In this document: in pieces, positions 1-64,000 of the stretch
How the letters are laid out: the number at the start of each line of letters is the position of its first letter
How positions within the stretch are numbered: position 1 is the stretch's first letter
From: Muribaculaceae bacterium
GTDB lineage: Bacteria; Bacteroidota; Bacteroidia; Bacteroidales; Muribaculaceae
Length of the DNA: 64,000 nt
Direction: 5' to 3'
Assembly: GCA_045133615.1 (NCBI GenBank)
Contig: JBGUUQ010000051.1
Location: forward strand, 22,197 to 86,196
Position numbers and translations under genes: made by a program
Notes under the pieces: generated by a model
The model's database searches: none
The model's input: the letters and a program-made list of their open reading frames with translations, nothing else
What the model was told of the DNA's origin: nothing

Positions 1-199
1 GGTTCATATACGTCGAAGGCTTCAACAGCACCAACTGCTTGTTTTTAAGACGCATACGCCCCACGTCGCCATAACGTTCCGTCGTAAAAGAAATATTGGA
101 CGCCTCAGCTAAGGCATCCAATATTCTAAATCCTATGTTGTGGCGGGTTCCTTGATACTCGGCACCAATGTTACCCAACCCGACAATCAGATATTTCAT
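1..199 (-). CDS. pth: peptidyl-tRNA hydrolase, N-terminal 66 codons (gene runs off the left edge)
   Basis: My own reverse-strand translation from the ATG at 199-197 gives [38 protein letters not shown]... The GLGNxGxxYxxTRHNxGF N-terminus is the Pth signature. The gene lies immediately downstream of rplY. It is not in the ORF track because it is truncated. Confidence 0.85.
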
Positions 200-219
200 T
201 TTAAGCTGTCAAAGAGTGA

Positions 220-873
220 TTAACCCTTAGCTTGAGCTGCTTGAGCACCGCGAGCTGCGCGAGTGAGCTGAACAGCACATACAACTGCGTTCTTGGCATT
301 CATCAATTCAAGACCTTCGAAGTGAAGCTCACCGATTTGGAGAGTCTTACCAAGACCAAGGTTGTCTACATTGATTACCAAACGTTCGGGAATATCGGTA
401 TAGATAGCTTTAACCTTAAGCTTCTTCATAGAGAGAGTAAGCTTACCACCGGCCTTAACACCTTCTGCGTGACCTTCGAGTTGAACAGGAACTTCGATAG
501 TAACAGGCTTTTTGTCATTTACTTCAAGAAGGTCGATGTGGAGAATGGTATCTTTTACAGGGTCAAATTGAAGATCCTTCAATACTGCCATCTTCTTAAC
601 GCCATTTACATCAAGTTCGATAGCATAGATATTGGGAGTATAGATAAGCTTACGAACTGCTTCGTTAGTTACAACGAGGTCAGTTGTGATAAGACCTTTT
701 CCATTACCGATTTCCACCAACTTTTCACCGGCTGCGAGAGTGCCTGAATAGGGGAGGGTTACTACTTCACCACCGTTAAGTACTACGGGGATTTTGTTCT
801 CTTCACGGAGAGCTTGAGCTGCTTTCTTACCAAGGTTGGTACGAGGCTCTGCTGACAATTTGTAAACTTGCAT
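220..873 (-). CDS. rplY: 50S ribosomal protein L25 / general stress protein Ctc
   Basis: 217-aa ORF. The N-terminus (LSAEPRTNLGKKAAQALREENKIPVVLNGGE) and two-domain length are typical of long-form L25/Ctc, and pth is adjacent. Confidence 0.9.
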   Translation of the reverse strand: MQVYKLSAEPRTNLGKKAAQALREENKIPVVLNGGEVVTLPYSGTLAAGEKLVEIGNGKGLITTDLVVTNEAVRKLIYTPNIYAIELDVNGVKKMAVLKDLQFDPVKDTILHIDLLEVNDKKPVTIEVPVQLEGHAEGVKAGGKLTLSMKKLKVKAIYTDIPERLVINVDNLGLGKTLQIGELHFEGLELMNAKNAVVCAVQLTRAARGAQAAQAKG

Positions 874-953
874 TGTTTTTAAATTTTTTTGTGTTACTCA
901 AAATTAAGTTATGCTCCTTAATTTCCCATCACACGGGATGCTAAAAAGCGGTG

Positions 954-961
954 CAAAGTTA
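954..961 (-). promoter_or_regulatory. candidate -7 box TAACTTTG for rplY-pth
   Basis: The reverse complement of caaagtta matches the Bacteroidetes TAnnTTTG -7 consensus, about 80 nt upstream of the rplY ATG. Confidence 0.4.
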
Positions 962-1063
962 CGATTTTTTATTTAATCAAGCAACACCATCCCGCATTTT
1001 CGCAGCTTTTTACTCCTCTTTTCTTGCAGATAATCCGATTTTTAGCTATGTTTGAATCCGCAA

Positions 1064-2164
1064 ATGAAATTATACGCAATAAATACGGTCGCTCGACGTG
1101 ATAATGCTCCGGGGCGCATTATGCTCGACATCATTGATGCCATGACAAGCATCGGTGGCACTTCTCGTTTCTACACCCGCCATGGACTGCACACATACAT
1201 CCATGGATTTTTAAGCCGTATCACAGATTCCGAAGGGCTACACTCCAAATCAGCGACATATCGTCTCATCGACGATATCACATCATTTGCCCCCGACATA
1301 ATCCACATCCACAACATTCATGGACACTATATCAACTACGAGATTCTCTTCTCCTTTCTCCGTACAGCGGGCATTCCGATAGTATGGACTCTCCACGATT
1401 GTTGGGCATGGACAGGTCACTGCGTACACTACACCTCTGCAAAATGCGACAAATGGCAGTCCGGATGCCATGATTGTCCTATTACCGGCAGCTATCCGAA
1501 ATCGTGGTTTCGCGACAACAGTCTCATCAATTGGCAACTCAAACACAAATCATTTTCCGATATTCCAAATCTCACAATCGTATGTGTTTCTGAGTGGCAG
1601 GCAGCACAAGCACGCCAATCATTTTTGAAAAACTATCCGATAAAAGTAATTCCCAATGGAGTGGACACAACCATCTTCCGCCCGTATTCGATCGCTCCTC
1701 ATCCCGATTTTCGCATAATAGCAGTCGCATCCAATTGGAATCTGAACAAAGGCCGGGAACACCTCTTTCGATTACAATCGCATCTGAACTCCGACGAAAC
1801 CCTAAATCTTATCAGCGGAATACACAATCGCGCGGAATTAGCACAAATCTATTCCGATGCCGACCTTTTTCTCAATCCATCCGAAGAAGAAACCTTTGGC
1901 ATGACTACCATTGAGGCTATGGCATGTGGAACTCCGGCAATTGTCAATTGCCATACGGCACTACCCGAAACCGTTACCTCACCGACGACAGGTCTCGTCG
2001 TAGATTTCTCCGACATTAACGCGACCATCGAAGCCATCCGCCGGATTAAAGCCCTCGGCAAAAACAACTTCATCAACCCATGTCGCAACCTCATCATCAA
2101 CAATTACTCCCTGTCGACAATGACCGACAGCTACCTCCGACTATTCAACGAAATCATCAAATAA
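1064..2164 (+). CDS. glycosyltransferase, GT-B fold, family 4-like
   Basis: The C-terminal motif EETFGMTTIEAMACGTPAIV (E-x7-E) is typical of GT4 enzymes, and the HDCWAWTGHCVHY...C..W..GC..CP Cys cluster is common in this subfamily. I prefer the ATG at 1064 (MKLYAINTV) over the TTG at 1052 used in the track. Confidence 0.8.
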   Translation: MKLYAINTVARRDNAPGRIMLDIIDAMTSIGGTSRFYTRHGLHTYIHGFLSRITDSEGLHSKSATYRLIDDITSFAPDIIHIHNIHGHYINYEILFSFLRTAGIPIVWTLHDCWAWTGHCVHYTSAKCDKWQSGCHDCPITGSYPKSWFRDNSLINWQLKHKSFSDIPNLTIVCVSEWQAAQARQSFLKNYPIKVIPNGVDTTIFRPYSIAPHPDFRIIAVASNWNLNKGREHLFRLQSHLNSDETLNLISGIHNRAELAQIYSDADLFLNPSEEETFGMTTIEAMACGTPAIVNCHTALPETVTSPTTGLVVDFSDINATIEAIRRIKALGKNNFINPCRNLIINNYSLSTMTDSYLRLFNEIIK

Positions 2165-2167
2165 CAA

Positions 2168-2198
2168 AGGAGTCGCAACCATTAAGATTGCGACTCCT
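2168..2198. terminator. hairpin between convergent genes (bidirectional terminator candidate)
   Basis: AGGAGTCGCAA-ccattaaga-TTGCGACTCCT forms a perfect 11-bp stem between the GT stop and the acd stop. Confidence 0.6.
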
Positions 2199-2219
2199 TC
2201 TGTATAGTATCTATATCAA

Positions 2220-3917
2220 TTAATATTGATATTCTGAAACTTGTTCAGGATCAAAGTTATTGATAAATTCAGCATGCTTGGCTACCTCTGCCTGAGCCAT
2301 CTTCACATACACATTTGCAGAACGTGTAAACGCCTCGTTGCGAGTTGCATCGAAGAGCAACAGATAGCTCATCACAATATTTGCTGCCATTTCCACAAGA
2401 CGACGAGCCATAAGGTCATTGTAATTACATTCCTTGACAGCCATTACCTTAGCCACTGCTGCTTCATACTTATCGGTCAAACCAACCAACACATTCTTCA
2501 ATGATTGAAGATTTTCAGCCACAGCTTCCTTCTCATAATCACGAATCAAATTGAGATAAGTTCCGGTTGTCACGTGGCGAATTGCAGCTACGACTTGAAG
2601 TTGAGTAGTACCTTCATAGATAGAAGTGATACGAGCATCACGATAGATGCGTTCGCATGCATAATCCTTCATGAAGCCGGAGCCGCCGTGAATTTGAATA
2701 CAATCGTAAGCATTCTGATTGCAATATTCGCTCGACATACCTTTAACCATCGGAGTGCATGCGTCAGCAAGTTTGCTGTACTTCTTCATCTCAGCACGCT
2801 CTTCAGCGGTAAGCGAACGTTCTTTGGCTATATCTTCATAAATCTTATACATATCCACGAAACGTGAAGTTTCGTAAAGAAGCGAACGAGAAGCATCGAG
2901 TTTAGCCTTAATCACTGAAAGCATTTCTGCTACAGCTGGGAATTCGATGATTGCCTTTCCAAATTGGCGACGATCCTTAGCATATGCAAGAGCTTCACGA
3001 TATGTAGCCTCGCTGATACCCACCGACTGAGCGGCAATACCAAGACGAGCGCCATTCATAAGAGCCATCACATACTTGATAAGACCAAGACGACGAGAGC
3101 CACACAACACCGCTTTTGCATTCTTGTAAACAAGTTCACAAGTCGGAGAGCCCTTAATACCCATCTTGTTTTCAATACGACGAACAGTCACACCGCCATC
3201 GCGCTTGTCATAGATGAACATCGAAAGACCACGACCATCCTTCGTTCCTTCCTCCGAACGAGCCAATACCAAGTGTATATCGCTGTCACCATTTGTGATA
3301 AAGCGCTTCACACCATTAAGCAACCATGTTCCATCCTCTTGCGGAGTAGCCTTGAGCATTACCGACTGAAGGTCAGAACCAGCATCCGGTTCGGTAAGGT
3401 CCATCGACATAGTTTCGCCGTTACATACGCGAGTGATATATTTTTGCTTTTGTTCTTCATCAGCAAATTCATATATCGTCTCAGCGCAATCTTGAAGACC
3501 CCAAAGGTTTTCAAAACCGGCATCTGCACGGCTTACGATATCGGCAGCCATGATATACGGAGTGATAGGGAAGTTCAAACCGCCGTAACGACGAGGCATC
3601 GACATCCCCATAAGACCGGCCTTACGGCAAGCCTCAAGATTAGCCTTCGTTCCGTCCGCATAGATTACACGACCATTTTCTACGCGAGGTCCTTGGTGAT
3701 CCACACCCTCTGCATTTTCAGCGATTGTTCCACCGAGTTCTCCTACGATTTCAAGTACCTTGTCGTAGCTGTCCATGGCATCCTCATAATTGAAAGGAGC
3801 ATAGTCAAACTTCTCGGCATCAGTATAATTGCGTTCTTTAAGTTCAACAATCTTACGCATCAACGGATGAGAAAGGTGATGCTTAAGATCAGCATTGTCA
3901 GTATAAAAGTTTGCCAT
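2220..3917 (-). CDS. acyl-CoA dehydrogenase (long form with C-terminal extension)
   Basis: 565 aa. ACAD motifs are present (LTEPDAGSD, GVKRFITNG, IHGGSGFM..Y..ERIYRDARI..IYEGT), and the gene lies directly downstream of etfBA. Confidence 0.9.
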   Translation of the reverse strand: MANFYTDNADLKHHLSHPLMRKIVELKERNYTDAEKFDYAPFNYEDAMDSYDKVLEIVGELGGTIAENAEGVDHQGPRVENGRVIYADGTKANLEACRKAGLMGMSMPRRYGGLNFPITPYIMAADIVSRADAGFENLWGLQDCAETIYEFADEEQKQKYITRVCNGETMSMDLTEPDAGSDLQSVMLKATPQEDGTWLLNGVKRFITNGDSDIHLVLARSEEGTKDGRGLSMFIYDKRDGGVTVRRIENKMGIKGSPTCELVYKNAKAVLCGSRRLGLIKYVMALMNGARLGIAAQSVGISEATYREALAYAKDRRQFGKAIIEFPAVAEMLSVIKAKLDASRSLLYETSRFVDMYKIYEDIAKERSLTAEERAEMKKYSKLADACTPMVKGMSSEYCNQNAYDCIQIHGGSGFMKDYACERIYRDARITSIYEGTTQLQVVAAIRHVTTGTYLNLIRDYEKEAVAENLQSLKNVLVGLTDKYEAAVAKVMAVKECNYNDLMARRLVEMAANIVMSYLLLFDATRNEAFTRSANVYVKMAQAEVAKHAEFINNFDPEQVSEYQY

Positions 3918-3920
3918 GAT

Positions 3921-4949
3921 TTACTTAGAATTTTTCTTGTAATACTTAATAAGTTTGGGCACTACATCTTCGATGTCGCCATTGATTACATAATCAGCGA
4001 TTGTATTGATCGGAGCATTCGGATCGTTGTTGATTGAAATCACAATCGAGCTTTCCTGCATACCGGCGATGTGCTGAATCTGACCGGAAATACCGCAAGC
4101 GATATACAATTTCGGGCGAACAGTCACACCGGTCTGACCGATTTGACGATCATGTTCGGTAAATCCGGCATCCACTGCTGCACGTGATGCACCAACTTCG
4201 CCACCGAGAGTATCAGCCAATTGGTGAAGCAATTCAAAATTCTCCTTACTTCCCACACCGTAACCACCGGCTACGATGATTGACGAGTTCTTAATATTAA
4301 TCTTCGATTTTTCAATATGACGGTCGATGATTTCTACTACGAAATCTTCATCGCTTACATATTTCGATGCATCGAGATTGATTACCTCTCCCTTATGGTT
4401 TGCATCATATACCTCTTTCTTCATCACACCCTCACGCACGGTTGCCATTTGGGGACGGCATTCGGGGTTAACAATTGTTGCAACAATGTTTCCGCCAAAA
4501 GCCGGACGAATTTGAAGCAACAAGTTTTGATATTCTTTTTTAGTCTTCGGATCAACATGATCACCGATTTCAAGCGAAGTACAATCCGCTGTCAATCCAC
4601 TGTGCAAGCATGATGATACACGAGGACCGAGGTCACGACCGATACAAGTTGCACCCATCAAGCAAATTTGAGGTTTGATTTCTTTAAAAAGATTGATCAA
4701 CACCGCTGCATGAGGATTGGAAGTATAAGGATACAAACGCTTGTCCGACACCTTATATACTACATCCGCTCCATACGGGAACAATTGATTTTCAATACCC
4801 TCAAGATTGTCGCCAATCACAAGAGCTTCAAGCTTAACCCCAAGTTGGGTGGCAAGCTGACGACCTTTAGTCATAAGCTCAAGGCTCACGTCGGCTACTT
4901 TGCCATCGTCAAACTCGCAATATACTATTAAATTGTTGTTATCTGACAT
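3921..4949 (-). CDS. etfA: electron transfer flavoprotein subunit alpha
   Basis: 342 aa. The C-terminal FAD-binding motif is present (VGASRAAVDAG....QIGQTG..V.P.LYIA.GISG.IQH..G). Confidence 0.9.
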   Translation of the reverse strand: MSDNNNLIVYCEFDDGKVADVSLELMTKGRQLATQLGVKLEALVIGDNLEGIENQLFPYGADVVYKVSDKRLYPYTSNPHAAVLINLFKEIKPQICLMGATCIGRDLGPRVSSCLHSGLTADCTSLEIGDHVDPKTKKEYQNLLLQIRPAFGGNIVATIVNPECRPQMATVREGVMKKEVYDANHKGEVINLDASKYVSDEDFVVEIIDRHIEKSKINIKNSSIIVAGGYGVGSKENFELLHQLADTLGGEVGASRAAVDAGFTEHDRQIGQTGVTVRPKLYIACGISGQIQHIAGMQESSIVISINNDPNAPINTIADYVINGDIEDVVPKLIKYYKKNSK

Positions 4950-4972
4950 GATAATTTTAAGATTATTAAACG

Positions 4973-5845
4973 TTAGCCAATAGTGTGATTAGCAATAAGG
5001 TCCTTAACAAGATTTTCAATCTGTTCGTCATTGTTTTCAAGCACAAGGTTTTCCTTTGCCGTAAACACAACATTTTCGATTGCTTTCACCTTTGTAGGAG
5101 AACCCGCCATACCGATTTGTTCGGGATCTGCTTCAACATAAGCGGCGCTCCATTCATTGATATTAAGATACGGACGAGACTCCACGATAGCCTTCAACTC
5201 ATCAGTCAACGCTGCCTTTTCGCTTGTCGAAACTGCATATTTGTAGCGTTGGATGCGTTGTGCATTACGCGGACGGCAATCTGCTGCCGAACCGTTTACA
5301 GTCACCACCAAGGGGAGGGGAGCCTTCACTGTCTCTACACCGTTTTCAAGACGACGCTTAACGATAGCATAGCCATCTTTCACTTCAATAATCTCTTCTG
5401 CATAGGTCACCTGAGGAAGACCGAGTTTTTCTGCAACTTGAGGTCCTACCTGAGCGGTATCGCCGTCGATTGCCTGACGTCCGCACACAATCAAGTCATA
5501 ATTTCCAAACTTACGGATTGCTGCCGACAACGAATACGATGTTGCCAATGTATCGGCACCACCGAGAGCACGGTCAGTCAACACAATTCCGCCGTCTGCT
5601 CCGCGATACATTCCTTCACGAACGACTTCTGCCGAGCGGGGGAGACCCATTGTTAATAACGTTACAGTCGACCCCGGATTCGCATCCTTGATTCTAAGGG
5701 CTTGTTCAAGCGCATTGAGGTCTTCAGGATTGAAGATGGCAGGCAATGCCGCACGATTAATCGTTCCATCTTCCTTCATTGCATCTTTGCCTACATTACG
5801 AGTGTCGGGCACTTGTTTTGCGAGCACGATGATGTTCAAACTCAT
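4973..5845 (-). CDS. etfB: electron transfer flavoprotein subunit beta
   Basis: 290 aa. The N-terminus IVLAKQVPD... is typical of EtfB/FixA, and the gene is adjacent to etfA. Confidence 0.9.
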   Translation of the reverse strand: MSLNIIVLAKQVPDTRNVGKDAMKEDGTINRAALPAIFNPEDLNALEQALRIKDANPGSTVTLLTMGLPRSAEVVREGMYRGADGGIVLTDRALGGADTLATSYSLSAAIRKFGNYDLIVCGRQAIDGDTAQVGPQVAEKLGLPQVTYAEEIIEVKDGYAIVKRRLENGVETVKAPLPLVVTVNGSAADCRPRNAQRIQRYKYAVSTSEKAALTDELKAIVESRPYLNINEWSAAYVEADPEQIGMAGSPTKVKAIENVVFTAKENLVLENNDEQIENLVKDLIANHTIG

Positions 5846-5898
5846 AATTAATAAGGATATTAGATAGTTATATTTATTCTTACTGATAAATTATCTCA

Positions 5899-5906
5899 CA
5901 AAGATA
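5899..5906 (-). promoter_or_regulatory. candidate -7 box TATCTTTG for etfB-etfA-acd
   Basis: The reverse complement of caaagata matches TAnnTTTG, 53 nt upstream of the etfB ATG. Confidence 0.4.
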
Positions 5907-5952
5907 ACGCAAATCGTCTATTTACACAACTAAAAAATTGTGAAACAAGCTA

Positions 5953-7362
5953 CTACTCATAGCTCGACCCATCAAAACAATGGGTACACAACTTGCATTT
6001 TGGCAATCCGATTGCCTCTACCACATTTTCTATCGAACTAAACTTCAACGACGTGATATTCAACTGTTCACGTATCCGCTCAACCATTGTTTCATACTCC
6101 GGTGAACCGGTTGTTGCATACGCCTCTAAGTTTTTATTCATATCACCCTCCAATTCCTGTATCACACGTCGCGTGATAAGGTCAAGATCACTTTTCGACG
6201 ACGTGAAATTCAAAAACTTACACGGATATATCAATGGAGGACAACTGATTCTCATATGCACCTCTTCAACTCCGGCATCATACATATCCTTCACATTATC
6301 GCGAAGCTGAGTACCGCGAACAATCGAATCGTCGCAAAAAGCCACCTTTTTGTTCTTCAAAACCGAGTTATTTGAAATCAACTTCATTTTAGCCACAAGT
6401 TCGCGACGCTCTTGTGTACTCGGAGTAAAACTGCGAGGCCATGTCGGAGTATATTTTACAATACCACGTTGATAGGGCACTTTCTTTCCTTGAGCATATC
6501 CCAAAGCCATTCCGATACCCGAATCAGGTATAGCACTTACTATATCTATATTGGTATCATCCTCCTTGCCCATCGCCAATCCGGAATCATAACGCATGCA
6601 TTCCACATTGCGACCTTCATATTCACAAGCCGGATAGCCATAATATGTCCACAAGAAAGCACATATCTGCATTTTTTCTCCCGGTTCCTTCAATTGCTTG
6701 ATTCCGTCAGCCGTAATTTCCACAATCTCGCCGGGACCCATGGTATATTCTATTGAATAGCCTAAATTAGGAAACGCACAAGATTCCGATGTAACAGCAT
6801 GTGCACCCTCTTTTTGCCCGATGATAATCGGAGTTCTGCCATACTTGTCGCGTGCTGCTATAATTCCGTTTTCGGTCAATAACAACATTGAGCAAGAGCC
6901 CTTAATCCGATTATACACATTTTCAATACCGGAAACATAGTCTGAGCCTTCACTGATCAACGCAGCAATCATTTCCGTCGGGTTAATGATGTCATAGCTG
7001 TGTTCGCAGAAATGATGACCTTTAGCGAGCAACTCTTTTTCCAGTTCTACAATATTATTTATTCGAGCTACCGTTACTATCGCAAACTTCCCCAAATGGC
7101 AATTTACGATAATAGGTTGAGCGTCCGTATCACTGATTACACCAATGCCGACACTTCCATGGAAATCCGCCAAGTCACGTTCAAATTTAGAACGGAAATA
7201 CGAATTTTCTATATTATGAATCGAGCGGGTAAATATACCCTCATAGCAAGTAGCAATACCGGCTCTCTTCGTTCCCATGTGAGAATTGTAGTCTGTGCCG
7301 TAAAACAGCTCATTGATACACTCCTCATGTTTTTGTTTGGCTACGCCAAAAAAACCACCCAT
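5953..7362 (-). CDS. purF: amidophosphoribosyltransferase homologue (atypical: Gly replaces the N-terminal catalytic Cys)
   Basis: The PRPP-binding motif VAFCDDSIVRGTQL and an Ntn-amidotransferase-like N-domain are present. The start is moved to MGGFFGV (ATG at 7362-7360). The gene lies next to purL. Confidence 0.8.
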   Translation of the reverse strand: MGGFFGVAKQKHEECINELFYGTDYNSHMGTKRAGIATCYEGIFTRSIHNIENSYFRSKFERDLADFHGSVGIGVISDTDAQPIIVNCHLGKFAIVTVARINNIVELEKELLAKGHHFCEHSYDIINPTEMIAALISEGSDYVSGIENVYNRIKGSCSMLLLTENGIIAARDKYGRTPIIIGQKEGAHAVTSESCAFPNLGYSIEYTMGPGEIVEITADGIKQLKEPGEKMQICAFLWTYYGYPACEYEGRNVECMRYDSGLAMGKEDDTNIDIVSAIPDSGIGMALGYAQGKKVPYQRGIVKYTPTWPRSFTPSTQERRELVAKMKLISNNSVLKNKKVAFCDDSIVRGTQLRDNVKDMYDAGVEEVHMRISCPPLIYPCKFLNFTSSKSDLDLITRRVIQELEGDMNKNLEAYATTGSPEYETMVERIREQLNITSLKFSSIENVVEAIGLPKCKLCTHCFDGSSYE

Positions 7363-7446
7363 AACAAATCTTTTTATTTTGTACGTATATCTTAACGACA
7401 AAGTGGGAACCAAGCATCATGCCTGATCTCCACTTCGTTACTATTT

Positions 7447-10400
7447 TTATGCTTTAGTTTTTTCTTCTATCCAACGGCGTGCATTGATAAACGCATCAAT
7501 CCACGGCGTCACCTCATCGGCTCTATGCGAATCAGGATAGAATCCGCATTGCCACGGGAATATCGCACGTTCGGGGTGGGGCATCATTGCAAGATGACGA
7601 CCGTCTGCCGATGCAATACCTGCCACCGAAGCCTTCGACCCGTTGGGGTTGCCGGGATAAGACGAATAATTGTACTTAGCCACTACATTATATTTGTCGA
7701 GCGACTCCGGCAACATGAATCGACCCTCTCCGTGAGCGACCCATACACCCGTCTTCATTCCGGCCATTGAGCCGAGCATGACTGAATTATTTTGAGGAAT
7801 AGTCACTCCGAGGAATTGAGATTCAAACTTATGAGAGATATTATGCTCCATTACAGTTTTCTTCTCGTGTTCCGGATTGATTAATCCCAATTCAATCATC
7901 AACTGGCAACCGTTACATATACCGAGACTCAACGTATCTTCGCGTTTATAGAAGTTTTCAAGAGCACGCTTGGCATTCTCATTCCACAAGAAACCTCCGG
8001 CCCAACCTTTGGCAGAGCCAAGCACATCCGAATTTGAGAAGCCGCCGCAGAACACAATCATATTTACATCCTCAAGTGTTTCTCGTCCCGACATCAAGTC
8101 TGTCATATGCACATCCTTCACATCGAATCCGGCAAGATAAAGAGTATAAGCCATTTCGCGGTCTCCGTTTACGCCCTTTTCACGGATAATTGCAGCTCTG
8201 ACACCGCTTTTTCCATCACGACGCAATGAAATACCCCTTGAAGCCAACTTGCCTTTGAATCCTGTCGGGAATTTATATCGGATAGGTTGTTTCTTATAGT
8301 TTTCAAAACGAGCCTTTGCACATTTTTCACCACTCTGTACCGAATCCAAGAGATACGATGATTCAAACCACACATCTCGAAGATAATCGATAAACAGCAT
8401 ATGCTCCGTGCCATTGTGAGCCACCATTATCGTACGTTCGTCCGACGGGCTACCGATTTCGCAGAACTTAACACCGGCATCATTCAATGCAGCCTCCACC
8501 TTTTCTGTTTTAGCATCAGCAACTTGAATTACCAAAGCCGGATTCTCTGCAAATAGTATCTTGATTAAATCCGTTTCATTCCATGCAGCAAAACCTTCAG
8601 TTGAAAGATTTATACCTCCGTTCACATTTCCGAACGTCATTTCCAACAACGTTGTGATAAGTCCGCCGGCAGAAACATCGTGAGCGGCAAGAATTGCTTT
8701 ATTTGCTACAAGTTTCTGGATTGCATTAAACGTTTTCACAAACTGCTCCGGATTATTTACGGTAGGAGCATCGGCGCCGAGACGATTCAATGTCTGTGCA
8801 AAAGCCGAACCTCCGAGTTTCATTGCATCCGAAGAGAAATCTATATAATATAATGTTGATTTCTTAGCCTTAAGTACAGGCGACACCGTTTTACGAACAT
8901 CCGTAACCGGACCGGCTGCCGAAATAATCACAGTACCGGGAGCAAACACTTTGTCCTCTCCATATTTCTGAGTCATCGACAAGCTATCCTTACCGGTAGG
9001 AATATTAACACCGAGTGCACAAGCAAAGTCACTGCAAGCCTCTACAGCTTTATACAATGCTGCATCCTCGCCCGGATTCTTACACGGCCACATCCAGTTT
9101 GCACTAAGCGAGATACCCTTAATGCCATCGGCAATCGGAGTCATTGATATATTTGTCAACGCCTCTGCAATAGCCATCACAGAACCTTTTGCTGAATCTA
9201 CAAGCGCAACTTGAGGAGCATGACCGATTGAAGTGGCGATACCGGCTTTTCCCTTATAGTCCAAAGCCACTACACCACAGTCGCTCAACGGCAATTGGAT
9301 TTCTCCCTGACATTGTTGACGGGCAATTTTTCCTGTCACCGAACGGTCAACCTTATTAGTCAACCAATCTTTACATGCTACAGCCTCAATGCTGAGCACA
9401 TCGCGAAGATATTGGTCAAGGTTTGCTTCGTCATATTCTACATCCGAATACGATACCTTTATGGTATTGTCAGTCATCACCGTCTTCGGTGAATTTCCGA
9501 ACATATCAGCCATAGCAAGGTCGATAGGTTTGACACCATCTTTTTGCTCAAAGACAAATCGATCATCACCGGTCGTTTCTCCAACCACATATAGCGGAGC
9601 GCGTTCACGTTCGGCAATACGCGACACATATTCTATATCATCGGATTTAAGAATCATACCCATACGTTCCTGACTCTCGTTTCCTACGATTTCTTTCGAT
9701 GAAAGAGTCTTATCTCCGATAGGGAGTGAATCGATATCGATATGACCACCGGTTGCTTCCACCAATTCCGACAACGCATTCAAGTGTCCGCCTGCGCCAT
9801 GGTCATGAATAGACACAATAGGATTATTGTCGCTTTCAGCCAATGCACGAATCACATTCGACACACGTTTCTGCATTTCGGGATTTGCACGCTGAACTGC
9901 ATTCAACTCGATGGAATTGTCATACTGTCCGGTTTCTACCGACGAGACCGCTCCACCGCCCATTCCGATACGGTAGTTGTCGCCACCCATTACCACTACT
10001 TTTTCTCCGGCAATAGGTTCTCCCTTTATCGCATCTTTCTTTCCGGCAAAACCTACACCTCCGGCAAGCATTATCACCTTATCATAGGCATACTTCTTGT
10101 CGTTCTCCTCATGTTCAAACGTCAACAGCGAACCACAGATAAGCGGTTGTCCGAACTTGTTACCGAAGTCCGATGCTCCATTGGATGCCTTAATAAGAAT
10201 ATCGCACGGAGTCTGATAAAGCCATGCACGAGGATTCATCATCTGCTCCCATTTATGCTCTGCCGACATTCGAGGATACGAAGTCATATACACAGCCGTT
10301 CCTGCAATAGGCAAGCTGGCTTTTCCGCCACCCAAACGGTCACGGATTTCTCCGCCCGTACCGGTTGCAGCACCGTTAAACGGCTCAACCGTTGTCGGGA

Positions 10401-11151
10401 AGTTATGAGTTTCCGCTTTAAGAGAAATCACCGTATCAAGATCCTTTACCTCAAAATAATCAGGTCGGTCAGGATTGATAGGGTAGAACTGATCTACTTT
10501 CGGGCCTTTCACAAAAGCCACATTATCTTTATATGCAGAAACAAGTTTATTCGGATTTTCTTGCGAAGTCTTCTTAATCAACTTAAAAAGCGACATCGGC
10601 TTTTCTTCGCCATCGATTACAAACGTTCCGTTAAAAATTTTATGGCGACAATGTTCAGAGTTCACCTGTGAGAACCCAAACACCTCACTATCAGTCAACG
10701 GTCGTCCGAGCTTCTGACTCAAATCACGCAGATATTGCTCCTCTTCGGGACTTAATGCCAAGCCCTCCGATTTGTTATATTCCGAGATGTCATCGATATA
10801 CACGATTGCATCCGGAGTCTTATCTACCGTAAACGTCTTACTGTTGAGTCCATCATAAACTCGTTCCAACATCTTGTCAAACCGAGGATTTTCCTCCTTA
10901 CTCAAATGAAACTGTTCGATGCGGGAAATTCCCTCCAAACCCATGTTTTGAGTGATTTCCACCGCATTTGTGCTCCACGGAGTTATCATCTCTTTACGAG
11001 GGCCTACAAATCGGCCTTTAACAGAGGTACTTACCAAAGGAACTGCACCACCGAAAAGCCACGACAGCTTCTCTTTTTCTACATCAGAAAACTTATGAGT
11101 AGTTTCTACGGCATAAACCAGAGTTGCGCCTTTTTTGAAAAATACGACCAT
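7447..11151 (-). CDS. purL: phosphoribosylformylglycinamidine synthase, single-chain large form
   Basis: 1234 aa. AIR-synthase-like repeats are followed by a C-terminal class-I glutaminase domain (GICNGCQ...HGEGR...MPHPER). Confidence 0.95.
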   Translation of the reverse strand: MVVFFKKGATLVYAVETTHKFSDVEKEKLSWLFGGAVPLVSTSVKGRFVGPRKEMITPWSTNAVEITQNMGLEGISRIEQFHLSKEENPRFDKMLERVYDGLNSKTFTVDKTPDAIVYIDDISEYNKSEGLALSPEEEQYLRDLSQKLGRPLTDSEVFGFSQVNSEHCRHKIFNGTFVIDGEEKPMSLFKLIKKTSQENPNKLVSAYKDNVAFVKGPKVDQFYPINPDRPDYFEVKDLDTVISLKAETHNFPTTVEPFNGAATGTGGEIRDRLGGGKASLPIAGTAVYMTSYPRMSAEHKWEQMMNPRAWLYQTPCDILIKASNGASDFGNKFGQPLICGSLLTFEHEENDKKYAYDKVIMLAGGVGFAGKKDAIKGEPIAGEKVVVMGGDNYRIGMGGGAVSSVETGQYDNSIELNAVQRANPEMQKRVSNVIRALAESDNNPIVSIHDHGAGGHLNALSELVEATGGHIDIDSLPIGDKTLSSKEIVGNESQERMGMILKSDDIEYVSRIAERERAPLYVVGETTGDDRFVFEQKDGVKPIDLAMADMFGNSPKTVMTDNTIKVSYSDVEYDEANLDQYLRDVLSIEAVACKDWLTNKVDRSVTGKIARQQCQGEIQLPLSDCGVVALDYKGKAGIATSIGHAPQVALVDSAKGSVMAIAEALTNISMTPIADGIKGISLSANWMWPCKNPGEDAALYKAVEACSDFACALGVNIPTGKDSLSMTQKYGEDKVFAPGTVIISAAGPVTDVRKTVSPVLKAKKSTLYYIDFSSDAMKLGGSAFAQTLNRLGADAPTVNNPEQFVKTFNAIQKLVANKAILAAHDVSAGGLITTLLEMTFGNVNGGINLSTEGFAAWNETDLIKILFAENPALVIQVADAKTEKVEAALNDAGVKFCEIGSPSDERTIMVAHNGTEHMLFIDYLRDVWFESSYLLDSVQSGEKCAKARFENYKKQPIRYKFPTGFKGKLASRGISLRRDGKSGVRAAIIREKGVNGDREMAYTLYLAGFDVKDVHMTDLMSGRETLEDVNMIVFCGGFSNSDVLGSAKGWAGGFLWNENAKRALENFYKREDTLSLGICNGCQLMIELGLINPEHEKKTVMEHNISHKFESQFLGVTIPQNNSVMLGSMAGMKTGVWVAHGEGRFMLPESLDKYNVVAKYNYSSYPGNPNGSKASVAGIASADGRHLAMMPHPERAIFPWQCGFYPDSHRADEVTPWIDAFINARRWIEEKTKA

Positions 11152-11194
11152 GCTCTATTGTTATTGATAGTTGATATTTCTGAAATTTAGGTCA

Positions 11195-11202
11195 CAAAAT
11201 TA
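11195..11202 (-). promoter_or_regulatory. candidate -7 box TAATTTTG for purL
   Basis: The reverse complement of caaaatta lies 43 nt upstream of the purL ATG. Confidence 0.4.
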
Positions 11203-11372
11203 CTATTTTTTCAGCAAATTACGACGTTTTTCTCTAATTATATTACATTAATATTTTCCTATTTTCTCTTTTTTCGACATCGCATTTTCTTATTTTTGGC
11301 TCGATTTTTGCATTTTAAGTCTCGAAAACGTAAAAATAACGTTGTGAAATTGGTTAATAAAATTTTTAGACT

Positions 11373-11380
11373 TAATTTTG
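11373..11380 (+). promoter_or_regulatory. candidate -7 box TAATTTTG for tig
   Basis: Matches TAnnTTTG, 45 nt upstream of the tig ATG. Confidence 0.4.
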
Positions 11381-11425
11381 CACCTCGAAATTAATCACGC
11401 ATATTAAATTGATAAATAGAGTTAT

Positions 11426-12787
11426 ATGAACGTAACATTGGACAAGACCGGTAATGTGAGCGGAATCCTCACCGTTTCGGTTGAAGAAAAGGACTACCAA
11501 GACAAAGTAAAAAATGACCTCAAAGAAATCGGCAAGCGTCACTCAATCCCCGGCTTCCGTCAAGGTCACGTTCCTTTTGGCGAATTGAATCGCCGTTTTG
11601 GCAAGCAAGTTACAAGCGACGTTATCAATCGTGAAGTATACGACGCTGTCACCGGTTATATCCGCGACAATAAACTCGCCATTCTCGGTGAGCCACTCCC
11701 CATCGAAGTTAAAGAGCTCGACCTTAAGAATCAAAAAGACTTTACTTTCCAATACGAAATCGGTCTCTCTCCCGAAATCAACGTTTCTGTAGACAAAGAT
11801 CTCCAACTTCCTTACAACGAAATCGAAGTCTCTCAAGAAATGATTGACCAACAGAGCCAAAGCCTCCGCGAACGCTTCGGCGCTCAAGTTCCCGGCGAAG
11901 AATTCGAACCCAAAGCACTCGTAAAAGGTTCCCTCATGGAACTCAATGAAGATGGTTCGATTAAAGAAGGTGAAGATGCCATCCAAGTTGTAAGCGGCAT
12001 TCTCGCTCCCATGTACTTCAAAAATGCCGAAGAAGCAGAAAAATTCAACGGCAAAAAAGTAGGAGACAAAGTTGTTTTCAACCCCGCTAACGCTTGGAAT
12101 GGAAACGCTGCTGAATTGGCATCGCTCCTCAACATCGACAAAGAAAAAGCAGCCAATGTCAAAGCCGATTTCGAACTTTCAATTGCCGAAATCATCGTTG
12201 TTAAACTCGCCGACCTCAACGAAGAATTCTTCAAAAACGTATTCGGTGACGACAAAGTAAAGACCGAAGAAGAATACTACGCAGCCATCAAAGACATGAT
12301 TGCACGTCAATTGTCTGGAAACAGCGAATTTTTGTTCCGTAAAGATGCCGAAAAGATTCTCCTTGAAAAATACGGAGATGTCGAACTTCCCCAAGAATTC
12401 CTCAAAAAATGGCTTGTAGCTCGCAACGAAGGTCTTAATGCTGAAAACATCGACAGCGAATTTGAAAAGATGCTTCCCTCCCTCAAATGGCAACTCATCA
12501 AAGAACGCATTGCCGCTCTCGCCGAGGTGAAAATCGAAGAAGCCGATGTTCTTGCTCACGCCAAAGCTATTGCAGCAAATCAATTTGCTCAATACGGCAT
12601 GACCGGTATGGACGACGAAACCCTCACCACTTATGCAAAACGCATCCTCGAAGACAAAAACTATCGTCCCCATATCATCGAAGAAGTAGGCGACATCAAA
12701 TTGTTCGATGCCATCAAGGCAAAAGCAACAATCAACACCACCACCGTTTCTCTCGACCAATTCAAAGAAATGGCCAATAACGCATAA
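11426..12787 (+). CDS. tig: trigger factor
   Basis: 453 aa. The ribosome-binding N-domain motif GFRQGHVP is present, and the gene is followed by clpP-clpX, the conserved tig-clpP-clpX arrangement. Confidence 0.93.
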   Translation: MNVTLDKTGNVSGILTVSVEEKDYQDKVKNDLKEIGKRHSIPGFRQGHVPFGELNRRFGKQVTSDVINREVYDAVTGYIRDNKLAILGEPLPIEVKELDLKNQKDFTFQYEIGLSPEINVSVDKDLQLPYNEIEVSQEMIDQQSQSLRERFGAQVPGEEFEPKALVKGSLMELNEDGSIKEGEDAIQVVSGILAPMYFKNAEEAEKFNGKKVGDKVVFNPANAWNGNAAELASLLNIDKEKAANVKADFELSIAEIIVVKLADLNEEFFKNVFGDDKVKTEEEYYAAIKDMIARQLSGNSEFLFRKDAEKILLEKYGDVELPQEFLKKWLVARNEGLNAENIDSEFEKMLPSLKWQLIKERIAALAEVKIEEADVLAHAKAIAANQFAQYGMTGMDDETLTTYAKRILEDKNYRPHIIEEVGDIKLFDAIKAKATINTTTVSLDQFKEMANNA

Positions 12788-12808
12788 TCCAAGCACCGAT
12801 ATATACAC

Positions 12809-12848
12809 AAAAGGGCGTTGACAAAATCAACGCCCTTTTATTTTGTCA
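12809..12848 (+). terminator. rho-independent terminator after tig
   Basis: AAAAGGGCGTTGA-caaaa-TCAACGCCCTTTT forms a perfect 13-bp stem followed by a T-rich run. Confidence 0.7.
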
Positions 12849-12893
12849 AGAAAGTATTTATTCCACTTTTTTTGTGATATATGATTTTATTTG

Positions 12894-12901
12894 TATCTTT
12901 G
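12894..12901 (+). promoter_or_regulatory. candidate -7 box TATCTTTG for clpP
   Basis: Matches TAnnTTTG, 30 nt upstream of the clpP ATG. Confidence 0.45.
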
Positions 12902-12931
12902 ACTAAGTAAAACAAAAGGCATTACATATTT

Positions 12932-13606
12932 ATGAATAACGAATTCAGAAATTACGCAGTAAAGCATCTTGGGATGAATGGTCTCGCATTAGACCAATAC
13001 ACATCATCCATCAACGCAAGTTACATTTCTCCCACCATCATCGAAGAGCGCCAACTCAACGTCGCACAAATGGACGTATTCTCTCGCCTCATGATGGACC
13101 GCATCATATTCCTTGGGACAGATGTCAACGATTACTCAGCTAATGTAATACAAGCACAGCTCCTTTTCCTCGATCAGGCTGATCCCGGTAAAGACGTGTC
13201 CATCTATATCAATTCACCCGGCGGATCGGTTTACGCAGGTTTAGGCATCTACGACACCATGCAATATATCTCCAGCGACGTAGCCACTATTTGCACAGGC
13301 ATCGCAGCATCTATGGCCGCCGTACTTTTGGTTGCCGGCGAAAAGGGCAAACGTTTCGCGTTAAAGCACTCTCGTGTCATGATTCATCAGCCCATGGGTG
13401 GAGCACAAGGACAAGCATCCGACATCGAAATTACCGCTCGTGAAATCCAAAAACTCAAAAAAGAATTATACACAATCATTTCCGACCACTCCGGAGTTCC
13501 ATTTGAAAAAGTCGAACGTGATTCCGACCGCGACTATTGGATGACAGCCGCCGAAGCAAAAGAATACGGAATGATTGACGACGTACTCATCAAGTCCAAC
13601 CACTAA
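12932..13606 (+). CDS. clpP: ATP-dependent Clp protease proteolytic subunit
   Basis: 224 aa. Catalytic-site context is present: [11 protein letters not shown] (Ser), MIHQP (His), DRDYWM (Asp). Confidence 0.97.
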
Positions 13607-13615
13607 TCACCCGAT

Positions 13616-14866
13616 ATGGCAAAAAAAGAACAGCCTAAATGCGCATTTTGTGGTTGTCCGGCATCTGAAGTCGAAGTCATCATACCCGCACCCGACCAAC
13701 ATGCCTATATATGTTCCAACTGCGTTGAGAACATACATACCGCATTGAAGGATTTCCTCTCCGATACAAAACCCTCGTCAAAAAGCAACGAGAAAGACGA
13801 TATTGACATCAACAATATCCCCAAACCCAAAGAAATCAACGAATTTCTTGACCGCTACGTTATCGGACAAGACAGTGCCAAGAAATATCTCTCCGTATCT
13901 GTCTACAACCACTATAAACGCATCGCACAACACGACGACAACGATGATGTTGATATCGAAAAAAGCAACATCATTCTCGTCGGACCTACCGGAACAGGCA
14001 AAACCCTCTTGGCAAAAACAATCGCCAAATTGCTCAACGTCCCGTTCACAATAGTCGATGCCACAGTACTCACCGAAGCCGGATATGTAGGCGAAGACAT
14101 CGAAAGCCTGTTGACTCGACTTCTCCAAGCATCCGATTACAACGTAGAGCAAGCCGAGCGAGGCATCGTATTCATCGATGAAATCGATAAAATCGCCCGA
14201 AAAGGCGACAACCCGTCGATTACTCGCGATGTAAGTGGCGAAGGTGTTCAACAAGGGCTCTTGAAGCTCCTTGAAGGCTCCATCGTAAACGTACCGCCAC
14301 AAGGCGGCCGCAAACATCCGGAGCAAAAGATGATACCCGTCAACACCAAAAACATTCTCTTCATCTGCGGAGGAGCGTTCGATGGCATAGAACGGAAAAT
14401 CGCCCAGCGACTTAACACCCACGTGGTCGGCTATAACACCGACACCGCAAAGCAAAGCATCAAGCGCGACAACTATCTCCAATATGTAGCACCGCAAGAC
14501 CTCAAATCATTTGGTCTCATCCCCGAGATTATCGGACGCTTGCCCATATTGACCCACCTCGACCCATTGGATCGAAGTGCATTGCGCCGTGTTTTGACCG
14601 AGCCGAAGAACGCAATCGTTCGACAATACGAAAAACTTTTCGCTATCGACGGCGTGAAATTGACATTCACCGACGAAGCTCTCGACCTCATTGTCGACAA
14701 AGCCATCGAATACAAATTAGGTGCTCGCGGTCTTCGTTCCATTGTAGAGTCAATTATGGTAGATGCAATGTACGACGTTCCGTCTACCGACATCAAAGAG
14801 TTCGAGGTGACAAAAGATTATGCCCTCGAAAAGTTGCGCAAAGCCAATTTTGAACTCAATTCATAG
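13616..14866 (+). CDS. clpX: ATP-dependent Clp protease ATP-binding subunit ClpX
   Basis: 416 aa. It has an N-terminal C4 zinc finger (CAFCGC...CSNC), Walker A GPTGTGKT, and IVFIDEIDK. Confidence 0.97.
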
Positions 14867-14911
14867 ACAATTCTCTAAATTTGATTGATACCAACATAAA
14901 ATTCTAAAGCC

Positions 14912-17092
14912 ATGGTAACCAGGACAGAACTAACCGAAGAGCTAAAAAAGCACTTTGGATTCGACACTTTCAAAGGCAATCAGGAAGCCATCATTACCAA
15001 TCTGCTCAATGGTAATGACTCTTTCGTATTGATGCCTACCGGAGGAGGAAAATCGCTCTGCTACCAGTTGCCGTCGCTACTGATGGAAGGGACTGCCATT
15101 GTCATATCTCCGCTCATCGCTTTGATGAAAAATCAAGTCGATGCAATGAGAAATTTCAGTGAAGACGACAATGTTGCCCACTTCCTCAATTCATCACTCA
15201 ACAAAGCGGCTATCGATCAAGTGAAAAGTGATATTGTCGCCGGTAAGACAAAACTGCTTTACGTAGCACCTGAATCACTTACAAAAGAAGAAAATATTGA
15301 ATTTTTAAAAACAGTTTCTATATCATTCTACGCCGTTGATGAAGCACATTGCATCTCGGAATGGGGACACGACTTCCGTCCGGAATACCGTCGCATCCGC
15401 CCCATTATCAACGAAATCGGCAAACGTCCCGTTATTGCGTTGACAGCCACCGCCACTCCTAAGGTCCAACACGATATACAAAAAAACTTAGGAATGACCG
15501 ACGCTGCCGTGTTCAAGTCTTCATTCAACCGAGCCAACCTGTATTACGAAGTACGTCCGAAAACTCAAAATATCGATCGCGACATCATCAAATATATTAA
15601 AAATCAAGAAGGAAAATCAGGCATCATATATTGTCTCAGCAGGAAAAAAGTTGAAGAACTTGCCGAACTGTTGCAAGTCAACAACATAAAAGCCTTGCCA
15701 TATCATGCCGGCATGGACGGAGTCACTCGCTCCGAAAATCAAGATGCCTTCCTCCTTGAAAAAGTCGATGTAATTGTTGCCACCATTGCATTCGGAATGG
15801 GTATCGACAAGCCCGATGTCAGATTTGTAATTCACTACGATATCCCCAAATCACTCGAAGGCTACTATCAAGAGACCGGTAGAGCCGGACGTGATGGGGG
15901 AGAAGGTCAATGCATCACATTCTATTCAAACAAAGACCTGCAAAAAATGGAAAAATTCATGCAAGGCAAGCCTATTGCCGAGCAAGAAATCGGTAAGCAA
16001 CTTCTTATCGAAACCGCCTCCTATGCAGAGTCGTCCGTTTGCCGACGCAAGACCCTCTTGCACTATTTTGGTGAAGAGTTCCATTCGGACAATTGCGGAA
16101 ACTGTGACAATTGTTTAAACCCCAAGAAACAAGTGGAAGCAAAAGACGAATTATGCGCCGTGATTGAAACCGTCACCGCACTGAAAGAAAAATTCAAAGC
16201 CGACTACATTATCGACATCATGATGGGTAAAGCCACCAACGATGTCAAATCCTACCGTCACGATGAATTAGACGTATTCGGTTGCACCGAAAGTAGCGAC
16301 CGACGTCTCCTCAATGCAGTTATCCGACAAGCCATTATTGCCGGATATATTGACCGTGACATCGAAAATTACGGAACAATTAAAGTTACCGATAAAGGCA
16401 AGAATTATCTCAAAAAACCTATTTCATTTAAAATTGTTGAGGACAACGACTTCAACGAAGACGAAGAGGAAATCGTTGTCAAGAGCGGAGCCTCTTGCGC
16501 TGTCGACCCCGAACTCTATTCAATACTCAAAGACCTGCGCAAAAAGTTGGCTAAAAAATTGGAATTACCACCATACGTAATATTCCAAGACCCGTCTCTC
16601 GAAGCAATGGCAACCACCTATCCGATAAATATCGAAGAATTGCAGAACATTCCGGGTGTGGGAGCCGGCAAAGCAAAACGATACGGTGAAGAATTTGTCA
16701 AAGTCATCAAGACTCACGTCGATGAAAACGAAATCGAACGTCCCGAAGACCTCCGAGTTCGCAGCGTTGCAAACAAAAGCAAGCTTAAAATTTCAATAAT
16801 CCAAGGCATCGACCGAAAGATTGCACTCGACGAACTCGCCGAATCAAAAGGCCTTGATTTTGCCGAACTGCTCGATGAAATAGAAGCCATTGTATATTCC
16901 GGCACAAAAATCAACATCGACTACTTCCTCGATGAAATAATGGACGAAGACCACCAAGAAGATATTTTCGACTACTTCAAAGAAAGCGAAAGCGACGACC
17001 TCGAAGCCGCAATTTCTGAATTGGGAAGAGAGTGTAGCGAAGAAGAAATCCGACTCGTCCGCATTAAATTCCTATCCGAAATGGGCAACTAA
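14912..17092 (+). CDS. recQ: ATP-dependent DNA helicase RecQ
   Basis: 726 aa. It has the motifs MPTGGGKSLCYQLP, DEAHCISEWGHDFRPEY and a Zn-binding Cys cluster (CRR...C.NCDNC), plus a C-terminal HRDC-like domain. Confidence 0.95.
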   Translation: MVTRTELTEELKKHFGFDTFKGNQEAIITNLLNGNDSFVLMPTGGGKSLCYQLPSLLMEGTAIVISPLIALMKNQVDAMRNFSEDDNVAHFLNSSLNKAAIDQVKSDIVAGKTKLLYVAPESLTKEENIEFLKTVSISFYAVDEAHCISEWGHDFRPEYRRIRPIINEIGKRPVIALTATATPKVQHDIQKNLGMTDAAVFKSSFNRANLYYEVRPKTQNIDRDIIKYIKNQEGKSGIIYCLSRKKVEELAELLQVNNIKALPYHAGMDGVTRSENQDAFLLEKVDVIVATIAFGMGIDKPDVRFVIHYDIPKSLEGYYQETGRAGRDGGEGQCITFYSNKDLQKMEKFMQGKPIAEQEIGKQLLIETASYAESSVCRRKTLLHYFGEEFHSDNCGNCDNCLNPKKQVEAKDELCAVIETVTALKEKFKADYIIDIMMGKATNDVKSYRHDELDVFGCTESSDRRLLNAVIRQAIIAGYIDRDIENYGTIKVTDKGKNYLKKPISFKIVEDNDFNEDEEEIVVKSGASCAVDPELYSILKDLRKKLAKKLELPPYVIFQDPSLEAMATTYPINIEELQNIPGVGAGKAKRYGEEFVKVIKTHVDENEIERPEDLRVRSVANKSKLKISIIQGIDRKIALDELAESKGLDFAELLDEIEAIVYSGTKINIDYFLDEIMDEDHQEDIFDYFKESESDDLEAAISELGRECSEEEIRLVRIKFLSEMGN

Positions 17093-17118
17093 AAAAACAA
17101 TCCACCATTTCCATACTT

Positions 17119-17154
17119 GGAGCGACAGCATATTACAATTCTGTCGCTCCTTTT
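17119..17154 (+). terminator. rho-independent terminator after recQ
   Basis: GGAGCGACAG-12 nt-CTGTCGCTCC is followed by TTTT. Confidence 0.7.
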
Positions 17155-17260
17155 CATTTCATACTTATAATTTGCGCATAATTTTTCGCCATTCATAACA
17201 AAAAGCCAATAAAAACCGCAATTTACATACATTTTTGTTGCTCCTTTAATCGTTTATTCC

Positions 17261-17268
17261 TATCTTTG
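17261..17268 (+). promoter_or_regulatory. candidate -7 box TATCTTTG for purU-his operon
   Basis: Matches TAnnTTTG, 22 nt upstream of the annotated GTG start at 17291. Confidence 0.4.
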
Positions 17269-17290
17269 CATTTCAAAATACAATTTTAAG

Positions 17291-18160
17291 GTGGAAAAGA
17301 ATAATAAAAATACAGCAGTGTTATGTATGCACTGCCCCGACCAACCAGGTATTATCGCTGTAATTACCGAATTTATTACGACCAATCAAGGTAACATCGA
17401 ATACCTCGACCAATATGTCGATAAAGTAAACGGCATATTCTATATGAGAGTGGAGTGGGATCTCGACAACTTCATCATTCCCGCAGAGAAAATCAGCGAC
17501 TATTTCCAGACCCTTTACGGTCAACGCTACCAACTGACCTATAAACTCAGCTTCACTAGCCACCGTCAGCGCATGGCCATATTCGTATCAAAGATGTCCC
17601 ACTGTCTTTACGACATCCTTGCACGATACACCGCCGGAGAGTGGGACGTCGAAATCCCCGTCATCATAAGCAATCATCCCGACTTGGCTTTTGTCGCCGA
17701 GCAATTCAATATCCCATATGAAATTATTCCGGTCAATCGCGACAACAAAGCCGAAATGGAGCAACGCGAGTTTGAGATACTCGATCGCTACAACATCGAC
17801 TTTATAGTCCTTGCGCGATACATGCAAGTCCTTTCCGAAGACTTCATCAATCGATATCCCAACCGCATCATCAACATCCACCACTCATTCCTCCCCGCAT
17901 TCGTCGGAGCCAAACCTTATCACAAAGCCTACGAACGCGGTGTGAAGCTCATTGGTGCCACAAGTCACTACGTGACCACCGAACTCGATGCCGGTCCCAT
18001 CATCGAGCAAGACATCGTGCGTATCACCCATAAAGATACCATCGACGACCTTGTAAAAAAAGGACGCGACCTCGAAAAGATTGTCCTCTCTCGCGCCGTT
18101 GAAAAGCATATTCAACGCAAAATTCTCACTTATAAAAACAAAACCGTAGTATTCAGCTAA
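17291..18160 (+). CDS. purU: formyltetrahydrofolate deformylase
   Basis: 289 aa. An N-terminal ACT domain is followed by a formyltransferase core (IINIHHSFLPAF.GA.PY..A...GVK.IGAT.HYV...LD.GPII.Q). The start is a GTG and its exact position is uncertain. Confidence 0.88.
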   Translation: MEKNNKNTAVLCMHCPDQPGIIAVITEFITTNQGNIEYLDQYVDKVNGIFYMRVEWDLDNFIIPAEKISDYFQTLYGQRYQLTYKLSFTSHRQRMAIFVSKMSHCLYDILARYTAGEWDVEIPVIISNHPDLAFVAEQFNIPYEIIPVNRDNKAEMEQREFEILDRYNIDFIVLARYMQVLSEDFINRYPNRIINIHHSFLPAFVGAKPYHKAYERGVKLIGATSHYVTTELDAGPIIEQDIVRITHKDTIDDLVKKGRDLEKIVLSRAVEKHIQRKILTYKNKTVVFS

Positions 18161-18167
18161 TTAAGCT

Positions 18168-18758
18168 ATGAAAATAGCTATTATCAAATATAACGCAGGA
18201 AATATCTTTTCCGTTGAGTGCGCGCTGAAACGCCTCGGATTGCAGGCCGAAATCACCGACAATCCCGACATTATCCGTGCCGCCGATCGTGTGATATTTC
18301 CCGGAGTAGGGGAGGCCGGTTCAGCCATGACCTACTTGCGCAGTCACCGCCTTGATTCACTCATAAAAAGTCTCACACAGCCCGTTCTCGGTATCTGTAT
18401 CGGACAACAGTTGCTTTGCGCCCATTCAGAAGAAGGAGACACCGATTGTCTTGGCATATTCGATACCGACGTTCGCCGATTCAACGCCCCCTCACCTGAG
18501 TTTAAAATACCTCACATGGGGTGGGACACATTGGTCGACATCAAAGACGACTTCATACCGCGTGAATTAGACGGAAAATACGTTTATTATGTCCACAGCT
18601 ACTACGTACCGGTCAATCCGGCCACCGTGGCTACAACCGATTATATCGTACCATTTAGTGCAGCTCTCCACAAAGACAACTTTTACGCCACCCAATTTCA
18701 CCCCGAAAAGAGTGGAGATATTGGAGAACTGATTCTCAAACGATTCATACAACTATGA
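18168..18758 (+). CDS. hisH: imidazole glycerol phosphate synthase, glutaminase subunit
   Basis: 196 aa. It has the class-I GATase motifs GVG, GICIGQQ and QFHPEKS. Confidence 0.93.
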   Translation: MKIAIIKYNAGNIFSVECALKRLGLQAEITDNPDIIRAADRVIFPGVGEAGSAMTYLRSHRLDSLIKSLTQPVLGICIGQQLLCAHSEEGDTDCLGIFDTDVRRFNAPSPEFKIPHMGWDTLVDIKDDFIPRELDGKYVYYVHSYYVPVNPATVATTDYIVPFSAALHKDNFYATQFHPEKSGDIGELILKRFIQL

Positions 18759-19483
18759 TAGATATAATTCCAGCCATCGACATCATCGACGGCAAATGTG
18801 TCCGTCTCACACGTGGCGACTACGATTGCAAGACCGTCTATGGCGAAAATCCGCTTGAAATAGCACGACGTTTTGAAGACGTAGGGTGCCGCCGACTCCA
18901 TCTCGTTGACCTCGACGGAGCCAAATCGCATCATATCGTCAATTACAAAGTACTCGAACAGATTGCCGGTTCCACCCAACTCATTATCGACTTCGGAGGT
19001 GGGCTCAAAAGCGACGAAGATTTGCACATCGCCTTTGAAAGCGGAGCTGCAATGATTACCGGAGGTAGCATTGCCGTAAAAGACCCCGACACCATGCTCC
19101 ATTGGATTTCAACCTACGGAGCCGACCGAATCATCCTCGGGGCCGACACTCGCAACGGCAAAATATCCACTTCAGGGTGGACTGCCGACAGCGATCTCGA
19201 CATAATTCCGTTCATCGAATCCTATGTCTCCAAAGGAATCCGACAAGTCATATCGACCGACATCAACGTCGACGGCACACTGTCAGGACCATCGATCGAC
19301 CTCTACACCCGCATTGCCGATGCCATTCCCGATGTTCACATCATAGCAAGTGGAGGAGTAAGCTCCATCGCCGACATCGAGCATCTCGACCAAGCGTCAA
19401 TCCCCGCAGTGATTGTCGGAAAAGCCATCTACGAAGGTCGCATTTCCCTCAACGACATTTCCCGAATCAACCTCAACCGATAA
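18755..19483 (+). CDS. hisA: ProFAR isomerase
   Basis: 242 aa. The N-terminus [15 protein letters not shown] is typical, and the ATGA overlap with hisH fits an operon. Confidence 0.93.
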
Positions 19484-19489
19484 CTGCCT

Positions 19490-20245
19490 ATGCTTGCCAA
19501 ACGTATCATACCGTGTCTCGACGTAAAAGATGGCACCACTGTAAAAGGTGTCAACTTTGTCAACTTCCGCGATGCCGGCGACCCCGTTGCCCTCGGCAAG
19601 AAATATAGCGAAGATGGAGCCGACGAACTCGTCTACCTCGACATCACCGCATCCCACGAAGGCCGAAAAACATTCATCGACCTCGTTCGCCGCGTTGCCG
19701 AAAACGTAAGCATCCCATTCACAGTCGGTGGAGGCATAAACCAAGTCGAAGACGTCGAGAAACTCCTCAACGCCGGAGCCGACAAAATATCCATCAACTC
19801 GTCAGCCCTCCGAAATCCCGACTTAATCGACGGTATAGCCCGACGATTCGGCAATCAAGTATGCGTCACCGCTATCGACGCACGCTTCGACAACGGAGAA
19901 TGGATTTGTTACGTAAACGGAGGTCGCATCCCCACCGAGCGCCGTCTTTTCGACTGGGCACACGAAGCCCAGGAACGCGGAGCGGGTGAAATCCTCTTCA
20001 CCAGCATGAACCACGACGGCGTAAAGCAAGGCTTCGCTTGCGAAGCCCTTGCCCGGCTTCACGACATCCTTAGCATCCCCGTCATCGCATCCGGTGGAGC
20101 AGGGGACTACTCTCATTTCCACGACGTATTCACACAAGGAAAAGCCGATGCCGCATTAGCCGCAAGCATATTCCACTTCAACGAAATTCCAATCAGCGAC
20201 CTAAAACAATATCTCCACAGTCGCAATATCGATATACGCTTATAA
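19490..20245 (+). CDS. hisF: imidazole glycerol phosphate synthase, cyclase subunit
   Basis: 251 aa. It has the motifs [14 protein letters not shown] and DELV.LDI. Confidence 0.95.
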
Positions 20246-20258
20246 AAACCATCTCAAT

Positions 20259-20855
20259 ATGAATATAGATTTCAACAAAATGGACGGATTGGTTCCCGCC
20301 ATTATTCAAGATGCACGCACCAAAAACGTGCTCATGCTCGGTTTCATGAACGAAGAAGCCTACAACAAGACTCTCGAACTTGGGAAAGTGACATTCTTCA
20401 GCCGCACCAAAAATCGTCTTTGGACCAAAGGCGAAGAAAGCGGAAACTTCCTCAACGTCGTTTCCATCGCTGAAGATTGCGACCACGATACACTCCTCAT
20501 CAAAGTAAACCCCGTTGGTCCCGTTTGCCACACCGGCACCGACACCTGCTGGGGCGAATCAAACAACTGGGGCGTTGAATTCTTCCGTTACCTGCAAGAC
20601 TTCATCCAACGCCGCCACGACGAAATGCCCGAAGGATCCTACACCACATCTCTCTTCCAAAAAGGCATCAACCGCATGGCGCAGAAAGTAGGAGAAGAAG
20701 CCGTAGAGACAGTCATCGAAGCCACCAACGGCACCGACGACCGACTCATCTACGAAGCATCCGACCTCATCTATCACCTCATCGTGCTCCTCACATCCAA
20801 AGGTCACCGCATCGAAGAGCTCGCCGAAGAACTCGTAAAGCGTCACAAAGAATAA
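20259..20855 (+). CDS. hisIE: bifunctional phosphoribosyl-AMP cyclohydrolase / phosphoribosyl-ATP pyrophosphatase
   Basis: 198 aa. The HisI motif (SRTKNRLWTKGEESGN...DCD.D.LL..V...GP.CHTG) is followed by a HisE helical domain. Confidence 0.92.
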   Translation: MNIDFNKMDGLVPAIIQDARTKNVLMLGFMNEEAYNKTLELGKVTFFSRTKNRLWTKGEESGNFLNVVSIAEDCDHDTLLIKVNPVGPVCHTGTDTCWGESNNWGVEFFRYLQDFIQRRHDEMPEGSYTTSLFQKGINRMAQKVGEEAVETVIEATNGTDDRLIYEASDLIYHLIVLLTSKGHRIEELAEELVKRHKE

Positions 20856-20885
20856 TACCCATCCACCATCGAAATACCTGAAATC

Positions 20886-21581
20886 ATGAGCATCGTTAGA
20901 TACACCGACGTCGAAATTCTGCGTAAAGAGCACGTAGTGCTCAAGCATGTCAACTTCGAACTGCAAGCAGGCGAATTTGCCTACCTCATCGGAAAAGTCG
21001 GAAGCGGCAAAAGCAGCCTCCTCAAATCCATGTACGCCGAAGTTCCCATATCGCAAGGTCACGCTCAAGTCCTCGACTTCGACATCGAGACCATTCGACG
21101 CAAAGACATCCCGATGCTCCGACGCTCCATCGGCATCGTATTTCAGGACTTCCAACTGCTCACCGACAGAAACGTCTACGACAACCTTCGTTTCGTGCTC
21201 GAAGCCACCGGATGGAAAGACAACAACGAGATTGACGAACGCATCGAAAGCGTATTGAAAGAAGTTGGCATGTTCAATAAAAGCTACAAAATGCCTCACG
21301 AACTTTCAGGGGGCGAACAGCAACGCATCGTAATCGCACGCGCTTTGCTCAATCGGCCCGCTTTGATTCTTGCCGATGAACCCACCGGCAATCTCGACCC
21401 CGCAACAGGCGAACAAATCGTCCGCCACCTCCATCGTATCGCTCAAGACGGCACCGCTGTCATCATGGCTACCCACAACCACGCCCTCGTTGACCAGTTC
21501 CCGGCAAGAGTCATCCGATGCGACAACAAGCAGATTATCGAAGGAGCCTTTCAATCCTCATCCGAGTCCGATGAAAATTGA
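20886..21581 (+). CDS. ftsE: FtsE-like ABC ATPase (no adjacent FtsX-like permease)
   Basis: 231 aa. It has Walker [10 protein letters not shown], signature LSGGEQQR and Walker [12 protein letters not shown]. Confidence 0.75.
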
Positions 21582-21644
21582 CTCGCTATCAGTCAAATCT
21601 TCCATATTTTTGACCGAAACAGCGGTAAATTGATGGCAAATTCG

Positions 21645-21652
21645 TATTTTTG
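21645..21652 (+). promoter_or_regulatory. candidate -7 box TATTTTTG for lysC-lysA
   Basis: Matches TAnnTTTG, 53 nt upstream of the lysC ATG. A second identical box lies at 21605-21612. Confidence 0.35.
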
Positions 21653-21705
21653 CAAAAATTTTTCGACAGATATTAATAACTATCACAAATTATAATTTCT
21701 AAAGA

Positions 21706-23028
21706 ATGAAAGTCCTCAAATTTGGCGGCACCTCAGTAGGGTCGGCACAGCGAATGAAAGAAGTAGCTAAGCTCGTCACCGAGCGCGGGAAAAACATCAT
21801 CGTACTTTCCGCCATGTCCGGTACAACCAACTCTCTTGTTGAAATTTCCGACTATCTTTACAAAAAGAACATCGACGGAGCCAAAGAGACTATCAACGCT
21901 TTAGAGCGTAAATACGCCAAAACCATCGATGAGCTTTACAACTCGCAAGAGTATAAAGACAAAGCACTCAAAGAAGTTAAAGCTTGCTTCAACTATATCC
22001 GTTCATTCACCAAAGACATCTTCACCCTTTTCGAAGAAAAAGAAATCCTCGCACAAGGCGAACTCATGTCTACGGCAATGATGAACCTCTACTTGCAGGA
22101 ACAAGGCATCAACTCCGAACTGCTTCCGGCGCTCGACTTCATGCGTACCGACAAAAACGCTGAACCCGATGCACAATACATCAAGCAAAAGCTCAGCTCA
22201 CAGCTCGAAAAGCATGCCGATGCCGACATCTACATCACCCAAGGATTCATCTGTCGCAATGCATACGGAGAAATCGACAACCTCCAACGTGGTGGTAGCG
22301 ACTACACCGCATCTCTCATCGGTGCTGCCATCAACGCCGAAGAAATCGAAATTTGGACCGATATCGACGGAATGCACAACAACGACCCCCGTTTCGTAGA
22401 AGGCACCGAGCCCGTAAGCCAACTCCACTTCGAAGAAGCAGCCGAATTGGCTTATTTCGGAGCAAAAATTCTCCACCCCACCTGCATACTCCCTGCAAAG
22501 CTCAACAACATCCCCGTCCGTCTGCTCAACACCATGCAGCCCGATGCTCCCGGTACACTCATCTACAACACCTCAGCATCATGCACCATCAAAGCCGTTG
22601 CAGCTAAAGACAACATCACCGCCATCAAGATTAAATCCGGCCGCATGTTGCTCGCCTACGGATTCCTTCGTAAAGTATTCGAAATATTCGAGACTCACCA
22701 GACTCCGATCGACATGATTACCACCTCCGAAGTCGGTGTATCTGTCACTATCGACAACGAGCGCAACCTCTCTGGCATTCTCGACGACCTCAAGAAATTC
22801 GGCACCGTGACCGTCGACAAAGACATGGTTATCATCTGCGTTGTAGGCGACCTCGAATGGCAAAACCGCGGATTTGAAGCCGAAGCACTCGATGCACTCA
22901 AAGAAATCCCCGTCCGCATGATTTCATACGGCGGTAGCAACTACAACATCTCATTCCTCATCCGTAAAGAAGACAAAGTACAAGCGCTCAATCTTCTTAG
23001 CGACCGACTCTTCAAAAACAAAAAATAG
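21706..23028 (+). CDS. lysC: aspartate kinase
   Basis: 440 aa. The N-terminus is MKVLKFGGTSVGS, and it has TDIDG....DPR plus C-terminal ACT domains. Confidence 0.92.
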   Translation: MKVLKFGGTSVGSAQRMKEVAKLVTERGKNIIVLSAMSGTTNSLVEISDYLYKKNIDGAKETINALERKYAKTIDELYNSQEYKDKALKEVKACFNYIRSFTKDIFTLFEEKEILAQGELMSTAMMNLYLQEQGINSELLPALDFMRTDKNAEPDAQYIKQKLSSQLEKHADADIYITQGFICRNAYGEIDNLQRGGSDYTASLIGAAINAEEIEIWTDIDGMHNNDPRFVEGTEPVSQLHFEEAAELAYFGAKILHPTCILPAKLNNIPVRLLNTMQPDAPGTLIYNTSASCTIKAVAAKDNITAIKIKSGRMLLAYGFLRKVFEIFETHQTPIDMITTSEVGVSVTIDNERNLSGILDDLKKFGTVTVDKDMVIICVVGDLEWQNRGFEAEALDALKEIPVRMISYGGSNYNISFLIRKEDKVQALNLLSDRLFKNKK

Positions 23029-23051
23029 AAAAAACGTAGCCTTTAATTAAT

Positions 23052-24197
23052 ATGGCAAACTTTCCAATAGGGGAGTTGCAACAACAGCGCACTCCCCTTT
23101 ATTTCTACGATCTAAGCCTCCTTCGACTCACTCTTGAGGCTATAAAAACATACTCTCCCGAACCTCACTACTGCGTTCACTACGCCATCAAAGCCAATGC
23201 CAATCCGGTCATTCTCAAAGAGATATGCGCCGCCGGATTCGGTGTCGATTGCGTAAGTGGGGGAGAAATCAATGCCGCACTCGCAGTAGGCTTCCCCGCC
23301 GACAAAATCGTATATGCCGGAGTAGGGAAGAGCGATTGGGAAATCAACATCGGTTTAGACAACGACATCGCATGCTTCAACGTCGAGTCAGCCCCCGAAC
23401 TTGAAATCATCAATCAACTCGCCGTAGCAAAAGGCAAAATCGCAAATATAGCACTCCGCGTCAACCCCAACATCGACGCACACACCCACCATTACATCAC
23501 CACCGGATTGGCTGAAAATAAGTTCGGAATCTCGATGGAAATGCTCGACACCATCGTTGACAGATGCCTCAATCTGCCCGCCATCAATCTCATCGGCTTG
23601 CACTTCCACATCGGCTCACAAATCACCGACAATGCCCCCTTCCAAATCCTCTGCGAGCGCATCAACGCTCTCCAAGACCATTTTGAAGCAAAAGGCATCA
23701 CCTTCCATAGCATCAATGTTGGAGGAGGTCTCGGCATCGACTACGACACCCCCGACGCAAACCCGATTCCCGACTTCAAAGGTTATTTTGAATCCTTCCG
23801 AAGCAACCTCAAACTACGCAGCAACCAACAGCTCCATTTCGAGTTGGGACGTTCCGTTGTAGCACAATGCGGTTCACTTATCACCCGCGTACTCTATGTA
23901 AAAGAAGGACTCGAAAAGAAATTTGCAATCGTCGATGCAGGTTTCACCGAACTCATTCGTCCGGCATTGTATCAGGCTCACCACAAAATCGAAAACATCA
24001 CAAGCAACGCCCCCGTCGACACCTACGACGTAGTAGGACCCATCTGCGAATCAAGCGACTGCTTCGGTGAAAAAGAGCAACTGCCAGGAGTCTCTCGTGG
24101 CGACCTTCTCGCATTGCGTTCCGCAGGAGCCTACGGCGAAATCATGGCATCGCAATACAACTGCCGCACACTTCCCGCATCATACTTCGCCGAATAA
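23052..24197 (+). CDS. lysA: diaminopimelate decarboxylase
   Basis: 381 aa. It has the fold-III PLP decarboxylase motifs (YAIKAN, HFHIGSQ, GGGLGIDY, GPICES.D), and lysC is adjacent. Confidence 0.9.
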   Translation: MANFPIGELQQQRTPLYFYDLSLLRLTLEAIKTYSPEPHYCVHYAIKANANPVILKEICAAGFGVDCVSGGEINAALAVGFPADKIVYAGVGKSDWEINIGLDNDIACFNVESAPELEIINQLAVAKGKIANIALRVNPNIDAHTHHYITTGLAENKFGISMEMLDTIVDRCLNLPAINLIGLHFHIGSQITDNAPFQILCERINALQDHFEAKGITFHSINVGGGLGIDYDTPDANPIPDFKGYFESFRSNLKLRSNQQLHFELGRSVVAQCGSLITRVLYVKEGLEKKFAIVDAGFTELIRPALYQAHHKIENITSNAPVDTYDVVGPICESSDCFGEKEQLPGVSRGDLLALRSAGAYGEIMASQYNCRTLPASYFAE

Positions 24198-24266
24198 AAT
24201 ATATTGGCGAATACGTCAAGGATAACAGATGTCGATAACGATTGCGAAGCAATCATTAGATAATAG

Positions 24267-24308
24267 CCGGGCATTGAAGTGCTTTCGTACTTCAATGCCC
24301 GGTATTTT
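24267..24308 (+). terminator. rho-independent terminator after lysA
   Basis: CCGGGCATTGAAGT-8 nt-ACTTCAATGCCCGG forms a perfect 14-bp stem followed by TATTTT. Confidence 0.75.
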
Positions 24309-24462
24309 CGCCTAAACAATTCAATTCTGAAAGAATTGTTATTGATTATCAATGAAATTACATCCATTCCTTTTGAAATTTCGAGCATCTCGAAGTCTGT
24401 TTGCAAATTAATGACACTATAACGAGAGAAATCACACAACAGGGCACACCTCCATAAGCCCT

Positions 24463-24495
24463 ATTTAACATAATGTAAGTTATAAGAAAAATATT
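24463..24495. repeat. attL: dif-like site ATTTAACATAA-TGTAAG-TTATAAGAAAA (+ATATT)
   Basis: It has 11-6-11 architecture. The left arm is the exact reverse complement of the E. coli dif XerD arm TTATGTTAAAT. Positions 24474-24495 are repeated perfectly at 31136-31157. Confidence 0.75.
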
Positions 24496-24496
24496 A

Positions 24497-24504
24497 TACA
24501 TTTG
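24497..24504 (+). promoter_or_regulatory. candidate -7 box TACATTTG at the left provirus end
   Basis: Matches TAnnTTTG, 29 nt upstream of the first provirus ATG (24534) and 2 nt inside the att repeat boundary. Confidence 0.4.
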
Positions 24505-24533
24505 CTCTCGTAATTCTAAAATCATTTACAAAC

Positions 24534-24740
24534 ATGAACAAACAAACGAAAAAACAAATCGATTTTGACCGCTACGACGCCGTCAATTTACGCGCTGAAC
24601 TTGAGATGCGCGATGATATTATTTTTGATTTGGAAGGCAAATATAATTCCCTTGTGATGTCTTACAACGCTTTGCTTGAATTTGTAAAAACCATTTTAAA
24701 TAATCCCGAACAATCAATTAAAATCTCAAAACTACAATGA
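24534..24740 (+). CDS. provirus small protein, 68 aa, helical/coiled-coil-like, function unknown
   Basis: It is the first ORF after the att site and candidate promoter, and its stop overlaps the next ATG (ATGA). Confidence 0.5.
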   Translation: MNKQTKKQIDFDRYDAVNLRAELEMRDDIIFDLEGKYNSLVMSYNALLEFVKTILNNPEQSIKISKLQ

Positions 24741-24901
24741 AACGTATCCAACTTGTATCCATCCTCATGGCAACCGCCAATCGTCCTCAAACAATCGCCT
24801 TTGAATCTTACGAAGCGTTCAGCAAGTGGCGCAACGAGAACTACAAAGACATTCTACAGTACACCGTCCAAGAAATCGACTTTGTATCAAATGAACTTTA
24901 A
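24737..24901 (+). CDS. provirus small protein, 54 aa (below the ORF-track size cut-off)
   Basis: My own translation is MKRIQLVSILMATANRPQTIAFESYEAFSKWRNENYKDILQYTVQEIDFVSNEL. It bridges the upstream ORF (ATGA overlap) and the M15 peptidase (11-nt overlap) without any gap. Confidence 0.4.
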   Translation: MKRIQLVSILMATANRPQTIAFESYEAFSKWRNENYKDILQYTVQEIDFVSNEL

Positions 24902-25271
24902 GTATTTCGTACCCGCAGAGTTTGAGTATTCAGAGACCGCAAAACAATTAGGTATCAACAACAAGATACCTAATTGCTTGTGGCTCAACCTACAAAACCT
25001 CGTTCTAACGGTCCTCGACCCCGCTCGTGAGCAACTCGGCTGCCCCATTCGAGTAAACAGCGGTTACCGCTCTTTTGAACTCAATAAAGCCGTCAAAGGT
25101 GCTAAGAACTCCTACCACATGCAAGCCCGCGCTGCCGATATTGCCCCCATTGCCTATCGCAACACCTCTGAAGAATGGCAAAATAAACTTGACCGCCTTT
25201 ATGATATTCTTCAGCAACTCCCCCACACTGAATTAATTAGATATCCAAATTTTATACATGTAGCCTTATGA
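24891..25271 (+). CDS. peptidase M15 family (zinc D-Ala-D-Ala carboxypeptidase-like), putative endolysin
   Basis: VNSGYRSFELNKAVKGAKNSYHMQARAADI ... FIHVAL matches the SGYR-N-GG-S-H-G-A-D ... HV metal-ligand pattern of M15A/M15_3 peptidases. The start is moved to the ATG at 24891 (MNFKYFVPAEF); the track start at 24753 is a TTG in the region occupied by the 54-aa ORF. Confidence 0.75.
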   Translation: MNFKYFVPAEFEYSETAKQLGINNKIPNCLWLNLQNLVLTVLDPAREQLGCPIRVNSGYRSFELNKAVKGAKNSYHMQARAADIAPIAYRNTSEEWQNKLDRLYDILQQLPHTELIRYPNFIHVAL

Positions 25272-25339
25272 AAAAAATCATCTCAATTCTCAACTTCATC
25301 ATCAAGATTTGTAAAGCAATCTTATCCATTTTCAAATGA
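25268..25339 (+). CDS. 23-aa cationic amphipathic/hydrophobic micro-ORF (MKKIISILNFIIKICKAILSIFK)
   Basis: My own translation. The ATG overlaps the peptidase stop (ATGA) and its stop overlaps the Rep ATG (ATGA), so it exactly fills the junction. Confidence 0.3.
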   Translation: MKKIISILNFIIKICKAILSIFK

Positions 25340-26940
25340 AACTCGAAAACTTTATAAGTAACTGCCGACAACCCCAAATCATCTACCGTAATGGACGGAG
25401 TATCTCCGTTCGTTGTGGTAGATGTCCTGATTGCCTCGCCTCCCGTTCCGCTCACCTCACTCAAATGTGCGTATCAGAGCAACGTAAATCTTTTGCTACC
25501 TTTTTTGCTACTCTCACCTATAACGAGTATAACATACCCCGCGCCCATGTTCTCCGTGAAACGCGTGATGATGGACGCTTACGAGTTACTTATATAGATA
25601 AAACCTCACGCCCAACCAAAACCCGCGGATTTAAGCTACTCCCCGAATATAATACCCCTCTCGCCTCTTTCGATGTTGCCGACCCCGCCAACTTCAACGA
25701 CTTTATACAAAAATCTTCAATATTACCCAAATATGCCACAAAGAAACAAATACAATACTACAAGACACATGAAATTGTTCGCTATATCCGTAAAAAGGAC
25801 ATACAGAACTTTTTTAAGCGCTTACGCTTCCGTCTTTCTCGCCTTGGCTACTCGCCGATTACGTTCTACGCTTGCGGTGAATACGGGCCCGACACCTTCC
25901 GTCCACATTTCCACATCTTGCTACACGTCTATGACTCCGAAACTTCCGCCATCATTGAAAAATTTGTGCGTGAAAGTTGGAAACTTGGAACTGTACGTAA
26001 ATTTTCCGCTGTTACCAAACCTTCGGACGTCTCAAGCTACGTTGCGGGCTATGTCAATTCCTTTACTCACCTCCCTCGTTATCTTAGGTTTGATGTCCTC
26101 AAGCCTTTTTCGTCGCATTCCGTTTACTACGGTACTTCGACTTTCGCACCACTTCGAGACTATCTTTATGAAAATCCCGACTGCTCCGCTTTTGAACATG
26201 ATGTACGACTACCTGACCAAACTGTTCATTACTTCCCTACCGCTTCGCTTATGCGTAGAATATACCCCCGATGCTACAACTATGACCGTCAAACTGATAC
26301 GGACCTACTTAAAATATATACATGCTTCACGAAACTATCACAAACGTACAATACAGACAAATGCACCGACCTCTCCTACTACCTCCTTACAGACTCCGAC
26401 AACTTCTACAATAGAACCCTCCTTAACCTCCTCGACATAGGAACCCCCCAACAATCCCCCTACTACTCCCTCTCTACTCTATCTAATAATTACTCCTCCC
26501 TCAATATAGATTTAATCCCCACTTCATGGGACCACTTCGCTACTCTCACCGAGAGTGAAATCGACGAATCGGTTTCACTCTCCTACCAACGTAAAATCTT
26601 TTCTCGTGTCTACTCCACTATTCTAATGTCCAAAAACTTCATAGAATGGAACTGTCAAAACTACTCTCCCCGCACCGTCTTGTCACTCATCAAGCAACAC
26701 TATCAAAACCACAGACTCGACCAACTCCGCCAACAACTTGAAGCACTTCAAGAATATAACTTAATCACATGTAACGATGACTACTCACTATTTTACCCCG
26801 CTTCCTCGACTACCGACCATTACAACTCTTTACTCTCATCATCTTCTTATATCAAGCACATCAACCACCAAAAAGATGTAAAGTATGAAAAAATGATTAA
26901 ACACAAACAACAAAATGACGCTAACTTAATATTTGTATAA
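25336..26940 (+). CDS. Microviridae replication initiation protein (VP4 / gpA-like rolling-circle Rep)
   Basis: 534 aa. It has an N-terminal CGRCPDC zinc-finger-like motif, motif I FFATLTY, the HUH motif HFHILLH (25906-25926), and a double-Tyr motif SYVAGYVNS that mirrors phiX174 gpA YVAKYVNK. Confidence 0.9.
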   Translation: MKLENFISNCRQPQIIYRNGRSISVRCGRCPDCLASRSAHLTQMCVSEQRKSFATFFATLTYNEYNIPRAHVLRETRDDGRLRVTYIDKTSRPTKTRGFKLLPEYNTPLASFDVADPANFNDFIQKSSILPKYATKKQIQYYKTHEIVRYIRKKDIQNFFKRLRFRLSRLGYSPITFYACGEYGPDTFRPHFHILLHVYDSETSAIIEKFVRESWKLGTVRKFSAVTKPSDVSSYVAGYVNSFTHLPRYLRFDVLKPFSSHSVYYGTSTFAPLRDYLYENPDCSAFEHDVRLPDQTVHYFPTASLMRRIYPRCYNYDRQTDTDLLKIYTCFTKLSQTYNTDKCTDLSYYLLTDSDNFYNRTLLNLLDIGTPQQSPYYSLSTLSNNYSSLNIDLIPTSWDHFATLTESEIDESVSLSYQRKIFSRVYSTILMSKNFIEWNCQNYSPRTVLSLIKQHYQNHRLDQLRQQLEALQEYNLITCNDDYSLFYPASSTTDHYNSLLSSSSYIKHINHQKDVKYEKMIKHKQQNDANLIFV

Positions 26941-26942
26941 CT

Positions 26943-28769
26943 ATGGCTAATAAACTTTTTCAAGAACTAAACTTAAAGCATAACCCCTCCCGTAACGGTT
27001 ATGACCTCTCCGCACCTTGCAACTTCACAGCAAAAGCAGGCGAACTCCTCCCAATCTTCCACCGTACCGTAATGCCCGGTGAAAAATTCCGCATCCGTAA
27101 ATCACACTTTACCCGCACCTCCTCCGTTAACACAGCTGCACAAACCCAAATTAAAGAGTACTTCGACTTCTTCTTTGTGCCTTACCGCTTACTTTGGAAA
27201 GAATCTCCCCAAATTCTCACCAACAATCTTAAGAACCCCGTTACCGCTACCTCTCCCACCTCCAACCGCTCTATCGGTACCGCTACCCCCCAATTCGACT
27301 ACGAAGCATGGCGCGACTCCGGACTTTCCATCCTTTCAACGCTTAAAAACGAATTCGGCTATAACCGTGCTGCCCTCTCCGCAAAGCTATTGAATCATCT
27401 TGGCTTCCCCTACATCTCCTCCGACCAAATTAAGGACCACGATTTCGATGACTACTACGGACCTCAGTACCTCTCCGCTTATCCCCTACTCGCGTATCAA
27501 TGCATCTATTATAGTTTCTTCCGTAACACACAATGGGAAACTAATCAACCCTATAACTATAATGTAGACTATCTTGGTACCTCCGCTATTCTTCCTATCG
27601 ACTTTGCCCTTTCCTCCTCATGGATTAACTATTGGAACAATCCTACCCTCTTTGACATCCGCTACGCCAACTACCCTAAAGACCTAATTTTCGGTGTATT
27701 CCCCGACGCCCAATTTGGTGACGAAGCCGTTGTCGACATCACCGGTTCTACTGTTGCATCCGACGACATTACCAACAATCCCGTAGTTGACTCCGACGGA
27801 AATGCCGTTACTGTCAATCCCAACGTTATCACCACAACCGCCGGCTCTTCAGATTCCCGCTATTACGCCAAAGGACTCCTCGACTCTACTGCCGACGGCT
27901 CACTTTATGCCCAACTCTCATCTCTCGAACAATCCTTGACCGCCAATTTCTCTATCCTTGAACTCCGCAAAGCACAATTTTTGCAAAAGTATAAAGAAAT
28001 CATCGGCTCCGGACGAAACGATTACAAAGCACGTATCGAAAAAATTTTCGGTACCTCCGTCTCTGACACCCTCGCCAATATACCTATCTACCTCGGTGGC
28101 GCCTCCTCCGTTGTCAAAATCTCCGAAGTAACAAACAGTAACCTCGCTGACGAAGACTCTGAAGCCCTTATCAAAGGAAAAGGTACCGGCTCAGGTGACT
28201 CCGACCTAATCGAATTTGAAGTACCCGCAGAACATGGACTAATCATGTGTATTTACCACTGCCAACCCGTTGTAGAATACTCCTTGACCGCCCTCCATTT
28301 CGACCTCGTTAAGACCGAATATGACGACTACGCCAATCCTATTTTCGACCAACTTGGCTTCGAAGAACTTCCGAGCTACTTCCTTGACTGTACAATCCCC
28401 CATGCTTATGATTATACTTCAGGCGGAACCCGCTACACAGGTGTAAATAACCTTGGCTACACTACCCGCTATTATGATTATAAGACCTCCCTTGGTCAAA
28501 CCCTTGGCGACCTCCGCGAAACTGATGTTAATTGGATAGCTCCCGTAAATCTCGACTATCTCAAAAACTACGTCTCAAACAATCGCTTATACATTAACGC
28601 CAACTTCTTTAAAGTAAACCCCGCTATCCTTGACCCCATTTTCTACCGTCAAGTTGGAACCTCCAACACTATCGACCGAGACTATGTAACCTCCGACCAA
28701 TTCAAAGTATTTTGCAACTTTGAAGTAAATGCAGTTCGTCCCCTCGACTACAACGGTGTACCCTATTAA
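26943..28769 (+). CDS. Microviridae major capsid protein (VP1 / F-like)
   Basis: 608 aa. The N-terminus (HNPSRNGYDLSAPCNFTAKAGELLPIFHRTVMPGEKFRI) follows the conserved microvirus capsid N-terminal pattern. Size and position after Rep are as in Bacteroidetes-associated microviruses. Confidence 0.88.
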   Translation: MANKLFQELNLKHNPSRNGYDLSAPCNFTAKAGELLPIFHRTVMPGEKFRIRKSHFTRTSSVNTAAQTQIKEYFDFFFVPYRLLWKESPQILTNNLKNPVTATSPTSNRSIGTATPQFDYEAWRDSGLSILSTLKNEFGYNRAALSAKLLNHLGFPYISSDQIKDHDFDDYYGPQYLSAYPLLAYQCIYYSFFRNTQWETNQPYNYNVDYLGTSAILPIDFALSSSWINYWNNPTLFDIRYANYPKDLIFGVFPDAQFGDEAVVDITGSTVASDDITNNPVVDSDGNAVTVNPNVITTTAGSSDSRYYAKGLLDSTADGSLYAQLSSLEQSLTANFSILELRKAQFLQKYKEIIGSGRNDYKARIEKIFGTSVSDTLANIPIYLGGASSVVKISEVTNSNLADEDSEALIKGKGTGSGDSDLIEFEVPAEHGLIMCIYHCQPVVEYSLTALHFDLVKTEYDDYANPIFDQLGFEELPSYFLDCTIPHAYDYTSGGTRYTGVNNLGYTTRYYDYKTSLGQTLGDLRETDVNWIAPVNLDYLKNYVSNNRLYINANFFKVNPAILDPIFYRQVGTSNTIDRDYVTSDQFKVFCNFEVNAVRPLDYNGVPY

Positions 28770-28791
28770 TTAACTTTTTAAATTATTCATT

Positions 28792-29232
28792 ATGGAAACA
28801 ACCACTTTACATTCATGCATGACTTACGGAATAAGTCATACTAAGGAATATAAACCCTCCGTAATTGCACCCTTTCTCATTGATAAAGATGCAGACGGTA
28901 AGTTTCTCAAGCGACATTCGGATGCTTATTTACTGCTCCGCCAAAACAGACTTCAGGAAACTATCGGTGCTGAGTCTATCCGCGCCTACCTCGACCAACA
29001 AAGAGCTATGCATGGTACCTCCCTCGTGCCTCACGACAATCTCTCCGACGAAGAACTTTTCAGCCTCATAGAGCCTAAGGAAGTCAACAACCTTACTACC
29101 GCTTATGAGTTTGCTAACTACCTTAAAGAGAATGGTGATAAGGTAAAAGCCAAACAAAAGGAAATCGTCAGTCGCAAAAATAGCCTCGCTGACTTCTACA
29201 AGAAAATCGGTTATAAATCTAACGACAAATAA
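28792..29232 (+). CDS. putative internal scaffolding protein (VP3-like)
   Basis: 146 aa. It is an acidic/helical protein located between the capsid and pilot genes. The assignment rests on position and size only. Confidence 0.45.
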   Translation: METTTLHSCMTYGISHTKEYKPSVIAPFLIDKDADGKFLKRHSDAYLLLRQNRLQETIGAESIRAYLDQQRAMHGTSLVPHDNLSDEELFSLIEPKEVNNLTTAYEFANYLKENGDKVKAKQKEIVSRKNSLADFYKKIGYKSNDK

Positions 29233-29234
29233 CT

Positions 29235-30566
29235 ATGCATATAATATTTCGTGACGAATATGGGACCATTGGTATCCGTGGCGATACCAAAGTCAATCTC
29301 TTCGGAATTGATGACCTTATCATTGGTTCTGCTGCTGCGTCTCTTGGCTCCTCGGTTATTGGTGGTATCTTCGGTTCCTCCTCTCAAAAAGACACCAACG
29401 CTACCAACTTGCAGATAGCCCGCGAGACAAACGAGCAAAACTACAAGATTTGGCAAGAACAAAAAGAGCATAATATCGACATGTTTAACATGGAGAATCA
29501 GGCGAATATCGACATGTTTAATATGGAGAATCAGGCAGCTATAGACATGTGGAATATGCAAAACGCGTATAATGACCCCTCGGCACAAGCCGAGAGGTTG
29601 TTAAACGCCGGTTTCAATCCACAACTCGCTCTCACTTCCTCGACTGCTGCCGGTAATGCTACCTCTGCTCCCTCCGTCGGTTCGCTCTCCTCCGCCTCCG
29701 CTACTCCCGCTCAAGCACCCACCATGCAAGGAACAACCGTTACCTCTCCATTTCAAGTCGCTTGGCAGAACGCTATGCAAGGTATTCAAACCATGGTAGA
29801 CGGCATTAATAAGGCTGCTCTAATGCGCCCTACGATTGACAATTTGAACTCCGGTACAAACGTCAACAACAATCAAGCCGTTAAACTTGGTTTTGAAGCT
29901 AACTATCAGAAGATAGTTAACAAATACGCTCCTACGCTCTTTGCTGAAGATGTTGAGACAAAGAAGTATAATAATGACCTTTTGGCTATGGATGTTACCT
30001 ACGGACGTGAAACGCGACAACTTCAAATAGCTTTGCTTCGTGCCGATTTTGCTTATAAGTCTTTAGACATAGAAAAGCAAACCATTCTTAACGCTTATCT
30101 CCCCGGCGAAAAGCAATTAGATATGATGACTAAAGGCGTGATGTATAGTAATCTTGTCCTCGATGGCAAAATGAAAGCTAAGGATTTGGCAAATTATTTC
30201 ACCCGTTATCTCATGGTAAATATTGCTCATGCTAATGCTCTTAACTCTCAAAAAGAAGGTCAAGACATTAAGAATGAATCCGATAAGCTTGACCTTGACA
30301 ATAAAAAAGCATTTCTCGAAGGATTTAAAACTAAGGAAGACGGAAAAATACTTGAATCGCTTGGCGGCTATTTGGCTGAATCTATGTTATTTGATGCCGA
30401 ATTGCAAGATACGTGGATTAATCCTACTCGTGAAATTGATGCTATTCACGATTATAAAACCGCTAAACGCCGTAAAACTGGAGTTACGGGCTATTTTCAT
30501 GATTTTATTGACCAATTTAGCGAATATGGACAAAAACTTTCCCCCTTTTTTAATTCGGCTAAATAA
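29235..30566 (+). CDS. minor capsid / DNA pilot protein (VP2 / H-like)
   Basis: 443 aa. It has a Gly/Ser-rich N-terminus (IGSAAASLGSSVIGGIFGSSS), Q/N-rich helical repeats and the conserved LLNAGFNPQLAL motif seen in gokushovirus and Alpavirinae VP2. Confidence 0.8.
   Translation: MHIIFRDEYGTIGIRGDTKVNLFGIDDLIIGSAAASLGSSVIGGIFGSSSQKDTNATNLQIARETNEQNYKIWQEQKEHNIDMFNMENQANIDMFNMENQAAIDMWNMQNAYNDPSAQAERLLNAGFNPQLALTSSTAAGNATSAPSVGSLSSASATPAQAPTMQGTTVTSPFQVAWQNAMQGIQTMVDGINKAALMRPTIDNLNSGTNVNNNQAVKLGFEANYQKIVNKYAPTLFAEDVETKKYNNDLLAMDVTYGRETRQLQIALLRADFAYKSLDIEKQTILNAYLPGEKQLDMMTKGVMYSNLVLDGKMKAKDLANYFTRYLMVNIAHANALNSQKEGQDIKNESDKLDLDNKKAFLEGFKTKEDGKILESLGGYLAESMLFDAELQDTWINPTREIDAIHDYKTAKRRKTGVTGYFHDFIDQFSEYGQKLSPFFNSAK
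29472..29570 (+). repeat. 33-bp tandem repeat inside VP2: two near-identical copies plus a degenerate third
   Basis: Copies at 29472-29504 and 29505-29537 differ at 2 of 33 nt and encode NIDMFNMENQA twice. 29538-29570 encodes the diverged AIDMWNMQNAY. Confidence 0.85.
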
Positions 30567-30580
30567 ATTATCTTTGTGGT

Positions 30581-30706
30581 ATGGATATTTTTTTAACATT
30601 TGGACCCTTTGTGCCTTTCTTGTTGCTCTTTGTGGTAATGATATTAGGCGCTATTTGGCTCATTATCATTTTGGTAAAAGCCATTATTAAAGAATTAAAG
30701 AAATAA
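30581..30706 (+). CDS. 41-aa single-pass membrane micro-ORF (holin-like candidate)
   Basis: My own translation is MDIFLTFGPFVPFLLLFVVMILGAIWLIIILVKAIIKELKK: one about 26-residue hydrophobic span and a Lys-rich C-tail. It starts 15 nt after the VP2 stop and is followed by a hairpin plus T-run. Confidence 0.4.
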   Translation: MDIFLTFGPFVPFLLLFVVMILGAIWLIIILVKAIIKELKK

Positions 30707-30726
30707 TCCCTACCCTTTACACTTCG

Positions 30727-30766
30727 GGCGCGCGCGTGCTACACGTGTGCGCCTGTTGTTTATTAT
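30727..30766 (+). terminator. GC-rich hairpin plus T-rich run ending the provirus gene block
   Basis: GGCGCGCGCGTG-cta-CACGTGTGCGCC forms a 12-bp stem with two G-T pairs, followed by TGTTGTTTATTAT. Confidence 0.5.
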
Positions 30767-30836
30767 CCTAAAAGTCGACAAATTGAGGGCTGATCAGCTT
30801 CAGCTCTCTCGATTTATTGGAATAAAACGGAACAAC

Positions 30837-30986
30837 GCGAAGCCCGTAAAAAGATAAAAAGCGAAGCGTCTCCATTTTCGGAAATAACACCGAGCGCGGA
30901 AGACCGCGCGAGACCTCTACGAAAATACGGACGGAGTGCATCCCGTCGAGCGAAGCGAGCGGGACCGCCCTACTCTGATGCGAAGC
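30837..30986 (+). repeat. four same-strand copies of GCGAAGC (30837, 30861, 30950, 30980)
   Basis: These are exact 7-mers read directly from the sequence. About 4 per strand would be expected by chance in the whole 64 kb. Confidence 0.8.
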
Positions 30987-31100
30987 CATTACACTTTTGC
31001 CCGAAAGGGTTCGCGGTTTGCTCTTGCTCCCGCGAACAATATTTCCTTGGCTTATTATAGCAAAAGTGACAGAAAAATATTACCTTTGTAAACTGCTCAC

Positions 31101-31122
31101 TCATGTTAAATTCATGTTAAAT
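31101..31122 (+). repeat. tandem 11-mer TCATGTTAAAT x2 (inverted XerD-arm-like half sites)
   Basis: There are two perfect adjacent copies. ATGTTAAAT is the reverse complement of the attL arm ATTTAACAT. The pair sits 2 nt upstream of the attR arm. Confidence 0.8.
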
Positions 31123-31124
31123 CT

Positions 31125-31157
31125 AATTAACCTATTGTAAGTTATAAGAAAAATATT
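31125..31157. repeat. attR: degenerate-arm dif-like site AATTAACCTAT-TGTAAG-TTATAAGAAAA (+ATATT)
   Basis: The central region and right arm are identical to attL. The left arm differs at 3 of 11 positions. Confidence 0.75.
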
Positions 31158-31254
31158 TCCGTCTCAACCGCGACAAAATTCACATCACCACCTCCACAAA
31201 TTGCATAACACACGAATTATCGTTATCTTTACATCGCAATTCTTATTTTGAATT

Positions 31255-31695
31255 ATGACGTTGCCCTCAAAAATCATATCAACACTTGTTTCCATTACAG
31301 TTGTGATGGCTTCATTGTTGCAATTTCATCACCACGATTGCGATGGCAACATTTACATTCATCTGACCACACTCGACGACATTGCGCTCGGATACTCCGG
31401 TCTGCACATTGACGAATGTAACCATTCCGATGACCATCACCACACCACAGATTGCAACGACCACGAAAATTGCGCACTTCACATCGCCATTTCCAAAGCC
31501 ACAAAACAAAGTCAGCAATCCGTTGCCTCCCCGTCATTCGACTTGTCATATATTTTGGCAGACATTCTTGAATTGCAAAAACCGCAAAATGAAACTCATA
31601 TTTCATACAATACACACATATTTTTCCTAATCTGCCCCAATTCGCAGTTACCCTCATTGCTGCGAGCACCACCGACAATCGCCCAATACAAATAG
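31255..31695 (+). CDS. small membrane-anchored His/Cys-rich protein (putative metal-binding accessory protein of the efflux operon)
   Basis: 146 aa. An N-terminal hydrophobic anchor is followed by HHHDCDG...HIDECNHSDDHHHTTDCNDHENCALH. The gene is immediately upstream of, and co-oriented with, the RND metal efflux genes. Confidence 0.6.
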   Translation: MTLPSKIISTLVSITVVMASLLQFHHHDCDGNIYIHLTTLDDIALGYSGLHIDECNHSDDHHHTTDCNDHENCALHIAISKATKQSQQSVASPSFDLSYILADILELQKPQNETHISYNTHIFFLICPNSQLPSLLRAPPTIAQYK

Positions 31696-31738
31696 TTATA
31701 TATCAACCACTTATCTACTAACCAAATTCTTTTTTTTC

Positions 31739-32947
31739 ATGAAACTACATATTTCTATCCTATCTATAGGACTTGCCTTGGCATGTCTTAGTTGCTCACA
31801 TTCAGCCAAAGACGATGGTCTGGGCCACGACCATAGCCATCATCATCACGAAGAACCCGCCCACACTCATGGTCATCACGAAGAGCCCGAAGGTCATCAC
31901 CACGAACACGAGCACGCCAAAGACGCTCACAGCAACGATGAAATCGTACTCGAACCCTCTGCTGCTCACCGTTTTGGCGTTCAGGTACAAACAATTACGC
32001 CTCGCGACTTCAACGAAATTGTTAAAGTTTCCGGACAAATCATATCCGCACCCGGCGACCAAGGTGTCGCATCTGCCCAATCGGCAGGCATCGTATCCAT
32101 CGCCGGCGGCATCACAGAAGGATGTCGTATCTCCGCAGGAACATCCATAGCACATATATCGGCACAAAAAATGGCTGGAGGCGATCCCAACGCCACCGCA
32201 AAAGCCAACTTAGATGCCACCAAGCGCGAACTCGACCGCATCACCCCTCTACATGCCGACGGCATAGTCTCCACCAAAGACTTCAATGCCGCCAAGCAAG
32301 CCTACGAACTCGCCCGCGCAGCATATTCCGGCAACTCATCCGGTAGCGCAGTTTCCTCCCCGATAGCCGGAGTCATAACCCAGATTCTCGTTCAGCAAGG
32401 CCAATTTGTCGAAGCCGGACAACCCATAGCCGTAATATCTAAAAACTCTCGACTCACATTACGCGCCGACCTTCCGGAAAAATACTACAACTTCCTACCC
32501 ACCATCACCACAGCAAATTTCCGCCCTTCCTACTCCGACTCAATCATATCATTAAGCAAAATCAACGGCACAGTCATATCCGCATCCTCCTCCGCTGCCC
32601 CGTCGCAGTCCGGATATATTCCCGTCTACTTCTCATTCGACAACGACGGCTCTGCCATTCCCGGCACATTTGCCGAGATATATCTCATCGGAGCCACCCG
32701 TCCAAACGCAATAGTCGTCCCTATCGAAGCCATCACCGAGCAGCAAGGCAAATACTACGCCTATGTCCGTCTCGATGAAGAATGTTACGAAAAACGCCTC
32801 GTTTCATTAGGCAAATCCAACGGAAGTGAAGTCGAAATTTTGTCCGGACTCAATATCGGCGACAACGTTGTCTCCCATGGAGCTATCATCGTAAAACTTG
32901 CCGAGTCAAGCGGAGTTATCCCCGAAGGACATAGCCATAACCATTAA
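31739..32947 (+). CDS. RND efflux periplasmic adaptor (CzcB/CusB-like) with a His-rich N-terminal tract
   Basis: 402 aa. It has a lipoprotein signal (LALACLSC), the tract HDHSHHHHEEPAHTHGHHEEPEGHHHEHEH, and then an MFP barrel-sandwich/beta-barrel region. Confidence 0.88.
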   Translation: MKLHISILSIGLALACLSCSHSAKDDGLGHDHSHHHHEEPAHTHGHHEEPEGHHHEHEHAKDAHSNDEIVLEPSAAHRFGVQVQTITPRDFNEIVKVSGQIISAPGDQGVASAQSAGIVSIAGGITEGCRISAGTSIAHISAQKMAGGDPNATAKANLDATKRELDRITPLHADGIVSTKDFNAAKQAYELARAAYSGNSSGSAVSSPIAGVITQILVQQGQFVEAGQPIAVISKNSRLTLRADLPEKYYNFLPTITTANFRPSYSDSIISLSKINGTVISASSSAAPSQSGYIPVYFSFDNDGSAIPGTFAEIYLIGATRPNAIVVPIEAITEQQGKYYAYVRLDEECYEKRLVSLGKSNGSEVEILSGLNIGDNVVSHGAIIVKLAESSGVIPEGHSHNH

Positions 32948-32959
32948 TGCCGTATCATC

Positions 32960-35900
32960 ATGCTTAACAAAATCATACGGTTTTCACTCAACAACCGCAT
33001 CATAGTCCTAATCCTTGCCGGACTATTGACACTCGCCGGTGTATTCGTTCTCACACGCACCGAAGTTGATATATTTCCCGACCTCAACGCCCCCACAGTC
33101 GTCGTAATGACCGAAGCACCGGGATTTGCGCCTGAAGAAGTCGAAAAACTCGTTTCATTCCCCCTCGAGACCTCCGTCAACGGAGCTACAGGCGTACGCC
33201 GTGTACGCTCATCGTCAGCGACAGGCTTCTCCGTCGTATGGGTAGAATTCGATTGGGGTACCGACATCTATCAAGCCCGACAGATTGTATCCGAAAAGAT
33301 TGCAAGCGTAAGCGAACAGCTTCCTCCAGGAGTCAACACCCCCACTCTTGGTCCGCAATCATCCATTCTTGGCGAAATCATGATTATCGGACTCACTGCC
33401 GATTCCACATCCATGAGCGATTTGCGCACACTTGCCGACCGCACCATCCGCCCGCGATTACTCGCCATCGGAGGAGTCTCACAAGTAGCCGTAATCGGAG
33501 GTGACATCAAAGAATACCAAATCCAATTGGCTCCGGAACGCATGAAACACTACAATGTAACCCTCGATGAGGTCACATCATGCGTAGAAGGCATCAACAA
33601 CAATGCTGCCGGAGGCGTACTCTACGAATACGGCAACGAATACATCATCAAAGGCGACGTAAACACCACATCCACCGAAGCCCTTGGCAAAGCCGTTATC
33701 CGCAGCGACCAACAAGGCACAATTCTCCTCGAAGACATCGCCACCGTACAGATTGGCAACAAAATGCCGCGACTTGGTGTCGCTTCCGTTAAGGCACAAC
33801 CCGCCGTACTCATCACCTGCACCAAGCAACCCGCCGTCGGCACCATCGAGTTGACCGAAAAGATTGAGCACGAACTCGCTTCGATGCAAAAAAATCTACC
33901 TCCCGACATCGTTGTATCCACCGACATTTTCAAGCAAAGCGACTTTATTGACAACTCCATCTCCAACCTACAGCAGTCGCTTATCGAAGGTGCCATATTC
34001 GTTATCATCATCCTCTTCCTCTTCTTGATGAACACGCGCACCACCATCATCTCCCTCGTCGCGCTCCCGCTATCCATCATCATCGCCGTACTCGTCCTCT
34101 ACTTCATGGGATTCAGCATCAACACCATGAGCCTCGGTGGTATAGCCATAGCCATTGGATCGCTTGTCGACGATGCAATTGTCGATGTCGAAAACGTCTA
34201 CAAACGCCTGCGGGCCAACCGCTCTCTGCCCGAAGAGCAACGCCGTTCCACACTCGACATCGTCTTCCACGCATCCACCGAAGTCCGCATGCCCATTTTC
34301 AACTCCTCCCTCATCATCATAGCGAGTTTCCTTCCCCTCTTCTTCCTCAGTGGCATCGAAGGACGCATGTTGATACCCCTCGGCATATCATTTATCGTCG
34401 CACTCATTGCGTCCACCATCGTAGCCCTCACCATCACCCCCGTCCTTTGCAGCTACATGCTCGGCACTCCGAAAGCCCTCAACTCTTTGGATAAAGAGCC
34501 GTGGACAACCACAAAACTAAAGGTCGGCTACACCAAAGTTCTGCAATGGTGCTTCGACCACAAACGCATTCTTCTTGGCGGGACTGGCGGATTATTCCTC
34601 CTCGCCGGTATTCTGTTCTTCACCCTCGGTCGAAGCTTTCTCCCCTCTTTCAACGAAGGTTCTTTCACCATCAACGTAAGCACCCTTCCCGGCATCTCGC
34701 TCGACGAAAGCGACCGCATCGGACGTGAAGCCGAGCAGATCATCATGTCCATCCCCGAAGTGCAGACCGTTGCCCGCAAGACAGGTCGAGCCGAACTCGA
34801 CGAACACTCGCTTGGTGTCAACGTCTCTGAGATTGAAGCCCCCTACATCCTCGACAATCGTTCGCGCGGAGAAGTCGTTCGCGAGCTCCGAGCTAAATTG
34901 TCCGAACTTCCCGGCGTAAACATCGAGATTGGGCAACCGATTTCCCACCGCATCGACGCCATGCTCTCCGGTACTGAAGCCCAAATCGCCATCAAACTAT
35001 TTGGCGACGACCTCAATCGGCTCTATTCCATCGGTAGCCAAATCAAAAAAGCGATATCCGATGTCGAAGGCATCGCCGACGTCAACATAGAGCAACAAAT
35101 CGAGCGTCCGCAACTCGACATCCGTCCTCGTCGCGAAATGCTTGCCAAATACGGAATCCCGGTCAACGAATTCACCCACTTCATCGATGTCACACTTGCC
35201 GGACAAGTTGTATCGCAGGTCTACGAACAAGGCTTACCCTACGACATCACCGTACGCCTCGACGACGACCGCCGCAACTCCATCGCCAAGATTTCCGATT
35301 TGATGATCGACAGCAACGTCGGTAAAATTCCCCTAAGCTATGTTGCCGACATCGTTTCAACATCCGGTCCCAACACTATCAACCGCGAAAACGTCAGCCG
35401 ACGCATCGTCATCTCTGCCAACGTCGACGACCGCGACCTCCGCAGCGTAGTCAACGACATCCAAGAGCACATCGCCGAACATATCGAACTCCCCGAAAAC
35501 TACTACATCACCTACGGCGGACAGTTTGAAAGCGAAGCCGAAGCCTCCCGCACACTGGCACTCACCTCCATCGGCGCACTGATTGTGATATTCATGCTCC
35601 TCTACCAAGAGTTCCGCAACATCCGTCAGTCGCTCATCATCCTCCTCAACATGCCGTTGGCCATGATTGGAGGCGTACTGATACTTTGTCTCACCTCCGG
35701 CGAACTAAATATTCCGGCTATCATCGGCTTCATCTCGCTTCTCGGCATCACCACCCGCAACGGCATGCTGCTCATGTCGCGCTACAACCATCTGTGCGAC
35801 GAAGGAATGCCACTGCGCCAACGCATCTTCGTTGGTTCCGCCGACCGTCTCAACCCCATCATCATGACAGCACTCACCTCGGCATTGGCACTCATTCCAA

Positions 35901-36055
35901 TCGCCCTGCGCGGAGGTGAACCGGGCAACGAAATCCAATCTCCGCTGGCAATCGTCATCCTCGGAGGACTGCTCACCTCTACCATTCTCAACGTATTGGT
36001 CGTTCCCGTCGTCTACTATCTCACATATCGAAACAAAGAAAACGTATCAAAATGA
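32960..36055 (+). CDS. CusA/CzcA-family heavy-metal efflux RND pump
   Basis: 1031 aa with 12-TM RND topology. The N-terminus (IIRFSLNNRIIVL) and motifs (GGIAIAIGSLVDDAIV..EN) are HME-RND-like. Confidence 0.92.
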   Translation: MLNKIIRFSLNNRIIVLILAGLLTLAGVFVLTRTEVDIFPDLNAPTVVVMTEAPGFAPEEVEKLVSFPLETSVNGATGVRRVRSSSATGFSVVWVEFDWGTDIYQARQIVSEKIASVSEQLPPGVNTPTLGPQSSILGEIMIIGLTADSTSMSDLRTLADRTIRPRLLAIGGVSQVAVIGGDIKEYQIQLAPERMKHYNVTLDEVTSCVEGINNNAAGGVLYEYGNEYIIKGDVNTTSTEALGKAVIRSDQQGTILLEDIATVQIGNKMPRLGVASVKAQPAVLITCTKQPAVGTIELTEKIEHELASMQKNLPPDIVVSTDIFKQSDFIDNSISNLQQSLIEGAIFVIIILFLFLMNTRTTIISLVALPLSIIIAVLVLYFMGFSINTMSLGGIAIAIGSLVDDAIVDVENVYKRLRANRSLPEEQRRSTLDIVFHASTEVRMPIFNSSLIIIASFLPLFFLSGIEGRMLIPLGISFIVALIASTIVALTITPVLCSYMLGTPKALNSLDKEPWTTTKLKVGYTKVLQWCFDHKRILLGGTGGLFLLAGILFFTLGRSFLPSFNEGSFTINVSTLPGISLDESDRIGREAEQIIMSIPEVQTVARKTGRAELDEHSLGVNVSEIEAPYILDNRSRGEVVRELRAKLSELPGVNIEIGQPISHRIDAMLSGTEAQIAIKLFGDDLNRLYSIGSQIKKAISDVEGIADVNIEQQIERPQLDIRPRREMLAKYGIPVNEFTHFIDVTLAGQVVSQVYEQGLPYDITVRLDDDRRNSIAKISDLMIDSNVGKIPLSYVADIVSTSGPNTINRENVSRRIVISANVDDRDLRSVVNDIQEHIAEHIELPENYYITYGGQFESEAEASRTLALTSIGALIVIFMLLYQEFRNIRQSLIILLNMPLAMIGGVLILCLTSGELNIPAIIGFISLLGITTRNGMLLMSRYNHLCDEGMPLRQRIFVGSADRLNPIIMTALTSALALIPIALRGGEPGNEIQSPLAIVILGGLLTSTILNVLVVPVVYYLTYRNKENVSK

Positions 36056-37236
36056 AACGAATCCTATTCTCCATATACTGCTGCGCCGCGACCGCCTGCC
36101 TCGCCGGAGCGCAATCATTCGACGCCTTGATTCGTCAGGTAGTCGAAAACAATCCGGAGATAATCTCCGCCAACGCCTCCGCCGAAAGCGAACTGCTCAA
36201 TCTGCGTAGCGAAAACAATCTCGCCGACCCCGAAATCGGATTTGAGCACATGTGGGCGCCCTCCGGTGTCGAAAACAAATGGAATGCCTCTATCAGCCAG
36301 TCATTCGACTGGCCGGGAGTTTATCAGGCCCGCAGCAAAGCCTATCGTAGCGCATCATCGGCAATGGATTACCTTCGTCAAAGTCGCTACATCGACAAAT
36401 CTCTCGAAGTAAAGCTCCTGTTCATCGACATCATCAACACCCGCAAATTGCTCGCCCTTTGTGATACAAGTCTCGATTTATTCTCCAACCTCCTCTCTCA
36501 TTATCAAAAAGGTTACGAGCAAGGCGAATTTACGCGACTTGACATCAATAAAATTCGCGTCGAGCAATTAAGCCTCACCCGTCGTCGCGCATCGCTTGAC
36601 TCACAACTCGAAGTCCTCAAAGGCTCCCTTACTGCTCTGAACGGCGGCAATGATTGTAGCGACATTCTCGCTCTTCTATCCGAATATCCCGATGAGCCGC
36701 TTCTCTCCATCGCCGACTACGAGCAGCTTCTTGCCACTCACGACCCGCAACTCAACTATCAATCATCGCTAATCGAGTCGCAGCAACACCTTGCCAAAGC
36801 TGCACAACTGAGCCGTTACCCCTCTTTCTCCATCGGCTATGCCCATGCCCGCGAAGAAGGACACTCGTTCAACGGCATCTCTCTCTCCGTCACCCTGCCG
36901 TTCTTCTCCTCTCGCCACAAAGCCAAAGCAGCCGAAATCATGCAGCAATCCTATGTTGCCGACCTCAACGGAGTAAAAGTCGACCGCTCCGCCACAATGT
37001 TCGCCGACCACGCGATAGCCACCTCCCTCTTCCGCGAAATAGCCGACTACCGCACTATTCTCGACGACGGCTACCTCTCTCTCTTGCGCAAAGCCCTCGA
37101 CGGCGGAGAAATGACTCTCATCAGCTACATACAGGAAGTCAACTTCTATCAAGAAGCCGTAGCCGACATGCTCGAAGTCGAATACCAATACCACCTCACA
37201 TTGGCTCGACTCAACCGCTACGCGACAATTCCGTAA
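36052..37236 (+). CDS. TolC-family outer membrane efflux protein (CzcC-like)
   Basis: 394 aa with a signal peptide and two OEP repeats. An ATGA overlap couples it to the pump gene. Confidence 0.85.
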   Translation: MKRILFSIYCCAATACLAGAQSFDALIRQVVENNPEIISANASAESELLNLRSENNLADPEIGFEHMWAPSGVENKWNASISQSFDWPGVYQARSKAYRSASSAMDYLRQSRYIDKSLEVKLLFIDIINTRKLLALCDTSLDLFSNLLSHYQKGYEQGEFTRLDINKIRVEQLSLTRRRASLDSQLEVLKGSLTALNGGNDCSDILALLSEYPDEPLLSIADYEQLLATHDPQLNYQSSLIESQQHLAKAAQLSRYPSFSIGYAHAREEGHSFNGISLSVTLPFFSSRHKAKAAEIMQQSYVADLNGVKVDRSATMFADHAIATSLFREIADYRTILDDGYLSLLRKALDGGEMTLISYIQEVNFYQEAVADMLEVEYQYHLTLARLNRYATIP

Positions 37237-37261
37237 CCGAATACTCCTCAATCCACTCATC

Positions 37262-37291
37262 AGCCTTCTCAATTTTGAGGAGGCTTTTTTT
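37262..37291 (+). terminator. rho-independent terminator after the efflux operon
   Basis: AGCCTTCTCAA-tt-TTGAGGAGGCT (one G-T pair) is followed by TTTTTTT. Confidence 0.65.
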
Positions 37292-37360
37292 CATCCCTAC
37301 ATGAACAATCCGACACCCCTCCGCGTTTTACTTGCAAACAAACAAAAAAACGTATCAACA

Positions 37361-37936
37361 ATGGAATACACCCAACCCAAACTCCCTTACGCCACCGATG
37401 CGTTGGAGCCTGCTATCAGCAAAAAGACTGTCGAATTTCACTATGGTAAACACGAAAAAGCCTATATCGACAATCTCAACAACATGATTAAAGGCACCGA
37501 ATTCGAACGTCTCGAACTCGAAGAAATCATCCGACGCGCCACAGGCCCATTGTTCAACAATGCCTCCCAAGCGTGGAACCATATATTCTATTTCTTCTCT
37601 TTTTCCCCCTTTGGAGGCGGCGAACCCGAAGGAGAACTCGCTGAAGCCATCATCGCCCAATTCGGCTCTTTTGAAACTTTCAAAAAGACATTTGTCGAAG
37701 CCGGCGTAAAGATTTTCGGTTCCGGTTGGGTATGGCTCTCCAAAGATTCCGAAGGCAAACTCGTCATCACTCAGGAAAGCAATGCAGGCAATCCTCTCAC
37801 AAGCGGATTAAGCCCCTTGCTCACCTTCGATGTCTGGGAACACGCCTACTATCTCGACCACCAAAACCGACGTGCCGATGCCCTCAATGCACTTTGGAAC
37901 ATCGTCGATTGGGACATCATTAGCAGTCGATACTAA
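37361..37936 (+). CDS. Fe/Mn superoxide dismutase
   Basis: Starting at MEYTQPKLPYATDALEP..S..T.EFHYGKHE it has the canonical Fe/Mn-SOD N-terminus, and the C-terminal DVWEHAYYL is present. The track start at 37301 would run straight on from the upstream terminator. Confidence 0.93.
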   Translation: MEYTQPKLPYATDALEPAISKKTVEFHYGKHEKAYIDNLNNMIKGTEFERLELEEIIRRATGPLFNNASQAWNHIFYFFSFSPFGGGEPEGELAEAIIAQFGSFETFKKTFVEAGVKIFGSGWVWLSKDSEGKLVITQESNAGNPLTSGLSPLLTFDVWEHAYYLDHQNRRADALNALWNIVDWDIISSRY

Positions 37937-38108
37937 TCCTTTTTTTCTTACGAATTTTCGTACTTTTCTCATATGGATTTAACGCATAGCGTACATTAAC
38001 TTTAGCACTTAATAAGCATAATGTGATGAATGGAGAAGGAGGTCTGCGTGAGCAGCCCTCTTTTTCTTTCCCACACCACAAATCGAAACTCTCAATTTTT
38101 CAATTCCC

Positions 38109-38768
38109 ATGCGCCCACTTCTGCTCTCATTCCATATCCTCACCCTCATCGCTGCACTGATTCTCATCGTAGTCATATCCTACGATGCTTTCACCAACAT
38201 ATCCTTTCTTGCCGACAGTTGGTACCTCACCATCCAATTCTGGGTATGCATCTTCTTCATGCTCGATTTCTTCGTCGAATGGATATTCTCGCCTCGCAAA
38301 TGGCACTATCTCCTCACACGCGCCATCTTTCTGCTCGTTAGTATCCCATATCTCAACATCATCAACCACTACCATATCGAGATACCCGAATCGCTATCCT
38401 ATGCCATTCGCTTCATCCCCATGTTGCGTGCAGCCTATGCACTTGCCATCATCACCCGCCTTCTATCTTCCGACCGCATCTCCGGTCTATTCTCATGCTA
38501 CATCATCCTGCTGCTCACTTCTGTCTACTTTTCCGCCATCATCTTCTACATCACCGAACATTATGTCAATCCCTTAGTCACCGACTTTTGGAACTCACTT
38601 TGGTGGGCATTCATGAACGTCACCACAGTCGGCTGCAACATCAACGCCATCACCACTACCGGCATGATACTTGCTGTCATCTTATCAGCCGAAGGACTCA
38701 TCTTATTTCCCGTTTTCACCATCTATATCACCAATGCTCTGACTCGGACTCCCGACAAACAAGCCTAA
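38109..38768 (+). CDS. ion transport (6-TM cation channel-like) protein with a non-canonical pore filter
   Basis: 219 aa. It has multiple TM segments and a pore-helix/filter region, SLWWAFMNVTTVGCNINAITTTG, resembling the K-channel WW..VTMTTVGYGD. Confidence 0.7.
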   Translation: MRPLLLSFHILTLIAALILIVVISYDAFTNISFLADSWYLTIQFWVCIFFMLDFFVEWIFSPRKWHYLLTRAIFLLVSIPYLNIINHYHIEIPESLSYAIRFIPMLRAAYALAIITRLLSSDRISGLFSCYIILLLTSVYFSAIIFYITEHYVNPLVTDFWNSLWWAFMNVTTVGCNINAITTTGMILAVILSAEGLILFPVFTIYITNALTRTPDKQA

Positions 38769-38835
38769 AATCCGAAAAATCTGCAATATCGGCGCATTCA
38801 TATCCTCCCACACTTCATCTTGCAAAAATTTTCGC

Positions 38836-38843
38836 TATATTTG
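38836..38843 (+). promoter_or_regulatory. candidate -7 box TATATTTG
   Basis: Matches TAnnTTTG, 21 nt upstream of the ATG at 38865. Confidence 0.4.
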
Positions 38844-38864
38844 TAGATTATTTATCTATTTAAA

Positions 38865-40205
38865 ATGAAGAAAATCGTCATTTCGGTCGCTGCATTGCTC
38901 GCTGTCAACTCCGCCATTGCCCAAATTTCTTTCTCAGGCAACAGTCGCGAAGTTATTACCGTCTCCCCTCAGGCTTCGACCGGACTAAATAATATCTACG
39001 TCCTTTACGACACCAACGGTGTTTCCATAAGCTACACCGCCTCTTCATCCTCTTCTGCCATCACTTGGTATCGCTTCAGCAACCTCGGAGGAGCCTATGC
39101 AGAGCCGATTTCCGGCATCACACATTCAGGGTCCGTATATACACTCCCCTCGGTTGAAGGCGACATGGGATATATCGTCGAAGAAGGCTCCCGACGCACC
39201 TATTTTTGGATAGTCGATTATGCCGCTCACTATCTCGACTTGCAGTCGCTTACAGTCTCTGCCGAGCAAGATTGCGCGATGACAGCACTCGAAACTATGG
39301 GCAATGGTGATAAAATCTTATACTACACCATCAACGGCCGTCAGATGGAACTCGACCGCGAACTCTCGCTGCAATATTCCACCCTCGAATGGAATTCCGA
39401 CAGCGAAACCTATGTCCAAGTCGAAACCACCGAGACCTTCTCGTATCTCCCCTCCGTCATCTATACCGCTGCTCCACTTTGCGACACCGATTTCTCACTC
39501 TCCGGCGACCGCTTCCTGCGTCAATGGGGCGAAGCTGAAACCATAGTGTCCCCCTCTTTCTCCACCATAGCCGTTGCTGCCGAAACATCTGCCACACAGA
39601 CCACACGCGAAAACGACAATGAGCAGAAAGAAGATGGAGCCGCTCTTGGAGGCTCCGCTCCGGTAGAGATCACATTCAAGGCAGCAGTAACCGATGCCGC
39701 CATATATCGCGAATGGCAGATTTCCGAAGACATCGAATTTGAAAACATATCGATGCGGTTCAACGAACTTGAGACCACCCACACTTTCTTGGACTACGGC
39801 ACCTACTACGTTCGCTTCATGGCAAGCAACGATGCCGGCACATGCGACTATTACGGTGCTACCTACGAAATCTCCGTCGGAGAATCTCGATTGGAATGTC
39901 CCAACGCATTTTCCCCCGGTGCCACCGAAGGTGTCAACGATGAGTGGAAAGTCAGCTACAAATCCATCACATCTTTTGAATGTCACATCTTCAACCGATG
40001 GGGCATAAAAGTAGCCGAATTCTCCGATCCTTCTCAAGGATGGGACGGCCGCCACAACGGCAAACTCGTTCCGGCTGGCGTTTACTACTACGTTATTAAA
40101 GCCCGCGGTGCCGATGGTCGGGACTACGACCTTAAAGGCGACATCAACATTATCAACTACAACGGTACTCTCAACGGTACCACATCAAACCCCGCAACAG
40201 AATGA
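38865..40205 (+). CDS. secreted protein with T9SS type-B (gliding-motility-associated) C-terminal domain
   Basis: It has a signal peptide, and the C-terminus NAFSPGATEGVNDEWKVSYKSITSFECHIFNRWGIKV......GWDGRHNGKLVPAGVYYYVI matches the CHU_C/type-B sorting domain pattern. Confidence 0.8.
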   Translation: MKKIVISVAALLAVNSAIAQISFSGNSREVITVSPQASTGLNNIYVLYDTNGVSISYTASSSSSAITWYRFSNLGGAYAEPISGITHSGSVYTLPSVEGDMGYIVEEGSRRTYFWIVDYAAHYLDLQSLTVSAEQDCAMTALETMGNGDKILYYTINGRQMELDRELSLQYSTLEWNSDSETYVQVETTETFSYLPSVIYTAAPLCDTDFSLSGDRFLRQWGEAETIVSPSFSTIAVAAETSATQTTRENDNEQKEDGAALGGSAPVEITFKAAVTDAAIYREWQISEDIEFENISMRFNELETTHTFLDYGTYYVRFMASNDAGTCDYYGATYEISVGESRLECPNAFSPGATEGVNDEWKVSYKSITSFECHIFNRWGIKVAEFSDPSQGWDGRHNGKLVPAGVYYYVIKARGADGRDYDLKGDINIINYNGTLNGTTSNPATE

Positions 40206-41158
40206 ATTTAAAATACATCACCCGCTCCCTGATTGTATCCACAATCCTTGGAGCATCATCCATCGCGGCCGTAGCAGCCGACGATAGTGCAAAAAGCGCC
40301 GTTTTTTCTCGTGTTGAAAACCCGGAAATTCCTCGTTCCATGGAATTTGCTGGAAAAAAAATCGACTTGGATCGTACCGACATGTACGAACGTCTCGATC
40401 GTGAACTCACCTCGATGATCTACACACATGGCAACACCCTGTTAGTCATCAAGCGAGCCAACAAATATTTCCCCATACTTGCCCCAATCCTCAAGAAAAA
40501 CGGCATCCCCGCCGATATGATATATCTCGCATGTATCGAAAGTACACTTAATATTCGAGCTTATTCATCGGCAAAAGCTGCCGGCTTGTGGCAATTCATT
40601 CCAAGCACTGCAAAGCAATACGGCTTGGAAGTCTCCGACGAAGTCGATGAGCGTTACCACATCGAAAAAGAGACCGCTGCCGCTTGTCGATACTTCAAAA
40701 AAGCCCTCGAATTATACGGCAATTGGGAATCGGTAGCCGCATCCTACAACGGCGGTATGGCCCGTATCAGCAACGAACTCAGTTCGCAACAAGCATCCTC
40801 GGCCTACGATCTCTACCTCGTTGACGAAACCTCACGCTATATGTTCCGACTTTTGGCAATGAAAGTCATCATGGAAAATCCCGCTCGCTTCGGTTTCCGA
40901 CTGTCAAAACACCAACTTTACCAACCGGTCGAATACACCGAAGTCACCGTCGATGACGCCGTTGAAGACTGGCCCACATGGGCAAAAGAACACGGCATTA
41001 CATTTGCCCAACTACGCGAACACAACCCTTGGATTCGCGCAAAAAAGCTCACCAACAAGACAAAAAAGACCTACACCATTAAGATTCCGAAACAAAGCAG
41101 TCTTTACCGCTCACGTCAGGAACAGTCTGTCTACAATCCTAATTGGGTAATCGACTAA
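40202..41158 (+). CDS. lytic transglycosylase (SLT domain, MltD-like)
   Basis: 318 aa with a signal peptide. The SLT catalytic region is CIESTLNIRAYSSAKAAGLWQFIPSTAKQYGL. An ATGA overlap couples it to the upstream gene. Confidence 0.85.
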   Translation: MNLKYITRSLIVSTILGASSIAAVAADDSAKSAVFSRVENPEIPRSMEFAGKKIDLDRTDMYERLDRELTSMIYTHGNTLLVIKRANKYFPILAPILKKNGIPADMIYLACIESTLNIRAYSSAKAAGLWQFIPSTAKQYGLEVSDEVDERYHIEKETAAACRYFKKALELYGNWESVAASYNGGMARISNELSSQQASSAYDLYLVDETSRYMFRLLAMKVIMENPARFGFRLSKHQLYQPVEYTEVTVDDAVEDWPTWAKEHGITFAQLREHNPWIRAKKLTNKTKKTYTIKIPKQSSLYRSRQEQSVYNPNWVID

Positions 41159-41171
41159 TAGCTTATTCATT

Positions 41172-43988
41172 ATGGGTGAATTTATTGATAGCTTGTCAAT
41201 TTTTGGCGCAAGGGTCAACAATCTCAAGAACATTGACGTGACCATTCCGCACAACAAACTTTCGGTCATCACCGGACTGAGTGGCAGCGGAAAATCCTCT
41301 CTTGCCTTCGACACCATTTACGCCGAAGGCCAGCGTCGCTATATTGAGACTTTCTCTTCCTATGCCCGCAACATGCTTGGGGCATTGGAGCGTCCCGATG
41401 TCGACAACATTTCGGGCCTTAGTCCCGTGATTGCCATTGAGCAAAAGACTATCAATCGCAACCCGCGAAGCACTATCGGCACCACTACCGAAATCTACGA
41501 TTTCCTGCGACTCCTATTCGCACGCGTAGGCACCGCCAGAAGCTACATCTCCGGTGAGCCGATGATCAAGTACACCGAAGAGCGTATTATCGACCTCATT
41601 CTCCAAAAATACAATGGTCGTCGCATATACATCCTCGCGCCACTCATCAAAAACCGCAAAGGCCACTACAAAGACCTTTTTGAGACTCAACGTAAAAAGG
41701 GCTACCTCAATGTTCGTGTCGATGGTGAGATTCGTGAGATTACATTCGGAATGAAACTCGACCGTTACAAAAACCACTCCATAGAACTCGTCATCGACAA
41801 AATGGTAGTCTCCTCTCGCGATGCCGAGCGTCTGCGCGACACCGTAAGCACCGCCCTAAAGCAAGGCGACAAGCAACTGATGATATATGATGTCGATGCC
41901 GACTCCATTGGCCATTACAGCCAACTGTTGATGGATCCTGTCAGCGGTATTTCATATCGGGAGCCGGCTCCTCACAACTTCTCATTCAACTCTCCGCAAG
42001 GAGCCTGCCCATGCTGCAAAGGACTGGGATACGTAAATATTGTCGATAGAAACAAACTTATCCCCGACAACTCGCTGTCTATCCACGACGGCGGAATAGT
42101 CGCCCTTGGAAAATACAAGAATGCCATGATATTCTGGCAGATAGCGGCTATATGCGAGAAATACGGCCACACACTCAAAACCCCGATTAAAGACCTTTGC
42201 GAAGAAGCTATCAACGATATTCTCAACGGCACTACCGAGCGACTCGCTGTAAAAACAGAGACTCTTAGCACCTCCAACTATTTCCTCTCCTACGAAGGAA
42301 TAGTAAAATATATCGAACTCCAGCAAAACGACGAAGCATCATCTGCCGCTCAAAAATGGAGCGGACAGTTCTTCTCGCGAGCCGTATGTCCGGAATGTAA
42401 TGGACAGCGACTCAACCGTGAAGCTCTACACTTCTTCATCGGCGATAAAAACATTGCCGACCTTTCTGCTCTCGATATTTCCGACCTATACCGGTGGGCG
42501 CTTTCGGCCGACAGCCTCCTAAGCCCCTCACAAGCAATCATTGCCGGCGAAATTCTCAAAGAAATTCGCACTCGTCTTAAATTTCTCGTCGACGTAGGGC
42601 TCGAATACCTCTCTCTCAATCGCAATTCTGCCACTCTCTCCGGAGGAGAAAGCCAACGCATCAGACTTGCCACTCAATTAGGCTCCGAACTGGTCAACGT
42701 GATGTACATACTCGACGAACCAAGCATCGGACTACATCAACGCGACAACAAGCGACTGATCGATTCGCTGAAACGCCTGCGCGATGCCGGAAATTCTGTT
42801 ATCGTCGTTGAGCACGACAAAGACATGATGCTCGAAGCCGATTATATTGTCGACATAGGCCCGAAAGCCGGACGAAAAGGGGGTGAAGTGGTATTTTCGG
42901 GAACTCCGAAAGAGATGCTCTCCACCCACACTCTCACAGCCGACTATCTCAACGGCAACAAAACCATCCCCGTACCTACCGCTCGACGTAAAGGAAACGG
43001 GAAAAATATCATCCTCTCAGGATGCACCGGCAACAACTTGCGCGACGTTACATTCACCCTCCCGTTGGGGCAATTTGTATGCGTGGCGGGAGTGTCTGGC
43101 AGCGGCAAATCAAGCCTTGTAAACGGCACTCTGCAACCGATTCTAAGCCAACGATTCTATCGCTCCAACCAAGAGCCCTTGCCTTACAAGGAGATTCTCG
43201 GAATCGACAACATCGATAAAGTCGTTACAGTCGACCAATCACCCTTAGGACGCTCTCCGCGCTCAAATCCGGCCACCTATACCGGTGTTTTCGCCGACAT
43301 CCGCAGTCTCTTTGTCAACCTTCCGGAAGCCAAAATCCGTGGTTACAAGCCGGGACGTTTCTCCTTCAATGTATCCGGCGGTCGATGCGAATCATGCAAC
43401 GGAAATGGCTATAAGACCATCGAAATGAACTTCCTCCCCGACGTCCTTGTCCCTTGCGAAGTCTGTGGCGGAAAACGCTACAATCGAGAAACTCTTGAAG
43501 TGCGCTTCAAAGGCAAATCCATTGCCGACGTGCTTGATATGACAATAAATCAGGCTGTCGAATTTTTTGCCGGAATACCCAATATTCTCAACAAAATAAA
43601 GGTTCTGCAAGACATTGGATTAGGATATATCAAACTCGGACAACCGTCAAGCACACTCTCCGGAGGCGAAAATCAGCGTGTAAAACTCGCTACCGAGCTC
43701 GCCAAACGCGATACGGGAAAGACCCTGTTCATCCTTGACGAACCCACTACAGGACTCCATTTTGAAGACATCAACGTTCTTTTAGGCGTACTCAATCGTC
43801 TCGTCGATAAAGGCAACACCGTCCTTGTCATAGAGCACAATCTCGACGTTATAAAATGCGCCGACCATATTATTGATATGGGACCCGAAGGGGGTAAAAA
43901 CGGCGGAAAAATCATCGCTACAGGCACTCCCGAACAGATTGCCGAGGGAAATTCCCCGACAGCCGAATTCATACGCGCTGAGCTCTGA
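41172..43988 (+). CDS. uvrA: excinuclease ABC subunit A
   Basis: 938 aa. It has duplicated ABC ATPase modules (GLSGSGKSSLAFDT, GVSGSGKSSLV) and zinc-finger Cys clusters (CPCCKG, CPECNG, CESCNGNG...CEVCGG). Confidence 0.97.
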   Translation: MGEFIDSLSIFGARVNNLKNIDVTIPHNKLSVITGLSGSGKSSLAFDTIYAEGQRRYIETFSSYARNMLGALERPDVDNISGLSPVIAIEQKTINRNPRSTIGTTTEIYDFLRLLFARVGTARSYISGEPMIKYTEERIIDLILQKYNGRRIYILAPLIKNRKGHYKDLFETQRKKGYLNVRVDGEIREITFGMKLDRYKNHSIELVIDKMVVSSRDAERLRDTVSTALKQGDKQLMIYDVDADSIGHYSQLLMDPVSGISYREPAPHNFSFNSPQGACPCCKGLGYVNIVDRNKLIPDNSLSIHDGGIVALGKYKNAMIFWQIAAICEKYGHTLKTPIKDLCEEAINDILNGTTERLAVKTETLSTSNYFLSYEGIVKYIELQQNDEASSAAQKWSGQFFSRAVCPECNGQRLNREALHFFIGDKNIADLSALDISDLYRWALSADSLLSPSQAIIAGEILKEIRTRLKFLVDVGLEYLSLNRNSATLSGGESQRIRLATQLGSELVNVMYILDEPSIGLHQRDNKRLIDSLKRLRDAGNSVIVVEHDKDMMLEADYIVDIGPKAGRKGGEVVFSGTPKEMLSTHTLTADYLNGNKTIPVPTARRKGNGKNIILSGCTGNNLRDVTFTLPLGQFVCVAGVSGSGKSSLVNGTLQPILSQRFYRSNQEPLPYKEILGIDNIDKVVTVDQSPLGRSPRSNPATYTGVFADIRSLFVNLPEAKIRGYKPGRFSFNVSGGRCESCNGNGYKTIEMNFLPDVLVPCEVCGGKRYNRETLEVRFKGKSIADVLDMTINQAVEFFAGIPNILNKIKVLQDIGLGYIKLGQPSSTLSGGENQRVKLATELAKRDTGKTLFILDEPTTGLHFEDINVLLGVLNRLVDKGNTVLVIEHNLDVIKCADHIIDMGPEGGKNGGKIIATGTPEQIAEGNSPTAEFIRAEL

Positions 43989-44738
43989 ACATCTACACCA
44001 AATCTCTCTTTCCCAAAATTAGAGTCCATCTCTCTTGATTAATCCGTTTTTATAGGCGTAAAAAATTTTTTGATTTTTACGCTCATCCTTGTTTGCAATT
44101 TAAAATACGCAATTCTCATTATGTTATAAAACATATTTTTCTCACATTTCTACTTATTCGTCTGTTTTTCAGTAATTTACGCTTACTATTATATAACTAC
44201 AACCAATTTCAACATCTGACACCTCCATTAATTTACATTTACATACTTGCGATTTACAATCACATACAAACATTTGCTTTAACATGTTCAGCACCGCAAT
44301 TTCAATTTCCAAATTCACAAACCACTCGCTTTGCGTTTGTAAATTCGTATTTCTGTTTATCTTTCAGAACAGCAAAATTACATTCGTATCGTCGATTTAC
44401 TCCTGTTTACTCAGCCCATCATCGTGGTTACATTCTTTAATTTCATCCATTTTAATTAATTAGCAATCATCGTAATTTACTGATATTCATACTAATTATA
44501 CATAAAAATCAATCTTTTAGTTTAATATATCGCATAAACCATACCAAATTCCGCCAGCATCCACATGTATCGCCGTAGTAATACACTAATACCCACTAAA
44601 TTACAGCAATATCGTAAACGATTTATTTAACAAAATCCACTCTCTATACCCTACCCCATAATTTGACTATTCTCATTATTAAATTACTCAAGTTGGATCA
44701 TTTATCTTTGCAAATTTGGAAATTCCAATTTTAATAAT

Positions 44739-44746
44739 TACATTTG
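44739..44746 (+). promoter_or_regulatory. candidate -7 box TACATTTG
   Basis: Matches TAnnTTTG, 29 nt upstream of the ATG at 44776. A second box, TATCTTTG, lies at 44703-44710. Confidence 0.4.
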
Positions 44747-44775
44747 CATATCGAAAGTTTTAAATTATAAACACA

Positions 44776-45312
44776 ATGGACATCGTTTCACGAATCAAAA
44801 TTTTCATGAATTACCTGCAAATTGCAAATTCTCAATTTGCAGATACATGTAAAATTCCCCGCCCTACAATTTCTCAGATCCTAAACGGACGCAATAAAAA
44901 GATCAGCGATGAAATCATTGGCAAAATTCATGAAGCCTACCCTTCGCTTTCCGTCCTTTGGCTGATGTTTGGCGAGGGAGAGATGGTGATTGATTCAAAT
45001 ATTAAAATCTCAGAGCCTCAAAACGAAGACACAATCGACTTCGACAACCCGCATATATCTGTCGATGAGGGCATTATGCAATCGATTGACTTCGATGAAA
45101 ACTTTTCCGATTCCATGTCAGAAAATTCAGAAACGCAAACTGATGACCAAAATCAGCCAGAAGCACAAGAAATTACAATCAAATCGACTGAAAAGACAGC
45201 ACAACAATCCAATTCAATTTCATTCTGTGCCGACAGCTCCAAAAAGATTGTCAACATTATGGTATTTTACAGCGACAACAGTTTTCAGCAATTCACCCCC
45301 ATCAAACCATAG
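44776..45312 (+). CDS. helix-turn-helix (XRE-like) DNA-binding protein with an acidic low-complexity linker
   Basis: The N-terminus is SRIKIFMNYLQIANSQFADTCKIPRPTISQILNGRNK.S.E...KI.EAYP.LS..WLM.GEGEM. The same domain signature recurs in the ORF at 51745. Confidence 0.7.
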   Translation: MDIVSRIKIFMNYLQIANSQFADTCKIPRPTISQILNGRNKKISDEIIGKIHEAYPSLSVLWLMFGEGEMVIDSNIKISEPQNEDTIDFDNPHISVDEGIMQSIDFDENFSDSMSENSETQTDDQNQPEAQEITIKSTEKTAQQSNSISFCADSSKKIVNIMVFYSDNSFQQFTPIKP

Positions 45313-45420
45313 CAAACATTCCATCCGATTAATTTCAATAAATCCAATTCTTTTCCGATATTTGTACTCGACAAAGAATTGGATTTTTTCTATCAATCGA
45401 CTATCACATATATCCAACCA

Positions 45421-46197
45421 ATGAAGAAATATATTCTCGACTTCAAAATTGTGGAAAACATAAAACTCCACAACATCTACTCGCTACTGAAACTATCCCC
45501 CGTTTCAGGCTCTCTGCCCGAAATGCTTCCGGGACAGTTTGTACAGGTAGCTGTCGACGGCTCGAAAACCACATTTTTGCGCCGCCCCATTTCTATCAAC
45601 AACGTCGACCGCGAGAACAACCAATTATGGCTGCTCGTTCGTCGTGCCGGCGACGGAACCGCCCGGCTCATTGACATGTCCGCCGGAGAGATTGTCAACA
45701 TTGTCCTCCCGCTTGGCAACTCTTTCTCCGCGCCCGACGACACAAACGCTCGCCTTCTGCTCGTCGGCGGAGGCGTTGGCGTAGCCCCCATGCTCTACTT
45801 CGGCAAATACCTCCGCTCCCAAGGCTACAAACCCGAATTTCTGTTAGGTGCACGCTCCGCCGTTGATGTTCTGCAACTCGACGAATTCAAATCCATCGGC
45901 GAAGTACACATCTCCACCGAAGACGGCTCTCTTGGCGAACAAGGACTCGTCACCAAACACTCCGCTCTCACTCACAAATGGGACAAAATTTTCTGCTGCG
46001 GCCCCGCTCCCATGATGAAAGCTGTTGCATCTGTTGCTCGCAGCATTGGAGCCGATTGCGAAGTGTCCCTCGAAAACATGATGGCGTGCGGACTTGGTGC
46101 ATGCCTCTGTTGCGTCGAAAAAACAGTGAAAGGAAACGTGTGCGTATGCACCGAAGGTCCCGTATTCAACATAAATCAACTCACATGGCAAGACTAA
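45421..46197 (+). CDS. pyrK: dihydroorotate dehydrogenase electron-transfer subunit
   Basis: It has an FAD/NAD-binding ferredoxin-reductase fold ([13 protein letters not shown]) and a C-terminal 2Fe-2S Cys cluster (C.CGLGAC..C). The start is moved to MKKYILDF at 45421. Confidence 0.9.
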
Positions 46198-47090
46198 ACG
46201 TAAAAATAGGGAACTTAGAGCTGAAAAATCCCGTACTCACCGCCTCCGGAACATTCGGCTATGGTGAAGAATTCAGCGACTTCATCGACCTCAATCGTCT
46301 CGGCGGATTCATCATCAAAGGCACCACACTCAACCATCGCGAAGGTAACCCCTATCCGCGCATGGCAGAGACTCCGTCAGGAATGCTCAATGCCGTCGGT
46401 TTGCAAAACAAAGGCGTCGACTATTTTATCGACAACATCTACCCTCGCATCAAAGACGTCGACAGCCACGTCATCGTCAACGTTTCCGGAGCCACGATCG
46501 ACGACTATGTAGCCGTCTGTGAGCGACTCGCGCCCCTCGATCGCATCAACGCCATCGAAGTCAACATCTCTTGCCCCAACGTCAAGCAAGGTGGCATGGC
46601 TTTCGGTACCACCTGCGACGGAGCCGCTCAAGTCACCCGCGCCGTGCGCAAAGCCTATCCTAAGACTCTTATCGTCAAACTGTCCCCCAACGTCACCGAC
46701 ATCACCGAGATTGCCCGTGCCGTTGAAGCCGAAGGAGCCGACTCCGTCTCGCTCATCAACACCCTCCTCGGTATGGCCATCGACGTAGAGCGTCAGCGCC
46801 CCTACCTCTCCACCATCACCGGAGGCCTCTCAGGGCCCGCCGTACGCCCCATTGCCGTTCGTATGGTATGGCAGGTAGCCCACGCTGTCAAAATCCCCGT
46901 AATCGGTCTCGGAGGCATCATGAACGGACGCGACGCCATCGAGTTCATGCTCGCCGGAGCGCGTGCCGTTGAAATCGGCACCGCCAACTTCGTCGATCCC
47001 GCTGTCACAATGAAAATCATCGACGAAATCGACGACTACTGCACCCGCCACTCCATTGCCGACATCAACGACATCGTCGGAATCATCTGA
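46185..47090 (+). CDS. pyrD: dihydroorotate dehydrogenase 1B catalytic subunit
   Basis: From [27 protein letters not shown], with NISCPN and GGLSG. It overlaps the pyrK stop by 13 nt. The track ORF start at 45978 lies inside pyrK. Confidence 0.92.
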
Positions 47091-47113
47091 TTTACGACAC
47101 CCCCTTTACATAC

Positions 47114-47152
47114 AAAAAAATCCCGACTCCACATCCGGAGCCGGGATTTTTC
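47114..47152. terminator. bidirectional terminator between pyrD and the MFS gene
   Basis: AAAATCCCGACTCC-6 nt-GGAGCCGGGATTTT (one mismatch) is flanked by an A-run and a T-run. Confidence 0.7.
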
Positions 47153-47178
47153 TTATTATGAATTCGTCAAATTATTTT

Positions 47179-48522
47179 TTACTTCGCAGCGGTTGATTCG
47201 GCATAAGTCTCCTTGATGAAGAACACACACACCGCACCTACGATAAGCAAGCCACCCGCAAGCACAAGCATATTCACTTGAGCACCTCCTACAAGCGAAA
47301 GGAGCAAACCGCCCACCGATGCAGCCACAATCTGCGGCAAGCAAATCGTACCGTTAAACAATCCGAGATAAGTTCCCATATTCTTACCCGAGATCGAGTT
47401 GGTAAGAATCGTAAACGGAAGAGCCAACATCGCAGCCCATGCGCATCCGATAAGCAAGTATGACACGAAGAGCAGATATTGGTCATTGATAAACATTGTC
47501 GAAATAAATCCGATACCGCCAAGCACAAGGCTCACTACGTATGCCACCTTGTGGCTCTTGAACTGAGGTATCACCATAGCCCATACCACGGAACCGATTG
47601 CTTGCACTGCAAACAACACGCCTACCCAGTTACCGGCATCCTGATACCCTGCTGAAGCTGTATCGGTCGTACCCCATACTGTATCAGCGATTGCACCATT
47701 CGTATAAGTCCACATATACATAAATGCTGCCCAGCAGAAGAACTGAACCAAACCTACAGTCCAGAACACCTTCGGTGCATGCACGAGAAGCGAAATCATC
47801 GACTCCTTCTTCTCTTCCTTAGCATTATTATCCTCGGCAAAACCGTGGAACTCTGCATATTCCTTCGGCGGCATCTCCTTCACCTTCCAGAACGTGTAGA
47901 TTACGCAAAGTATCAAGATTGCAGCACCCACATAGAATGCGTAAGTCACCGTATCGGGTATCTGACCCTCAGGAGCAATGTTGCTGATACCGATCCAAGT
48001 GAAGACGATAGGAGCGAGATAGCCCACAAGACTACCGGCATTGCAAAGGAAGCTCTGTATTGAATACGCAAGACCCTTCTGCTTTTCATTCACTTGGTCG
48101 CCCACAAGCATCTTAAACGGCTGCATGGCCATATTGATTGATGTATCCAAAAACATCAACGCAATGAAGCCGAACACCATCGCACCGGCCACTGTCAAGC
48201 CGAAGCTGCCGGCATTAGGCAACAGACACATCACAATCACAGCAATCGCAGCACCGAGAATCAAGTAAGGCAAGCGACGTCCGAAGCGACACCAAGTCTT
48301 ATCACTCATCGAGCCGATGATAGGCTGCACAATGATACCCATCAATGGGGGAAGAATCCAGAAATAACTCAAATCATGCGGGTCCGCGCCAAGTGTAGCA
48401 AAAATGCGTGAAATGTTGGCGCTCTGCAGTGCGTAGGCAATCTGCACACCAAAGAATCCGAAGCTCAAATTCCATAGGTTCCAAAAACTCAAATCAGGTT
48501 TTGTTTTCATGTTGTCTAACAA
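47179..48522 (-). CDS. MFS transporter (SLC45/GPH-like glycoside-cation symporter family)
   Basis: 447 aa with 12 predicted TM segments. The motif SD.....FGRR.PY after TM2 is typical of this family. Confidence 0.8.
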   Translation of the reverse strand: MLDNMKTKPDLSFWNLWNLSFGFFGVQIAYALQSANISRIFATLGADPHDLSYFWILPPLMGIIVQPIIGSMSDKTWCRFGRRLPYLILGAAIAVIVMCLLPNAGSFGLTVAGAMVFGFIALMFLDTSINMAMQPFKMLVGDQVNEKQKGLAYSIQSFLCNAGSLVGYLAPIVFTWIGISNIAPEGQIPDTVTYAFYVGAAILILCVIYTFWKVKEMPPKEYAEFHGFAEDNNAKEEKKESMISLLVHAPKVFWTVGLVQFFCWAAFMYMWTYTNGAIADTVWGTTDTASAGYQDAGNWVGVLFAVQAIGSVVWAMVIPQFKSHKVAYVVSLVLGGIGFISTMFINDQYLLFVSYLLIGCAWAAMLALPFTILTNSISGKNMGTYLGLFNGTICLPQIVAASVGGLLLSLVGGAQVNMLVLAGGLLIVGAVCVFFIKETYAESTAAK

Positions 48523-48561
48523 AGAGATTTTTTTGATTGATTAATTATATATATTTTTTGG

Positions 48562-49401
48562 TTATTCTTGTGAATATAGCCACTTTATTTCCTCCGCCCA
48601 CAACTCGGTATTCGGAGTTTCAAGTATCAACGGTATTCCGTCCATACGTTCGTCGCGCATCATCAGGGTGAAAAATGTCGTTCCCAACACCCCCTTGCCA
48701 AGACTCTCATGGCGGTCCACTTTCGACGCAAGCCCCTTCTTCGTATCATTCAGGTGAAGCCCGCTCAAGTACTTCATACCGACCACCTCGTCAAATCTCT
48801 GCCAAGTCTCACGATACCCCGCTTCCGTCGCAATATCGTAGCCCGCTGCAAAAGCATGACACGTGTCGATACACACACCCACACGACTCTTATCCTCCAC
48901 CTTATCGATGATATGAGCTATTTGTTCAAACGAAAAGCCGAGATTCGAGCCTTGACCAGCCGTATTCTCTATCACCGCCTTCACCCCCGACGTTTTATCC
49001 AACGTCAGATTGATTGATTCGGCGATTCTGTCGAGACAATCATCTATCGGCATCATCTTCAAGTGACTTCCCGGATGAAAATTCAGAAGCGTAAGCCCCA
49101 ACTGCTCGCATCGACGCATTTCATCAAGAAATGCCTCGCGCGACATTCTCAACTTCTCCGCATCCGGAGCGCCGAGATTTATCAGATAGCTGTCATGAGG
49201 AAGAATTTGAGCCGGAGTATATCCGTAAAGCGCACAATTCTCCTTAAATCGACGCGCCTCCGCTTCCGAAATCTCTTTCGAGACCCAGCGCGAAGGATTG
49301 CGAGTAAACAGAGCGAACGCTTTTGCTCCTATTTCATGGGCATTTATCGGCGCGCGGCTCACGCCTTCCGAAGCCGATACATGAGCTCCTACGTATTTCA
49401 T
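48562..49401 (-). CDS. nfo: deoxyribonuclease IV (endonuclease IV)
   Basis: 279 aa. It has the motifs [47 protein letters not shown] and DRHE. Confidence 0.95.
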
Positions 49402-49429
49402 ACTTATTTCAATGCAGCATTAAGTCTTG

Positions 49430-49437
49430 CAAAGTTA
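49430..49437 (-). promoter_or_regulatory. candidate -7 box TAACTTTG for nfo
   Basis: The reverse complement of caaagtta lies 28 nt upstream of the nfo ATG. Confidence 0.4.
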
Positions 49438-49484
49438 GCCAAAATTTTTTCTTTTTCCATGCCACACATAAGAAAAGTTTACAC

Positions 49485-49492
49485 TACCTTTG
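49485..49492 (+). promoter_or_regulatory. candidate -7 box TACCTTTG for the methyltransferase gene
   Basis: It lies 27 nt upstream of the ATG at 49520 and overlaps the track start at 49490, which argues for the downstream start. Confidence 0.4.
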
Positions 49493-49519
49493 TTTTTCAA
49501 CAATATTTACGATAATTTA

Positions 49520-50290
49520 ATGACCGAAATAACCAACCGACTACGCAAAATGATTGCATCGCTCGCCGACTCCAAAGCCCGCCGACGCGAGCAATGCTTT
49601 ATTGCCGAAGGCACAAAATGCGTCATCGACACATGGCAACACTTCTCCCCTCGCCACCTCTTTGCCACCGCTCGATGGATCGAAGCCCACCCCGACATCG
49701 TCGCATCCTCCCCCTCCACCGTCCAAGTCTCCGGAGCCGACATGGAGCGCATGTCCCACCTTTCCACCCCCCCTCAAGTCATTGCCCTCTACGACCTTCC
49801 GGTCTACACCCTTGCCGACGCCCCCTCTCCCGCCGACAACCTCATCCTCGCTCTCGACCGCATTCAAGATCCCGGCAACCTCGGCACCATCATACGCATC
49901 GCCGACTGGTTTGGCATCCGCACCATCATAGCCAGCCACGACACCGTCGATGCCTTCAACCCCAAAGTCATCCAAGCTACCATGGGTGCCATCTCCCGTG
50001 TCAAAGTCATCTACACCTCTCTTCCCGAATACCTCTCCGTTAATTCCGGCGTCCCCGTCTACGGCACATTCCTCGATGGCAACGACATCTACCGCACCCC
50101 ACTCACCCCGACAGGCATCATCGTCATGGGCAACGAAGGACAAGGCATCTCCCCCGAAGTCGCCGACTGCGTCACCCACCGACTCCTCATCCCCTCATAT
50201 CCCCCCGAATCCCCCACCTCCGAATCACTCAACGTCGGAATGGCCACAGCCATCACCGTTGCCGAATTCCGCCGTAGAGCCACATCATAA
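49520..50290 (+). CDS. TrmH/SpoU-family RNA 2'-O-methyltransferase
   Basis: It has the SpoU motifs LDRIQDPGNLGTIIR, VMGNEGQGIS, and IP......ESLNV..A. Confidence 0.85.
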   Translation: MTEITNRLRKMIASLADSKARRREQCFIAEGTKCVIDTWQHFSPRHLFATARWIEAHPDIVASSPSTVQVSGADMERMSHLSTPPQVIALYDLPVYTLADAPSPADNLILALDRIQDPGNLGTIIRIADWFGIRTIIASHDTVDAFNPKVIQATMGAISRVKVIYTSLPEYLSVNSGVPVYGTFLDGNDIYRTPLTPTGIIVMGNEGQGISPEVADCVTHRLLIPSYPPESPTSESLNVGMATAITVAEFRRRATS

Positions 50291-50302
50291 ACCCCTCTAC
50301 CC

Positions 50303-51667
50303 ATGGCAACTAAATCTAAAAGCATCTGGTATTGTAGCAACTGCGGAGCCGACTCTCCCCGCTGGGAAGGTCGATGCCCCTCATGTGGCGAATGGAACAC
50401 AATGGTCGAAGAACGCCTCTCCGCCAAAGCCGCCAAAGCATCCGCCTCTCGCCCTCACACCAAGTCCGCCCCACAAAAAATATCCGAAATACAAACCCTC
50501 GACGAGCCACGCATCACCATGCCCTCCTCCGAGCTCAATCGCGTCCTCGGCGGCGGACTCGTCCCCGGCTCCCTCACCCTCATCGGCGGCGAACCCGGCA
50601 TAGGCAAATCCACGCTCATCCTCCAAAACATTCTCGCCATCCGCTCCCGCACCATCCTATATGTATCCGGCGAAGAAAGCGCACAGCAACTCAAACTGCG
50701 AGCCGACCGCATAGGCCGACTCTCCGACAATCTCCTCATCCTCTGCGAAACCGACCTCGACACCATCCTCGAAGCCACCAGCTCCGTCTCCCCCGGCATC
50801 GTCATCGTCGACTCCATACAGACCATCGCCTCCCCCGACATCGAATCCTCGGCAGGCTCCGTCAGTCAAGTCCGCGAATGTTCCGCACGACTACTCCGCT
50901 ACGCCAAAGAATCATCCGTCCCCGTCATCCTCATCGGACACATCAACAAAGACGGCAACATCGCCGGACCGAAAGTCCTCGAACACATCGTCGACACCGT
51001 CCTGCAGTTCGAAGGCGACCGCCAATACATGTACCGCATCCTCCGCTCCATCAAAAACCGCTTCGGCTCCACCGCCGAACTCGGCATCTACGAAATGGCA
51101 GCCAACGGACTGCGCGAAGTCAAAAACCCCTCCCAACTCCTCCTCTCCCAACACCCCGACGACCTCTCAGGCACAGCCGTCGGCATCACCCTCGAAGGCA
51201 TCCGCCCATTCCTCATCGAGACACAGGCACTCGTCTCCTCAGCCGCCTACGGAACCCCACAACGCTCCGTCACCGGCTTCGACGCCAAGCGCCTCAACAT
51301 GCTCCTCGCTGTCCTCGAAAAGCGCGTCGGATTCCGACTCATCCAGAAAGACGTATTCCTCAACATCGCAGGAGGACTCCGTGTCAACGACCCCGCCCTC
51401 GACCTCAGCGTCATCTGCGCCATCCTATCATCCAACGTCGATATCCCCATTCCCCACACCACCTGCTTCACCGGCGAAGTCGGACTCTCCGGAGAGATCC
51501 GACCCGTCACCCGCATCGAGCAGCGCATCCTCGAAGCCGAAAAACTCGGATTCACCACCATCATCATCCCCGCCAACAACCTCAAAGGCATCGACGCCTC
51601 CCGCTTCACCATCACCATCCACCAAGTCACCAAAGTCGAAGAAGCCGTCCGCCTCCTCTTCGCCTAA
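50303..51667 (+). CDS. radA: DNA repair protein RadA
   Basis: 454 aa. It has an N-terminal C4 zinc finger (CSNCG...CPSCGEWNT), Walker A GGEPGIGKST, KNRFG, and a Lon-like C-terminal domain. Confidence 0.95.
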   Translation: MATKSKSIWYCSNCGADSPRWEGRCPSCGEWNTMVEERLSAKAAKASASRPHTKSAPQKISEIQTLDEPRITMPSSELNRVLGGGLVPGSLTLIGGEPGIGKSTLILQNILAIRSRTILYVSGEESAQQLKLRADRIGRLSDNLLILCETDLDTILEATSSVSPGIVIVDSIQTIASPDIESSAGSVSQVRECSARLLRYAKESSVPVILIGHINKDGNIAGPKVLEHIVDTVLQFEGDRQYMYRILRSIKNRFGSTAELGIYEMAANGLREVKNPSQLLLSQHPDDLSGTAVGITLEGIRPFLIETQALVSSAAYGTPQRSVTGFDAKRLNMLLAVLEKRVGFRLIQKDVFLNIAGGLRVNDPALDLSVICAILSSNVDIPIPHTTCFTGEVGLSGEIRPVTRIEQRILEAEKLGFTTIIIPANNLKGIDASRFTITIHQVTKVEEAVRLLFA

Positions 51668-51744
51668 CCATACCCCAAAAGAAAAATTTCAATGATTATC
51701 GTGCAATTTCAATCTTTAACAATAAAATCTCAAAAAGATTAATT

Positions 51745-52098
51745 ATGTTTGCTATGGTATCACGTATTAAAAATATTATAGCATACTCTAATCTTTCTAT
51801 TAGAGCATTTGCTATTAAGATTGGGGTTAATCAACCAACCTTAGATAGAATGTTAAAGGGTATAAATGCCTTAAACCTAAATTGTGTTATTGGCATACCT
51901 TCGGCTTTTCCTGAGATTTCTTCAGAATGGCTTATGAGGGGGGTCGGCGAAATGTTATTGACTGATACTCCTAAAAAAGAAGATGTGGAAAAAACGGAAC
52001 GCCTTGTAGACACCATTACGATACTGCAATCTGCTCTCAACGAAAAGAGCAAAACGATTCAAGCAATAGAACAAGAAATATCACGTTTAAAATCATAG
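51745..52098 (+). CDS. helix-turn-helix (XRE-like) protein, paralogue of 44776-45312, with a coiled-coil C-terminus
   Basis: MFAMVSRIKNIIAYSNLSIRAFAIKIGVNQPTLDRMLKG.....IPSAFPEISSEWLMRGVGEM. This is the real gene hidden at the 3' end of the spurious 574-aa track ORF 50374..52098. Confidence 0.7.
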   Translation: MFAMVSRIKNIIAYSNLSIRAFAIKIGVNQPTLDRMLKGINALNLNCVIGIPSAFPEISSEWLMRGVGEMLLTDTPKKEDVEKTERLVDTITILQSALNEKSKTIQAIEQEISRLKS

Positions 52099-52101
52099 GA
52101 T

Positions 52102-52611
52102 ATGAGAACAAGTTTATTAATATTATGTCTTATCATGTCATTAATGGCATATTCCCAAAAAGTAGAATCTAATATAGATGATTTTACTGGTGAAAAAGTA
52201 GTAAAAACGTCTTGGGAGAAAATTTATTCTGGAGGGATGACAGGAGCAAATCAAACACGTTTACAAATACAAGCTGTAAACGAAACAAATTTTTTGCTTT
52301 TTAGAATATACACAAATGAAGTAGTTGCCATTAATCAAGGTAGCGAAGTTCTAATAAAAACACCTAATGGAGTTATAAAAGGCATTGTTACGCAATATTC
52401 AGTAGCAGAACCTGGAGCATGGGCAGAAAATGCTCCAAATAATAAATTGGGTATTTATTTCAAATGTTCAATAGAATTAGCTGATATTAAAGATGTCATT
52501 ATACAAAAAATTCGTTTCCCTTTTACTGATGGGAATCTTGATATAGAGATAAAAGACAAAGACAACAAAAAAATACATAAGATGATAGAACTAATATCAT
52601 CTATTGATTGA
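52102..52611 (+). CDS. secreted protein of unknown function
   Basis: 169 aa with a signal peptide (MRTSLLILCLIMSLMAYSQ). It begins 3 nt after the HTH gene stop. Confidence 0.6.
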   Translation: MRTSLLILCLIMSLMAYSQKVESNIDDFTGEKVVKTSWEKIYSGGMTGANQTRLQIQAVNETNFLLFRIYTNEVVAINQGSEVLIKTPNGVIKGIVTQYSVAEPGAWAENAPNNKLGIYFKCSIELADIKDVIIQKIRFPFTDGNLDIEIKDKDNKKIHKMIELISSID

Positions 52612-52702
52612 ATTATTTCCGAATTATTGTCGGGTTGAAAATATATCCTATTGGAATCAGATTATTTTCAACGAATTATGCTAATTTGTAGCAAAATTTA
52701 AT

Positions 52703-52710
52703 TACCTTTG
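52703..52710 (+). promoter_or_regulatory. candidate -7 box TACCTTTG in front of the structured RNA candidate
   Basis: Matches TAnnTTTG in an intergenic region, with no ORF start within 260 nt downstream. Confidence 0.35.
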
Positions 52711-52716
52711 TGGCAC

Positions 52717-52911
52717 TTTAACGCTATTAAAGCGTTGATATTACATATTAGTGTAGCCTAATCGTTCCGCAAATTACCACAATAGACCGAAAATGGCTAT
52801 TTTATTAATCCTGACATGGGTGTACCACGTTATAAACGTGGTGCATATCCATTGTTAGGATGGGATGTGGTAATCCTGCGGAACGAGTGGATAGGCACTA
52901 CGTTCTTTTTT
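52717..52911 (+). ncRNA. unclassified rod-like structured RNA candidate (sRNA or cis-acting leader)
   Basis: A 5' hairpin lies at 52718-52738. A 149-nt imperfect rod at 52753-52901 is built from six helices (4+4, 10, 8, 12 and 9 bp) plus a side hairpin, and it ends in GUUCUUUUUU. Confidence 0.4.
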
Positions 52912-52976
52912 ATAGGCGATATTGTCTATCTGTGACAGACAAAGGCAATATTGCACTAACCATAAAAAACAAAATT

Positions 52977-53768
52977 ATGAGAAAAGTATTATTATTATCG
53001 TCCATTTTTGTAATGGCAATCTGTTTTTACTCGTGTGGTGACAGCGATGAACCCCAAACACCCAAACCGGAATTAAAAATTGAAAAGAGTAGTTATACAT
53101 TAAATCCGGATGATGTTACCCAAATATCCTTTACCGGAGATGAAGAGCTACTCAATGAATTGGAATGGGATTCGGACAATGAATTTGTTGCAACAATCGA
53201 CAAAGGACTAATCTATACCGAAAAAGTAGGAAAAGCAACAATTACATCGTCATCCGGGCATATCATCCATGTTGAAGTTTCTCCGAATTACAATGTTTAT
53301 GAAGAGCCGTCAGTTGATTTTGGTGCATCGATGAGTACTATAAAAGCAAAATATGGCACTCCATATTCATCATCAAGCGATGCATTGATATACAAAACAA
53401 ACAATTCGTCTGCTCCTTATGTTATGTATGTTTTCACTGATGGAAAATTATATTTTTCATCAGTAATATTAAAAAACTCAACATCGGTTATGGCTGATGT
53501 TACAGAATTTCTTTTGGAGAGATACATCGTTCTTTCTGTCGATGAAGATGATTTAACTGTAATATTATGTCATTGCAAAGGGAAGAAAAATTCTCCGACA
53601 ATTAACTATGGCGTAGGTCTATATTTATACTACGATGCTCTCAAATGCCCGGTAGTATTCTATTTGCCATATACAGAGTCAAAAAGTAGAACTGCGACTC
53701 CTCTCATAGATGCAAATGAGTATTTATTGAAGATGGGTAAATGCCTGAAAAATTTGCCTCTTGAATAA
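52977..53768 (+). CDS. lipoprotein with a bacterial Ig-like (Big_2-like) domain
   Basis: From MRKVLLLSSIFVMAICFYSCGD (lipobox). YTLNPDDVTQISFTGDE...WDSDNEFVATIDKGLIYTEKVGKATITS resembles Big_2. The track start at 52860 lies inside the RNA structure. Confidence 0.7.
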   Translation: MRKVLLLSSIFVMAICFYSCGDSDEPQTPKPELKIEKSSYTLNPDDVTQISFTGDEELLNELEWDSDNEFVATIDKGLIYTEKVGKATITSSSGHIIHVEVSPNYNVYEEPSVDFGASMSTIKAKYGTPYSSSSDALIYKTNNSSAPYVMYVFTDGKLYFSSVILKNSTSVMADVTEFLLERYIVLSVDEDDLTVILCHCKGKKNSPTINYGVGLYLYYDALKCPVVFYLPYTESKSRTATPLIDANEYLLKMGKCLKNLPLE

Positions 53769-53851
53769 CCATTGATATTCGGAAATAATGTAAGTTAAAT
53801 TTGTTAAAGGACCTAAATTTTAGTGGCAGTGTATCGCTACACTGCCACACC

Positions 53852-53889
53852 ACAAAAAAGGCGAGCCACAATACAAAGTGACTCGCCTT
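53852..53889 (-). terminator. rho-independent terminator after the ABC permease gene
   Basis: On the minus strand, AAGGCGAG-16 nt-CTCGCCTT is followed by TTTTTT. Confidence 0.55.
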
Positions 53890-53915
53890 CCATTATTCCA
53901 ATTTGCGCCGACGCG

Positions 53916-55223
53916 CTATTGCTTAATCCATTTTATCACATCCTTCAGAGTGCGCTTCTTGCCATAGAGCAATATTCCGGTACGATAGATTCGTGCCGAC
54001 AGATAGATACACATCACAGCCGTTCCATATAGAGCCAAAATGCTCACAATCATCTGCCACACAGGCACATCGTAAGGCAAACGTATCATCATCACAATCG
54101 GCGACGTGAACGGAATCATCGAACACCACACCGCCATCTGCCCGTCGGGATTCTCCACACAAGCCATTCCGGCATATAACGCAATGATAATCACGATCAT
54201 AATCGGCATCGTAAACTGCGAAGCATCACTCGCCTCATCCACTGCCGAACCGAATCCGGCAAACAGCGAAGCATAGAGCAAGAACCCACCGATAAAGTAT
54301 ATCACGAAGAACGACAATATCTGCATAAAGTTCACTCCGCCAATCATTTGCATTATCTCAGCTGCGCCATCCACTTCCGGCATTTCAGCTCCGGCAGCCA
54401 TCATCGCAGGGTCAATGTTTGGAGCCACAACAGCCGCTCCGACAACAGCACTCACCCCTCCGAGCAACACAGCCCAGATAGCAATCTGAGTCAGCCCCAC
54501 GAAAGCCACACCGATGATCTTACCCATCATCAATTCAAATGGTTTACAGCTACTTACGATTACCTCAACGATACGATTGGTCTTCTCTTCGACCACACTG
54601 TTCATAATCATCGCACCATAAGCAAGCACAAACATATAGATTACAAACGCCAGCACCATACCGATTACCATCGACAGCTCCGTCGACGACATCGTAGCCT
54701 CACCGGCCTCATCCCATTTGATACTGTTGACCGACACCTCAACATTGCAAGCATCGATTATATCTTTCAATCCCTCAACATTATACGATTCCATTTTAGC
54801 TTTCGACAAAGCATCATTCAGGCAGTTTTCCATATGCCCTATAAGCGACATATTCACCGTATTGTCGGAAAACACACTAAGCTGCTTGGACTCAAGCACA
54901 TTGCCGGGAATCACCACAATGGCATAAATATCGCCGTCAGCCTTCGAATAATACCCATGAGGGTCCTGTGCCTGAGCACTGTCAAGCAGCAGAAATTCAA
55001 AGTCCTCATTGCTCTCTATCGCCTTGCCGTATCTACCCGACTCATCGATGACAGCCACCTTCTTCGCCTCATCACTACTGTTAAGTTCCTGAAGCAAGAC
55101 AGGCACCGCGCCAATCGCCACAATCAACAAAGGCATCAGTAACGTCATGAAAATGAACGACTTCTTAGCCACAATCGAGAGATATTCTCTCTGTATTATC
55201 AATGAAAGTCTATATCTGTTCAT
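53916..55223 (-). CDS. ABC-2 type exporter permease (NatB-like)
   Basis: 435 aa. An N-terminal TM and large extracytoplasmic loop are followed by a 5-TM bundle. The gene is adjacent to the ATPase. Confidence 0.8.
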   Translation of the reverse strand: MNRYRLSLIIQREYLSIVAKKSFIFMTLLMPLLIVAIGAVPVLLQELNSSDEAKKVAVIDESGRYGKAIESNEDFEFLLLDSAQAQDPHGYYSKADGDIYAIVVIPGNVLESKQLSVFSDNTVNMSLIGHMENCLNDALSKAKMESYNVEGLKDIIDACNVEVSVNSIKWDEAGEATMSSTELSMVIGMVLAFVIYMFVLAYGAMIMNSVVEEKTNRIVEVIVSSCKPFELMMGKIIGVAFVGLTQIAIWAVLLGGVSAVVGAAVVAPNIDPAMMAAGAEMPEVDGAAEIMQMIGGVNFMQILSFFVIYFIGGFLLYASLFAGFGSAVDEASDASQFTMPIMIVIIIALYAGMACVENPDGQMAVWCSMIPFTSPIVMMIRLPYDVPVWQMIVSILALYGTAVMCIYLSARIYRTGILLYGKKRTLKDVIKWIKQ

Positions 55224-55231
55224 ACTCTGTT

Positions 55232-56146
55232 TTAATTATTTTTGCCGGTTACGGTTTCAATAAACACCTCATGCATCGACGGCAGAAGTTCTTGGAAACC
55301 GGTAAGTTCATATTTCTCGTTAAGTACAGTGATCGCATCGCGCAGCGTCACACCGTCATTGAGGCGTATCGTAGCATCTACCCCACCGGTTTTCAGCACA
55401 TTAGCCTCCTCGATAGAGTATAGCGCATCATTCGGTTCAAACAATTTACCGTTGACATGCACCGTATAGAGATGCTTCTTATACTGCTGACGAATATCAC
55501 TCACACGCCCCTGCAACACCACCTTCGAGTGATTGATAAGCGTGATTTCTTCGCACACTTCCTCCACCGAACCCATATTGTGAGTCGAGAAAAGAATTGT
55601 CGCACCCTCTTTGCCCAGTTCGATGATTTCACGCTTAAGTTGCTCAGCATTAACGGGATCGAAGCCCGAAAACGGCTCATCGAATATCAACAACTTCGGA
55701 CGATGAAGCACCGTAGCGATAAACTGCACCTTCTGAGCCATACCCTTCGACAGAGCCTCCAACTTCTTGTTTCGCCACTCCGAAAGGTCAAATCGTTCGA
55801 GCCAACGCTCCATCTCGCGCGTCGCATCAGCTTTGCTCATCCCTTTCAAGCGACCGAGATACACAATCTGGTCCCCAACTTTCATTTTTTTATACAGACC
55901 GCGCTCCTCCGGAAGATAGCCTATCTGCGCAACATCCTCAGCAGAAGCATGTTTGCCATTGATAAGCACCTCTCCGCTGTCAGGCGAAGTAATCTGATTC
56001 AATATACGTATAAGCGACGTTTTCCCCGCGCCGTTCGGTCCAAGCAGACCATAGATGCAGCCCTCTTCCACATTCAAACTCACATGGTCAAGAGCCATGT
56101 GACCCGAATATTGCTTCACCACATCTTTCACTTCGATGAAATTCAT
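55232..56146 (-). CDS. ABC transporter ATP-binding protein (NatA-like)
   Basis: 304 aa. It has Walker A GPNGAGKTS, signature LSKGMAQK and Walker B LLIFDEPFSGFD. Confidence 0.9.
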   Translation of the reverse strand: MNFIEVKDVVKQYSGHMALDHVSLNVEEGCIYGLLGPNGAGKTSLIRILNQITSPDSGEVLINGKHASAEDVAQIGYLPEERGLYKKMKVGDQIVYLGRLKGMSKADATREMERWLERFDLSEWRNKKLEALSKGMAQKVQFIATVLHRPKLLIFDEPFSGFDPVNAEQLKREIIELGKEGATILFSTHNMGSVEEVCEEITLINHSKVVLQGRVSDIRQQYKKHLYTVHVNGKLFEPNDALYSIEEANVLKTGGVDATIRLNDGVTLRDAITVLNEKYELTGFQELLPSMHEVFIETVTGKNN

Positions 56147-56177
56147 ACTTATATTCCTTAAGATTGTAAATATTTGG

Positions 56178-56185
56178 CAAAATTA
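56178..56185 (-). promoter_or_regulatory. candidate -7 box TAATTTTG for the ABC operon
   Basis: The reverse complement of caaaatta lies 31 nt upstream of the ATPase ATG. Confidence 0.4.
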
Positions 56186-56242
56186 AACCATAATCCACAA
56201 TTACGCAACAATCCCCCGCCTCTCCCCCGTGAAAATTCCAAA

Positions 56243-56280
56243 CAAAAAAACAGGGCTGACAGAAAATATCCGCCAACCCT
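56243..56280 (-). terminator. rho-independent terminator after the T9SS cargo gene
   Basis: On the minus strand, CAGGGTTGGC...GTCAGCCCTG (10 bp, two G-U pairs) is followed by TTTTTTT. Confidence 0.6.
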
Positions 56281-56303
56281 GCTTCTATCTATGCGTGTTT
56301 CTA

Positions 56304-57944
56304 TTATTTTACGATAACTTTTTCAGTCTTTTCGCCTTGTTTTGAGATGTAAAGACCGGCGGGAAGATTTTCTCCAACAACCTCAACACCCTGAAGATTA
56401 TAGTACTTAACGGGAAGATTGCTATCGGTATCAATCTCTACGTTACAGATTGCACTCAACTCATCATTATACAAACCAAACTTATTTGCCACATTATCGC
56501 CTACTTCTGTTGCTGCCAAAGCTATATAAGAGCCATTAATTGCCACTGCATTAGCAACCGGAGAGATGGTTTCAAACGATGGATTTTGAGAAAGCTCTAC
56601 CATATATGAATTTACAGCATCTACACCGCCATAATTTCCACCGATAGTCGTATTTACCCAAAGAGAGTTATGATATACAGCTGTTGAGATTGCAACCTCC
56701 TTTTTATTTGACTCCTCTGCCACACCACTCGTCGCATTCATTACAACGCCAAGAGTCGTGTCGAGAGTAGATACAAACACATCGTTATCTCCGACAGCTG
56801 TAATGTCGGCATCAAACGGAAGAGTATTTTGGAAAGTACCGATTACCACCACATTGTCACCCGACATCTGCATATCGCTTACAATGTCGTTTATAGTAGT
56901 ACTGCTGGTCTTTGTAGTAAATTCCTTGATAGCCTTGCTTGCACCTGTAGCTTTGTCTACGGCAGCAACAATGTAACCGACCTCTACATATCCATCGTCA
57001 TCGATTTTAGCATAAGAGCAATCCTTGGTCTCTGTGCCAATAGTCAATGTAACGTCGTTCATACAGGTAAAAGCGGCATACACTGCATCTTCCGCAACTG
57101 TAAATGACGAAGAAAGCACACCCACGCCGGCAACCGGGTCAAAATCCGTCGTCAATTTCACCGATGCCAATACATTGCAACCGGAAAAATCAGAGTTAAT
57201 ACTAAATACTGCACCGGCTTCAATATCCATGTAATAGAATCCCCATCCTTCCATATCATAGGTACCACCTACGAATGATGCATCTCCTTTGGTAGTTGAA
57301 CCGGTAAAATCTGCCGAGCAGTACACTTTACCGCCATCTACCGCAATTTTGTTAATATGGAAAAAGACATCTCCATCACTCGGATAATATAACAGATCTA
57401 CCATATCGGCTAATGACGGATGATAAGTAGGCACAAATGTGTCTACGCCTGCAATAGTACCATCCGCGTTATAGATGGCAATAAACGATGAATTTTGCTT
57501 TTCGTAATAAGAACCATCCGAGGCTTTCATTCCCTCTTTTTCTACTGCTTTATCATCGGTACTGCCGAAACTTACTACATCGGCAAAAGTACCTGCCACA
57601 TACAACTTGCCATCTGCATCAGCTGCTACAGAAGTTACAGTTGCCGCACCGGCAATAGCCACGCCCCACACTTCTGTTCCATCGGCAGCATACTTAAGGA
57701 TATACGAACTTTCAGCAATCGGCGTTAATTCAGAACCTGCAAATTCAAACGCCTCCGTAAACACTCCGGTGGCATAAACATCTCCCGCAGCAGTTACTGC
57801 AATCGGAGTGTTATGATTCACTGATTCAATAGAAACAAGGTCATAACGGTCATCTTCCCATATTGTGCTCAATACAGGACCGGAAGAGGCATTTGCCGAT
57901 ACTATTGCGGCCATGCCAAGCATAGAAAGTAAAAACTTTTTCAT
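56304..57944 (-). CDS. secreted repeat (beta-propeller-like) protein with a T9SS type-A C-terminal sorting domain
   Basis: 546 aa with a signal peptide (MKKFLLSMLGMAAIVSANA). The C-terminus VKYYNLQGVEVVGENLPAGLYISKQGEKTEKVIVK fits the Por-secretion CTD pattern. Confidence 0.75.
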   Translation of the reverse strand: MKKFLLSMLGMAAIVSANASSGPVLSTIWEDDRYDLVSIESVNHNTPIAVTAAGDVYATGVFTEAFEFAGSELTPIAESSYILKYAADGTEVWGVAIAGAATVTSVAADADGKLYVAGTFADVVSFGSTDDKAVEKEGMKASDGSYYEKQNSSFIAIYNADGTIAGVDTFVPTYHPSLADMVDLLYYPSDGDVFFHINKIAVDGGKVYCSADFTGSTTKGDASFVGGTYDMEGWGFYYMDIEAGAVFSINSDFSGCNVLASVKLTTDFDPVAGVGVLSSSFTVAEDAVYAAFTCMNDVTLTIGTETKDCSYAKIDDDGYVEVGYIVAAVDKATGASKAIKEFTTKTSSTTINDIVSDMQMSGDNVVVIGTFQNTLPFDADITAVGDNDVFVSTLDTTLGVVMNATSGVAEESNKKEVAISTAVYHNSLWVNTTIGGNYGGVDAVNSYMVELSQNPSFETISPVANAVAINGSYIALAATEVGDNVANKFGLYNDELSAICNVEIDTDSNLPVKYYNLQGVEVVGENLPAGLYISKQGEKTEKVIVK

Positions 57945-57983
57945 ACTTTTCTTTTTTAATTAATATAAGATTGATACTAAAAT

Positions 57984-59321
57984 TTAGTTTGCAAGATTTG
58001 GATTTGCCTCTATCGCCTCGGCAGGAATACGGATGGTATAACGTCCATCGCCCTGCTCAAGGACAAATTCTTCGCCATTAAACGTTTTGACAATACGCGG
58101 TTGGGTAGTGCGGCGAAGGTCGAACCAACGATGCCCTTCAAACGCCAGTTCACGAGCGCGTTCGTCATAAATTTCCTGCAACAACTCTTCATCTGTCATT
58201 GCATTTACCGCAGCCTCCTTTTTAGCATAACCGGATGCGTTAAAACGAGCCTTCTGCAAAGCGAGCAAGTATGAGCGGGCATCGACCGCGGGGTTTTCCG
58301 AACCGCCTTTCAATGCAGCCTCAGCAGCATTCAGATACATCTCACCCACACGCAGCGTACAACTGTACTGGTTGCTTCCGCCCTTGGTCAGTTGGATATT
58401 GGATGCCGTGACTTGCTTATAATATTTGGTACGGCGTTGGTCGCCTGTACCATACATTTTAAACAACGATGTCGACACTTTCATTGCGCGGGCATATTGT
58501 GCACTCATCACCTCTTCAAGAGAAACAATACTCTCAATCGACTGATAATCATTAGGAAGAGTCTTTGTCACATCCGACAACTCGCTTTTTTGCGCCAATA
58601 CCGCTTTCGATGCAAGAAGAGACTTGCTCCACTCACCCATATAAAGATACACACGCGAACGAAGAGCGTTGACACTCAATGTAGAAAAACGATAGTTGAG
58701 ACCAAGTTCCCACTCATCGACATTGAGATAATCTTCAGCCGAATCAAGGTCGGAAACAATCGAGGCATATACCTCGGCAACAGTATTGCGCGACAAAGTC
58801 TCTTCAGTATCGCTATCAAGCTTCAGCGGGACGGCTTTTGTCGTCACCGGCTCACACATCGTATAAGCCGGAGCATGTAGGTTCACCAGCAAAAAGTGCA
58901 TATAGGCACGAAGCATATAAGCCTCCCCTACCATTTGACGAATTTCATCGCTCGTACCATCTTCTATCATCTGTTCCGACTCGATGACATAGTTAGCGAT
59001 AAACAATACGTGATAGAACTGACGCCATTTGAATGTAGCCGTATTTTCCGATGCGGCATAATCATTCCAAATCCAAATGTCCTTATATGAATTCAGGTCA
59101 TTGGCCGCCATGGATGCATCCATCGTGATTTCATCGCTGCGGAATGAAGCAAGACCACGGTCATCGGGGACGGTGACATACGCCTCCGTAATCAATGCTC
59201 GAAACTCATCGGCAGTCGTAGGAATTACCTTTCCCACCGGCTGTATGTCAAGGAAACTGTCGCAACTGCCAAGCATAAACATCAAGCTCAACAGTATCGC
59301 TGATATTTTGATTTTATTCAT
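57984..59321 (-). CDS. RagB/SusD-family nutrient-binding outer membrane lipoprotein
   Basis: 445 aa with a lipobox (MLGSCD), TPR-like SusD body, and the C-terminal motif ERARELAFEGHRWFDLRR. Confidence 0.92.
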   Translation of the reverse strand: MNKIKISAILLSLMFMLGSCDSFLDIQPVGKVIPTTADEFRALITEAYVTVPDDRGLASFRSDEITMDASMAANDLNSYKDIWIWNDYAASENTATFKWRQFYHVLFIANYVIESEQMIEDGTSDEIRQMVGEAYMLRAYMHFLLVNLHAPAYTMCEPVTTKAVPLKLDSDTEETLSRNTVAEVYASIVSDLDSAEDYLNVDEWELGLNYRFSTLSVNALRSRVYLYMGEWSKSLLASKAVLAQKSELSDVTKTLPNDYQSIESIVSLEEVMSAQYARAMKVSTSLFKMYGTGDQRRTKYYKQVTASNIQLTKGGSNQYSCTLRVGEMYLNAAEAALKGGSENPAVDARSYLLALQKARFNASGYAKKEAAVNAMTDEELLQEIYDERARELAFEGHRWFDLRRTTQPRIVKTFNGEEFVLEQGDGRYTIRIPAEAIEANPNLAN

Positions 59322-59338
59322 ATCTGTGTTATTTCGCT

Positions 59339-62300
59339 TTAAAATGTCACATTAAGACTGAATGTATATGATTTTGGGATAGGCTGAGCAAACTGATTTC
59401 CCATTGTCTCCGGGTCGAGATAGTTGTCGTAGTTGCATCCGAACACCCATAAGTTGCGAGCTTCAAGGGCGACAACGGCACTCTTTGCCCCTATCTTGGT
59501 TATCCAATTTTGAGGCAGATAATATCCGAAACGAACATTTTGCAAACGGACATGGTCGGAGCGTTTAACCCAAGTATCGAGCATCGAATAGAGCGAGAAC
59601 TCCGAATATTGTACATATTCAGCCTGACGATTTCCTTCAACAAGCAGAGCCGGAAGGGTGCTTGAACTGTTCGATGGAGTCCATCGGTTGAGAATGTCAC
59701 GATTGGTATTCATTCCTCGGTCAAACATCGTATTGGAATAAGAGGGAGTGACACGAGTGTACATGAACAAGTTGAATGCAAAATTAAGCGACAGCTCAAA
59801 TTGCTTGTACTTAAACGTATTTATAAAACCGCCGGTCACCAACGGATCACCGGAGCCGATATATGTGTAAAGTTCGCGCTGCTCTTCGGCAGTAAGCGTA
59901 CTTGCACCGGCACTGTTAAGTTTCAAAAACTCCTGAGCGGTCACTTTGGAACCATCTTTTGCAACAAAAAGCGGATAACCTTCATCGTCAAGCCCGGCTG
60001 TTTTGTATGCAAAAATCGCATTGACCGGTCGACCTTCACGCGACGGAGTAGTCTGGTTGGCCGGAACGGTTTCTTGCAGAACCTTGTTTTCGTTGTATGC
60101 GATATTGAAATTAGTGGTCCATGTAAACTCTTTTGTGTGGATGTTGCGAGTAGATAATGCCAATTCCACACCCTGATTCCGCATACTTGCCCAATTGACA
60201 GAGGTAGAAGAAAATCCGGTCTCAAGAGGGAGCATTTTCAATGCAATAAGGTCGTCGCCCTTACGATGGTAATAATCGAGAGAGAAAGAGACCGCATTAT
60301 CAAAGACCGACATATCGATACCGGTATTGAACGTGTAGGTCTTCTCCCAACGCAAACGACGATTAGGCGGTGTGCCAAGTACGATGACATCTTCAGTCGT
60401 ACCGGGGAGTATCGATGCATTATTGTAATATCCCATCACATAGGACGATGTGCTTTTGTCAATATTTCCTTGGATACCGAAAGAGGCTCTTAGACCAAGG
60501 TTGTTGATTGACTCAACATCACGAAGAAATGATTCTTCGCTCGCACGCCACAACCCACTGAACGAATAGAGCGGGAGGAAACGATACTTCTTGTCGACAC
60601 CGAATAAGTCGGAACCATCGAAACGAATACTTGCACCAAGTGTATAGCGATGGAGCAATGAATATGATGCCGTACCATAGAATGAGGCATAAGCATTTTC
60701 GGAATAGCTCTCTGAATGAAGAGGATATTGACGCGCCCATGATTCATTAGGGAATATAACCGGCTTATTGGTCAATGTCTTACGATCATAACCATACGCA
60801 GTACTTGAAAAATATTCATACCATGTCTTACGAATTTCGGTACCGATCATACCTTCCACTTCATGAATATTGGCAAATTCATTGTTATACTCGACTTGTG
60901 CTTTCCAGTTAATCTGCTTATTGGTGCTTTTGCTTTGCATGTGTCGTCCGCCATCGGGAAGGAATGTTTCACCTCCGAGAGTGGCAAGAGTGGTACGCTC
61001 AAATTCTTTGCGCATAGCATAGGTGTCGGCATCCGCGTACGATTGAGTATCGGCATGGTCGAGTTGAAAGCCCAATTGAGTGGAGGCTTTCAAGTTATTA
61101 TTGACGCGAAGGTCAATATCAAACAATGCCGTGACGCCTGACGATTCTTGAGTATAGTCGGTATTGTTGCGCTCTTCAAACACGTTGAATTGCAAATCAC
61201 TGTCTTCCCGACCTTGAATATCGATGTCATAAACATAATTTCCATTTTCATCATAAGCCAATTGATAGGGATTGGCTCTGCGCGAATAATAAACCGGATT
61301 GGTGAAACCGTCGGCATCCGTAAGATAAGAATTGCTCTTACGACGGTTGGCAAATAATGACGCTCCGACTTTCAAATGACTATTGAGACGATACGACGTC
61401 TTCAAAACAACATTGAAACGATTGACATCAACTCCGGGCACATTACCTTTTTCATCATAGTATCCAAAAGAGGTGTAATATGTAGCCTTATCATTTCCGC
61501 CGGAAATACTTAGATTATATTCCTGATTGAACGTACTGCGGAAAAGGATGTCGTTCCAATCGGTATTAATCAATCGGAGATTGTTGATTTGCGCTTGCAC
61601 ATCAGGCGACAATGCGCTCCATCCTCCTGTTTTATAGGTATCAAACTGCCCTGCTTGCTGAAGGATACGAGATACGCCGCCTTTGTTTTCGCGATATGTG
61701 TAATCACTCAACAACAAATCCAATTCGAGGTCAACCTTCTCTGACGAATTGAGCAGATTAAGTCGATCGATGTCGGGCTTTGGAGAGTAGGACAATCGAG
61801 TGGAGAAATTGACTTCCGGCTTACCCGCCTTACCATTTTTAGTAGTAATAACAATTACACCGTTGGCAGCACGAGTACCATAAATTGCCGTTGCAGCGGC
61901 ATCTTTCAATACCGTGATGCTCTCGATGTCGGCAGGATTTAATCCCGCCACCGAAGATTGGTATATATTGTCCACATCTTTAAGATCTTCCATCGTTGGG
62001 ACATCGGTTCCATTCATAGGAACACCGTCAATCACCCACAAAGGGTCTTGAGTGCCACTCAATGATGCAGTACCGCGAATACGTATCTTCATCGGGGCAC
62101 CCGGTGTACCGGATGTCTGAACGGCAGAAAGTCCGGCAACCTGACCGGCAAGAGCCTGGTCAATATTCATTACCGAACCAAGCATCTCATCATCCACTGC
62201 AAGTTTTGAAATCGATGCTGTCAATTTGCGTCGTTCAATGGTCTGATAACCGGTAACAACGACATCGTCAAGCATCGTAGATGATGACAACATCGAGATA

Positions 62301-62614
62301 TTGTATCTATCTTTTCCGGCTTCAAGAATGACTGTCTGTGTAGTATATCCCACATAACGACATTGCAATTCGGTCACTCCCGACGGCACTGTTATAGAAA
62401 ATTCACCATCGATATTAGTCAACACACCCAATGCGCCCATATTGCTTCCGGCGTCTTTGAGTTGTTGACTCGTAACAACAACAGAGGCACCCATCAATGG
62501 TTCATTATCATCGGCAGACACAACCACACCTGTGATTGTTCGCCCTGCAGCCAACGTCTCAAATGTGAAAATCACATTCAAGAGCATTATGCAACAAAGT
62601 ACTAACTTCCTCAT
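59339..62614 (-). CDS. SusC/RagA-family TonB-dependent outer membrane transporter
   Basis: 1091 aa. It has an N-terminal carboxypeptidase-regulatory-like domain (ITGVVVSADDNEPLMGASVVV), a plug (TonB box/IESITVLKDAAATAIYG) and a terminal F residue. Confidence 0.95.
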   Translation of the reverse strand: MRKLVLCCIMLLNVIFTFETLAAGRTITGVVVSADDNEPLMGASVVVTSQQLKDAGSNMGALGVLTNIDGEFSITVPSGVTELQCRYVGYTTQTVILEAGKDRYNISMLSSSTMLDDVVVTGYQTIERRKLTASISKLAVDDEMLGSVMNIDQALAGQVAGLSAVQTSGTPGAPMKIRIRGTASLSGTQDPLWVIDGVPMNGTDVPTMEDLKDVDNIYQSSVAGLNPADIESITVLKDAAATAIYGTRAANGVIVITTKNGKAGKPEVNFSTRLSYSPKPDIDRLNLLNSSEKVDLELDLLLSDYTYRENKGGVSRILQQAGQFDTYKTGGWSALSPDVQAQINNLRLINTDWNDILFRSTFNQEYNLSISGGNDKATYYTSFGYYDEKGNVPGVDVNRFNVVLKTSYRLNSHLKVGASLFANRRKSNSYLTDADGFTNPVYYSRRANPYQLAYDENGNYVYDIDIQGREDSDLQFNVFEERNNTDYTQESSGVTALFDIDLRVNNNLKASTQLGFQLDHADTQSYADADTYAMRKEFERTTLATLGGETFLPDGGRHMQSKSTNKQINWKAQVEYNNEFANIHEVEGMIGTEIRKTWYEYFSSTAYGYDRKTLTNKPVIFPNESWARQYPLHSESYSENAYASFYGTASYSLLHRYTLGASIRFDGSDLFGVDKKYRFLPLYSFSGLWRASEESFLRDVESINNLGLRASFGIQGNIDKSTSSYVMGYYNNASILPGTTEDVIVLGTPPNRRLRWEKTYTFNTGIDMSVFDNAVSFSLDYYHRKGDDLIALKMLPLETGFSSTSVNWASMRNQGVELALSTRNIHTKEFTWTTNFNIAYNENKVLQETVPANQTTPSREGRPVNAIFAYKTAGLDDEGYPLFVAKDGSKVTAQEFLKLNSAGASTLTAEEQRELYTYIGSGDPLVTGGFINTFKYKQFELSLNFAFNLFMYTRVTPSYSNTMFDRGMNTNRDILNRWTPSNSSSTLPALLVEGNRQAEYVQYSEFSLYSMLDTWVKRSDHVRLQNVRFGYYLPQNWITKIGAKSAVVALEARNLWVFGCNYDNYLDPETMGNQFAQPIPKSYTFSLNVTF

Positions 62615-62639
62615 TTACGCTATATTATTACATTTATTA

Positions 62640-64000
62640 CTACATTTCAAGACCCAATGCCGTATTGATTCGCATTATAAGGTCGCTATAATGGTATCGA
62701 GTTGCCGTATCTGACGTTGATTGACGCGACTTCAGCAATGTGCGCAATCTCATCAATTCACCTCGCTTTACAGATATGGCATCGGAGATACGATTGGCTT
62801 GCGAACCGTAGAATGACAATTCACGTCGCATGCTTTGCTCGTGTTCGCATTGCACATCATGGCTGCAAACATGGCGGTTCATGTCAAAAAGGGGATCGAT
62901 GTCGGCGAGTTTTTTGTTTATCTTAACTCCTTCCACTTCAGCAGCAGCTGTGAGAAGAGCATCAACGAAATTTTTCTGCAATACGCGCGTTTTCACATCG
63001 GGAATCGCACCACGCTCAGTCACTCCAAATATGCCATTATGAAGCATATCCATCATTTCCACCACAGTGAAGGCGTTTTTCTTGTTTACCGACTCATTTT
63101 CCAACATACGAATAAGACGACGGTCGGACAATAAATCCCATAACAGATAGGACTGCATATTGTTGCGCATATACGACGGAGCATATTCCACAGGTCCGTT
63201 CGGGGTATTTGCACGTAAATATGTGTATCGACCCACCTCGGCATCAAAAAGCCAATCGTTATCATTAAACGCCTCATCTATAATAAATTTCAACGCTTCG
63301 CGCTGGCGATTGCGATCGACAAATTCATAAGACTTAAGTTTGTCGCCAACCGTGACGTTTTCAACATATATTCCACCGATATTTGCCATCACATGATACA
63401 TATACCGATTCCACTGTCCCAACACAGAATAATATAATCGGGAGGCATCATCATAAGTTTGTCCTGCATCGCCCGTAGTGGTCCAACTGATTATATTCGG
63501 AACTATACGTTTCAAATTGGCAATACCATATCGGGATGATTTCACCGGATCGTCGCCCAAGTCCTCATTCTGCGAACGTGGGTCTACTGCATCGCGAGCA
63601 TCTTGAGCCTCACTATAATGATACAATCGGTGGGTATAGTTGCCAAGAAATTGCTGAAGCATAGCGTAATCCTCTTTCGGGTCATCTTTTCCATACCAAC
63701 GATAGCCGTATTCAATAGCCATCATATCGTAAGGACCAAGATTCGGGGAGAATACGGTCACTCCATCGCCGGGCTGCGCCACATAATTGAATCGGGCATA
63801 GTCCATAATCGATGAAGATGTGGAATTGAGCATATTGGTATATGACGGAGAGCGAAGCGAATCGGTAGGGATGGCACTCGATGCCATCATATTGTGGCGT
63901 AATCCCAAAGAGTGCCCCACTTCATGGCATGCGACAAAGCGCATTGCATCGCCAATGAGTTCGTCGGGCAATTTCGGTCCTGTCGCTCCGGGACGTGTAG
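62640..64000 (-). CDS. zinc-dependent metalloprotease, C-terminal part (gene continues past the right edge)
   Basis: The HEVGHSLGLRHN zincin motif is present. The reading frame stays open upstream of the TTG at 63971 to the window end (..TRPGATGPKLPDELIG..). Confidence 0.85.
   Translation of the reverse strand, partial: TRPGATGPKLPDELIGDAMRFVACHEVGHSLGLRHNMMASSAIPTDSLRSPSYTNMLNSTSSSIMDYARFNYVAQPGDGVTVFSPNLGPYDMMAIEYGYRWYGKDDPKEDYAMLQQFLGNYTHRLYHYSEAQDARDAVDPRSQNEDLGDDPVKSSRYGIANLKRIVPNIISWTTTGDAGQTYDDASRLYYSVLGQWNRYMYHVMANIGGIYVENVTVGDKLKSYEFVDRNRQREALKFIIDEAFNDNDWLFDAEVGRYTYLRANTPNGPVEYAPSYMRNNMQSYLLWDLLSDRRLIRMLENESVNKKNAFTVVEMMDMLHNGIFGVTERGAIPDVKTRVLQKNFVDALLTAAAEVEGVKINKKLADIDPLFDMNRHVCSHDVQCEHEQSMRRELSFYGSQANRISDAISVKRGELMRLRTLLKSRQSTSDTATRYHYSDLIMRINTALGLEM

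Follow-up and report, generated by a model that had tools for sequence, protein, structure and literature searches.

How does a phage without an integrase come to lie in a bacterial chromosome, and can it leave again? The question is raised by a 6,662-bp microvirus genome at positions 24463-31157 of the window (the whole stretch of DNA that was analyzed, 64,000 nucleotides), which is inserted in the Muribaculaceae-like Bacteroidales chromosome of a gut bacterium. The element encodes Rep, VP1, a scaffold, VP2, an M15 peptidase, and small ORFs, and it constitutes a complete temperate microvirus genome (family Microviridae) that has been mobile recently. The best explanation, and one that we consider quite likely, is reversible integration by the host's XerC/XerD at a dif-type site 3' of lysA. 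This is not a new kind of element: the type was already described in 2011, and experiments in E. coli had demonstrated the mechanism by 2020.

The genes of the element and of its host flanks are:

23052..24197, + strand: host lysA, diaminopimelate decarboxylase family (PLP decarboxylase domains), left flank
24534-24740, + strand: 68-aa ORF, no family match; gene calls on 18 public contigs give an identical protein
24737-24901, + strand: 54-aa ORF, doubtful gene
24891-25271, + strand: M15_3 peptidase, 126 aa from ATG (Peptidase_M15_3, 9e-16; endolysin phrog_894, 1.9e-28)
25336-26940, + strand: Rep (VP4) rolling-circle initiator, 534 aa (PF23343, 7e-13; phrog_942, 3e-32)
26943-28769, + strand: VP1 major capsid protein, 608 aa (Phage_F, 2.4e-21; phrog_514, 1.6e-51, full length)
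28792-29232, + strand: 146-aa protein, assigned by synteny to the position of internal scaffolding protein (VP3)
29235-30566, + strand: VP2 (DNA pilot protein), 443 aa (pilot-protein PHROGs, 2.5e-10 and 5e-9)
30581-30706, + strand: 41-aa single-pass hydrophobic protein with its own TAnnTTTG box upstream (30569-30576)
31255..36055, + strand: host right flank, comprising a 146-aa ORF rich in His and Cys, a gene for a membrane-fusion protein (31739-32947), and one for an RND pump (32960-36055)

An earlier note on this DNA had described a 6662-bp block between lysA and metal-efflux genes, and we found it where that note had placed it. The note had also counted nine same-strand ORFs with near-zero spacing. 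All of the genes are indeed on the + strand, with gaps of at most 65 nt, but gene callers find eight genes, not nine, in the element on identical public contigs. Every motif that had been pointed out is present in the ORF translations: motif I (FFATLTY), the HUH motif (HFHILLH), and the two-tyrosine motif (YVAGYVNS) of Rep, as well as AGFNPQLAL. The profile searches that had been proposed for the capsid protein and Rep gave strong matches for both. VP1 has 1,791 homologs at E <= 1e-10, and its matches in the PDB are to microvirus capsid chains only (8DES, 1e-9; 9CGM, 6e-4). The 146-aa protein had no match in profile searches, and we consider it to be the scaffold because of its synteny with the "internal scaffolding protein" genes of PQ006785.1, MZ089810.1, PQ006772.1, and PQ006725.1. 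The VP2 gene contains a 33-nt tandem repeat (29472-29537), and NIDMFNMENQA is encoded twice. We doubt that the 54-aa ORF is a gene, since a stop codon interrupts it in L037, a variant with 98% identity. In agreement with the earlier note, profile searches (to E <= 10 for the small ORFs) identified no integrase, transposase, or repressor family in the element.

Judging by its profile matches, the M15_3 peptidase is probably the endolysin. Its open frame begins earlier than the ATG, at TTG 24753, and the gene is also called on L001. Its location between VP2 and VP4 is one that Roux 2012 reports for the Alpavirinae. A small ORF equivalent to the 41-aa ORF is present in relatives, and its product may act as a holin-like lysis partner for the peptidase.

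The core ORFs are uninterrupted, as had been noted, both in the window and in five relatives. Relative to a 98.2%-identical variant, there are 46 synonymous and 12 non-synonymous codon changes (21 and 7 in Rep; 25 and 5 in the VP1 part), and this synonymous excess shows that the element is under purifying selection. Copies that are 100% identical and have the same flanks are found in many public samples.

What would a phage without a recombinase use to integrate? The ends of the element have these features:

24463..24495, + strand: attL, ATTTAACATAA-TGTAAG-TTATAAGAAAA (28-mer at 24463-24490) followed by ATATT
31125..31157, + strand: attR, AATTAACCTAT-TGTAAG-TTATAAGAAAA (28-mer at 31125-31152) followed by ATATT
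31101..31122, + strand: two tandem copies of TCATGTTAAAT, each matching 10/11 positions of the XerD arm TTATGTTAAAT, inverse to the att arm

The perfect 22-nt direct repeat that the earlier note had reported is confirmed (24474-24495 and 31136-31157); its copies lie 6,662 nt apart, and it lengthens to 35 nt at 91% identity (24461-24495 and 31123-31157). By our own estimate, about 1e-6 perfect 22-mer pairs are expected by chance in 9 kb. The repeat falls within two 28-nt sites that have the 11-6-11 architecture of dif. The dif-like flanks that the earlier note had cited from the literature are borne out and exceeded, with the full architecture and with one arm identical to the canonical XerD arm. 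Specifically, attL is composed of the host's XerD-type arm ATTTAACATAA, which matches the E. coli XerD arm in reverse complement at 11/11 positions (canonical dif from PMC2731167), the central 6-mer TGTAAG, and the phage-side arm TTATAAGAAAA; it is identical to the reconstructed empty site at 28/28 positions. In attR, the phage's XerD-type arm AATTAACCTAT has three mismatches to the host arm and is followed by the same central 6-mer and the host-side arm TTATAAGAAAA. This host-side right arm is far from the XerC-arm consensus, which is a proteobacterial one. The tandem TCATGTTAAAT copies are found only in the window phage and the L008 phage (background of 0.04 per 100 nt), and these two phages use the same host site.

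The same slot between lysA (with a hairpin on its 3' side at 24267-24302) and the efflux operon is occupied in other hosts by four relatives, whose VP1 proteins are 52-63% identical to that of the window phage. A fifth relative (74%) occurs in two forms, one circular and the other, in L005, integrated at a dif-like site. In all six of these lysogens (including L005), attL and attR share one central 6-mer (6/6). This 6-mer varies with the host: there are five different ones across host lineages, with identity in two hosts whose lysA genes are 98% identical and differences in hosts at 66-86%. The central 6-mers of true dif sites behave likewise across hosts (Carnoy & Roten; PMC2731167). The same XerD-type arm adjoins lysA in three uninfected genomes (L045, L048, and L058), and a one-mismatch version is found in another (L063); in the closest uninfected genome, the gene order around the site is the same and there is no insert. 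Genes are co-oriented across the insertion site, and GC skew keeps its sign there within the window (24 kb to the left and 33 kb to the right), so that neither feature marks the site as the terminus dif; this is a weak test because dif can lie off the skew maximum, by 39 kb in E. coli and by up to 78 kb elsewhere (PMC2731167).

The earlier note had suggested searching for the empty site and for the circular junction, and public assemblies contain both. The empty attB junction begins public contig L021, and the occupied site is found in the same sample (L003). The circle junction, with 31157 joined to 24496, is exact over 120/120 nt in a scaffold from another assembly (L039), which contains the right-end/left-end junction and not a closed circle. 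Both junctions are from assemblies rather than reads: the attP junction could stem from a tandem array rather than a free circle, and the empty site could stem from a never-infected strain rather than from excision. For the 74% relative, two assemblies contain circular contigs (L006 and L007, with terminal overlaps of 55 and 30 nt), and all of the deposited circular virome genomes of the clade have a dif-like 28-mer at the same genomic position. With an empty site in existence and the core ORFs intact, this is not the fixed, decaying block that the earlier note had considered. (As a separate observation, L003 has its right end at 31135, and L040 has a different upstream context.) The term "inducible," which had been suggested, may not apply to this element; the only experimental analog, the E. 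coli gokushovirus EC6098, excises continuously without induction (PMC7062461).

Three non-coding features may serve expression and replication:

24497..24504, + strand: promoter box of the Bacteroidetes -7 type (TAnnTTTG), TACATTTG, located 7 nt past the att arm and 30 nt 5' of the first ORF
30727..30753, + strand: GC-rich 12-bp hairpin directly 3' of the last ORF
31010..31072, + strand: conserved cis module with a 7-bp stem (31010-31016 and 31030-31036) and a 13-nt loop

TAnnTTTG is a motif of Bacteroides promoters, and such a box lies 4-9 nt past the att arm in 10/10 related genomes (about 0.009 expected by chance per genome). On the basis of sequence, this box is a candidate for the main phage promoter. 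The hairpin is kept in relatives even though its stem sequence differs, and it is a candidate terminator or complementary-strand origin. In the cis module, whose 3' part is CTTGGC...ATAG...AAAGTGACAG (31046-31072), both sides of the stem have changed in 5/7 pairs across 10 genomes. The covariation score of the stem is 0.47, versus 0.15 for shuffled alignments (0/500 shuffles reach 0.47) and at most 0.25 for slid controls. As single-stranded DNA, 30700-31160 is predicted to fold strongly (z = -5.3), and the attP region shows no ssDNA fold (z = 0.30). The cis module is a candidate rolling-circle origin or packaging signal.

Putting these features together, we propose that the phage brings a 28-bp mimic of dif as its attP (AATTAACCTAT-TGTAAG-TTATAAGAAAA) and that the host's XerC/XerD would recombine attP, on the double-stranded replicative form, with attB, the conserved dif-type site downstream of lysA (ATTTAACATAA-TGTAAG-TTATAAGAAAA). 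Recombination would yield an attL that copies attB perfectly and an attR whose XerD-type arm is weakened. Because the central 6-mer is identical in attP and attB, complete strand exchange is possible. Because both sites survive, the reaction would be reversible, so that lysogens, cured cells, and circles would occur together in populations. Rep would carry out rolling-circle replication of the circle, with the stem-loop/AAAGTGACAG module as the probable origin, and release would probably involve the M15 peptidase and the 41-aa membrane protein.

Alternatively, an active virus might produce its progeny mainly without excision, if Rep nicked the origin of one tandem copy and terminated at that of the second, as in CTXphi; the attP junction would then come from arrays. 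We regard this as unlikely. The candidate origin module does lie close to the prophage's right end, 36-346 nt 5' of attP, and CTXphi has a comparable origin arrangement. Also, the L005 sequence looks like a head-to-tail dimer flanked by host DNA at either end, in which the copies are identical and the internal junction is the circle junction, and L039 gives the junction alone. However, the copy in the window is single (attL ... attR), L006 and L007 each close into a circle through an overlap of length k, the attP region lacks an ssDNA fold, and the central region is intact in both att sites, so excision is possible, unlike in CTXphi. Furthermore, the ends of L005 are exactly one k-mer (a 55-mer) from the points where attB diverges from attL and from attR, so the "dimer" may be an assembler's path through integrated, circular, and empty forms. 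Another alternative is that a phage function (the HUH Rep or a small ORF), and not XerC/XerD, carries out integration and excision, with the likeness to dif being coincidental or a targeting cue. HUH endonucleases can mediate site-specific integration in other systems, and the 68-, 54-, and 41-aa proteins have no family assignment in profile searches. This account is nevertheless improbable, given that the 11-6-11 geometry of the att sites is exactly that of Xer sites, that identity at the crossover always spans the central 6-mer and attP tracks the host-specific central region (6/6), that a perfect XerD-type arm is present at empty host sites, that the 54-aa ORF is broken in a variant, and that the only tested microvirus of this type needs XerC/XerD.

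The remaining alternatives are that there is no active virus or no insertion. A decaying or domesticated remnant, fixed in the host lineage and no longer producing virus, would fit with the lack of a regulator or recombinase and, by vertical inheritance, with the identical copies and flanks in many samples; the intact core ORFs and mostly synonymous substitutions, the existence of both the empty site and the circle junction, the uninterrupted synteny in the closest uninfected genome, and the deposition of relatives as circular genomes from faecal samples make it very improbable. That a free microvirus was wrongly joined to the chromosome through the shared 22-mer is scarcely credible: metagenome assemblers can mis-join at repeats and the common core is short (22 nt), but the same attL and attR junctions are found in independent assemblies that differ in assembler and in k (Logan k=31, ENA k141 and k119 contigs, and scaffolds), the k values exceed 22, and the homologous site holds divergent relatives in four other host backgrounds.

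Reversible integration by XerC/XerD also fits with what is known of related systems. Xer integration was proposed in 2011 for Bacteroidales microviruses (PMC3091885) and shown in 2020 for E. coli gokushoviruses (PMC7062461). The earlier note had correctly cited the former report, of integrase-less Bacteroidales proviruses with dif-like flanks: BMV1-7, for which the subfamily Alpavirinae was proposed (Krupovic & Forterre 2011, PMC3091885). Like the window element, the BMVs are Bacteroidales proviruses without a recombinase, with Rep just 5' of VP1 and VP2 on its 3' side, that are inserted between genes and flanked by imperfect dif-like direct repeats (a 13-bp core in BMV1 versus 12-22 nt in the window element and its relatives). 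In both, gokushovirus VP1 is a closer match to VP1 than phiX174 F is. The likeness to the BMVs is one of shared features. The window element is larger (6.66 kb, with an M15 peptidase, versus roughly 6.1-6.3 kb), its host is Muribaculaceae-like instead of Bacteroides or Prevotella, and its site adjoins lysA, whereas BMV1 lies between mutS and a glycoside hydrolase gene. Also, the attB, attP, attL, and attR junctions are all observed here and, for six lysogens, the phage's central region can be compared with the host's, whereas in 2011 the empty-site comparison was for BMV1 only.

EC6098 and other E. coli gokushovirus prophages are likewise integrase-less microviruses with a phage-borne dif motif (Kirchberger & Ochman 2020, PMC7062461). 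Integration of EC6098 requires XerC/XerD and the phage dif motif and is reversible (PMC7062461). As in the window, one flanking dif is of the bacterial type and conserved, and the other is of the phage type and varies more, above all in its XerD arm. Neither site is lost, so that lysogens coexist with cured cells; the parallel here is attL and attB in one sample. These phages belong to another subfamily, are 4.3-4.7 kb, have VP5 and VP8 but no peptidase, and infect a proteobacterial host at the canonical terminus dif, and their dependence on XerC/XerD is experimental where ours is inferred.

The Vibrio phages CTXphi, VGJphi, and TLCphi (IMEX) are also ssDNA phages with a rolling-circle Rep and no integrase. 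They integrate at dif via the host's XerC/XerD, and tandem arrays occur (summarized in part in PMC3091885). Unlike the window microvirus, they are filamentous Inoviridae, and CTXphi uses a folded ssDNA attP and integrates irreversibly. With no such fold and a full 6/6 match in the central region, the window attP is closer to a VGJphi-like or plain dif-by-dif double-stranded reaction.

The VP1 of the window phage is at most 53% identical to that of any deposited genome. Its closest annotated relatives are bajarodmic viruses 584, 575, and 536 and Microvirus mar64 (PQ006785.1, PQ006772.1, PQ006725.1, and MZ089810.1), from rodent and marmot faeces, with VP1 at 46.5-52.9% identity. They were deposited as free circles, with host and lifestyle not assigned and no peptidase annotated in the records. 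Their gene order is that of the window phage, and their size is similar (6.6-7.2 kb). In them, too, a long stretch 3' of VP2 is non-coding, a TAnnTTTG box comes after a dif-like 28-mer, and there is a version of the stem-loop/AAAGTGACAG-type module. The central regions of their att sites are different (TATGTA, TATGCA, and TAGGTA), which implies that they infect other host species.

The provirus at 24463-31157 is bounded by a perfect 22-nt direct repeat (24474-24495 and 31136-31157, spacing 6,662 nt), as the earlier note had described, and this repeat can be extended to 35 nt at 91% identity. From ORFs and profiles, lysA flanks the element on the left, and on the right lie a small His-rich ORF and an RND efflux operon, both also of the host. 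The element's ORFs are densely arranged on one strand and encode, in order, proteins of 68 and 54 aa, a peptidase, Rep (534 aa), VP1 (608 aa), a 146-aa protein, VP2 (443 aa), and a hydrophobic protein of 41 aa. The earlier note had counted nine packed, same-strand ORFs; the packing and the strand hold, but eight genes are called on identical public contigs. The 54-aa ORF has an internal stop in L037, a contig that carries a 98% variant of this phage. Within VP2, a 33-nt tandem duplication (29472-29537, 94% identity) encodes NIDMFNMENQA twice, and a third, degenerate copy (IDMWNMQNA) follows in the protein.

All of the motifs that had been read from the DNA are present in the translations, including HFHILLH and YVAGYVNS in Rep, which are the HUH motif and the two-tyrosine motif III of superfamily-I rolling-circle Reps. 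Profile searches agree with the predicted roles: VP1 matched Pfam Phage_F (E = 2.4e-21; score 76.6, where the cut-off is 25 bits) and, over its full length (residues 3-607), phrog_514 (1.6e-51), and Rep matched PF23343 (7e-13) and phrog_942 (2.9e-32). VP2 had no match in the Pfam search; it matched phrog_31272 (2.5e-10) and phrog_8689 (5e-9), which are both named pilot protein for DNA ejection. The profile searches thus identify the hallmarks of Microviridae (F/VP1 capsid, HUH Rep, and pilot protein). The circular contigs of a relative with 74% VP1 identity and the deposited circular relatives are consistent with the small circular ssDNA genome, in a T=1 icosahedral virion, that is expected of this family. 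A PDB search with VP1 returned microvirus capsid chains only (8DES, 1e-9, which we take to be a gokushovirus capsid, and 9CGM, 6e-4); phiX174 F was not matched. The peptidase matched Peptidase_M15_3 (9e-16) and an endolysin PHROG (2e-28). When all ORFs were scanned against Pfam, PHROGs, and PADLOC at permissive thresholds, the element had no integrase, transposase, or repressor, which bears out the earlier reading, and no defence families.

Both junctions have the architecture of dif sites. The left provirus-host junction (attL) is ATTTAACATAA-TGTAAG-TTATAAGAAAA and the right one (attR) is AATTAACCTAT-TGTAAG-TTATAAGAAAA; dif of Escherichia coli is GGTGCGCATAA-TGTATA-TTATGTTAAAT (PMC2731167). 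Aligned with E. coli dif, the left arm of attL equals the reverse complement of the XerD-binding arm at every position (11/11), in the same 11-6-11 geometry, and the XerD-type arm of attR has three mismatches. The outer, host-derived halves make up the empty host site (attB), and the inner, phage-derived halves make up the site on the phage circle (attP). In this phage attP matches the host site across 22 nt, and attL is for that reason identical to attB. Arms of 11 nt around a 6-nt centre recur in the sites of six lysogens and of five free genomes, and the identity at the crossover includes the centre. The dif-like 28-mer has the same location in 5/5 free genomes, in the non-coding DNA that separates VP2 from the small ORFs.

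Just 2 nt upstream of the phage att arm, at 31101-31122, there is a tandem pair of TCATGTTAAAT, each copy matching the XerD arm at 10/11 positions in inverse orientation. L008, a provirus contig with the same host site, has TTATGTTAAAT and TGATGTTAAAG at the corresponding place. The other eight relatives have no match there with two or fewer mismatches, so we rejected these look-alikes as a general feature (2/10 genomes only); where they occur, they may be accessory or decoy XerD half-sites.

Public assemblies contain the phage in several states. The exact VP1 protein is on seven public contigs, and exact look-ups of flanking and terminal genes yielded dozens of contigs with 98-100% identity to the window. 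The empty site that the earlier note proposed to look for is at the start of L021, a 12.4-kb Logan contig from SRR33263756, which reads TAACATAA + TGTAAGTTATAAGAAAAATATT + TCCGTCTC: the host left arm is joined straight to the host right flank, and the contig then matches window 31158-37695 at 100%. L003, from the same sample, begins with the identical 30-mer and continues into the phage. A shared 30-mer is the signature of a branch in a k=31 graph, with an occupied and an empty allele. (L003, at 6,670 nt, is not a circular genome: it lacks a terminal overlap and equals window 24466-31135. Its left end is accounted for by the attL/attB branch; its right end at 31135 is the border of the phage arm and the central region in attR, 22 nt short of the expected end at an attR/attP branch.) Another contig, L020, had looked like an empty site in its gene table and is an ordinary attR contig.

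The predicted circle junction was found as well, in an ENA scaffold (L039) from a different sample. Its first 120 nt are window 31104-31157 followed by 24496-24561 (120/120), which reads as a circle or tandem junction. An apparently split Rep in this scaffold is a 10-N scaffold gap and not a frameshift. For the 74% relative, two independent assemblies close on themselves (terminal overlaps of 55 nt and 30 nt; unit 6,681 nt), and a third contig, L005, looks like a head-to-tail dimer with 32 nt and 38 nt of host flank outside the att 28-mers. The internal junction of L005 is identical to the circle junction. The distance from each end of L005 to the point at which attL or attR departs from attB is exactly one 55-mer, which implies that attB was also in that sample; an assembler may have produced the "dimer" by following one path in a graph with all four junctions.

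Two contigs differ from the window near the junctions. L040 (Logan SRR27391359_110925) matches window 24239-24842 at 100%, a segment made up of attL, the 224 nt to its left, and the first phage ORF. Upstream of this segment, minus-strand genes of the LOG family and with DUF4271 take the place of lysA. The contig could come from a rearranged strain, show the segment in a second genomic context, or be a chimera. Many Logan contigs stop at 24268 and resume at 24321, around a hairpin at 24267-24302. L034, an ENA scaffold, lacks 38 nt of host intergenic DNA (31207-31244) between attR and the host 146-aa ORF, a strain-level difference in what is probably the promoter region of the efflux locus.

A homologue search gave 1,791 capsids at E<=1e-10. 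The nearest deposited genomes are circular, come from rodent and marmot faeces, and have VP1 proteins 46.5-52.9% identical; VP1 of this distinct clade has at most 53% identity to any deposited genome. Single-protein scans of genome contigs and viral contigs and an alignment-based scan of metagenome contigs found no VP1 relatives, and an alignment-based scan of IMG/VR found distant ones only (gut contigs of ~6 kb, 30-37% identity); the close clade was reached only by exact-protein look-ups. Four of these relatives (L008, L206, L207, and L208, with VP1 63, 60, 55, and 52% identical) are proviruses with intact Rep and VP2, and each occupies exactly the slot of the window phage, with lysA on one side and the small ORF and efflux operon on the other. 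Their host lysA is 98, 82, 86, and 66% identical, respectively, to that of the window. The window's lysA is closest to those of Muribaculaceae MAGs (64-77% identity). The closest lysA (~76-77%) is on L045 (JAMPAQ010000001.1), which has the same lysA-site-efflux synteny and is labelled "Pseudoflavonifractor sp.", a Firmicutes genus; the other close matches are all from Muribaculaceae or other Bacteroidales, and L045 is probably a mis-binned or mislabelled MAG.

The host-side left arm is ATTTAACATAA in 5/6 lysogens and ATTTTACATAA in the other. The central 6-mers are TGTAAG (in the window and L008, whose hosts are near-identical), TCGTAA, TCTCTA, TGCCTA, and TATCAA, and in all six lysogens the centre of attL is the same as that of attR. 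For two phages the free attP was seen directly, and there too the central 6-mer matches. The right arm of each phage follows that of its host (0-3 mismatches); the two left arms are never identical and differ by 1-4 nt. Four uninfected genomes have the same type of site adjoining lysA in the same orientation: L045 (ATTTAACATAA-TAGTGA-TTATGGGCAAA, with identical synteny and no insert), Ca. Homeothermus (L048), Heminiphilus faecis (L058; ATTTAACATAA-TGTCGA-TTATGGGCGCC), and L063, with one left-arm mismatch. (A 528-aa ORF beside the Heminiphilus site was considered as a Rep and is a host HerA-like ATPase.)

The lysA-adjacent site is conserved in several genera, and its pattern agrees with the description of genuine dif sites by Carnoy and Roten (PMC2731167): the XerD-type arm is invariant, and the centre does not vary within a species but does between species. 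This speaks for the site being the chromosome dimer-resolution site at the replication terminus. Against that reading, GC skew keeps its sign throughout the 64-kb window and the 20-kb relatives, and the genes on either side of the att site point the same way. The skew test is a weak one, since dif can sit 39-78 kb off the skew maximum (39 kb in E. coli and as much as 78 kb in other genomes; PMC2731167). Elsewhere in the window, a low-GC block at 52001-54000 (0.345, versus ~0.45-0.55 around it) has slightly positive GC skew and coincides with a switch in gene orientation from + to -. A foreign island is one possible reading; another is that the block bears on the position of the replication terminus with respect to the att site.

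The non-coding parts of the element contain several candidate regulatory features.

Candidate cis elements in the window
24497-24504: TAnnTTTG box, the main candidate promoter, 30 nt before the first ORF
30569-30576: TAnnTTTG box, immediately past the VP2 stop and ahead of the 41-aa ORF (start 30581)
30727-30753: GC-rich hairpin after the last ORF
31010-31016 and 31030-31036: 7-bp stem-loop, followed by CTTGGC...ATAG...AAAGTGACAG
31081-31088: TAnnTTTG promoter-like box in the right non-coding end (also in L008 at 14407 and L207 at 14103)

TAnnTTTG is the Bacteroidetes -7 promoter motif. A box starts 4-9 nt past the right arm of att in 10/10 genomes (chance ~0.009 per genome). Most relatives also have a box within a few bases of the VP2 stop (L125 at 3542, L209 at 3542, and L210 at 3399, as well as L006 at 4733, L008 at 13465, and L206 at 13544), and its placement suggests a separate promoter for a lysis-type gene. 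The box at 31081-31088 faces across attR towards the host's His-rich ORF of 146 aa and its RND efflux operon, and could drive host gene expression in lysogens.

The 430-nt non-coding stretch before attR, in which the hairpin and the stem-loop lie, folds as ssDNA far better than its shuffles do (z = -5.3). In the 7-bp stem, 5/7 pairs have changed on both sides across ten genomes, and the covariation score is 0.47 versus 0.15 for shuffles (0/500 reach 0.47; slid controls, at most 0.25). The stem-loop with AAAGTGACAG is a candidate rolling-circle origin or packaging signal. In L208, a unit of ~57 nt containing AAAATGACAGCA...AATAGGGTG.AGCGCCAACAGTAAC is present in ~3-4 copies between the AAAGTGACAG motif and attR (14203-14440), a pattern that resembles iteron-type expansion within the candidate origin region. 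Rfam had no match in 24100-31400 at E<=1. A minus-strand 73-aa ORF (30768-30989) is called in some contigs; we rejected it because it has no family match and the conserved DNA structure explains the region better.

The best-supported explanation, which we consider likely, is reversible integration of the double-stranded replicative form by the host's XerC/XerD. The architecture and specificity of the site, the matching centres, and the junctions are direct observations; we infer the recombinase, the substrate form, and the origin, promoter, and lysis roles. Host XerC/XerD would insert the replicative form at the lysA-adjacent dif-type site, leaving the host a perfect dif (attL) and a weakened one (attR), and since the reaction would be reversible, lysogens, cured cells, and circles would coexist in populations. 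Replication would follow a Rep-driven rolling-circle route, with lysis by the M15 peptidase and the 41-aa membrane protein. A folded ssDNA attP of the CTXphi type is unsupported, as the attP region has no special ssDNA fold (z = 0.30), and this makes a double-stranded attP more likely. CTXphi-like production from tandem arrays without excision would be compatible with Xer-mediated integration, and the L039 junction could be of either kind; we regard this route as rather unlikely. A recombination function encoded by the phage itself is improbable.

That the element is a decayed remnant is very improbable. The earlier note had named, as a refuting finding, the same block with identical flanks in all relatives together with clear signs of decay. 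Relative to L037 (98.2% identical), synonymous codon changes outnumber non-synonymous ones by 21 to 7 in Rep and by 25 to 5 in the sampled part of VP1, which indicates that the element is under purifying selection and not in decay. An assembly chimera is hardly conceivable and we reject it, because identical host-phage junctions recur in assemblies with k far above 22. With the profiles, the dif-type att sites, and the empty and circle junctions, the reading as an intact microvirus provirus is supported overall.

Xer-mediated integration may also have regulatory consequences. The central 6-mer and the XerC-side arm of attP seem to co-evolve with dif of the respective Muribaculaceae host, which is species-specific. 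Because the candidate main promoter box lies so close to the att arm in all genomes of the clade, Xer binding or integration state could gate transcription. It is a speculative idea, and one we hold with little confidence, that attP is both a host-range barcode and a repressor-free, Xer- or integration-gated transcription switch, with the 31081 box possibly driving the efflux operon.

Sequence data have shown since 2011 that Bacteroidales can harbour microvirus proviruses that lack an integrase and sit at dif-like sites, and none of these has been studied experimentally. The first and only isolated Bacteroidota microvirus, phiHBP1 (December 2025), did not show lysogeny, which makes this locus valuable as a concrete, apparently live model. 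The exact phage is in many public samples, with empty site, occupied site, and circle junction documented; the comparative set gives a testable rule (a phage would need a central 6-mer equal to that of its host); and attP, the promoter box, and the covarying stem-loop are defined elements for testing. The known host range of temperate microviruses now extends to Muribaculaceae, a dominant rodent-gut family.

The closest known systems are BMV1-7, the Bacteroidales proviruses of Krupovic and Forterre (2011; PMC3091885), which lack an integrase, encode Rep-VP1-VP2, and have dif-like flanks (the repeat core of BMV1 is 13 bp). The element shares their lack of a recombinase, gene order, host order, and flanks. 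By gene order (VP4(Rep)-VP1-VP2) and Bacteroidales host, it is a candidate member of Alpavirinae, a proposed name that is not an NCBI taxon and for which formal membership depends on VP1 clustering with BMV1-7 and the human-gut Alpavirinae of Roux et al. (2012). Its M15_3 peptidase lies between VP2 and Rep, as Roux et al. (2012) described for that group. The gokushoviruses of E. coli need XerC/XerD and integrate reversibly (Kirchberger and Ochman 2020; PMC7062461); this dependence was demonstrated for the E. coli analogue only, and would apply to our phage by analogy. Like integrative mobile elements exploiting Xer (IMEX) and Xer-dependent phages, it has no recombinase of its own and has attP and attB of dif architecture. 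The conceptual picture is unchanged, and the element is not conceptually surprising. A single literature search gave no paper with a title or abstract on microvirus prophages in Muribaculaceae-like hosts. What is new here is this host family and a distinct clade, one conserved chromosomal slot common to five divergent phages, the documentation of all four junctions, the agreement of phage and host centres in every case, and the definition of conserved promoter and stem-loop elements.

Follow-up and report, generated by a model that had tools for sequence, protein, structure and literature searches.

In a host of Bacteroidales type, an Alpavirinae-like provirus of the Microviridae occupies the 6.7 kb at positions 24496-31124 of the window, by which we mean the whole 64,000-nucleotide (64-kb) stretch of DNA that was analysed. 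Our results indicate that it is most probably the provirus of an integrase-free microvirus with a dif-mimic attP, which was integrated by the host XerC/XerD at a chromosomal attB. This mechanism is not new, as it has been published for the same phage group (PMC3091885) and proven experimentally in a sister subfamily (PMC7062461). What our analysis adds is the attP junction, the arm swap between two phages, a Bacteroidales dif candidate, a negative result on the GC skew, and a conserved attP-proximal module with clustered XerD half-sites. Read in this way, the provirus would be a natural example of Xer-exploiting lysogeny in gut Microviridae, with the crossover placed within 13 bp.

The provirus and its two dif-type sites

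Family scans of the provirus returned PF02305, PF23343, phrog_514, phrog_942 and pilot-protein PHROGs, that is, an F/VP1 capsid protein, a superfamily I rolling-circle Rep and a pilot protein within a block of about 6 kb. All its genes lie on the + strand, in the order two small ORFs, endolysin, Rep, capsid, scaffold-like protein, pilot protein and a 41-aa ORF. In none of these ORFs was an integrase or recombinase family matched by the Pfam and PHROGs scans, and ORF68, ORF54 and ORF41 matched no Pfam or PHROG family. The features to which we refer are the following, in window coordinates.

23052-24197, + strand: diaminopimelate decarboxylase (lysA-like) of the host left flank, from the family scan
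24463-24490, - strand: attL, a complete dif-type site, TTTTCTTATAA-CTTACA-TTATGTTAAAT, the same as the deduced attB
24491-24495, no strand: ATATT, by which the identity of attL and attR extends past the XerC arm; ATAT is also found in the second phage and in the host flank of the second strain
24534-24740, + strand: ORF68, the first phage ORF after attL; no family match; 94% identical in the second phage
24737-24901, + strand: ORF54; no family match; 94% identical in the second phage
24891-25271, + strand: peptidase M15 endolysin, from the family scans
25336-26940, + strand: rolling-circle replication initiator (VP4-like), from the family scans
26943-28769, + strand: major capsid protein (MCP; Phage_F / VP1), from the family scans and the phage relatives
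28792-29232, + strand: internal scaffolding protein homologue, with 44-50% identity to annotated scaffolding proteins of free relatives
29235-30566, + strand: DNA pilot protein (VP2/H-like), from PHROGs and the relatives
30975-31124, + strand: non-coding phage module next to attP; conserved in two phages that are otherwise diverged
31101-31122, + strand: two tandem XerD-arm-like 11-mers (TCATGTTAAAT twice), inverted relative to the attR XerD arm and 2 nt away from it; part of the conserved module
31125-31152, - strand: attR, a hybrid of the host XerC arm TTTTCTTATAA, CTTACA and the degenerate phage XerD arm ATAGGTTAATT (8/11 matches)
31739-32947, + strand: HlyD/CzcB-like membrane-fusion protein of an RND efflux operon, host right flank, from the family scan

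On the host side, lysC and lysA lie to the left of the provirus, and an RND efflux operon (HlyD/CzcB-like protein, pump and OEP) followed by SOD lies to the right; a SusC/SusD pair found further right is consistent with a Bacteroidota host. No xerC or xerD gene is found in the window, so the presence of the Xer machinery is assumed from the literature.

The phage DNA shows several features of its own. In the pilot gene, a 33-nt tandem duplication (29472-29537, 94% identical) codes for a repeated NIDMFNMENQA motif, and the GC skew of the provirus coding strand (25000-29000) is extreme, down to -0.43, which exceeds that of the surrounding host DNA. In another sample, a variant of this provirus (L012) has a pilot gene that is 97% identical and two deletions in the non-coding region between this gene and attR (30582-30641 and 30773-30823).

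A repeat finder recovered the two sites within one direct repeat of 35 nt, at 24461-24495 and 31123-31157, whose copies agree at 32 of 35 positions and have a spacing of 6,662 nt. On the + strand, attL reads ATTTAACATAA-TGTAAG-TTATAAGAAAA and attR reads AATTAACCTAT-TGTAAG-TTATAAGAAAA; the centre, the right arm and the ATATT behind it are identical, and the left arm is mismatched at 3 of 11 positions. In the conventional dif orientation, which is the minus strand here, attL becomes TTTTCTTATAA-CTTACA-TTATGTTAAAT and attR becomes TTTTCTTATAA-CTTACA-ATAGGTTAATT, and it is on this strand, opposite to the phage genes, that both sites are read in the order XerC arm, centre, XerD arm. A search of the 64-kb window for the 28-mer, allowing up to 3 mismatches, gives attL and attR alone, against 0 occurrences expected (100 shuffles). 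The site attL is intergenic, lying between lysA and the efflux operon. Moreover, when reverse-complemented, its left arm equals the E. coli XerD arm TTATGTTAAAT exactly, the sole match with 0 mismatches, just as the preliminary description of this DNA had claimed.

For scoring, a dif PWM was built from ten mutually consistent sites that Kono et al. had independently predicted for Bacteroidetes. With this matrix, attL scores 31.2 bits on the minus strand and attR 18.4 bits, the next best site of the window reaches 8.8 bits, and 20 shuffled windows give at most 17.7 bits; furthermore, attL matches the Bacteroidetes dif consensus at 24 of 28 positions. All the sequence statements behind the earlier proposal, that the att sites have the 11-6-11 architecture of dif with one perfect and one degenerate XerD-type arm, were verified by this analysis.

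Origin of the arms and the region next to attP

The assignment of the arms to host and phage is now shown by an attP observed in a metagenome and by a second phage at the same attB. Scaffold L147 (ENA ERZ28614352) carries 21 nt of the phage DNA that lies left of attR, then AATTAACCTAT-TGTAAG-TTATAAGAAAA, then the phage DNA that lies right of attL and continues into ORF68 and rep, and this attP junction is exactly the predicted one. Between attP and attB, the XerC arm and the centre are identical and the XerD arm agrees at 8 of 11 positions. A conspecific strain (strain 2, a 183-kb contig, ENA ERZ15610158 NODE_28), whose host flanks are 98.2% identical to those of the window, has another microvirus inserted in the same place, between lysA and the efflux operon; the amino-acid identity between the two phages is 40% for Rep, 63% for MCP, 53% for the scaffold protein and 29% for the pilot protein. 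In strain 2, attL reads CTTCCTTATAA-CTTACA-TTATGTTAAAT and attR reads TTTTCTTATAA-CTTACA-CTATGTAAAAT. The XerD arm of attL and the XerC arm of attR are thus unchanged across the strains and therefore derived from the host, and the XerC arm of attL and the XerD arm of attR differ and are therefore derived from the phages. Both integrations yield one deduced attB, TTTTCTTATAA-CTTACA-TTATGTTAAAT, and since the XerC arm of the window phage equals that of the host, the window attL is identical to it. The identical core in strain 2 is 13 bp long, consisting of the centre and the inner 7 nt of the XerC arm, and brackets the crossover. Two claims of the preliminary description, that the degenerate XerD arm came from the phage and ended up at attR, and that attL reconstitutes a complete dif-type site, are borne out by the L147 attP and the arm swap for the former and by the agreement of both events on the window attL for the latter.

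The unoccupied site was searched for by way of contigs encoding identical lysA, HlyD, ABC ATPase, HisF, SOD and LysC, and every one of these either has a provirus there or ends close to the site; in the metagenome collection, exact searches with the predicted attB junction and with the 26-mer containing the CTTACA centre gave no empty site. In IMG/VR the window phage had no match to its attP core and no MCP relatives. Two contig ends in SRR33263756 (L140 from 24466 and L010 from 31128, each k-1 before the core end) could point to attB and attP being present along with attL and attR, and they are not relied on here, as the other end of L140 misfits.

Among sequenced phages, the closest come from rodent faeces; they are complete circular microviruses of 6.6-7.2 kb, and their MCP identity is at most 53%. 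A comparison with the attP regions of related free phages had been proposed as a check, and all of the four closest free genomes turned out to carry a dif-like attP: their best dif-PWM match scores 17.8-21.7 bits, above every shuffle, and is located in the non-coding gap after the pilot gene on the strand opposite to the genes, which is the position and orientation of attP in the window phage. The XerC arms and centres of these sites differ, for example TTATCTCATAA-TACATA and GAATCTCATAA-TGCATA, as would be expected if every phage matches the dif of another host.

In the DNA flanking attP on both sides, the non-coding part together with ORF68 and ORF54 (window 30975-31124 and 24496-24901; contig L184 12768-13178 and about 19480-19629) is 85-94% conserved in two phages with Rep and pilot identities of 40% and 29%. 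It resembles an exchangeable module for lysogeny or integration, or else the product of recombination between co-resident prophages; homologues of ORF68 and ORF54 were found in none of the four closest free phages. In each of the six phages examined, XerD-arm-like 11-mers cluster just past attP on its XerD side (window 31101-31122; L184 about 19606-19627; L154-L157), and elsewhere such 11-mers, with at most 2 mismatches, occur only about once per kb. Both proviruses have two tandem inverted 11-mers at 2 nt from the arm, and the free relatives have copies in direct orientation 16-36 nt off. These accessory 11-mers are probably the "additional dif-like sequence" of Krupovic & Forterre.

The chromosomal site and the GC skew

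A clear dif consensus for Flavobacteria and Sphingobacteria, TTGTnnTATAA-TTTATA-TTATGTTAAAT, is found in the supplementary table of Kono et al., and the sites that they predict for Bacteroidia disagree with one another and lie far from the skew shift points. The sequence TTTTCTTATAA-CTTACA-TTATGTTAAAT provides a concrete dif candidate for a Bacteroidales lineage, within a group whose published dif predictions are inconsistent. As a benchmark, one genome per species was scanned for TTCTTATAA-N6-TTATGTTAAAT, with the arms fixed and the centre free, which gave at least 120 loci; the species of the window is not among the matches listed. Most of these matches come from Bacteroidota, and each contig has a single one; among their XerC arms TTTTCTTATAA is the most frequent (42/120), and among their centres TTTATA; the CTTACA centre occurs in none of the 120 dif-type sites sampled from the matches listed. 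The Bacteroidales chromosomes L042 and L108 carry both attB arms exactly. Where at least 2 kb is available on each side of a listed site (n=47), the skew changes from + to -, the signature of the terminus, at 27 sites and in reverse at 2; altogether 20 of the 47 are without the + to - pattern at the 3-kb scale, including all the Sediminibacterium genomes sampled. Because both arms recur in Bacteroidota, and because 27 sites against 2 among the 47 lie at the terminus signature, the arms of attL are those of genuine dif sites in this phylum, and only the centre CTTACA is unusual.

The sampled Sediminibacterium dif-type sites (L023, L028, L029, L093, L100 and L126) have negative skew on both sides at the 3-kb scale. 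A conserved dif can therefore be without a local sign change, and caution is due in validating dif by skew.

The preliminary description had looked for dif at the GC-skew switch, and this expectation failed, the skew being negative on both sides of the site in two strains. On the + strand it ranges from -0.10 to -0.23 over the 24 kb left of attL, from -0.06 to -0.27 over a further 6 kb left in strain 2, and from about -0.14 to -0.34 over the ~27 kb right of attR; in dif orientation, the 20-kb flanks have skews of +0.24 and +0.16. No sign change of the GC skew was found within at least 30 kb left or ~27 kb right of the site in the two strains. At 58-64 kb the skew flattens over a SusC/SusD/zincin locus, which we attribute to local composition and reject as a signal of origin or terminus. 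The absence of a skew switch does not refute the identity of attB as a dif, because 20 of the 47 benchmark sites behave likewise and published dif sites can be offset, Kono et al. reporting distances of up to a few percent of the genome length between dif and the skew shift point. We regard attB as the putative working dif of the host; it may lie near the terminus, with the shift point beyond the stretches covered here. In any case, the question is raised why this site and the GC-skew switch do not coincide.

One Logan contig, L148, departs from the window 224 nt left of attL, and an inversion was considered as an explanation for the absent switch; the alternative flank has the same skew sign, and L148 was rejected as evidence because it is probably mis-joined. 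In L148, positions 1-1653 hold a different flank (LOG-family and DUF4271 genes), which is joined to the window at 24239; six other Logan contigs stop at 24268, exactly k-1 past 24239, and a hairpin with a perfect 14-bp stem lies at 24267-24302. The 30-mer and the hairpin together (24239-24302) are probably a repeated intergenic or terminator element which breaks or mis-joins assemblies, L148 included.

Proposed integration, alternatives and known systems

The phage carries a 28-bp dif-mimic attP, TTTTCTTATAA-CTTACA-ATAGGTTAATT in dif orientation. This site is oriented against the genes and falls in the non-coding interval that separates the pilot gene from the small ORFs preceding rep. According to the mechanism that we propose, the host XerC/XerD would pair the attP of the double-stranded replicative form with attB, TTTTCTTATAA-CTTACA-TTATGTTAAAT, and strands would be exchanged at the borders of the identical 6-bp centre. 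Of the two products, attL would join the phage XerC arm to the host XerD arm, which here equals attB and is still a complete dif-type site, and attR would join the host XerC arm to the degenerate phage XerD arm. As is typical of an IMEX, the element has no recombinase of its own, an 11-6-11 dif-mimic attP, and flanks that consist of a dif site and an arm-swapped hybrid site. Catalysis by XerC/XerD would follow by analogy with the systems compared below. The preliminary description also supposed that the provirus is held in place, and the degenerate XerD arm may lower excision, in analogy with TLCphi and the gonococcal island, where degenerate XerD arms reduce the FtsK-driven excision (PMC9226527). 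Speaking against a provirus held in place, the attP junction is present in a metagenome (L147), and Xer-integrated gokushoviruses are known to excise continuously (PMC7062461).

Another reading takes attB to be an ectopic or secondary dif-type site inside a replichore, used as a landing pad by microviruses, with the true dimer-resolution site elsewhere. We consider this rather unlikely. It would agree with the single skew sign over at least 30 kb left and ~27 kb right in two strains, with the local + to - switch at which 27 of the 47 same-arm benchmark sites do sit, and with the unusual centre. However, the other 20 benchmark sites are also without this pattern at the 3-kb scale, and the offset from the shift point allowed by Kono et al. 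would accommodate a dif here as well. Moreover, a chance match of 31 bits is very unlikely, so the presence of an ectopic copy would have to be explained as well; the genes on both sides have housekeeping roles (lysC, lysA, the his operon, the efflux operon) and form no island; and no second dif-like site is found in the 64 kb. A more specific version, to which we give a still smaller chance, puts attB inside a replichore and outside the zone in which FtsK activates XerD, and an activator supplied by the phage would then be needed; the candidate would be a cassette of ORF68, ORF54 and the accessory XerD half-sites, analogous to XafT.

Integration of the CTXphi type, in which the packaged ssDNA folds into a forked hairpin of two inverted dif-like sites and XerC alone exchanges one strand pair irreversibly, is very improbable. 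Though the genome is ssDNA, the inverted XerD-arm-like 11-mers lie 2 nt from the attP XerD arm, and the same analogy was raised for Prevotella proviruses by Krupovic & Forterre, the inverted elements are XerD half-sites only, with 6.1 bits for the best inverted full site, and the extra half-sites of the free relatives are direct rather than inverted. Compared with shuffled sequences, the 162 nt of the attP region on the viral strand show no better folding (z = +0.69; 148 of 200 shuffles fold as well), and on these fold statistics a CTXphi-like ssDNA hairpin attP was rejected. The centre is also identical at 6/6 positions between attP and attB and the duplex attP is complete, as in the gokushovirus that integrates from its dsDNA form (PMC7062461). 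Hardly any credit is due to recombination without Xer, either RecA-dependent or by microhomology over 13-27 bp, or by an unlinked host integrase, with the likeness to dif incidental. A shared core of this length is short yet adequate for rare homologous events, but two different phages have the same 11-6-11 architecture fitted to one host site, four free relatives keep a dif-like site at the same position with other XerC arms and centres, the XerD arm of attB is a consensus conserved across phyla, and there is experimental precedent in the sister subfamily (PMC7062461).

Integration by XerC/XerD, the reading that we prefer, can be compared with what is known of related phages. Krupovic & Forterre (2011) described dif-like att sites for microvirus proviruses of Bacteroidales and proposed the hijacking of XerC/XerD (PMC3091885). 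Their BMV1-7 (Bacteroides and Prevotella; Alpavirinae; PMC3091885) resemble the window provirus in phage group, in the gene order rep, MCP, scaffold-like ORF, pilot, in size (6.1-6.7 kb), in having no integrase, and in the imperfect dif-like direct repeats. The duplicated core of BMV1 is 13 bp (PMC3091885), the same length as the core mapped in strain 2, and the Prevotella proviruses of the set have an additional dif-like element near one end (PMC3091885). In contrast to BMV1-7, the window provirus is a new sequence, whose MCP shares no more than 53% identity with any entry of the phage collection, and the observed attP junction, the two-phage arm swap, the dif-like attP in free relatives and the negative skew-switch test go beyond that study (PMC3091885).

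The closest mechanistic analogues, as judged by comparison, are the enterobacterial gokushoviruses and TLCphi. For the E. coli gokushoviruses, Kirchberger & Ochman (2020) showed by experiment that xerC, xerD and both arms are required (PMC7062461). The EC6098 prophages (PMC7062461) are likewise Microviridae at the host dif, without an integrase and with an intact dif kept on one side; the host dif is kept upstream, most of the variation in the phage dif, which lies on the other side, concerns the spacer and the XerD arm, and integration proceeds from the dsDNA form and is reversible (PMC7062461). They differ from the window phage in subfamily and host phylum; there the E. coli dif is known and experiments were done, whereas here the case is made from sequence, with a putative terminus location, and the spacer is identical between attP and attB. 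Phages of the TLCphi type, IMEX of Vibrio cholerae (PMC9226527, PMC6744903), share the duplex attP with a poor XerD arm and a prophage lying between dif and an attP-like site, but TLCphi needs its own Xer activation factor XafT, and no such domain was found by Pfam and PHROGs in the small ORFs of the window phage, which may still encode a non-homologous activator. CTXphi, the example named in the preliminary description, is also an integrase-free ssDNA phage that uses XerCD at dif; however, it has a folded ssDNA hairpin attP made of two inverted sites, with partial centre homology and irreversible integration, whereas the window phage has an identical centre, a complete duplex site and no stable ssDNA fold predicted. 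It is not the best comparator, given the fully homologous centre and the ssDNA that forms no hairpin attP.

Besides the provirus, some features of the host DNA were observed. The intergenic region between lysA and the dif-type site contains an indel-rich patch that distinguishes the strains (window 24320-24370, L184 about 12614-12650), and the window version has the short palindromes AATTCTGAAAGAATT and TTGATTATCAA. Two low-GC patches may be acquired DNA: one at 43000-46000 (0.39 against about 0.45-0.50), which holds an ORF with an HTH domain (44776-45312), and another at 51000-54000 (0.35), with ORFs without a Pfam match (52102-52611 and 52860-53768) beside a RadA/Sms-like gene (50303-51667). 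Histidine-rich repeats of the HHHEEP and HGHHEEPE types (31828-31911) are found N-terminally in the HlyD/CzcB-like protein that lies immediately right of the provirus, and His and Cys are also abundant in the 146-aa ORF at 31255-31695, which suggests that the efflux operon is a metal-efflux operon.

Follow-up and report, generated by a model that had tools for sequence, protein, structure and literature searches.

What is the function of the hairpin-dense stretch, at positions 30707 to 31135, that follows the last viral gene in the Muribaculaceae DNA examined here, a 64-kb segment that we refer to as the window? Deposited genomes leave this gap of 0.4 to 0.8 kb unannotated, and the original prediction assigned it to replication, as a complementary-strand origin structured in single-stranded DNA (ssDNA). 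The flagged stretch is the main (large intergenic) non-coding region of a small ssDNA virus integrated into the chromosome of a gut member of the Bacteroidales, and we consider below how it is built, how widely its architecture is distributed, and which of several roles best accounts for it.

The integrated virus and its large intergenic region

Judged from its encoded proteins and its termini, the element that carries the region is the provirus of a temperate Bacteroidales-infecting microvirus. The flagged region lies entirely within this 6,662-nt provirus, which is bounded at both ends by dif-like repeats and encodes a Rep protein of the HUH, rolling-circle type (gene at 25336-26940; matches to PF23343 and phrog_942), an F/VP1-type capsid protein (PF02305 and phrog_514), a VP2-like pilot protein (phrog_31272), and an M15 endolysin; no integrase domain was found among the scanned provirus ORFs, a set that left out ORF 24737-24901. 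The order of the elements in the region, 5' to 3' on the packaged and coding strand, is terminator-like hairpin, mini-hairpin array, module of about 100 nt, promoter-like boxes, and dif-like attP. The features that frame the structured part are as follows.

24461-24495, + strand: attL, left provirus boundary; dif-like, with an intact host-type arm, ATTTAACATAA-TGTAAG-TTATAAGAAAA
24497-24504, + strand: TACATTTG, an exact Bacteroidetes -7 box (TAnnTTTG); a consensus match only
24534 (ATG), + strand: start of the first phage ORF, with the TACATTTG box 30 nt upstream
30581-30706, + strand: last ORF of the virus, with a hydrophobic product of 41 aa; a TATCTTTG box lies ahead of it at 30569
30725-30765, + strand: block A, a G+C-rich hairpin of 12 to 14 pairs and then TGTTGTTTATTA; terminator-like
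30785-30808, + strand: second terminator-like hairpin, GAGGGCTGATCAGCTTCAGCTCTC and then TCGATTTATT, in a segment absent from relative L005
31081-31088, + strand: TACCTTTG, an exact TAnnTTTG box directly 3' of the module, towards attP; a consensus match only
31101-31122, + strand: two tandem copies of TCATGTTAAAT, adjoining attP in the orientation opposite to that of the att arm
31123-31157, + strand: attR, right provirus boundary; dif-like, with a degenerate phage-type arm (AATTAACCTAT)

The attL and attR sequences are imperfect direct repeats of 35 nt, 91% identical and in the same orientation, with a spacing of 6662 nt. An attB junction is present in L101, where an attL-type arm is fused directly to the right host flank; when an unoccupied site was sought via the flanking host proteins, no contig spanned one, and attB was seen only at the L101 junction and at unitig break-points. 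Each TCATGTTAAAT copy agrees at 10 of 11 positions with TTATGTTAAAT, which we take to be the XerD arm of E. coli dif, and the relative L008 carries TTATGTTAAAT together with TGATGTTAAAG in the equivalent place. A lysA scan of genome contigs placed the host in a group of Muribaculaceae-like Bacteroidales, at no more than 77% identity, and disclosed neither a close genome nor a locus bearing the module. The capsid protein is at most 53% identical to those of deposited genomes, so the virus is only distantly related to them; a DNA search against deposited phages gave weak capsid-gene matches only for the provirus and none for the non-coding region. Single-protein capsid locus searches of genome and viral contigs returned no relatives, and an alignment-based search was needed.

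All of the stems and the four copies of GCGAAGC listed in the original prediction were recovered at their positions in a check of the sequence, and the accompanying estimate of about 4 copies of a given 7-mer per strand in 64 kb agrees with shuffles, which gave 8.67 for both strands together. The region had been described as clearly richer in G+C than the rest of the element; it is richer, but the difference is moderate (46.9% in the flagged span versus 43.0% in viral coding DNA), with a value of 52% in the structured part at 30707-31050. The absence of a credible ORF was borne out, the only candidates being one of 51 aa (+ strand, GTG start) and one of 73 aa (- strand, 30768-30989). Both were rejected as genes: relatives have lost or rearranged the segments in which they lie, and the - strand ORF covers a segment missing in L005. 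Folding with DNA parameters, a check proposed at the outset, gave -74.3 kcal/mol for the + strand, clearly better than shuffled controls at -53.2 +/- 4.2 (z = -5.0, 0/100 shuffles), and z = -3.3 for the - strand. Rfam 15 yielded no match at gathering thresholds for the window and none at E <= 1 for 30500-31300.

The first stem of the region is formed by GGCGCGCGCGTG (30727-30738) and CACGTGTGCGCC (30742-30753) around a cta loop, its 12 pairs comprising 10 Watson-Crick and 2 G.T pairs. Block A, with its stem at 30725-30755 followed by TTGTTTATTA, lies 19 nt past the stop codon of the last ORF and is the highest-ranked terminator-like site of the provirus. It is kept with compensatory changes in L005, L008 (twice), and L108 to L111, canonical stem and T-run terminators stand in its place in L193 to L195, and nine relatives have hairpins in the equivalent position. 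The last ORF is itself called as a gene on L001 to L004, and L005, L008, L108, L109, and L193 to L195 have a comparable short ORF ahead of the hairpin. The first hairpin had been counted as part of the ssDNA origin; the stem is present, but its T-rich tail and its position suggest that it is better regarded as a transcription terminator, the simplest reading being an intrinsic terminator that belongs to the last gene. Exact TAnnTTTG boxes occur only downstream of the structured block (31081 and 24497), with none within 30577-31080, and L008 also has a box at the TACCTTTG position; the terminator and promoter calls alike are consensus matches.

Mini-hairpins and the three-helix module

Between the terminator-like hairpins and the promoter-like box, the + strand carries the following structures.

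30837-30843, + strand: GCGAAGC, 1 of 4, in a segment that is variable between relatives
30856-30962, + strand: block B, 107 nt, containing GCGAAGC copies 2 and 3, the 30894-30909 hairpin, and ACGGAGT
30861-30867, + strand: GCGAAGC, 2 of 4, conserved in L005 at 6359
30931-30937, + strand: ACGGAGT mini-hairpin with a GGA loop and an A-T outer pair, conserved in L005 at about 6428
30950-30956, + strand: GCGAAGC, 3 of 4, capping the imperfect stem TCCCGTCGA / GAGCGGGA
30972-31082, + strand: block C, a three-helix module, conserved and about 100 nt long, from the match to covariance model R1 and the helix parse
30980-30986, + strand: GCGAAGC, 4 of 4, mini-hairpin 1 of block C
30992-31000 with 31060-31068, + strand: P1, the long-range helix of block C
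31001-31008, + strand: mini-hairpin 2 of block C, CCGAAAGG, included in CCC-gaaa-GGG at 31000-31009
31009-31016 with 31030-31037, + strand: P3, a hairpin of block C with a 13-nt loop
31038-31059, + strand: J, the single-stranded segment of block C, with CTTGGC at 31046-31051 and ending in ATA
31069-31072, + strand: ACAG tail of block C

GCGAAGC is the sole 7-mer of the window with at least four nonoverlapping same-strand copies within 150 nt, and a four-copy cluster of any 7-mer arose in 7 of 300 dinucleotide-preserving shuffles. Two mini-hairpins of the same class, ACGGAGT and CCGAAAGG, had escaped the initial list, and together with the four GCGAAGC copies they have the form X-C-G-N(1-2)-A-G-X' within 30837-31008. 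Individual copies vary in their fate between relatives: the third is GCTATGC in L005 and is therefore not kept as a GNA loop, and the fourth is ACGAAGT in L005, L110, and L111. Block B, which includes the hairpin GCGCGG-aaga-CCGCGC, is 86% identical to the corresponding DNA of L005 to L007, compared with about 70% for coding DNA there.

Such a cluster is not peculiar to the window virus: relatives carry 6 to 10 mini-hairpins per region. Among 80 relatives, 108 copies of GCGAAGC fall in the 44 kb of non-coding + strand and 28 in the 455 kb of coding DNA, and its reverse complement occurs once in their non-coding DNA; these relatives share ancestry, so their motif counts cannot be taken as independent events. 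After dereplication to 49 genome clusters, the density of X-CGNAG-X' was 4.38/kb on the non-coding + strand versus 0.41/kb on the non-coding - strand, with 0.70 to 0.80/kb in coding DNA and at least one occurrence in 45 of the 49 genomes. The loops on the non-coding + strand were GAA (88), GGA (47), GCA (3), and GTA (2). In host-type Bacteroidales intergenic DNA the motif has a density of 0.50/kb per strand, as against 11.7/kb in the flagged region.

The sequence of the second mini-hairpin in 68 unique modules is GCGAAGC (31), CCGAAGG (17), GCGAAAGC (8), ACGAAGT (5), CCGGAGG (3), GCGAACGC (2), CCGAAAGG (1), or CCGTAGG (1), with triloops in 57 and tetraloops in 11. The outer pair covaries among G-C, C-G, and A-T (GC 21, CG 18, AU 5) and is complementary in all 68 unique variants, and the inner C-G pair is invariant in 43/43 triloop versions. 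Published measurements rank the stability of GNA loops as A > G > C > T, with GAAA equal to GAA, and give a melting temperature of 76.5 C for both d(GCGAAGC) and d(GCGAAAGC) (PMC13037366). With an invariant inner pair, a covarying outer pair, and loop usage that follows the DNA stability order, the comparative data support the initial view that the GCGAAGC units behave as Hirao-type DNA mini-hairpins, d(GCGNAGC) / d(GCGNNAGC). Mini-hairpins of this kind resist nucleases, are bound poorly by single-stranded DNA-binding protein (SSB) when in tandem, and have been noted at the primase sites of G4, St-1, and alpha3, in RSF1010 ssiA (CCGAAGG), and in N4 virion-RNAP promoters (GCGGAGC) (PMC13037366).

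The fourth GCGAAGC and the CCCgaaaGGG element, together with TTCGCGG-13 nt-CCGCGAA (31010-31036), belong to block C, for which the general layout is mini-hairpin, P1, mini-hairpin 2, P3, an unpaired strand, P1', and an ACA(G/C) tail. The unpaired strand, J, is the most conserved unpaired stretch of the module and in all lineages is 20 to 23 nt long, with a pyrimidine run, CTYG(G/T/A)C, 3 to 5 nt, and ATA, the last part being A/T rich. Covariance model R1, derived exclusively from relatives about 30% identical in capsid and without the window, gave a single, full-length match in the window (30972-31082; 26.5 bits, E = 0.006) and none in 1.22 Mb of host-type DNA. It also matches the homologous site in L008, L005, L109 to L111, and L193 to L195; R1 E-values are rough, and several of the matches are individually weak (E from 0.15 to 2). 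L109 to L111 were missed under default filters; L071 and L072 scored marginally (E from 1.6 to 5.4) even when the filters were turned off, and their group probably belongs with the bearers of the module.

Pair counts were taken from an anchored helix parse with shuffle controls, since a MAFFT alignment of close-group modules misregisters P1 and was left out of them. Module cells were paired in 97.9% of cases versus 21 to 41% with slid partners, seven module pairs showed changes on both sides, and G.U-type pairs occupied 3 of 931 cells in the helices. P1 has 7 to 8 Watson-Crick pairs in 14/14 lineage representatives, with 12 different arm sequences; P3 has at least 7 pairs in 13/14, with 13 different arm sequences; and an unconstrained DNA fold recovers both. 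The 5' arm of P1 was also considered as a -7 box, a promoter mimic of the M13/ssoA kind, and was rejected: it has 1 to 3 mismatches and is T-rich for pairing reasons. Nearest-neighbor folding of the module is equal on both strands (z = -3.1 and -3.05), so the argument for a strand rests on the mini-hairpins and on motif asymmetry. The + strand is also the mRNA-sense strand, and covariation alone cannot separate ssDNA from RNA.

In the comparison with relatives, which had been put forward as a check, the mini-hairpin cluster proved to be a clade-wide trait. On these sequence comparisons, the fold is common to the window virus and to relatives with about 30% capsid identity, and the region is under selection for intramolecular structure of the + strand.

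Candidate roles of the folded strand

We suggest, by analogy with known systems, that the mini-hairpin array and the module together constitute a folded-ssDNA replication signal, and most likely the complementary-strand origin, a reading that we hold with roughly even confidence. Array and module would act as folded ssDNA of the + strand, signaling the conversion of ssDNA to the replicative form (RF): after entry, the genome would be coated by host SSB, while the very stable mini-hairpins and capped helices would stay folded and bind SSB poorly, leaving a defined structured opening in which host primase or RNA polymerase could start a primer on the exposed strand of the module. We infer that it is ssDNA, and not RNA, that adopts the structure, and that the structure excludes SSB and hosts priming; what is observed is strand specificity, selection for base-pairing, a DNA-type signature, deep conservation, and flanks with terminator-like and promoter-like character. 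G4-type origins are intergenic and act only in the viral strand; the position and the strand bias seen here agree with this, the mini-hairpins being non-coding and biased to the + strand at the densities given above.

The main rival, and a live one, although we consider it somewhat unlikely, is that the module is the viral-strand (+) origin, with Rep binding P3 and/or P1'-ACAG and nicking the single-stranded CTTGGC...ATA segment of J near CTTG|NC; the nick would start and terminate rolling-circle synthesis, and the fold on the displaced + strand would help termination and circularization. The conservation of J as CTYGNC...ATA in all lineages is favorable to this reading, as is its resemblance to the phiX174 nick region CAACTTG|ATATTAATAAC, which we verified at the annotated origin (4306). 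In the usual HUH-endonuclease arrangement a hairpin lies 5' of a single-stranded nick site, and CTTGNC...ATA does lie 3' of a hairpin, as an HUH-Rep nick site would. Nor is a CTTGATA conserved elsewhere: the window virus, L005, L194, L195, L023, L024, and L072 lack the string, its occurrences in other relatives show no positional conservation, and no other candidate nick site was found. The literature yielded no usable account of CTTGATA or of a nick site in gokushoviruses or alpaviruses. The match to CTTG|ATA is, however, partial, since the third base varies (CTCG in many) and the bases after the G differ. The phiX174 origin, moreover, works without a fold inside gene A, supercoiled duplex RF is unlikely to extrude a long-range helix around about 60 nt, and a nick site would leave 5 to 10 mini-hairpins over 300 to 400 nt unexplained. 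A (+) origin in the module would leave room for a (-) origin in the neighboring mini-hairpins, an arrangement like that of the Ff intergenic region.

It is improbable, in our estimation, that the structures act in RNA, as a 3'-untranslated region or terminator cluster, as the 5' leader to the early genes, or as a small non-coding RNA read from the + strand. The sense of the strand would permit it, the first hairpin with its T-tail makes a good terminator in which two G.T pairs would become G.U, and some copies have GAAA or GCAA loops, which in RNA are classic GNRA tetraloops. A two-pair stem with a GNA triloop is, however, unstable in RNA, r(GCGAAAGC) melting at 39 C compared with 76.5 C for the DNA (PMC13037366), and the preponderance of triloops in mini-hairpin 2, the near absence of G.U-type pairs from the module helices, and the lack of an Rfam match even at E <= 1 all point away from RNA. 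The block also sits past the terminator-like hairpin and ahead of the nearest exact promoter boxes, and the motif is without enrichment in host intergenic DNA. Very improbable, too, is an accessory role in Xer-mediated integration or excision, whether as a folded, CTX-phi-like attP or in the binding or positioning of XerC/XerD. The module does lie 50 to 160 nt upstream of the dif-like attP in temperate relatives, XerD-arm-like 11-mers in tandem adjoin attP, and some BMV proviruses have extra dif-like sites (Krupovic & Forterre, PMC3091885), but the module is equally conserved in a distant IMG/VR group in which we found no positionally consistent or strand-biased dif-like site. A loose dif-like scan of that group was uninformative, with + strand matches in 52 genomes and - strand matches in 62, mostly in coding DNA. 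The attL and attR sites are plain direct repeats, and we found neither a second att site in inverted orientation, with the central region that a CTX-type forked hairpin would require, nor a XerC arm beside attP. The reading to which we give the least weight makes the block a signal for packaging, genome condensation, or protection from nucleases or defense systems, with no part in initiating DNA synthesis. Packaging was raised at the outset as a possibility, and a packaging hairpin does lie beside the origins in the Ff intergenic region; it is disfavored because phiX174-type microviruses couple packaging to the synthesis that Rep and the C protein drive at the (+) origin, and they do without a separate signal. 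No data point specifically to capsid contact, and a localized array would shield only about 5% of the genome, notwithstanding the nuclease resistance of mini-hairpins (PMC13037366).

Known origins and the significance of the region

The proposed complementary-strand origin has its closest functional counterparts in the primase-dependent oric of G4, St-1, and alpha3 and in the F-G (-) origin region of phiX174, likewise intergenic, strand-specific folded-ssDNA signals in microviruses, and the G4-type logic, in which hairpins stay SSB free and mark the start site, is common to our proposal. The association of the motif with phiX174-type phages, noted in the original prediction, proved correct: the sole GCGAAGC of phiX174 (2358) lies in the F-G intergenic region, and in G4 the annotated primer for synthesis of the complementary strand (3970-3997) includes GCGAAAGC at 3977. 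The G4 and phiX174 (-) origins have one mini-hairpin each, whereas this clade has 5 to 10 and a three-helix module with a long-range closing helix, and the hosts here, unlike those of the G4-type phages, are Bacteroidales. R1 gave no credible match to G4 or phiX174 (7.8 bits or less, E > 3), and the link to their origins is one of analogy, not homology.

In organization, the best analogue is the intergenic region of the Ff phages (M13/f1), where some 0.5 kb of non-coding DNA follows the last gene and contains, in this order, a terminator, ssDNA hairpins, and replication origins just before the next transcription unit; it accommodates both the (-) and the (+) origin readings. The Ff phages are of an unrelated family with an unrelated Rep, their hairpins mimic a sigma-70 promoter for RNA polymerase, and we know of no mini-hairpin array in them. 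The plasmid ssi and sso sites (RSF1010 ssiA/ssiB; sso of rolling-circle plasmids) are strand-specific folded-ssDNA priming signals as well, although they are plasmid borne and of different architecture, ssiA being recognized by a plasmid-encoded primase and ssoA by host RNA polymerase. In ssiA, a CCGAAGG mini-hairpin supports recognition by the RepB' primase (PMC13037366); among the variants of mini-hairpin 2, CCGAAGG ranks second in frequency. With respect to the (+) origin, J resembles the phiX174/pC194 nick site CTTG|ATA, which we verified in phiX174 as CAACTTGATATTAATAAC, in having CTTG and an A/T-rich run to ATA, unpaired beside a hairpin, but it lacks the exact consensus, with a variable third base and two extra bases after the G.

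Among viruses, BMV1 to BMV7 and the Alpavirinae are the same kind of element as the window virus, with the order Rep-capsid-pilot and no integrase; the BMV proviruses, like that in the window, are about 6.1 to 6.7 kb long and sit in Bacteroidales chromosomes between imperfect direct repeats of the dif-like kind, and their description makes no mention of hairpins or of a structured non-coding region (Krupovic & Forterre 2011, PMC3091885). Intergenic DNA hairpins with compensatory substitutions were reported in the reekeekee- and roodoodoo-microviruses and tied tentatively to negative-strand initiation, a function that, according to those authors, cannot be certified (Olo Ndela et al. 2022, PMC9865509). 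Those viruses belong to other clades with other hosts and have one or two plain hairpins, and the report is without a mini-hairpin motif, a multihelix module, or strand-asymmetry statistics. A search of the literature found no description of such mini-hairpin clusters for Bacteroidetes microviruses. We put forward tentatively, as something short of an even prospect, that the arrays and the module represent a previously undescribed class of ssDNA initiation signal in a very large clade of gut Bacteroidales microviruses, possibly a combined (-)/(+) origin.

Few DNA viruses of the mammalian gut are as abundant as the Bacteroidales microviruses, and the region described here provides a concrete, testable candidate origin for them. 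The covariance model locates it down to about 30% capsid identity with no false matches in 1.2 Mb of host DNA, and from the strand bias the packaged strand of a metagenomic microvirus contig can be recognized simply. The comparative evidence also indicates that the "extraordinarily stable" DNA mini-hairpin, until now a biophysical curiosity with few biological sightings, is a selected structure in nature. If our reading is correct, this would be the first natural setting in which mini-hairpins are seen, by covariation and strand asymmetry, to be selected as structures; it would supply a sequence signature with which to orient and annotate thousands of metagenomic microvirus genomes, and it would give a direct handle on ssDNA priming in the Bacteroidales, with a target for engineering or for the study of that process.

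The provirus, its attachment sites and its relatives

The window is a Bacteroidales chromosomal segment (the best named relatives of its lysA gene are from Muribaculaceae, at 70-77% identity) that carries an integrated microvirus, laid out as follows.

23052-24197, +: diaminopimelate/ornithine-type decarboxylase gene (lysA), the host gene left of the provirus
24198-24533 and 31158-31254: insertion site, shared with L008, L109 and L110
Provirus gene, +: M15 peptidase/endolysin, between the decarboxylase gene and the efflux operon
Provirus gene, +: rolling-circle Rep (PF23343, phrog_942)
Provirus gene, +: F-type major capsid protein (PF02305, phrog_514)
Provirus gene, +: 146-aa protein in the scaffolding-protein position
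Provirus gene, +: DNA pilot protein (phrog_31272)
Last provirus ORF, +: 41-aa hydrophobic ORF
31739 onward, +: HlyD/AcrB efflux operon, host genes right of the provirus

Bounding the provirus are two imperfect direct repeats of 35 nt, at 24461-24495 and 31123-31157 (91% identical, 6,662 nt apart), and in contig L101, which comes from the sample that also gave L003, the attL-type arm is joined directly to the right host flank, giving an attB junction; the hairpin-dense region at 30707-31135 is therefore entirely viral, and it makes up most of the one large intergenic region of the virus, ending at attP. Bacteroidetes microvirus proviruses with dif-like att sites of this kind are already known (Krupovic & Forterre; PMC3091885).

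No close DNA relative was found among deposited phages, and the nearest deposited capsids, about 50% identical, come from rodent-faeces microviruses. A search of metagenome assemblies for capsid homologues yielded loci L001-L008 and L109-L112, comprising the same provirus again (L001-L004), a relative at 74% capsid identity assembled as a tandem (L005-L007), divergent proviruses (L008, L109 and L110; capsid 55-63%) inserted at the very same host locus, and free-genome-sized contigs (L111 and L112). An alignment-based search added 80 IMG/VR microvirus contigs at about 30% capsid identity, and the deposited genomes L193-L195 each have a 585-833-nt gap after the pilot gene in which the region is unannotated.

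At least four divergent microviruses (each with a capsid 55-63% identical to the others' groups) occupy one intergenic site between lysA and 146-aa-HlyD-AcrB in related hosts, which looks like an integration hot spot; it may not be the terminus dif, because GC skew keeps its sign there. On the - strand the host-type att site has the sequence TTTTCTTATAA-CTTACA-TTATGTTAAAT, with a right arm identical to the XerD arm of E. coli dif; the phage-derived arm at attR is degenerate (7/11 XerD-arm positions), a pattern shared with elements that exploit Xer but have no good XerD arm in attP. Adjoining attP are tandem 11-mers, two copies of TCATGTTAAAT at 31101-31122 that point the opposite way to the att arm and match the XerD arm at 10/11 positions each, and the equivalent place in L008 (about 12427-12448) holds TTATGTTAAAT and TGATGTTAAAG; the tandem 11-mers may serve as additional XerD binding sites or be left over from earlier recombination. 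The segment from the conserved module to attP (30975-31400 vs L008 12298-12725) is 91% identical, equal to host-flank similarity, against only about 69% for the genes, which suggests that the prophage right end was exchanged or retained by recombination while the remainder was replaced. A unit of small TM ORF, hairpin and ~150 nt is duplicated in L008 (11631-11810 and 12086-12270), and the two tandem virus copies in L005 have junction sites (positions 33 and 6714) that differ in their arms (ATTTTACATAA and ACTTAACAGAT); both arrangements look like products of repeated Xer-type integration.

Folding and architecture of the region

Every stem listed in the original prediction is present where it was placed, the first with 10 Watson-Crick and 2 G.T pairs, as are the four GCGAAGC copies, and two further mini-hairpins of the same class occur (ACGGAGT at 30931 and CCGAAAGG at 31001). 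About four GCGAAGC per strand had been expected, in keeping with 8.67 over both strands in window shuffles; no other 7-mer in the window reaches four non-overlapping copies within 150 nt, and a cluster of that size of any 7-mer arose in 7/300 dinucleotide-preserving shuffles. The region is also G+C-richer, as noted by eye (46.9% over the span and 52% over 30707-31050, vs 43.0% in viral coding DNA), and with DNA parameters the + strand folds at -74.3 kcal/mol vs -53.2 +/- 4.2 for shuffles (z = -5.0; - strand, z = -3.3). Neither tRNAs nor Rfam matches, even at E <= 1, were found in it. Its parts and the nearby promoter-like boxes are listed here.

24497, +: exact TAnnTTTG box directly after the att core, 30 nt before the first phage gene
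30569, +: exact TAnnTTTG box preceding the small ORF, conserved in relatives
30725-30765, +: block A, a G+C-rich hairpin and T-rich tail, 19 nt after the last ORF's stop codon
Between blocks A and B, +: variable stretch holding GCGAAGC no. 1 and another terminator-like hairpin
30856-30962, +: block B, with GCGAAGC nos. 2 and 3, ACGGAGT and the GCGCGG/CCGCGC hairpin
30972-31082, +: block C, the module common to all relatives and the core finding
30980-30986, +: mini-hairpin 1, GCGAAGC
30992-31000 and 31060-31068, +: P1, CACTTTTGC paired with GCAAAAGTG
31001-31008, +: mini-hairpin 2, CCGAAAGG
31009-31016 and 31030-31037, +: P3, GTTCGCGG paired with CCGCGAAC, 13-nt loop
31038-31059, +: J, a 22-nt unpaired strand that contains CTTGGC and ends in ATA
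Block C, +: module tail, ACAG
31081, +: exact TAnnTTTG box directly 3' of the module

The first stem had been counted among the origin hairpins; from its T-rich tail and position 19 nt past the stop codon, block A is read instead as a putative transcription terminator. It is the best terminator-like site of the provirus and is conserved in L005, L008 (twice) and L108-L111, where it again follows the matching small ORF and shows compensatory changes; L193-L195 have textbook stem and T-run terminators in its place. The hairpin itself (30727-30753) has strictly alternating purine-pyrimidine runs (GCGCGCGCGTG / CACGTGTGCGC), and because the variant in L005, L110 and L111 (GCGTGTGCGCG / CGCGTACGCGC) keeps the alternation, the sequence is Z-DNA-prone. 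Block B is 86% identical to L005, vs about 70% in coding DNA, a comparison of two lineages only.

Matches to the Bacteroidetes -7 box, TAnnTTTG, are enriched in the window (70 vs 41.5 expected), and no exact + strand box lies within 30577-31080. The mini-hairpin array and module are thus flanked by a terminator-like hairpin and the next promoter-like boxes, all of them consensus matches only, a location that would fit a DNA-level role. The box TATCTTTG (30569-30576), conserved in L005, L108, L193 and L194, lies 5-10 nt before the small hydrophobic last ORF and points to either an internal promoter or a leader that is tightly conserved; a lysis-related membrane peptide is a possible product, and the genome also bears the M15 endolysin. 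Once the virus is integrated, its promoter-like box TACCTTTG (31081-31088), just left of attR, is directed at the host operon 146-aa / HlyD / AcrB (31255-36055), so that the prophage could change how this operon is expressed.

Mini-hairpins and the three-helix module across the clade

Across the 80 distant contigs, the non-coding + strand (44 kb) has 108 copies of GCGAAGC and coding DNA (455 kb) has 28, with its reverse complement found once in non-coding DNA; relatives share ancestry, and such counts are not independent events. When the genomes were dereplicated by k-mers into 49 clusters, 45/49 carried the more general motif X-CGNAG-X', at 4.38/kb on the non-coding + strand, 0.41/kb on the non-coding - strand and 0.70-0.80/kb in coding DNA, with loops GAA (88), GGA (47), GCA (3) and GTA (2); composition-matched permutations mostly gave 4-21 occurrences, one reaching 68. 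Because the gaps of the deposited relatives carry 6, 10 and 9 motifs, a mini-hairpin cluster is the norm for the clade. At one fixed module position, 68 unique sequences have GCGAAGC (31), CCGAAGG (17), GCGAAAGC (8), ACGAAGT (5), CCGGAGG (3), GCGAACGC (2), CCGAAAGG (1) and CCGTAGG (1), so that the outer pair covaries around an invariant inner C-G pair. On these comparisons the mini-hairpins are a selected, strand-specific, clade-wide feature.

A host terminator habit was ruled out as the source of the motif, because the non-coding part of 1.28 Mb of Bacteroidales chromosomal DNA has 0.50/kb per strand vs 11.7/kb on the region's + strand. Downstream of host lysA (24232-24302) are two hairpins, a GCGAAGC-centred stem (GATTGC-GAA-GCAATC) and a perfect 14-bp inverted repeat (CCGGGCATTGAAGT / ACTTCAATGCCCGG), both probably terminators for that gene; about 70 nt beyond lysA is also where many assemblies break (L010-L013 and L017). 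Other host-DNA copies of GCGAAGC occur as pairs, inverted 9 nt apart at 20031/20040 (20031-20046) and direct 48 nt apart at 54218/54266 (54218-54272).

The distant-group module reads ttaattaa-GCGAAGC-ccct-AGTTGTG-t-(mini-hairpin 2)-aaa-TCCGAG-ttatcct-CTCGGA-tt-ctcc...CTTGTCCATAAACG-CACAACT-cacac. In the 49-sequence alignment A3 the proposed structure has 97.9% of cells paired vs 21-41% with slid partners, seven pairs are changed on both sides, and shuffles never attain the observed values on 4/5 measures. A covariance model (R1) built from distant-group module sequences alone has one match in the 64-kb window, both strands searched: 30972-31082 (+), full length, 26.5 bits, E = 0.006. It also matches the corresponding homologous sites in L008 (E = 0.02) and L005 (E = 0.15), with filters off in L109 (0.017), L111 (0.33), L110 (2) and L072 (1.6), and deposited genomes L195 (28.3 bits, E = 3e-4), L193 (0.026) and L194 (1.2), E-values that are rough and several of them individually weak; searched against 1.22 Mb of host-type DNA it gives no match at E <= 1, and against G4 and phiX174 none that is credible. 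In an anchored parse, P1 has 7-8 Watson-Crick pairs in 14/14 lineage representatives (12 different arm sequences) and P3 at least 7 pairs in 13/14 (13 different arm sequences), lengths seldom attained in shuffles, and both helices are recovered when the window's module is folded as DNA without constraints; two-pair mini-hairpins are beyond what nearest-neighbour energies can score, and for the module these energies do not separate the strands. Both the length of J (20-23 nt) and its pattern are conserved: a pyrimidine run, CTYG(G/T/A)C and an A/T-rich stretch ending ATA, in that order.

Function of the element

Published DNA mini-hairpins have GNA loop stability in the order A > G > C > T, the melting temperature of r(GCGAAAGC) is just 39 C, and SSB binds tandem mini-hairpins poorly (PMC13037366); covariation and loop use in the clade match this behaviour. 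DNA rather than RNA is favoured, because a two-pair stem covaries and triloops outnumber tetraloops 57 to 11 at the fixed module position, and an RNA-level function is less likely. We favour a complementary-strand origin, because the only known function needing such an element is initiation on SSB-coated viral ssDNA, for which there are specific precedents, and we hold this prediction with about even confidence. The mini-hairpins would hold the region in a folded, SSB-poor state, with the start site presented by the module. The association with origin regions of phiX174-type phages mentioned in the original prediction is borne out in that the only GCGAAGC of phiX174 lies in its F-G intergenic region; GCGAAAGC of G4 is inside the annotated primer, beside the annotated complementary-strand origin, St-1 and alpha3 carry GCGTTAGC, RSF1010 ssiA carries CCGAAGG, and GCGGAGC is found in N4 virion-RNAP promoters (PMC13037366).

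The main rival, that the unpaired CTTGNC...ATA strand of the module is the Rep nick site, we hold with lower confidence; J resembles CAACTTG/ATATTAATAAC of phiX174, and CTTGATA is conserved nowhere else in these genomes, and such a site would be compatible with a complementary-strand origin. A Xer accessory role and a packaging or protection role are less likely. The closest organisational analogue is the Ff intergenic region, which holds a terminator, ssDNA hairpins and both origins in one block.

DNA mini-hairpins, including their presence at a few priming sites, are already known, and conserved intergenic hairpins in two other microvirus clades have been given the same tentative interpretation (PMC9865509). 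Our literature search found no paper tying Bacteroidetes microviruses to mini-hairpins, in line with the original remark that such a cluster was not known to have been described, and none reporting them in microviruses beyond G4, St-1, alpha3 and phiX174. Judged from sequence comparison, the multi-copy, strand-specific, covarying array and the three-helix module, which is retained at capsid identities as low as about 30%, would be new, and together the data show what appears to be + strand-specific base-paired DNA that has long been under selection in this ssDNA phage's main non-coding region.
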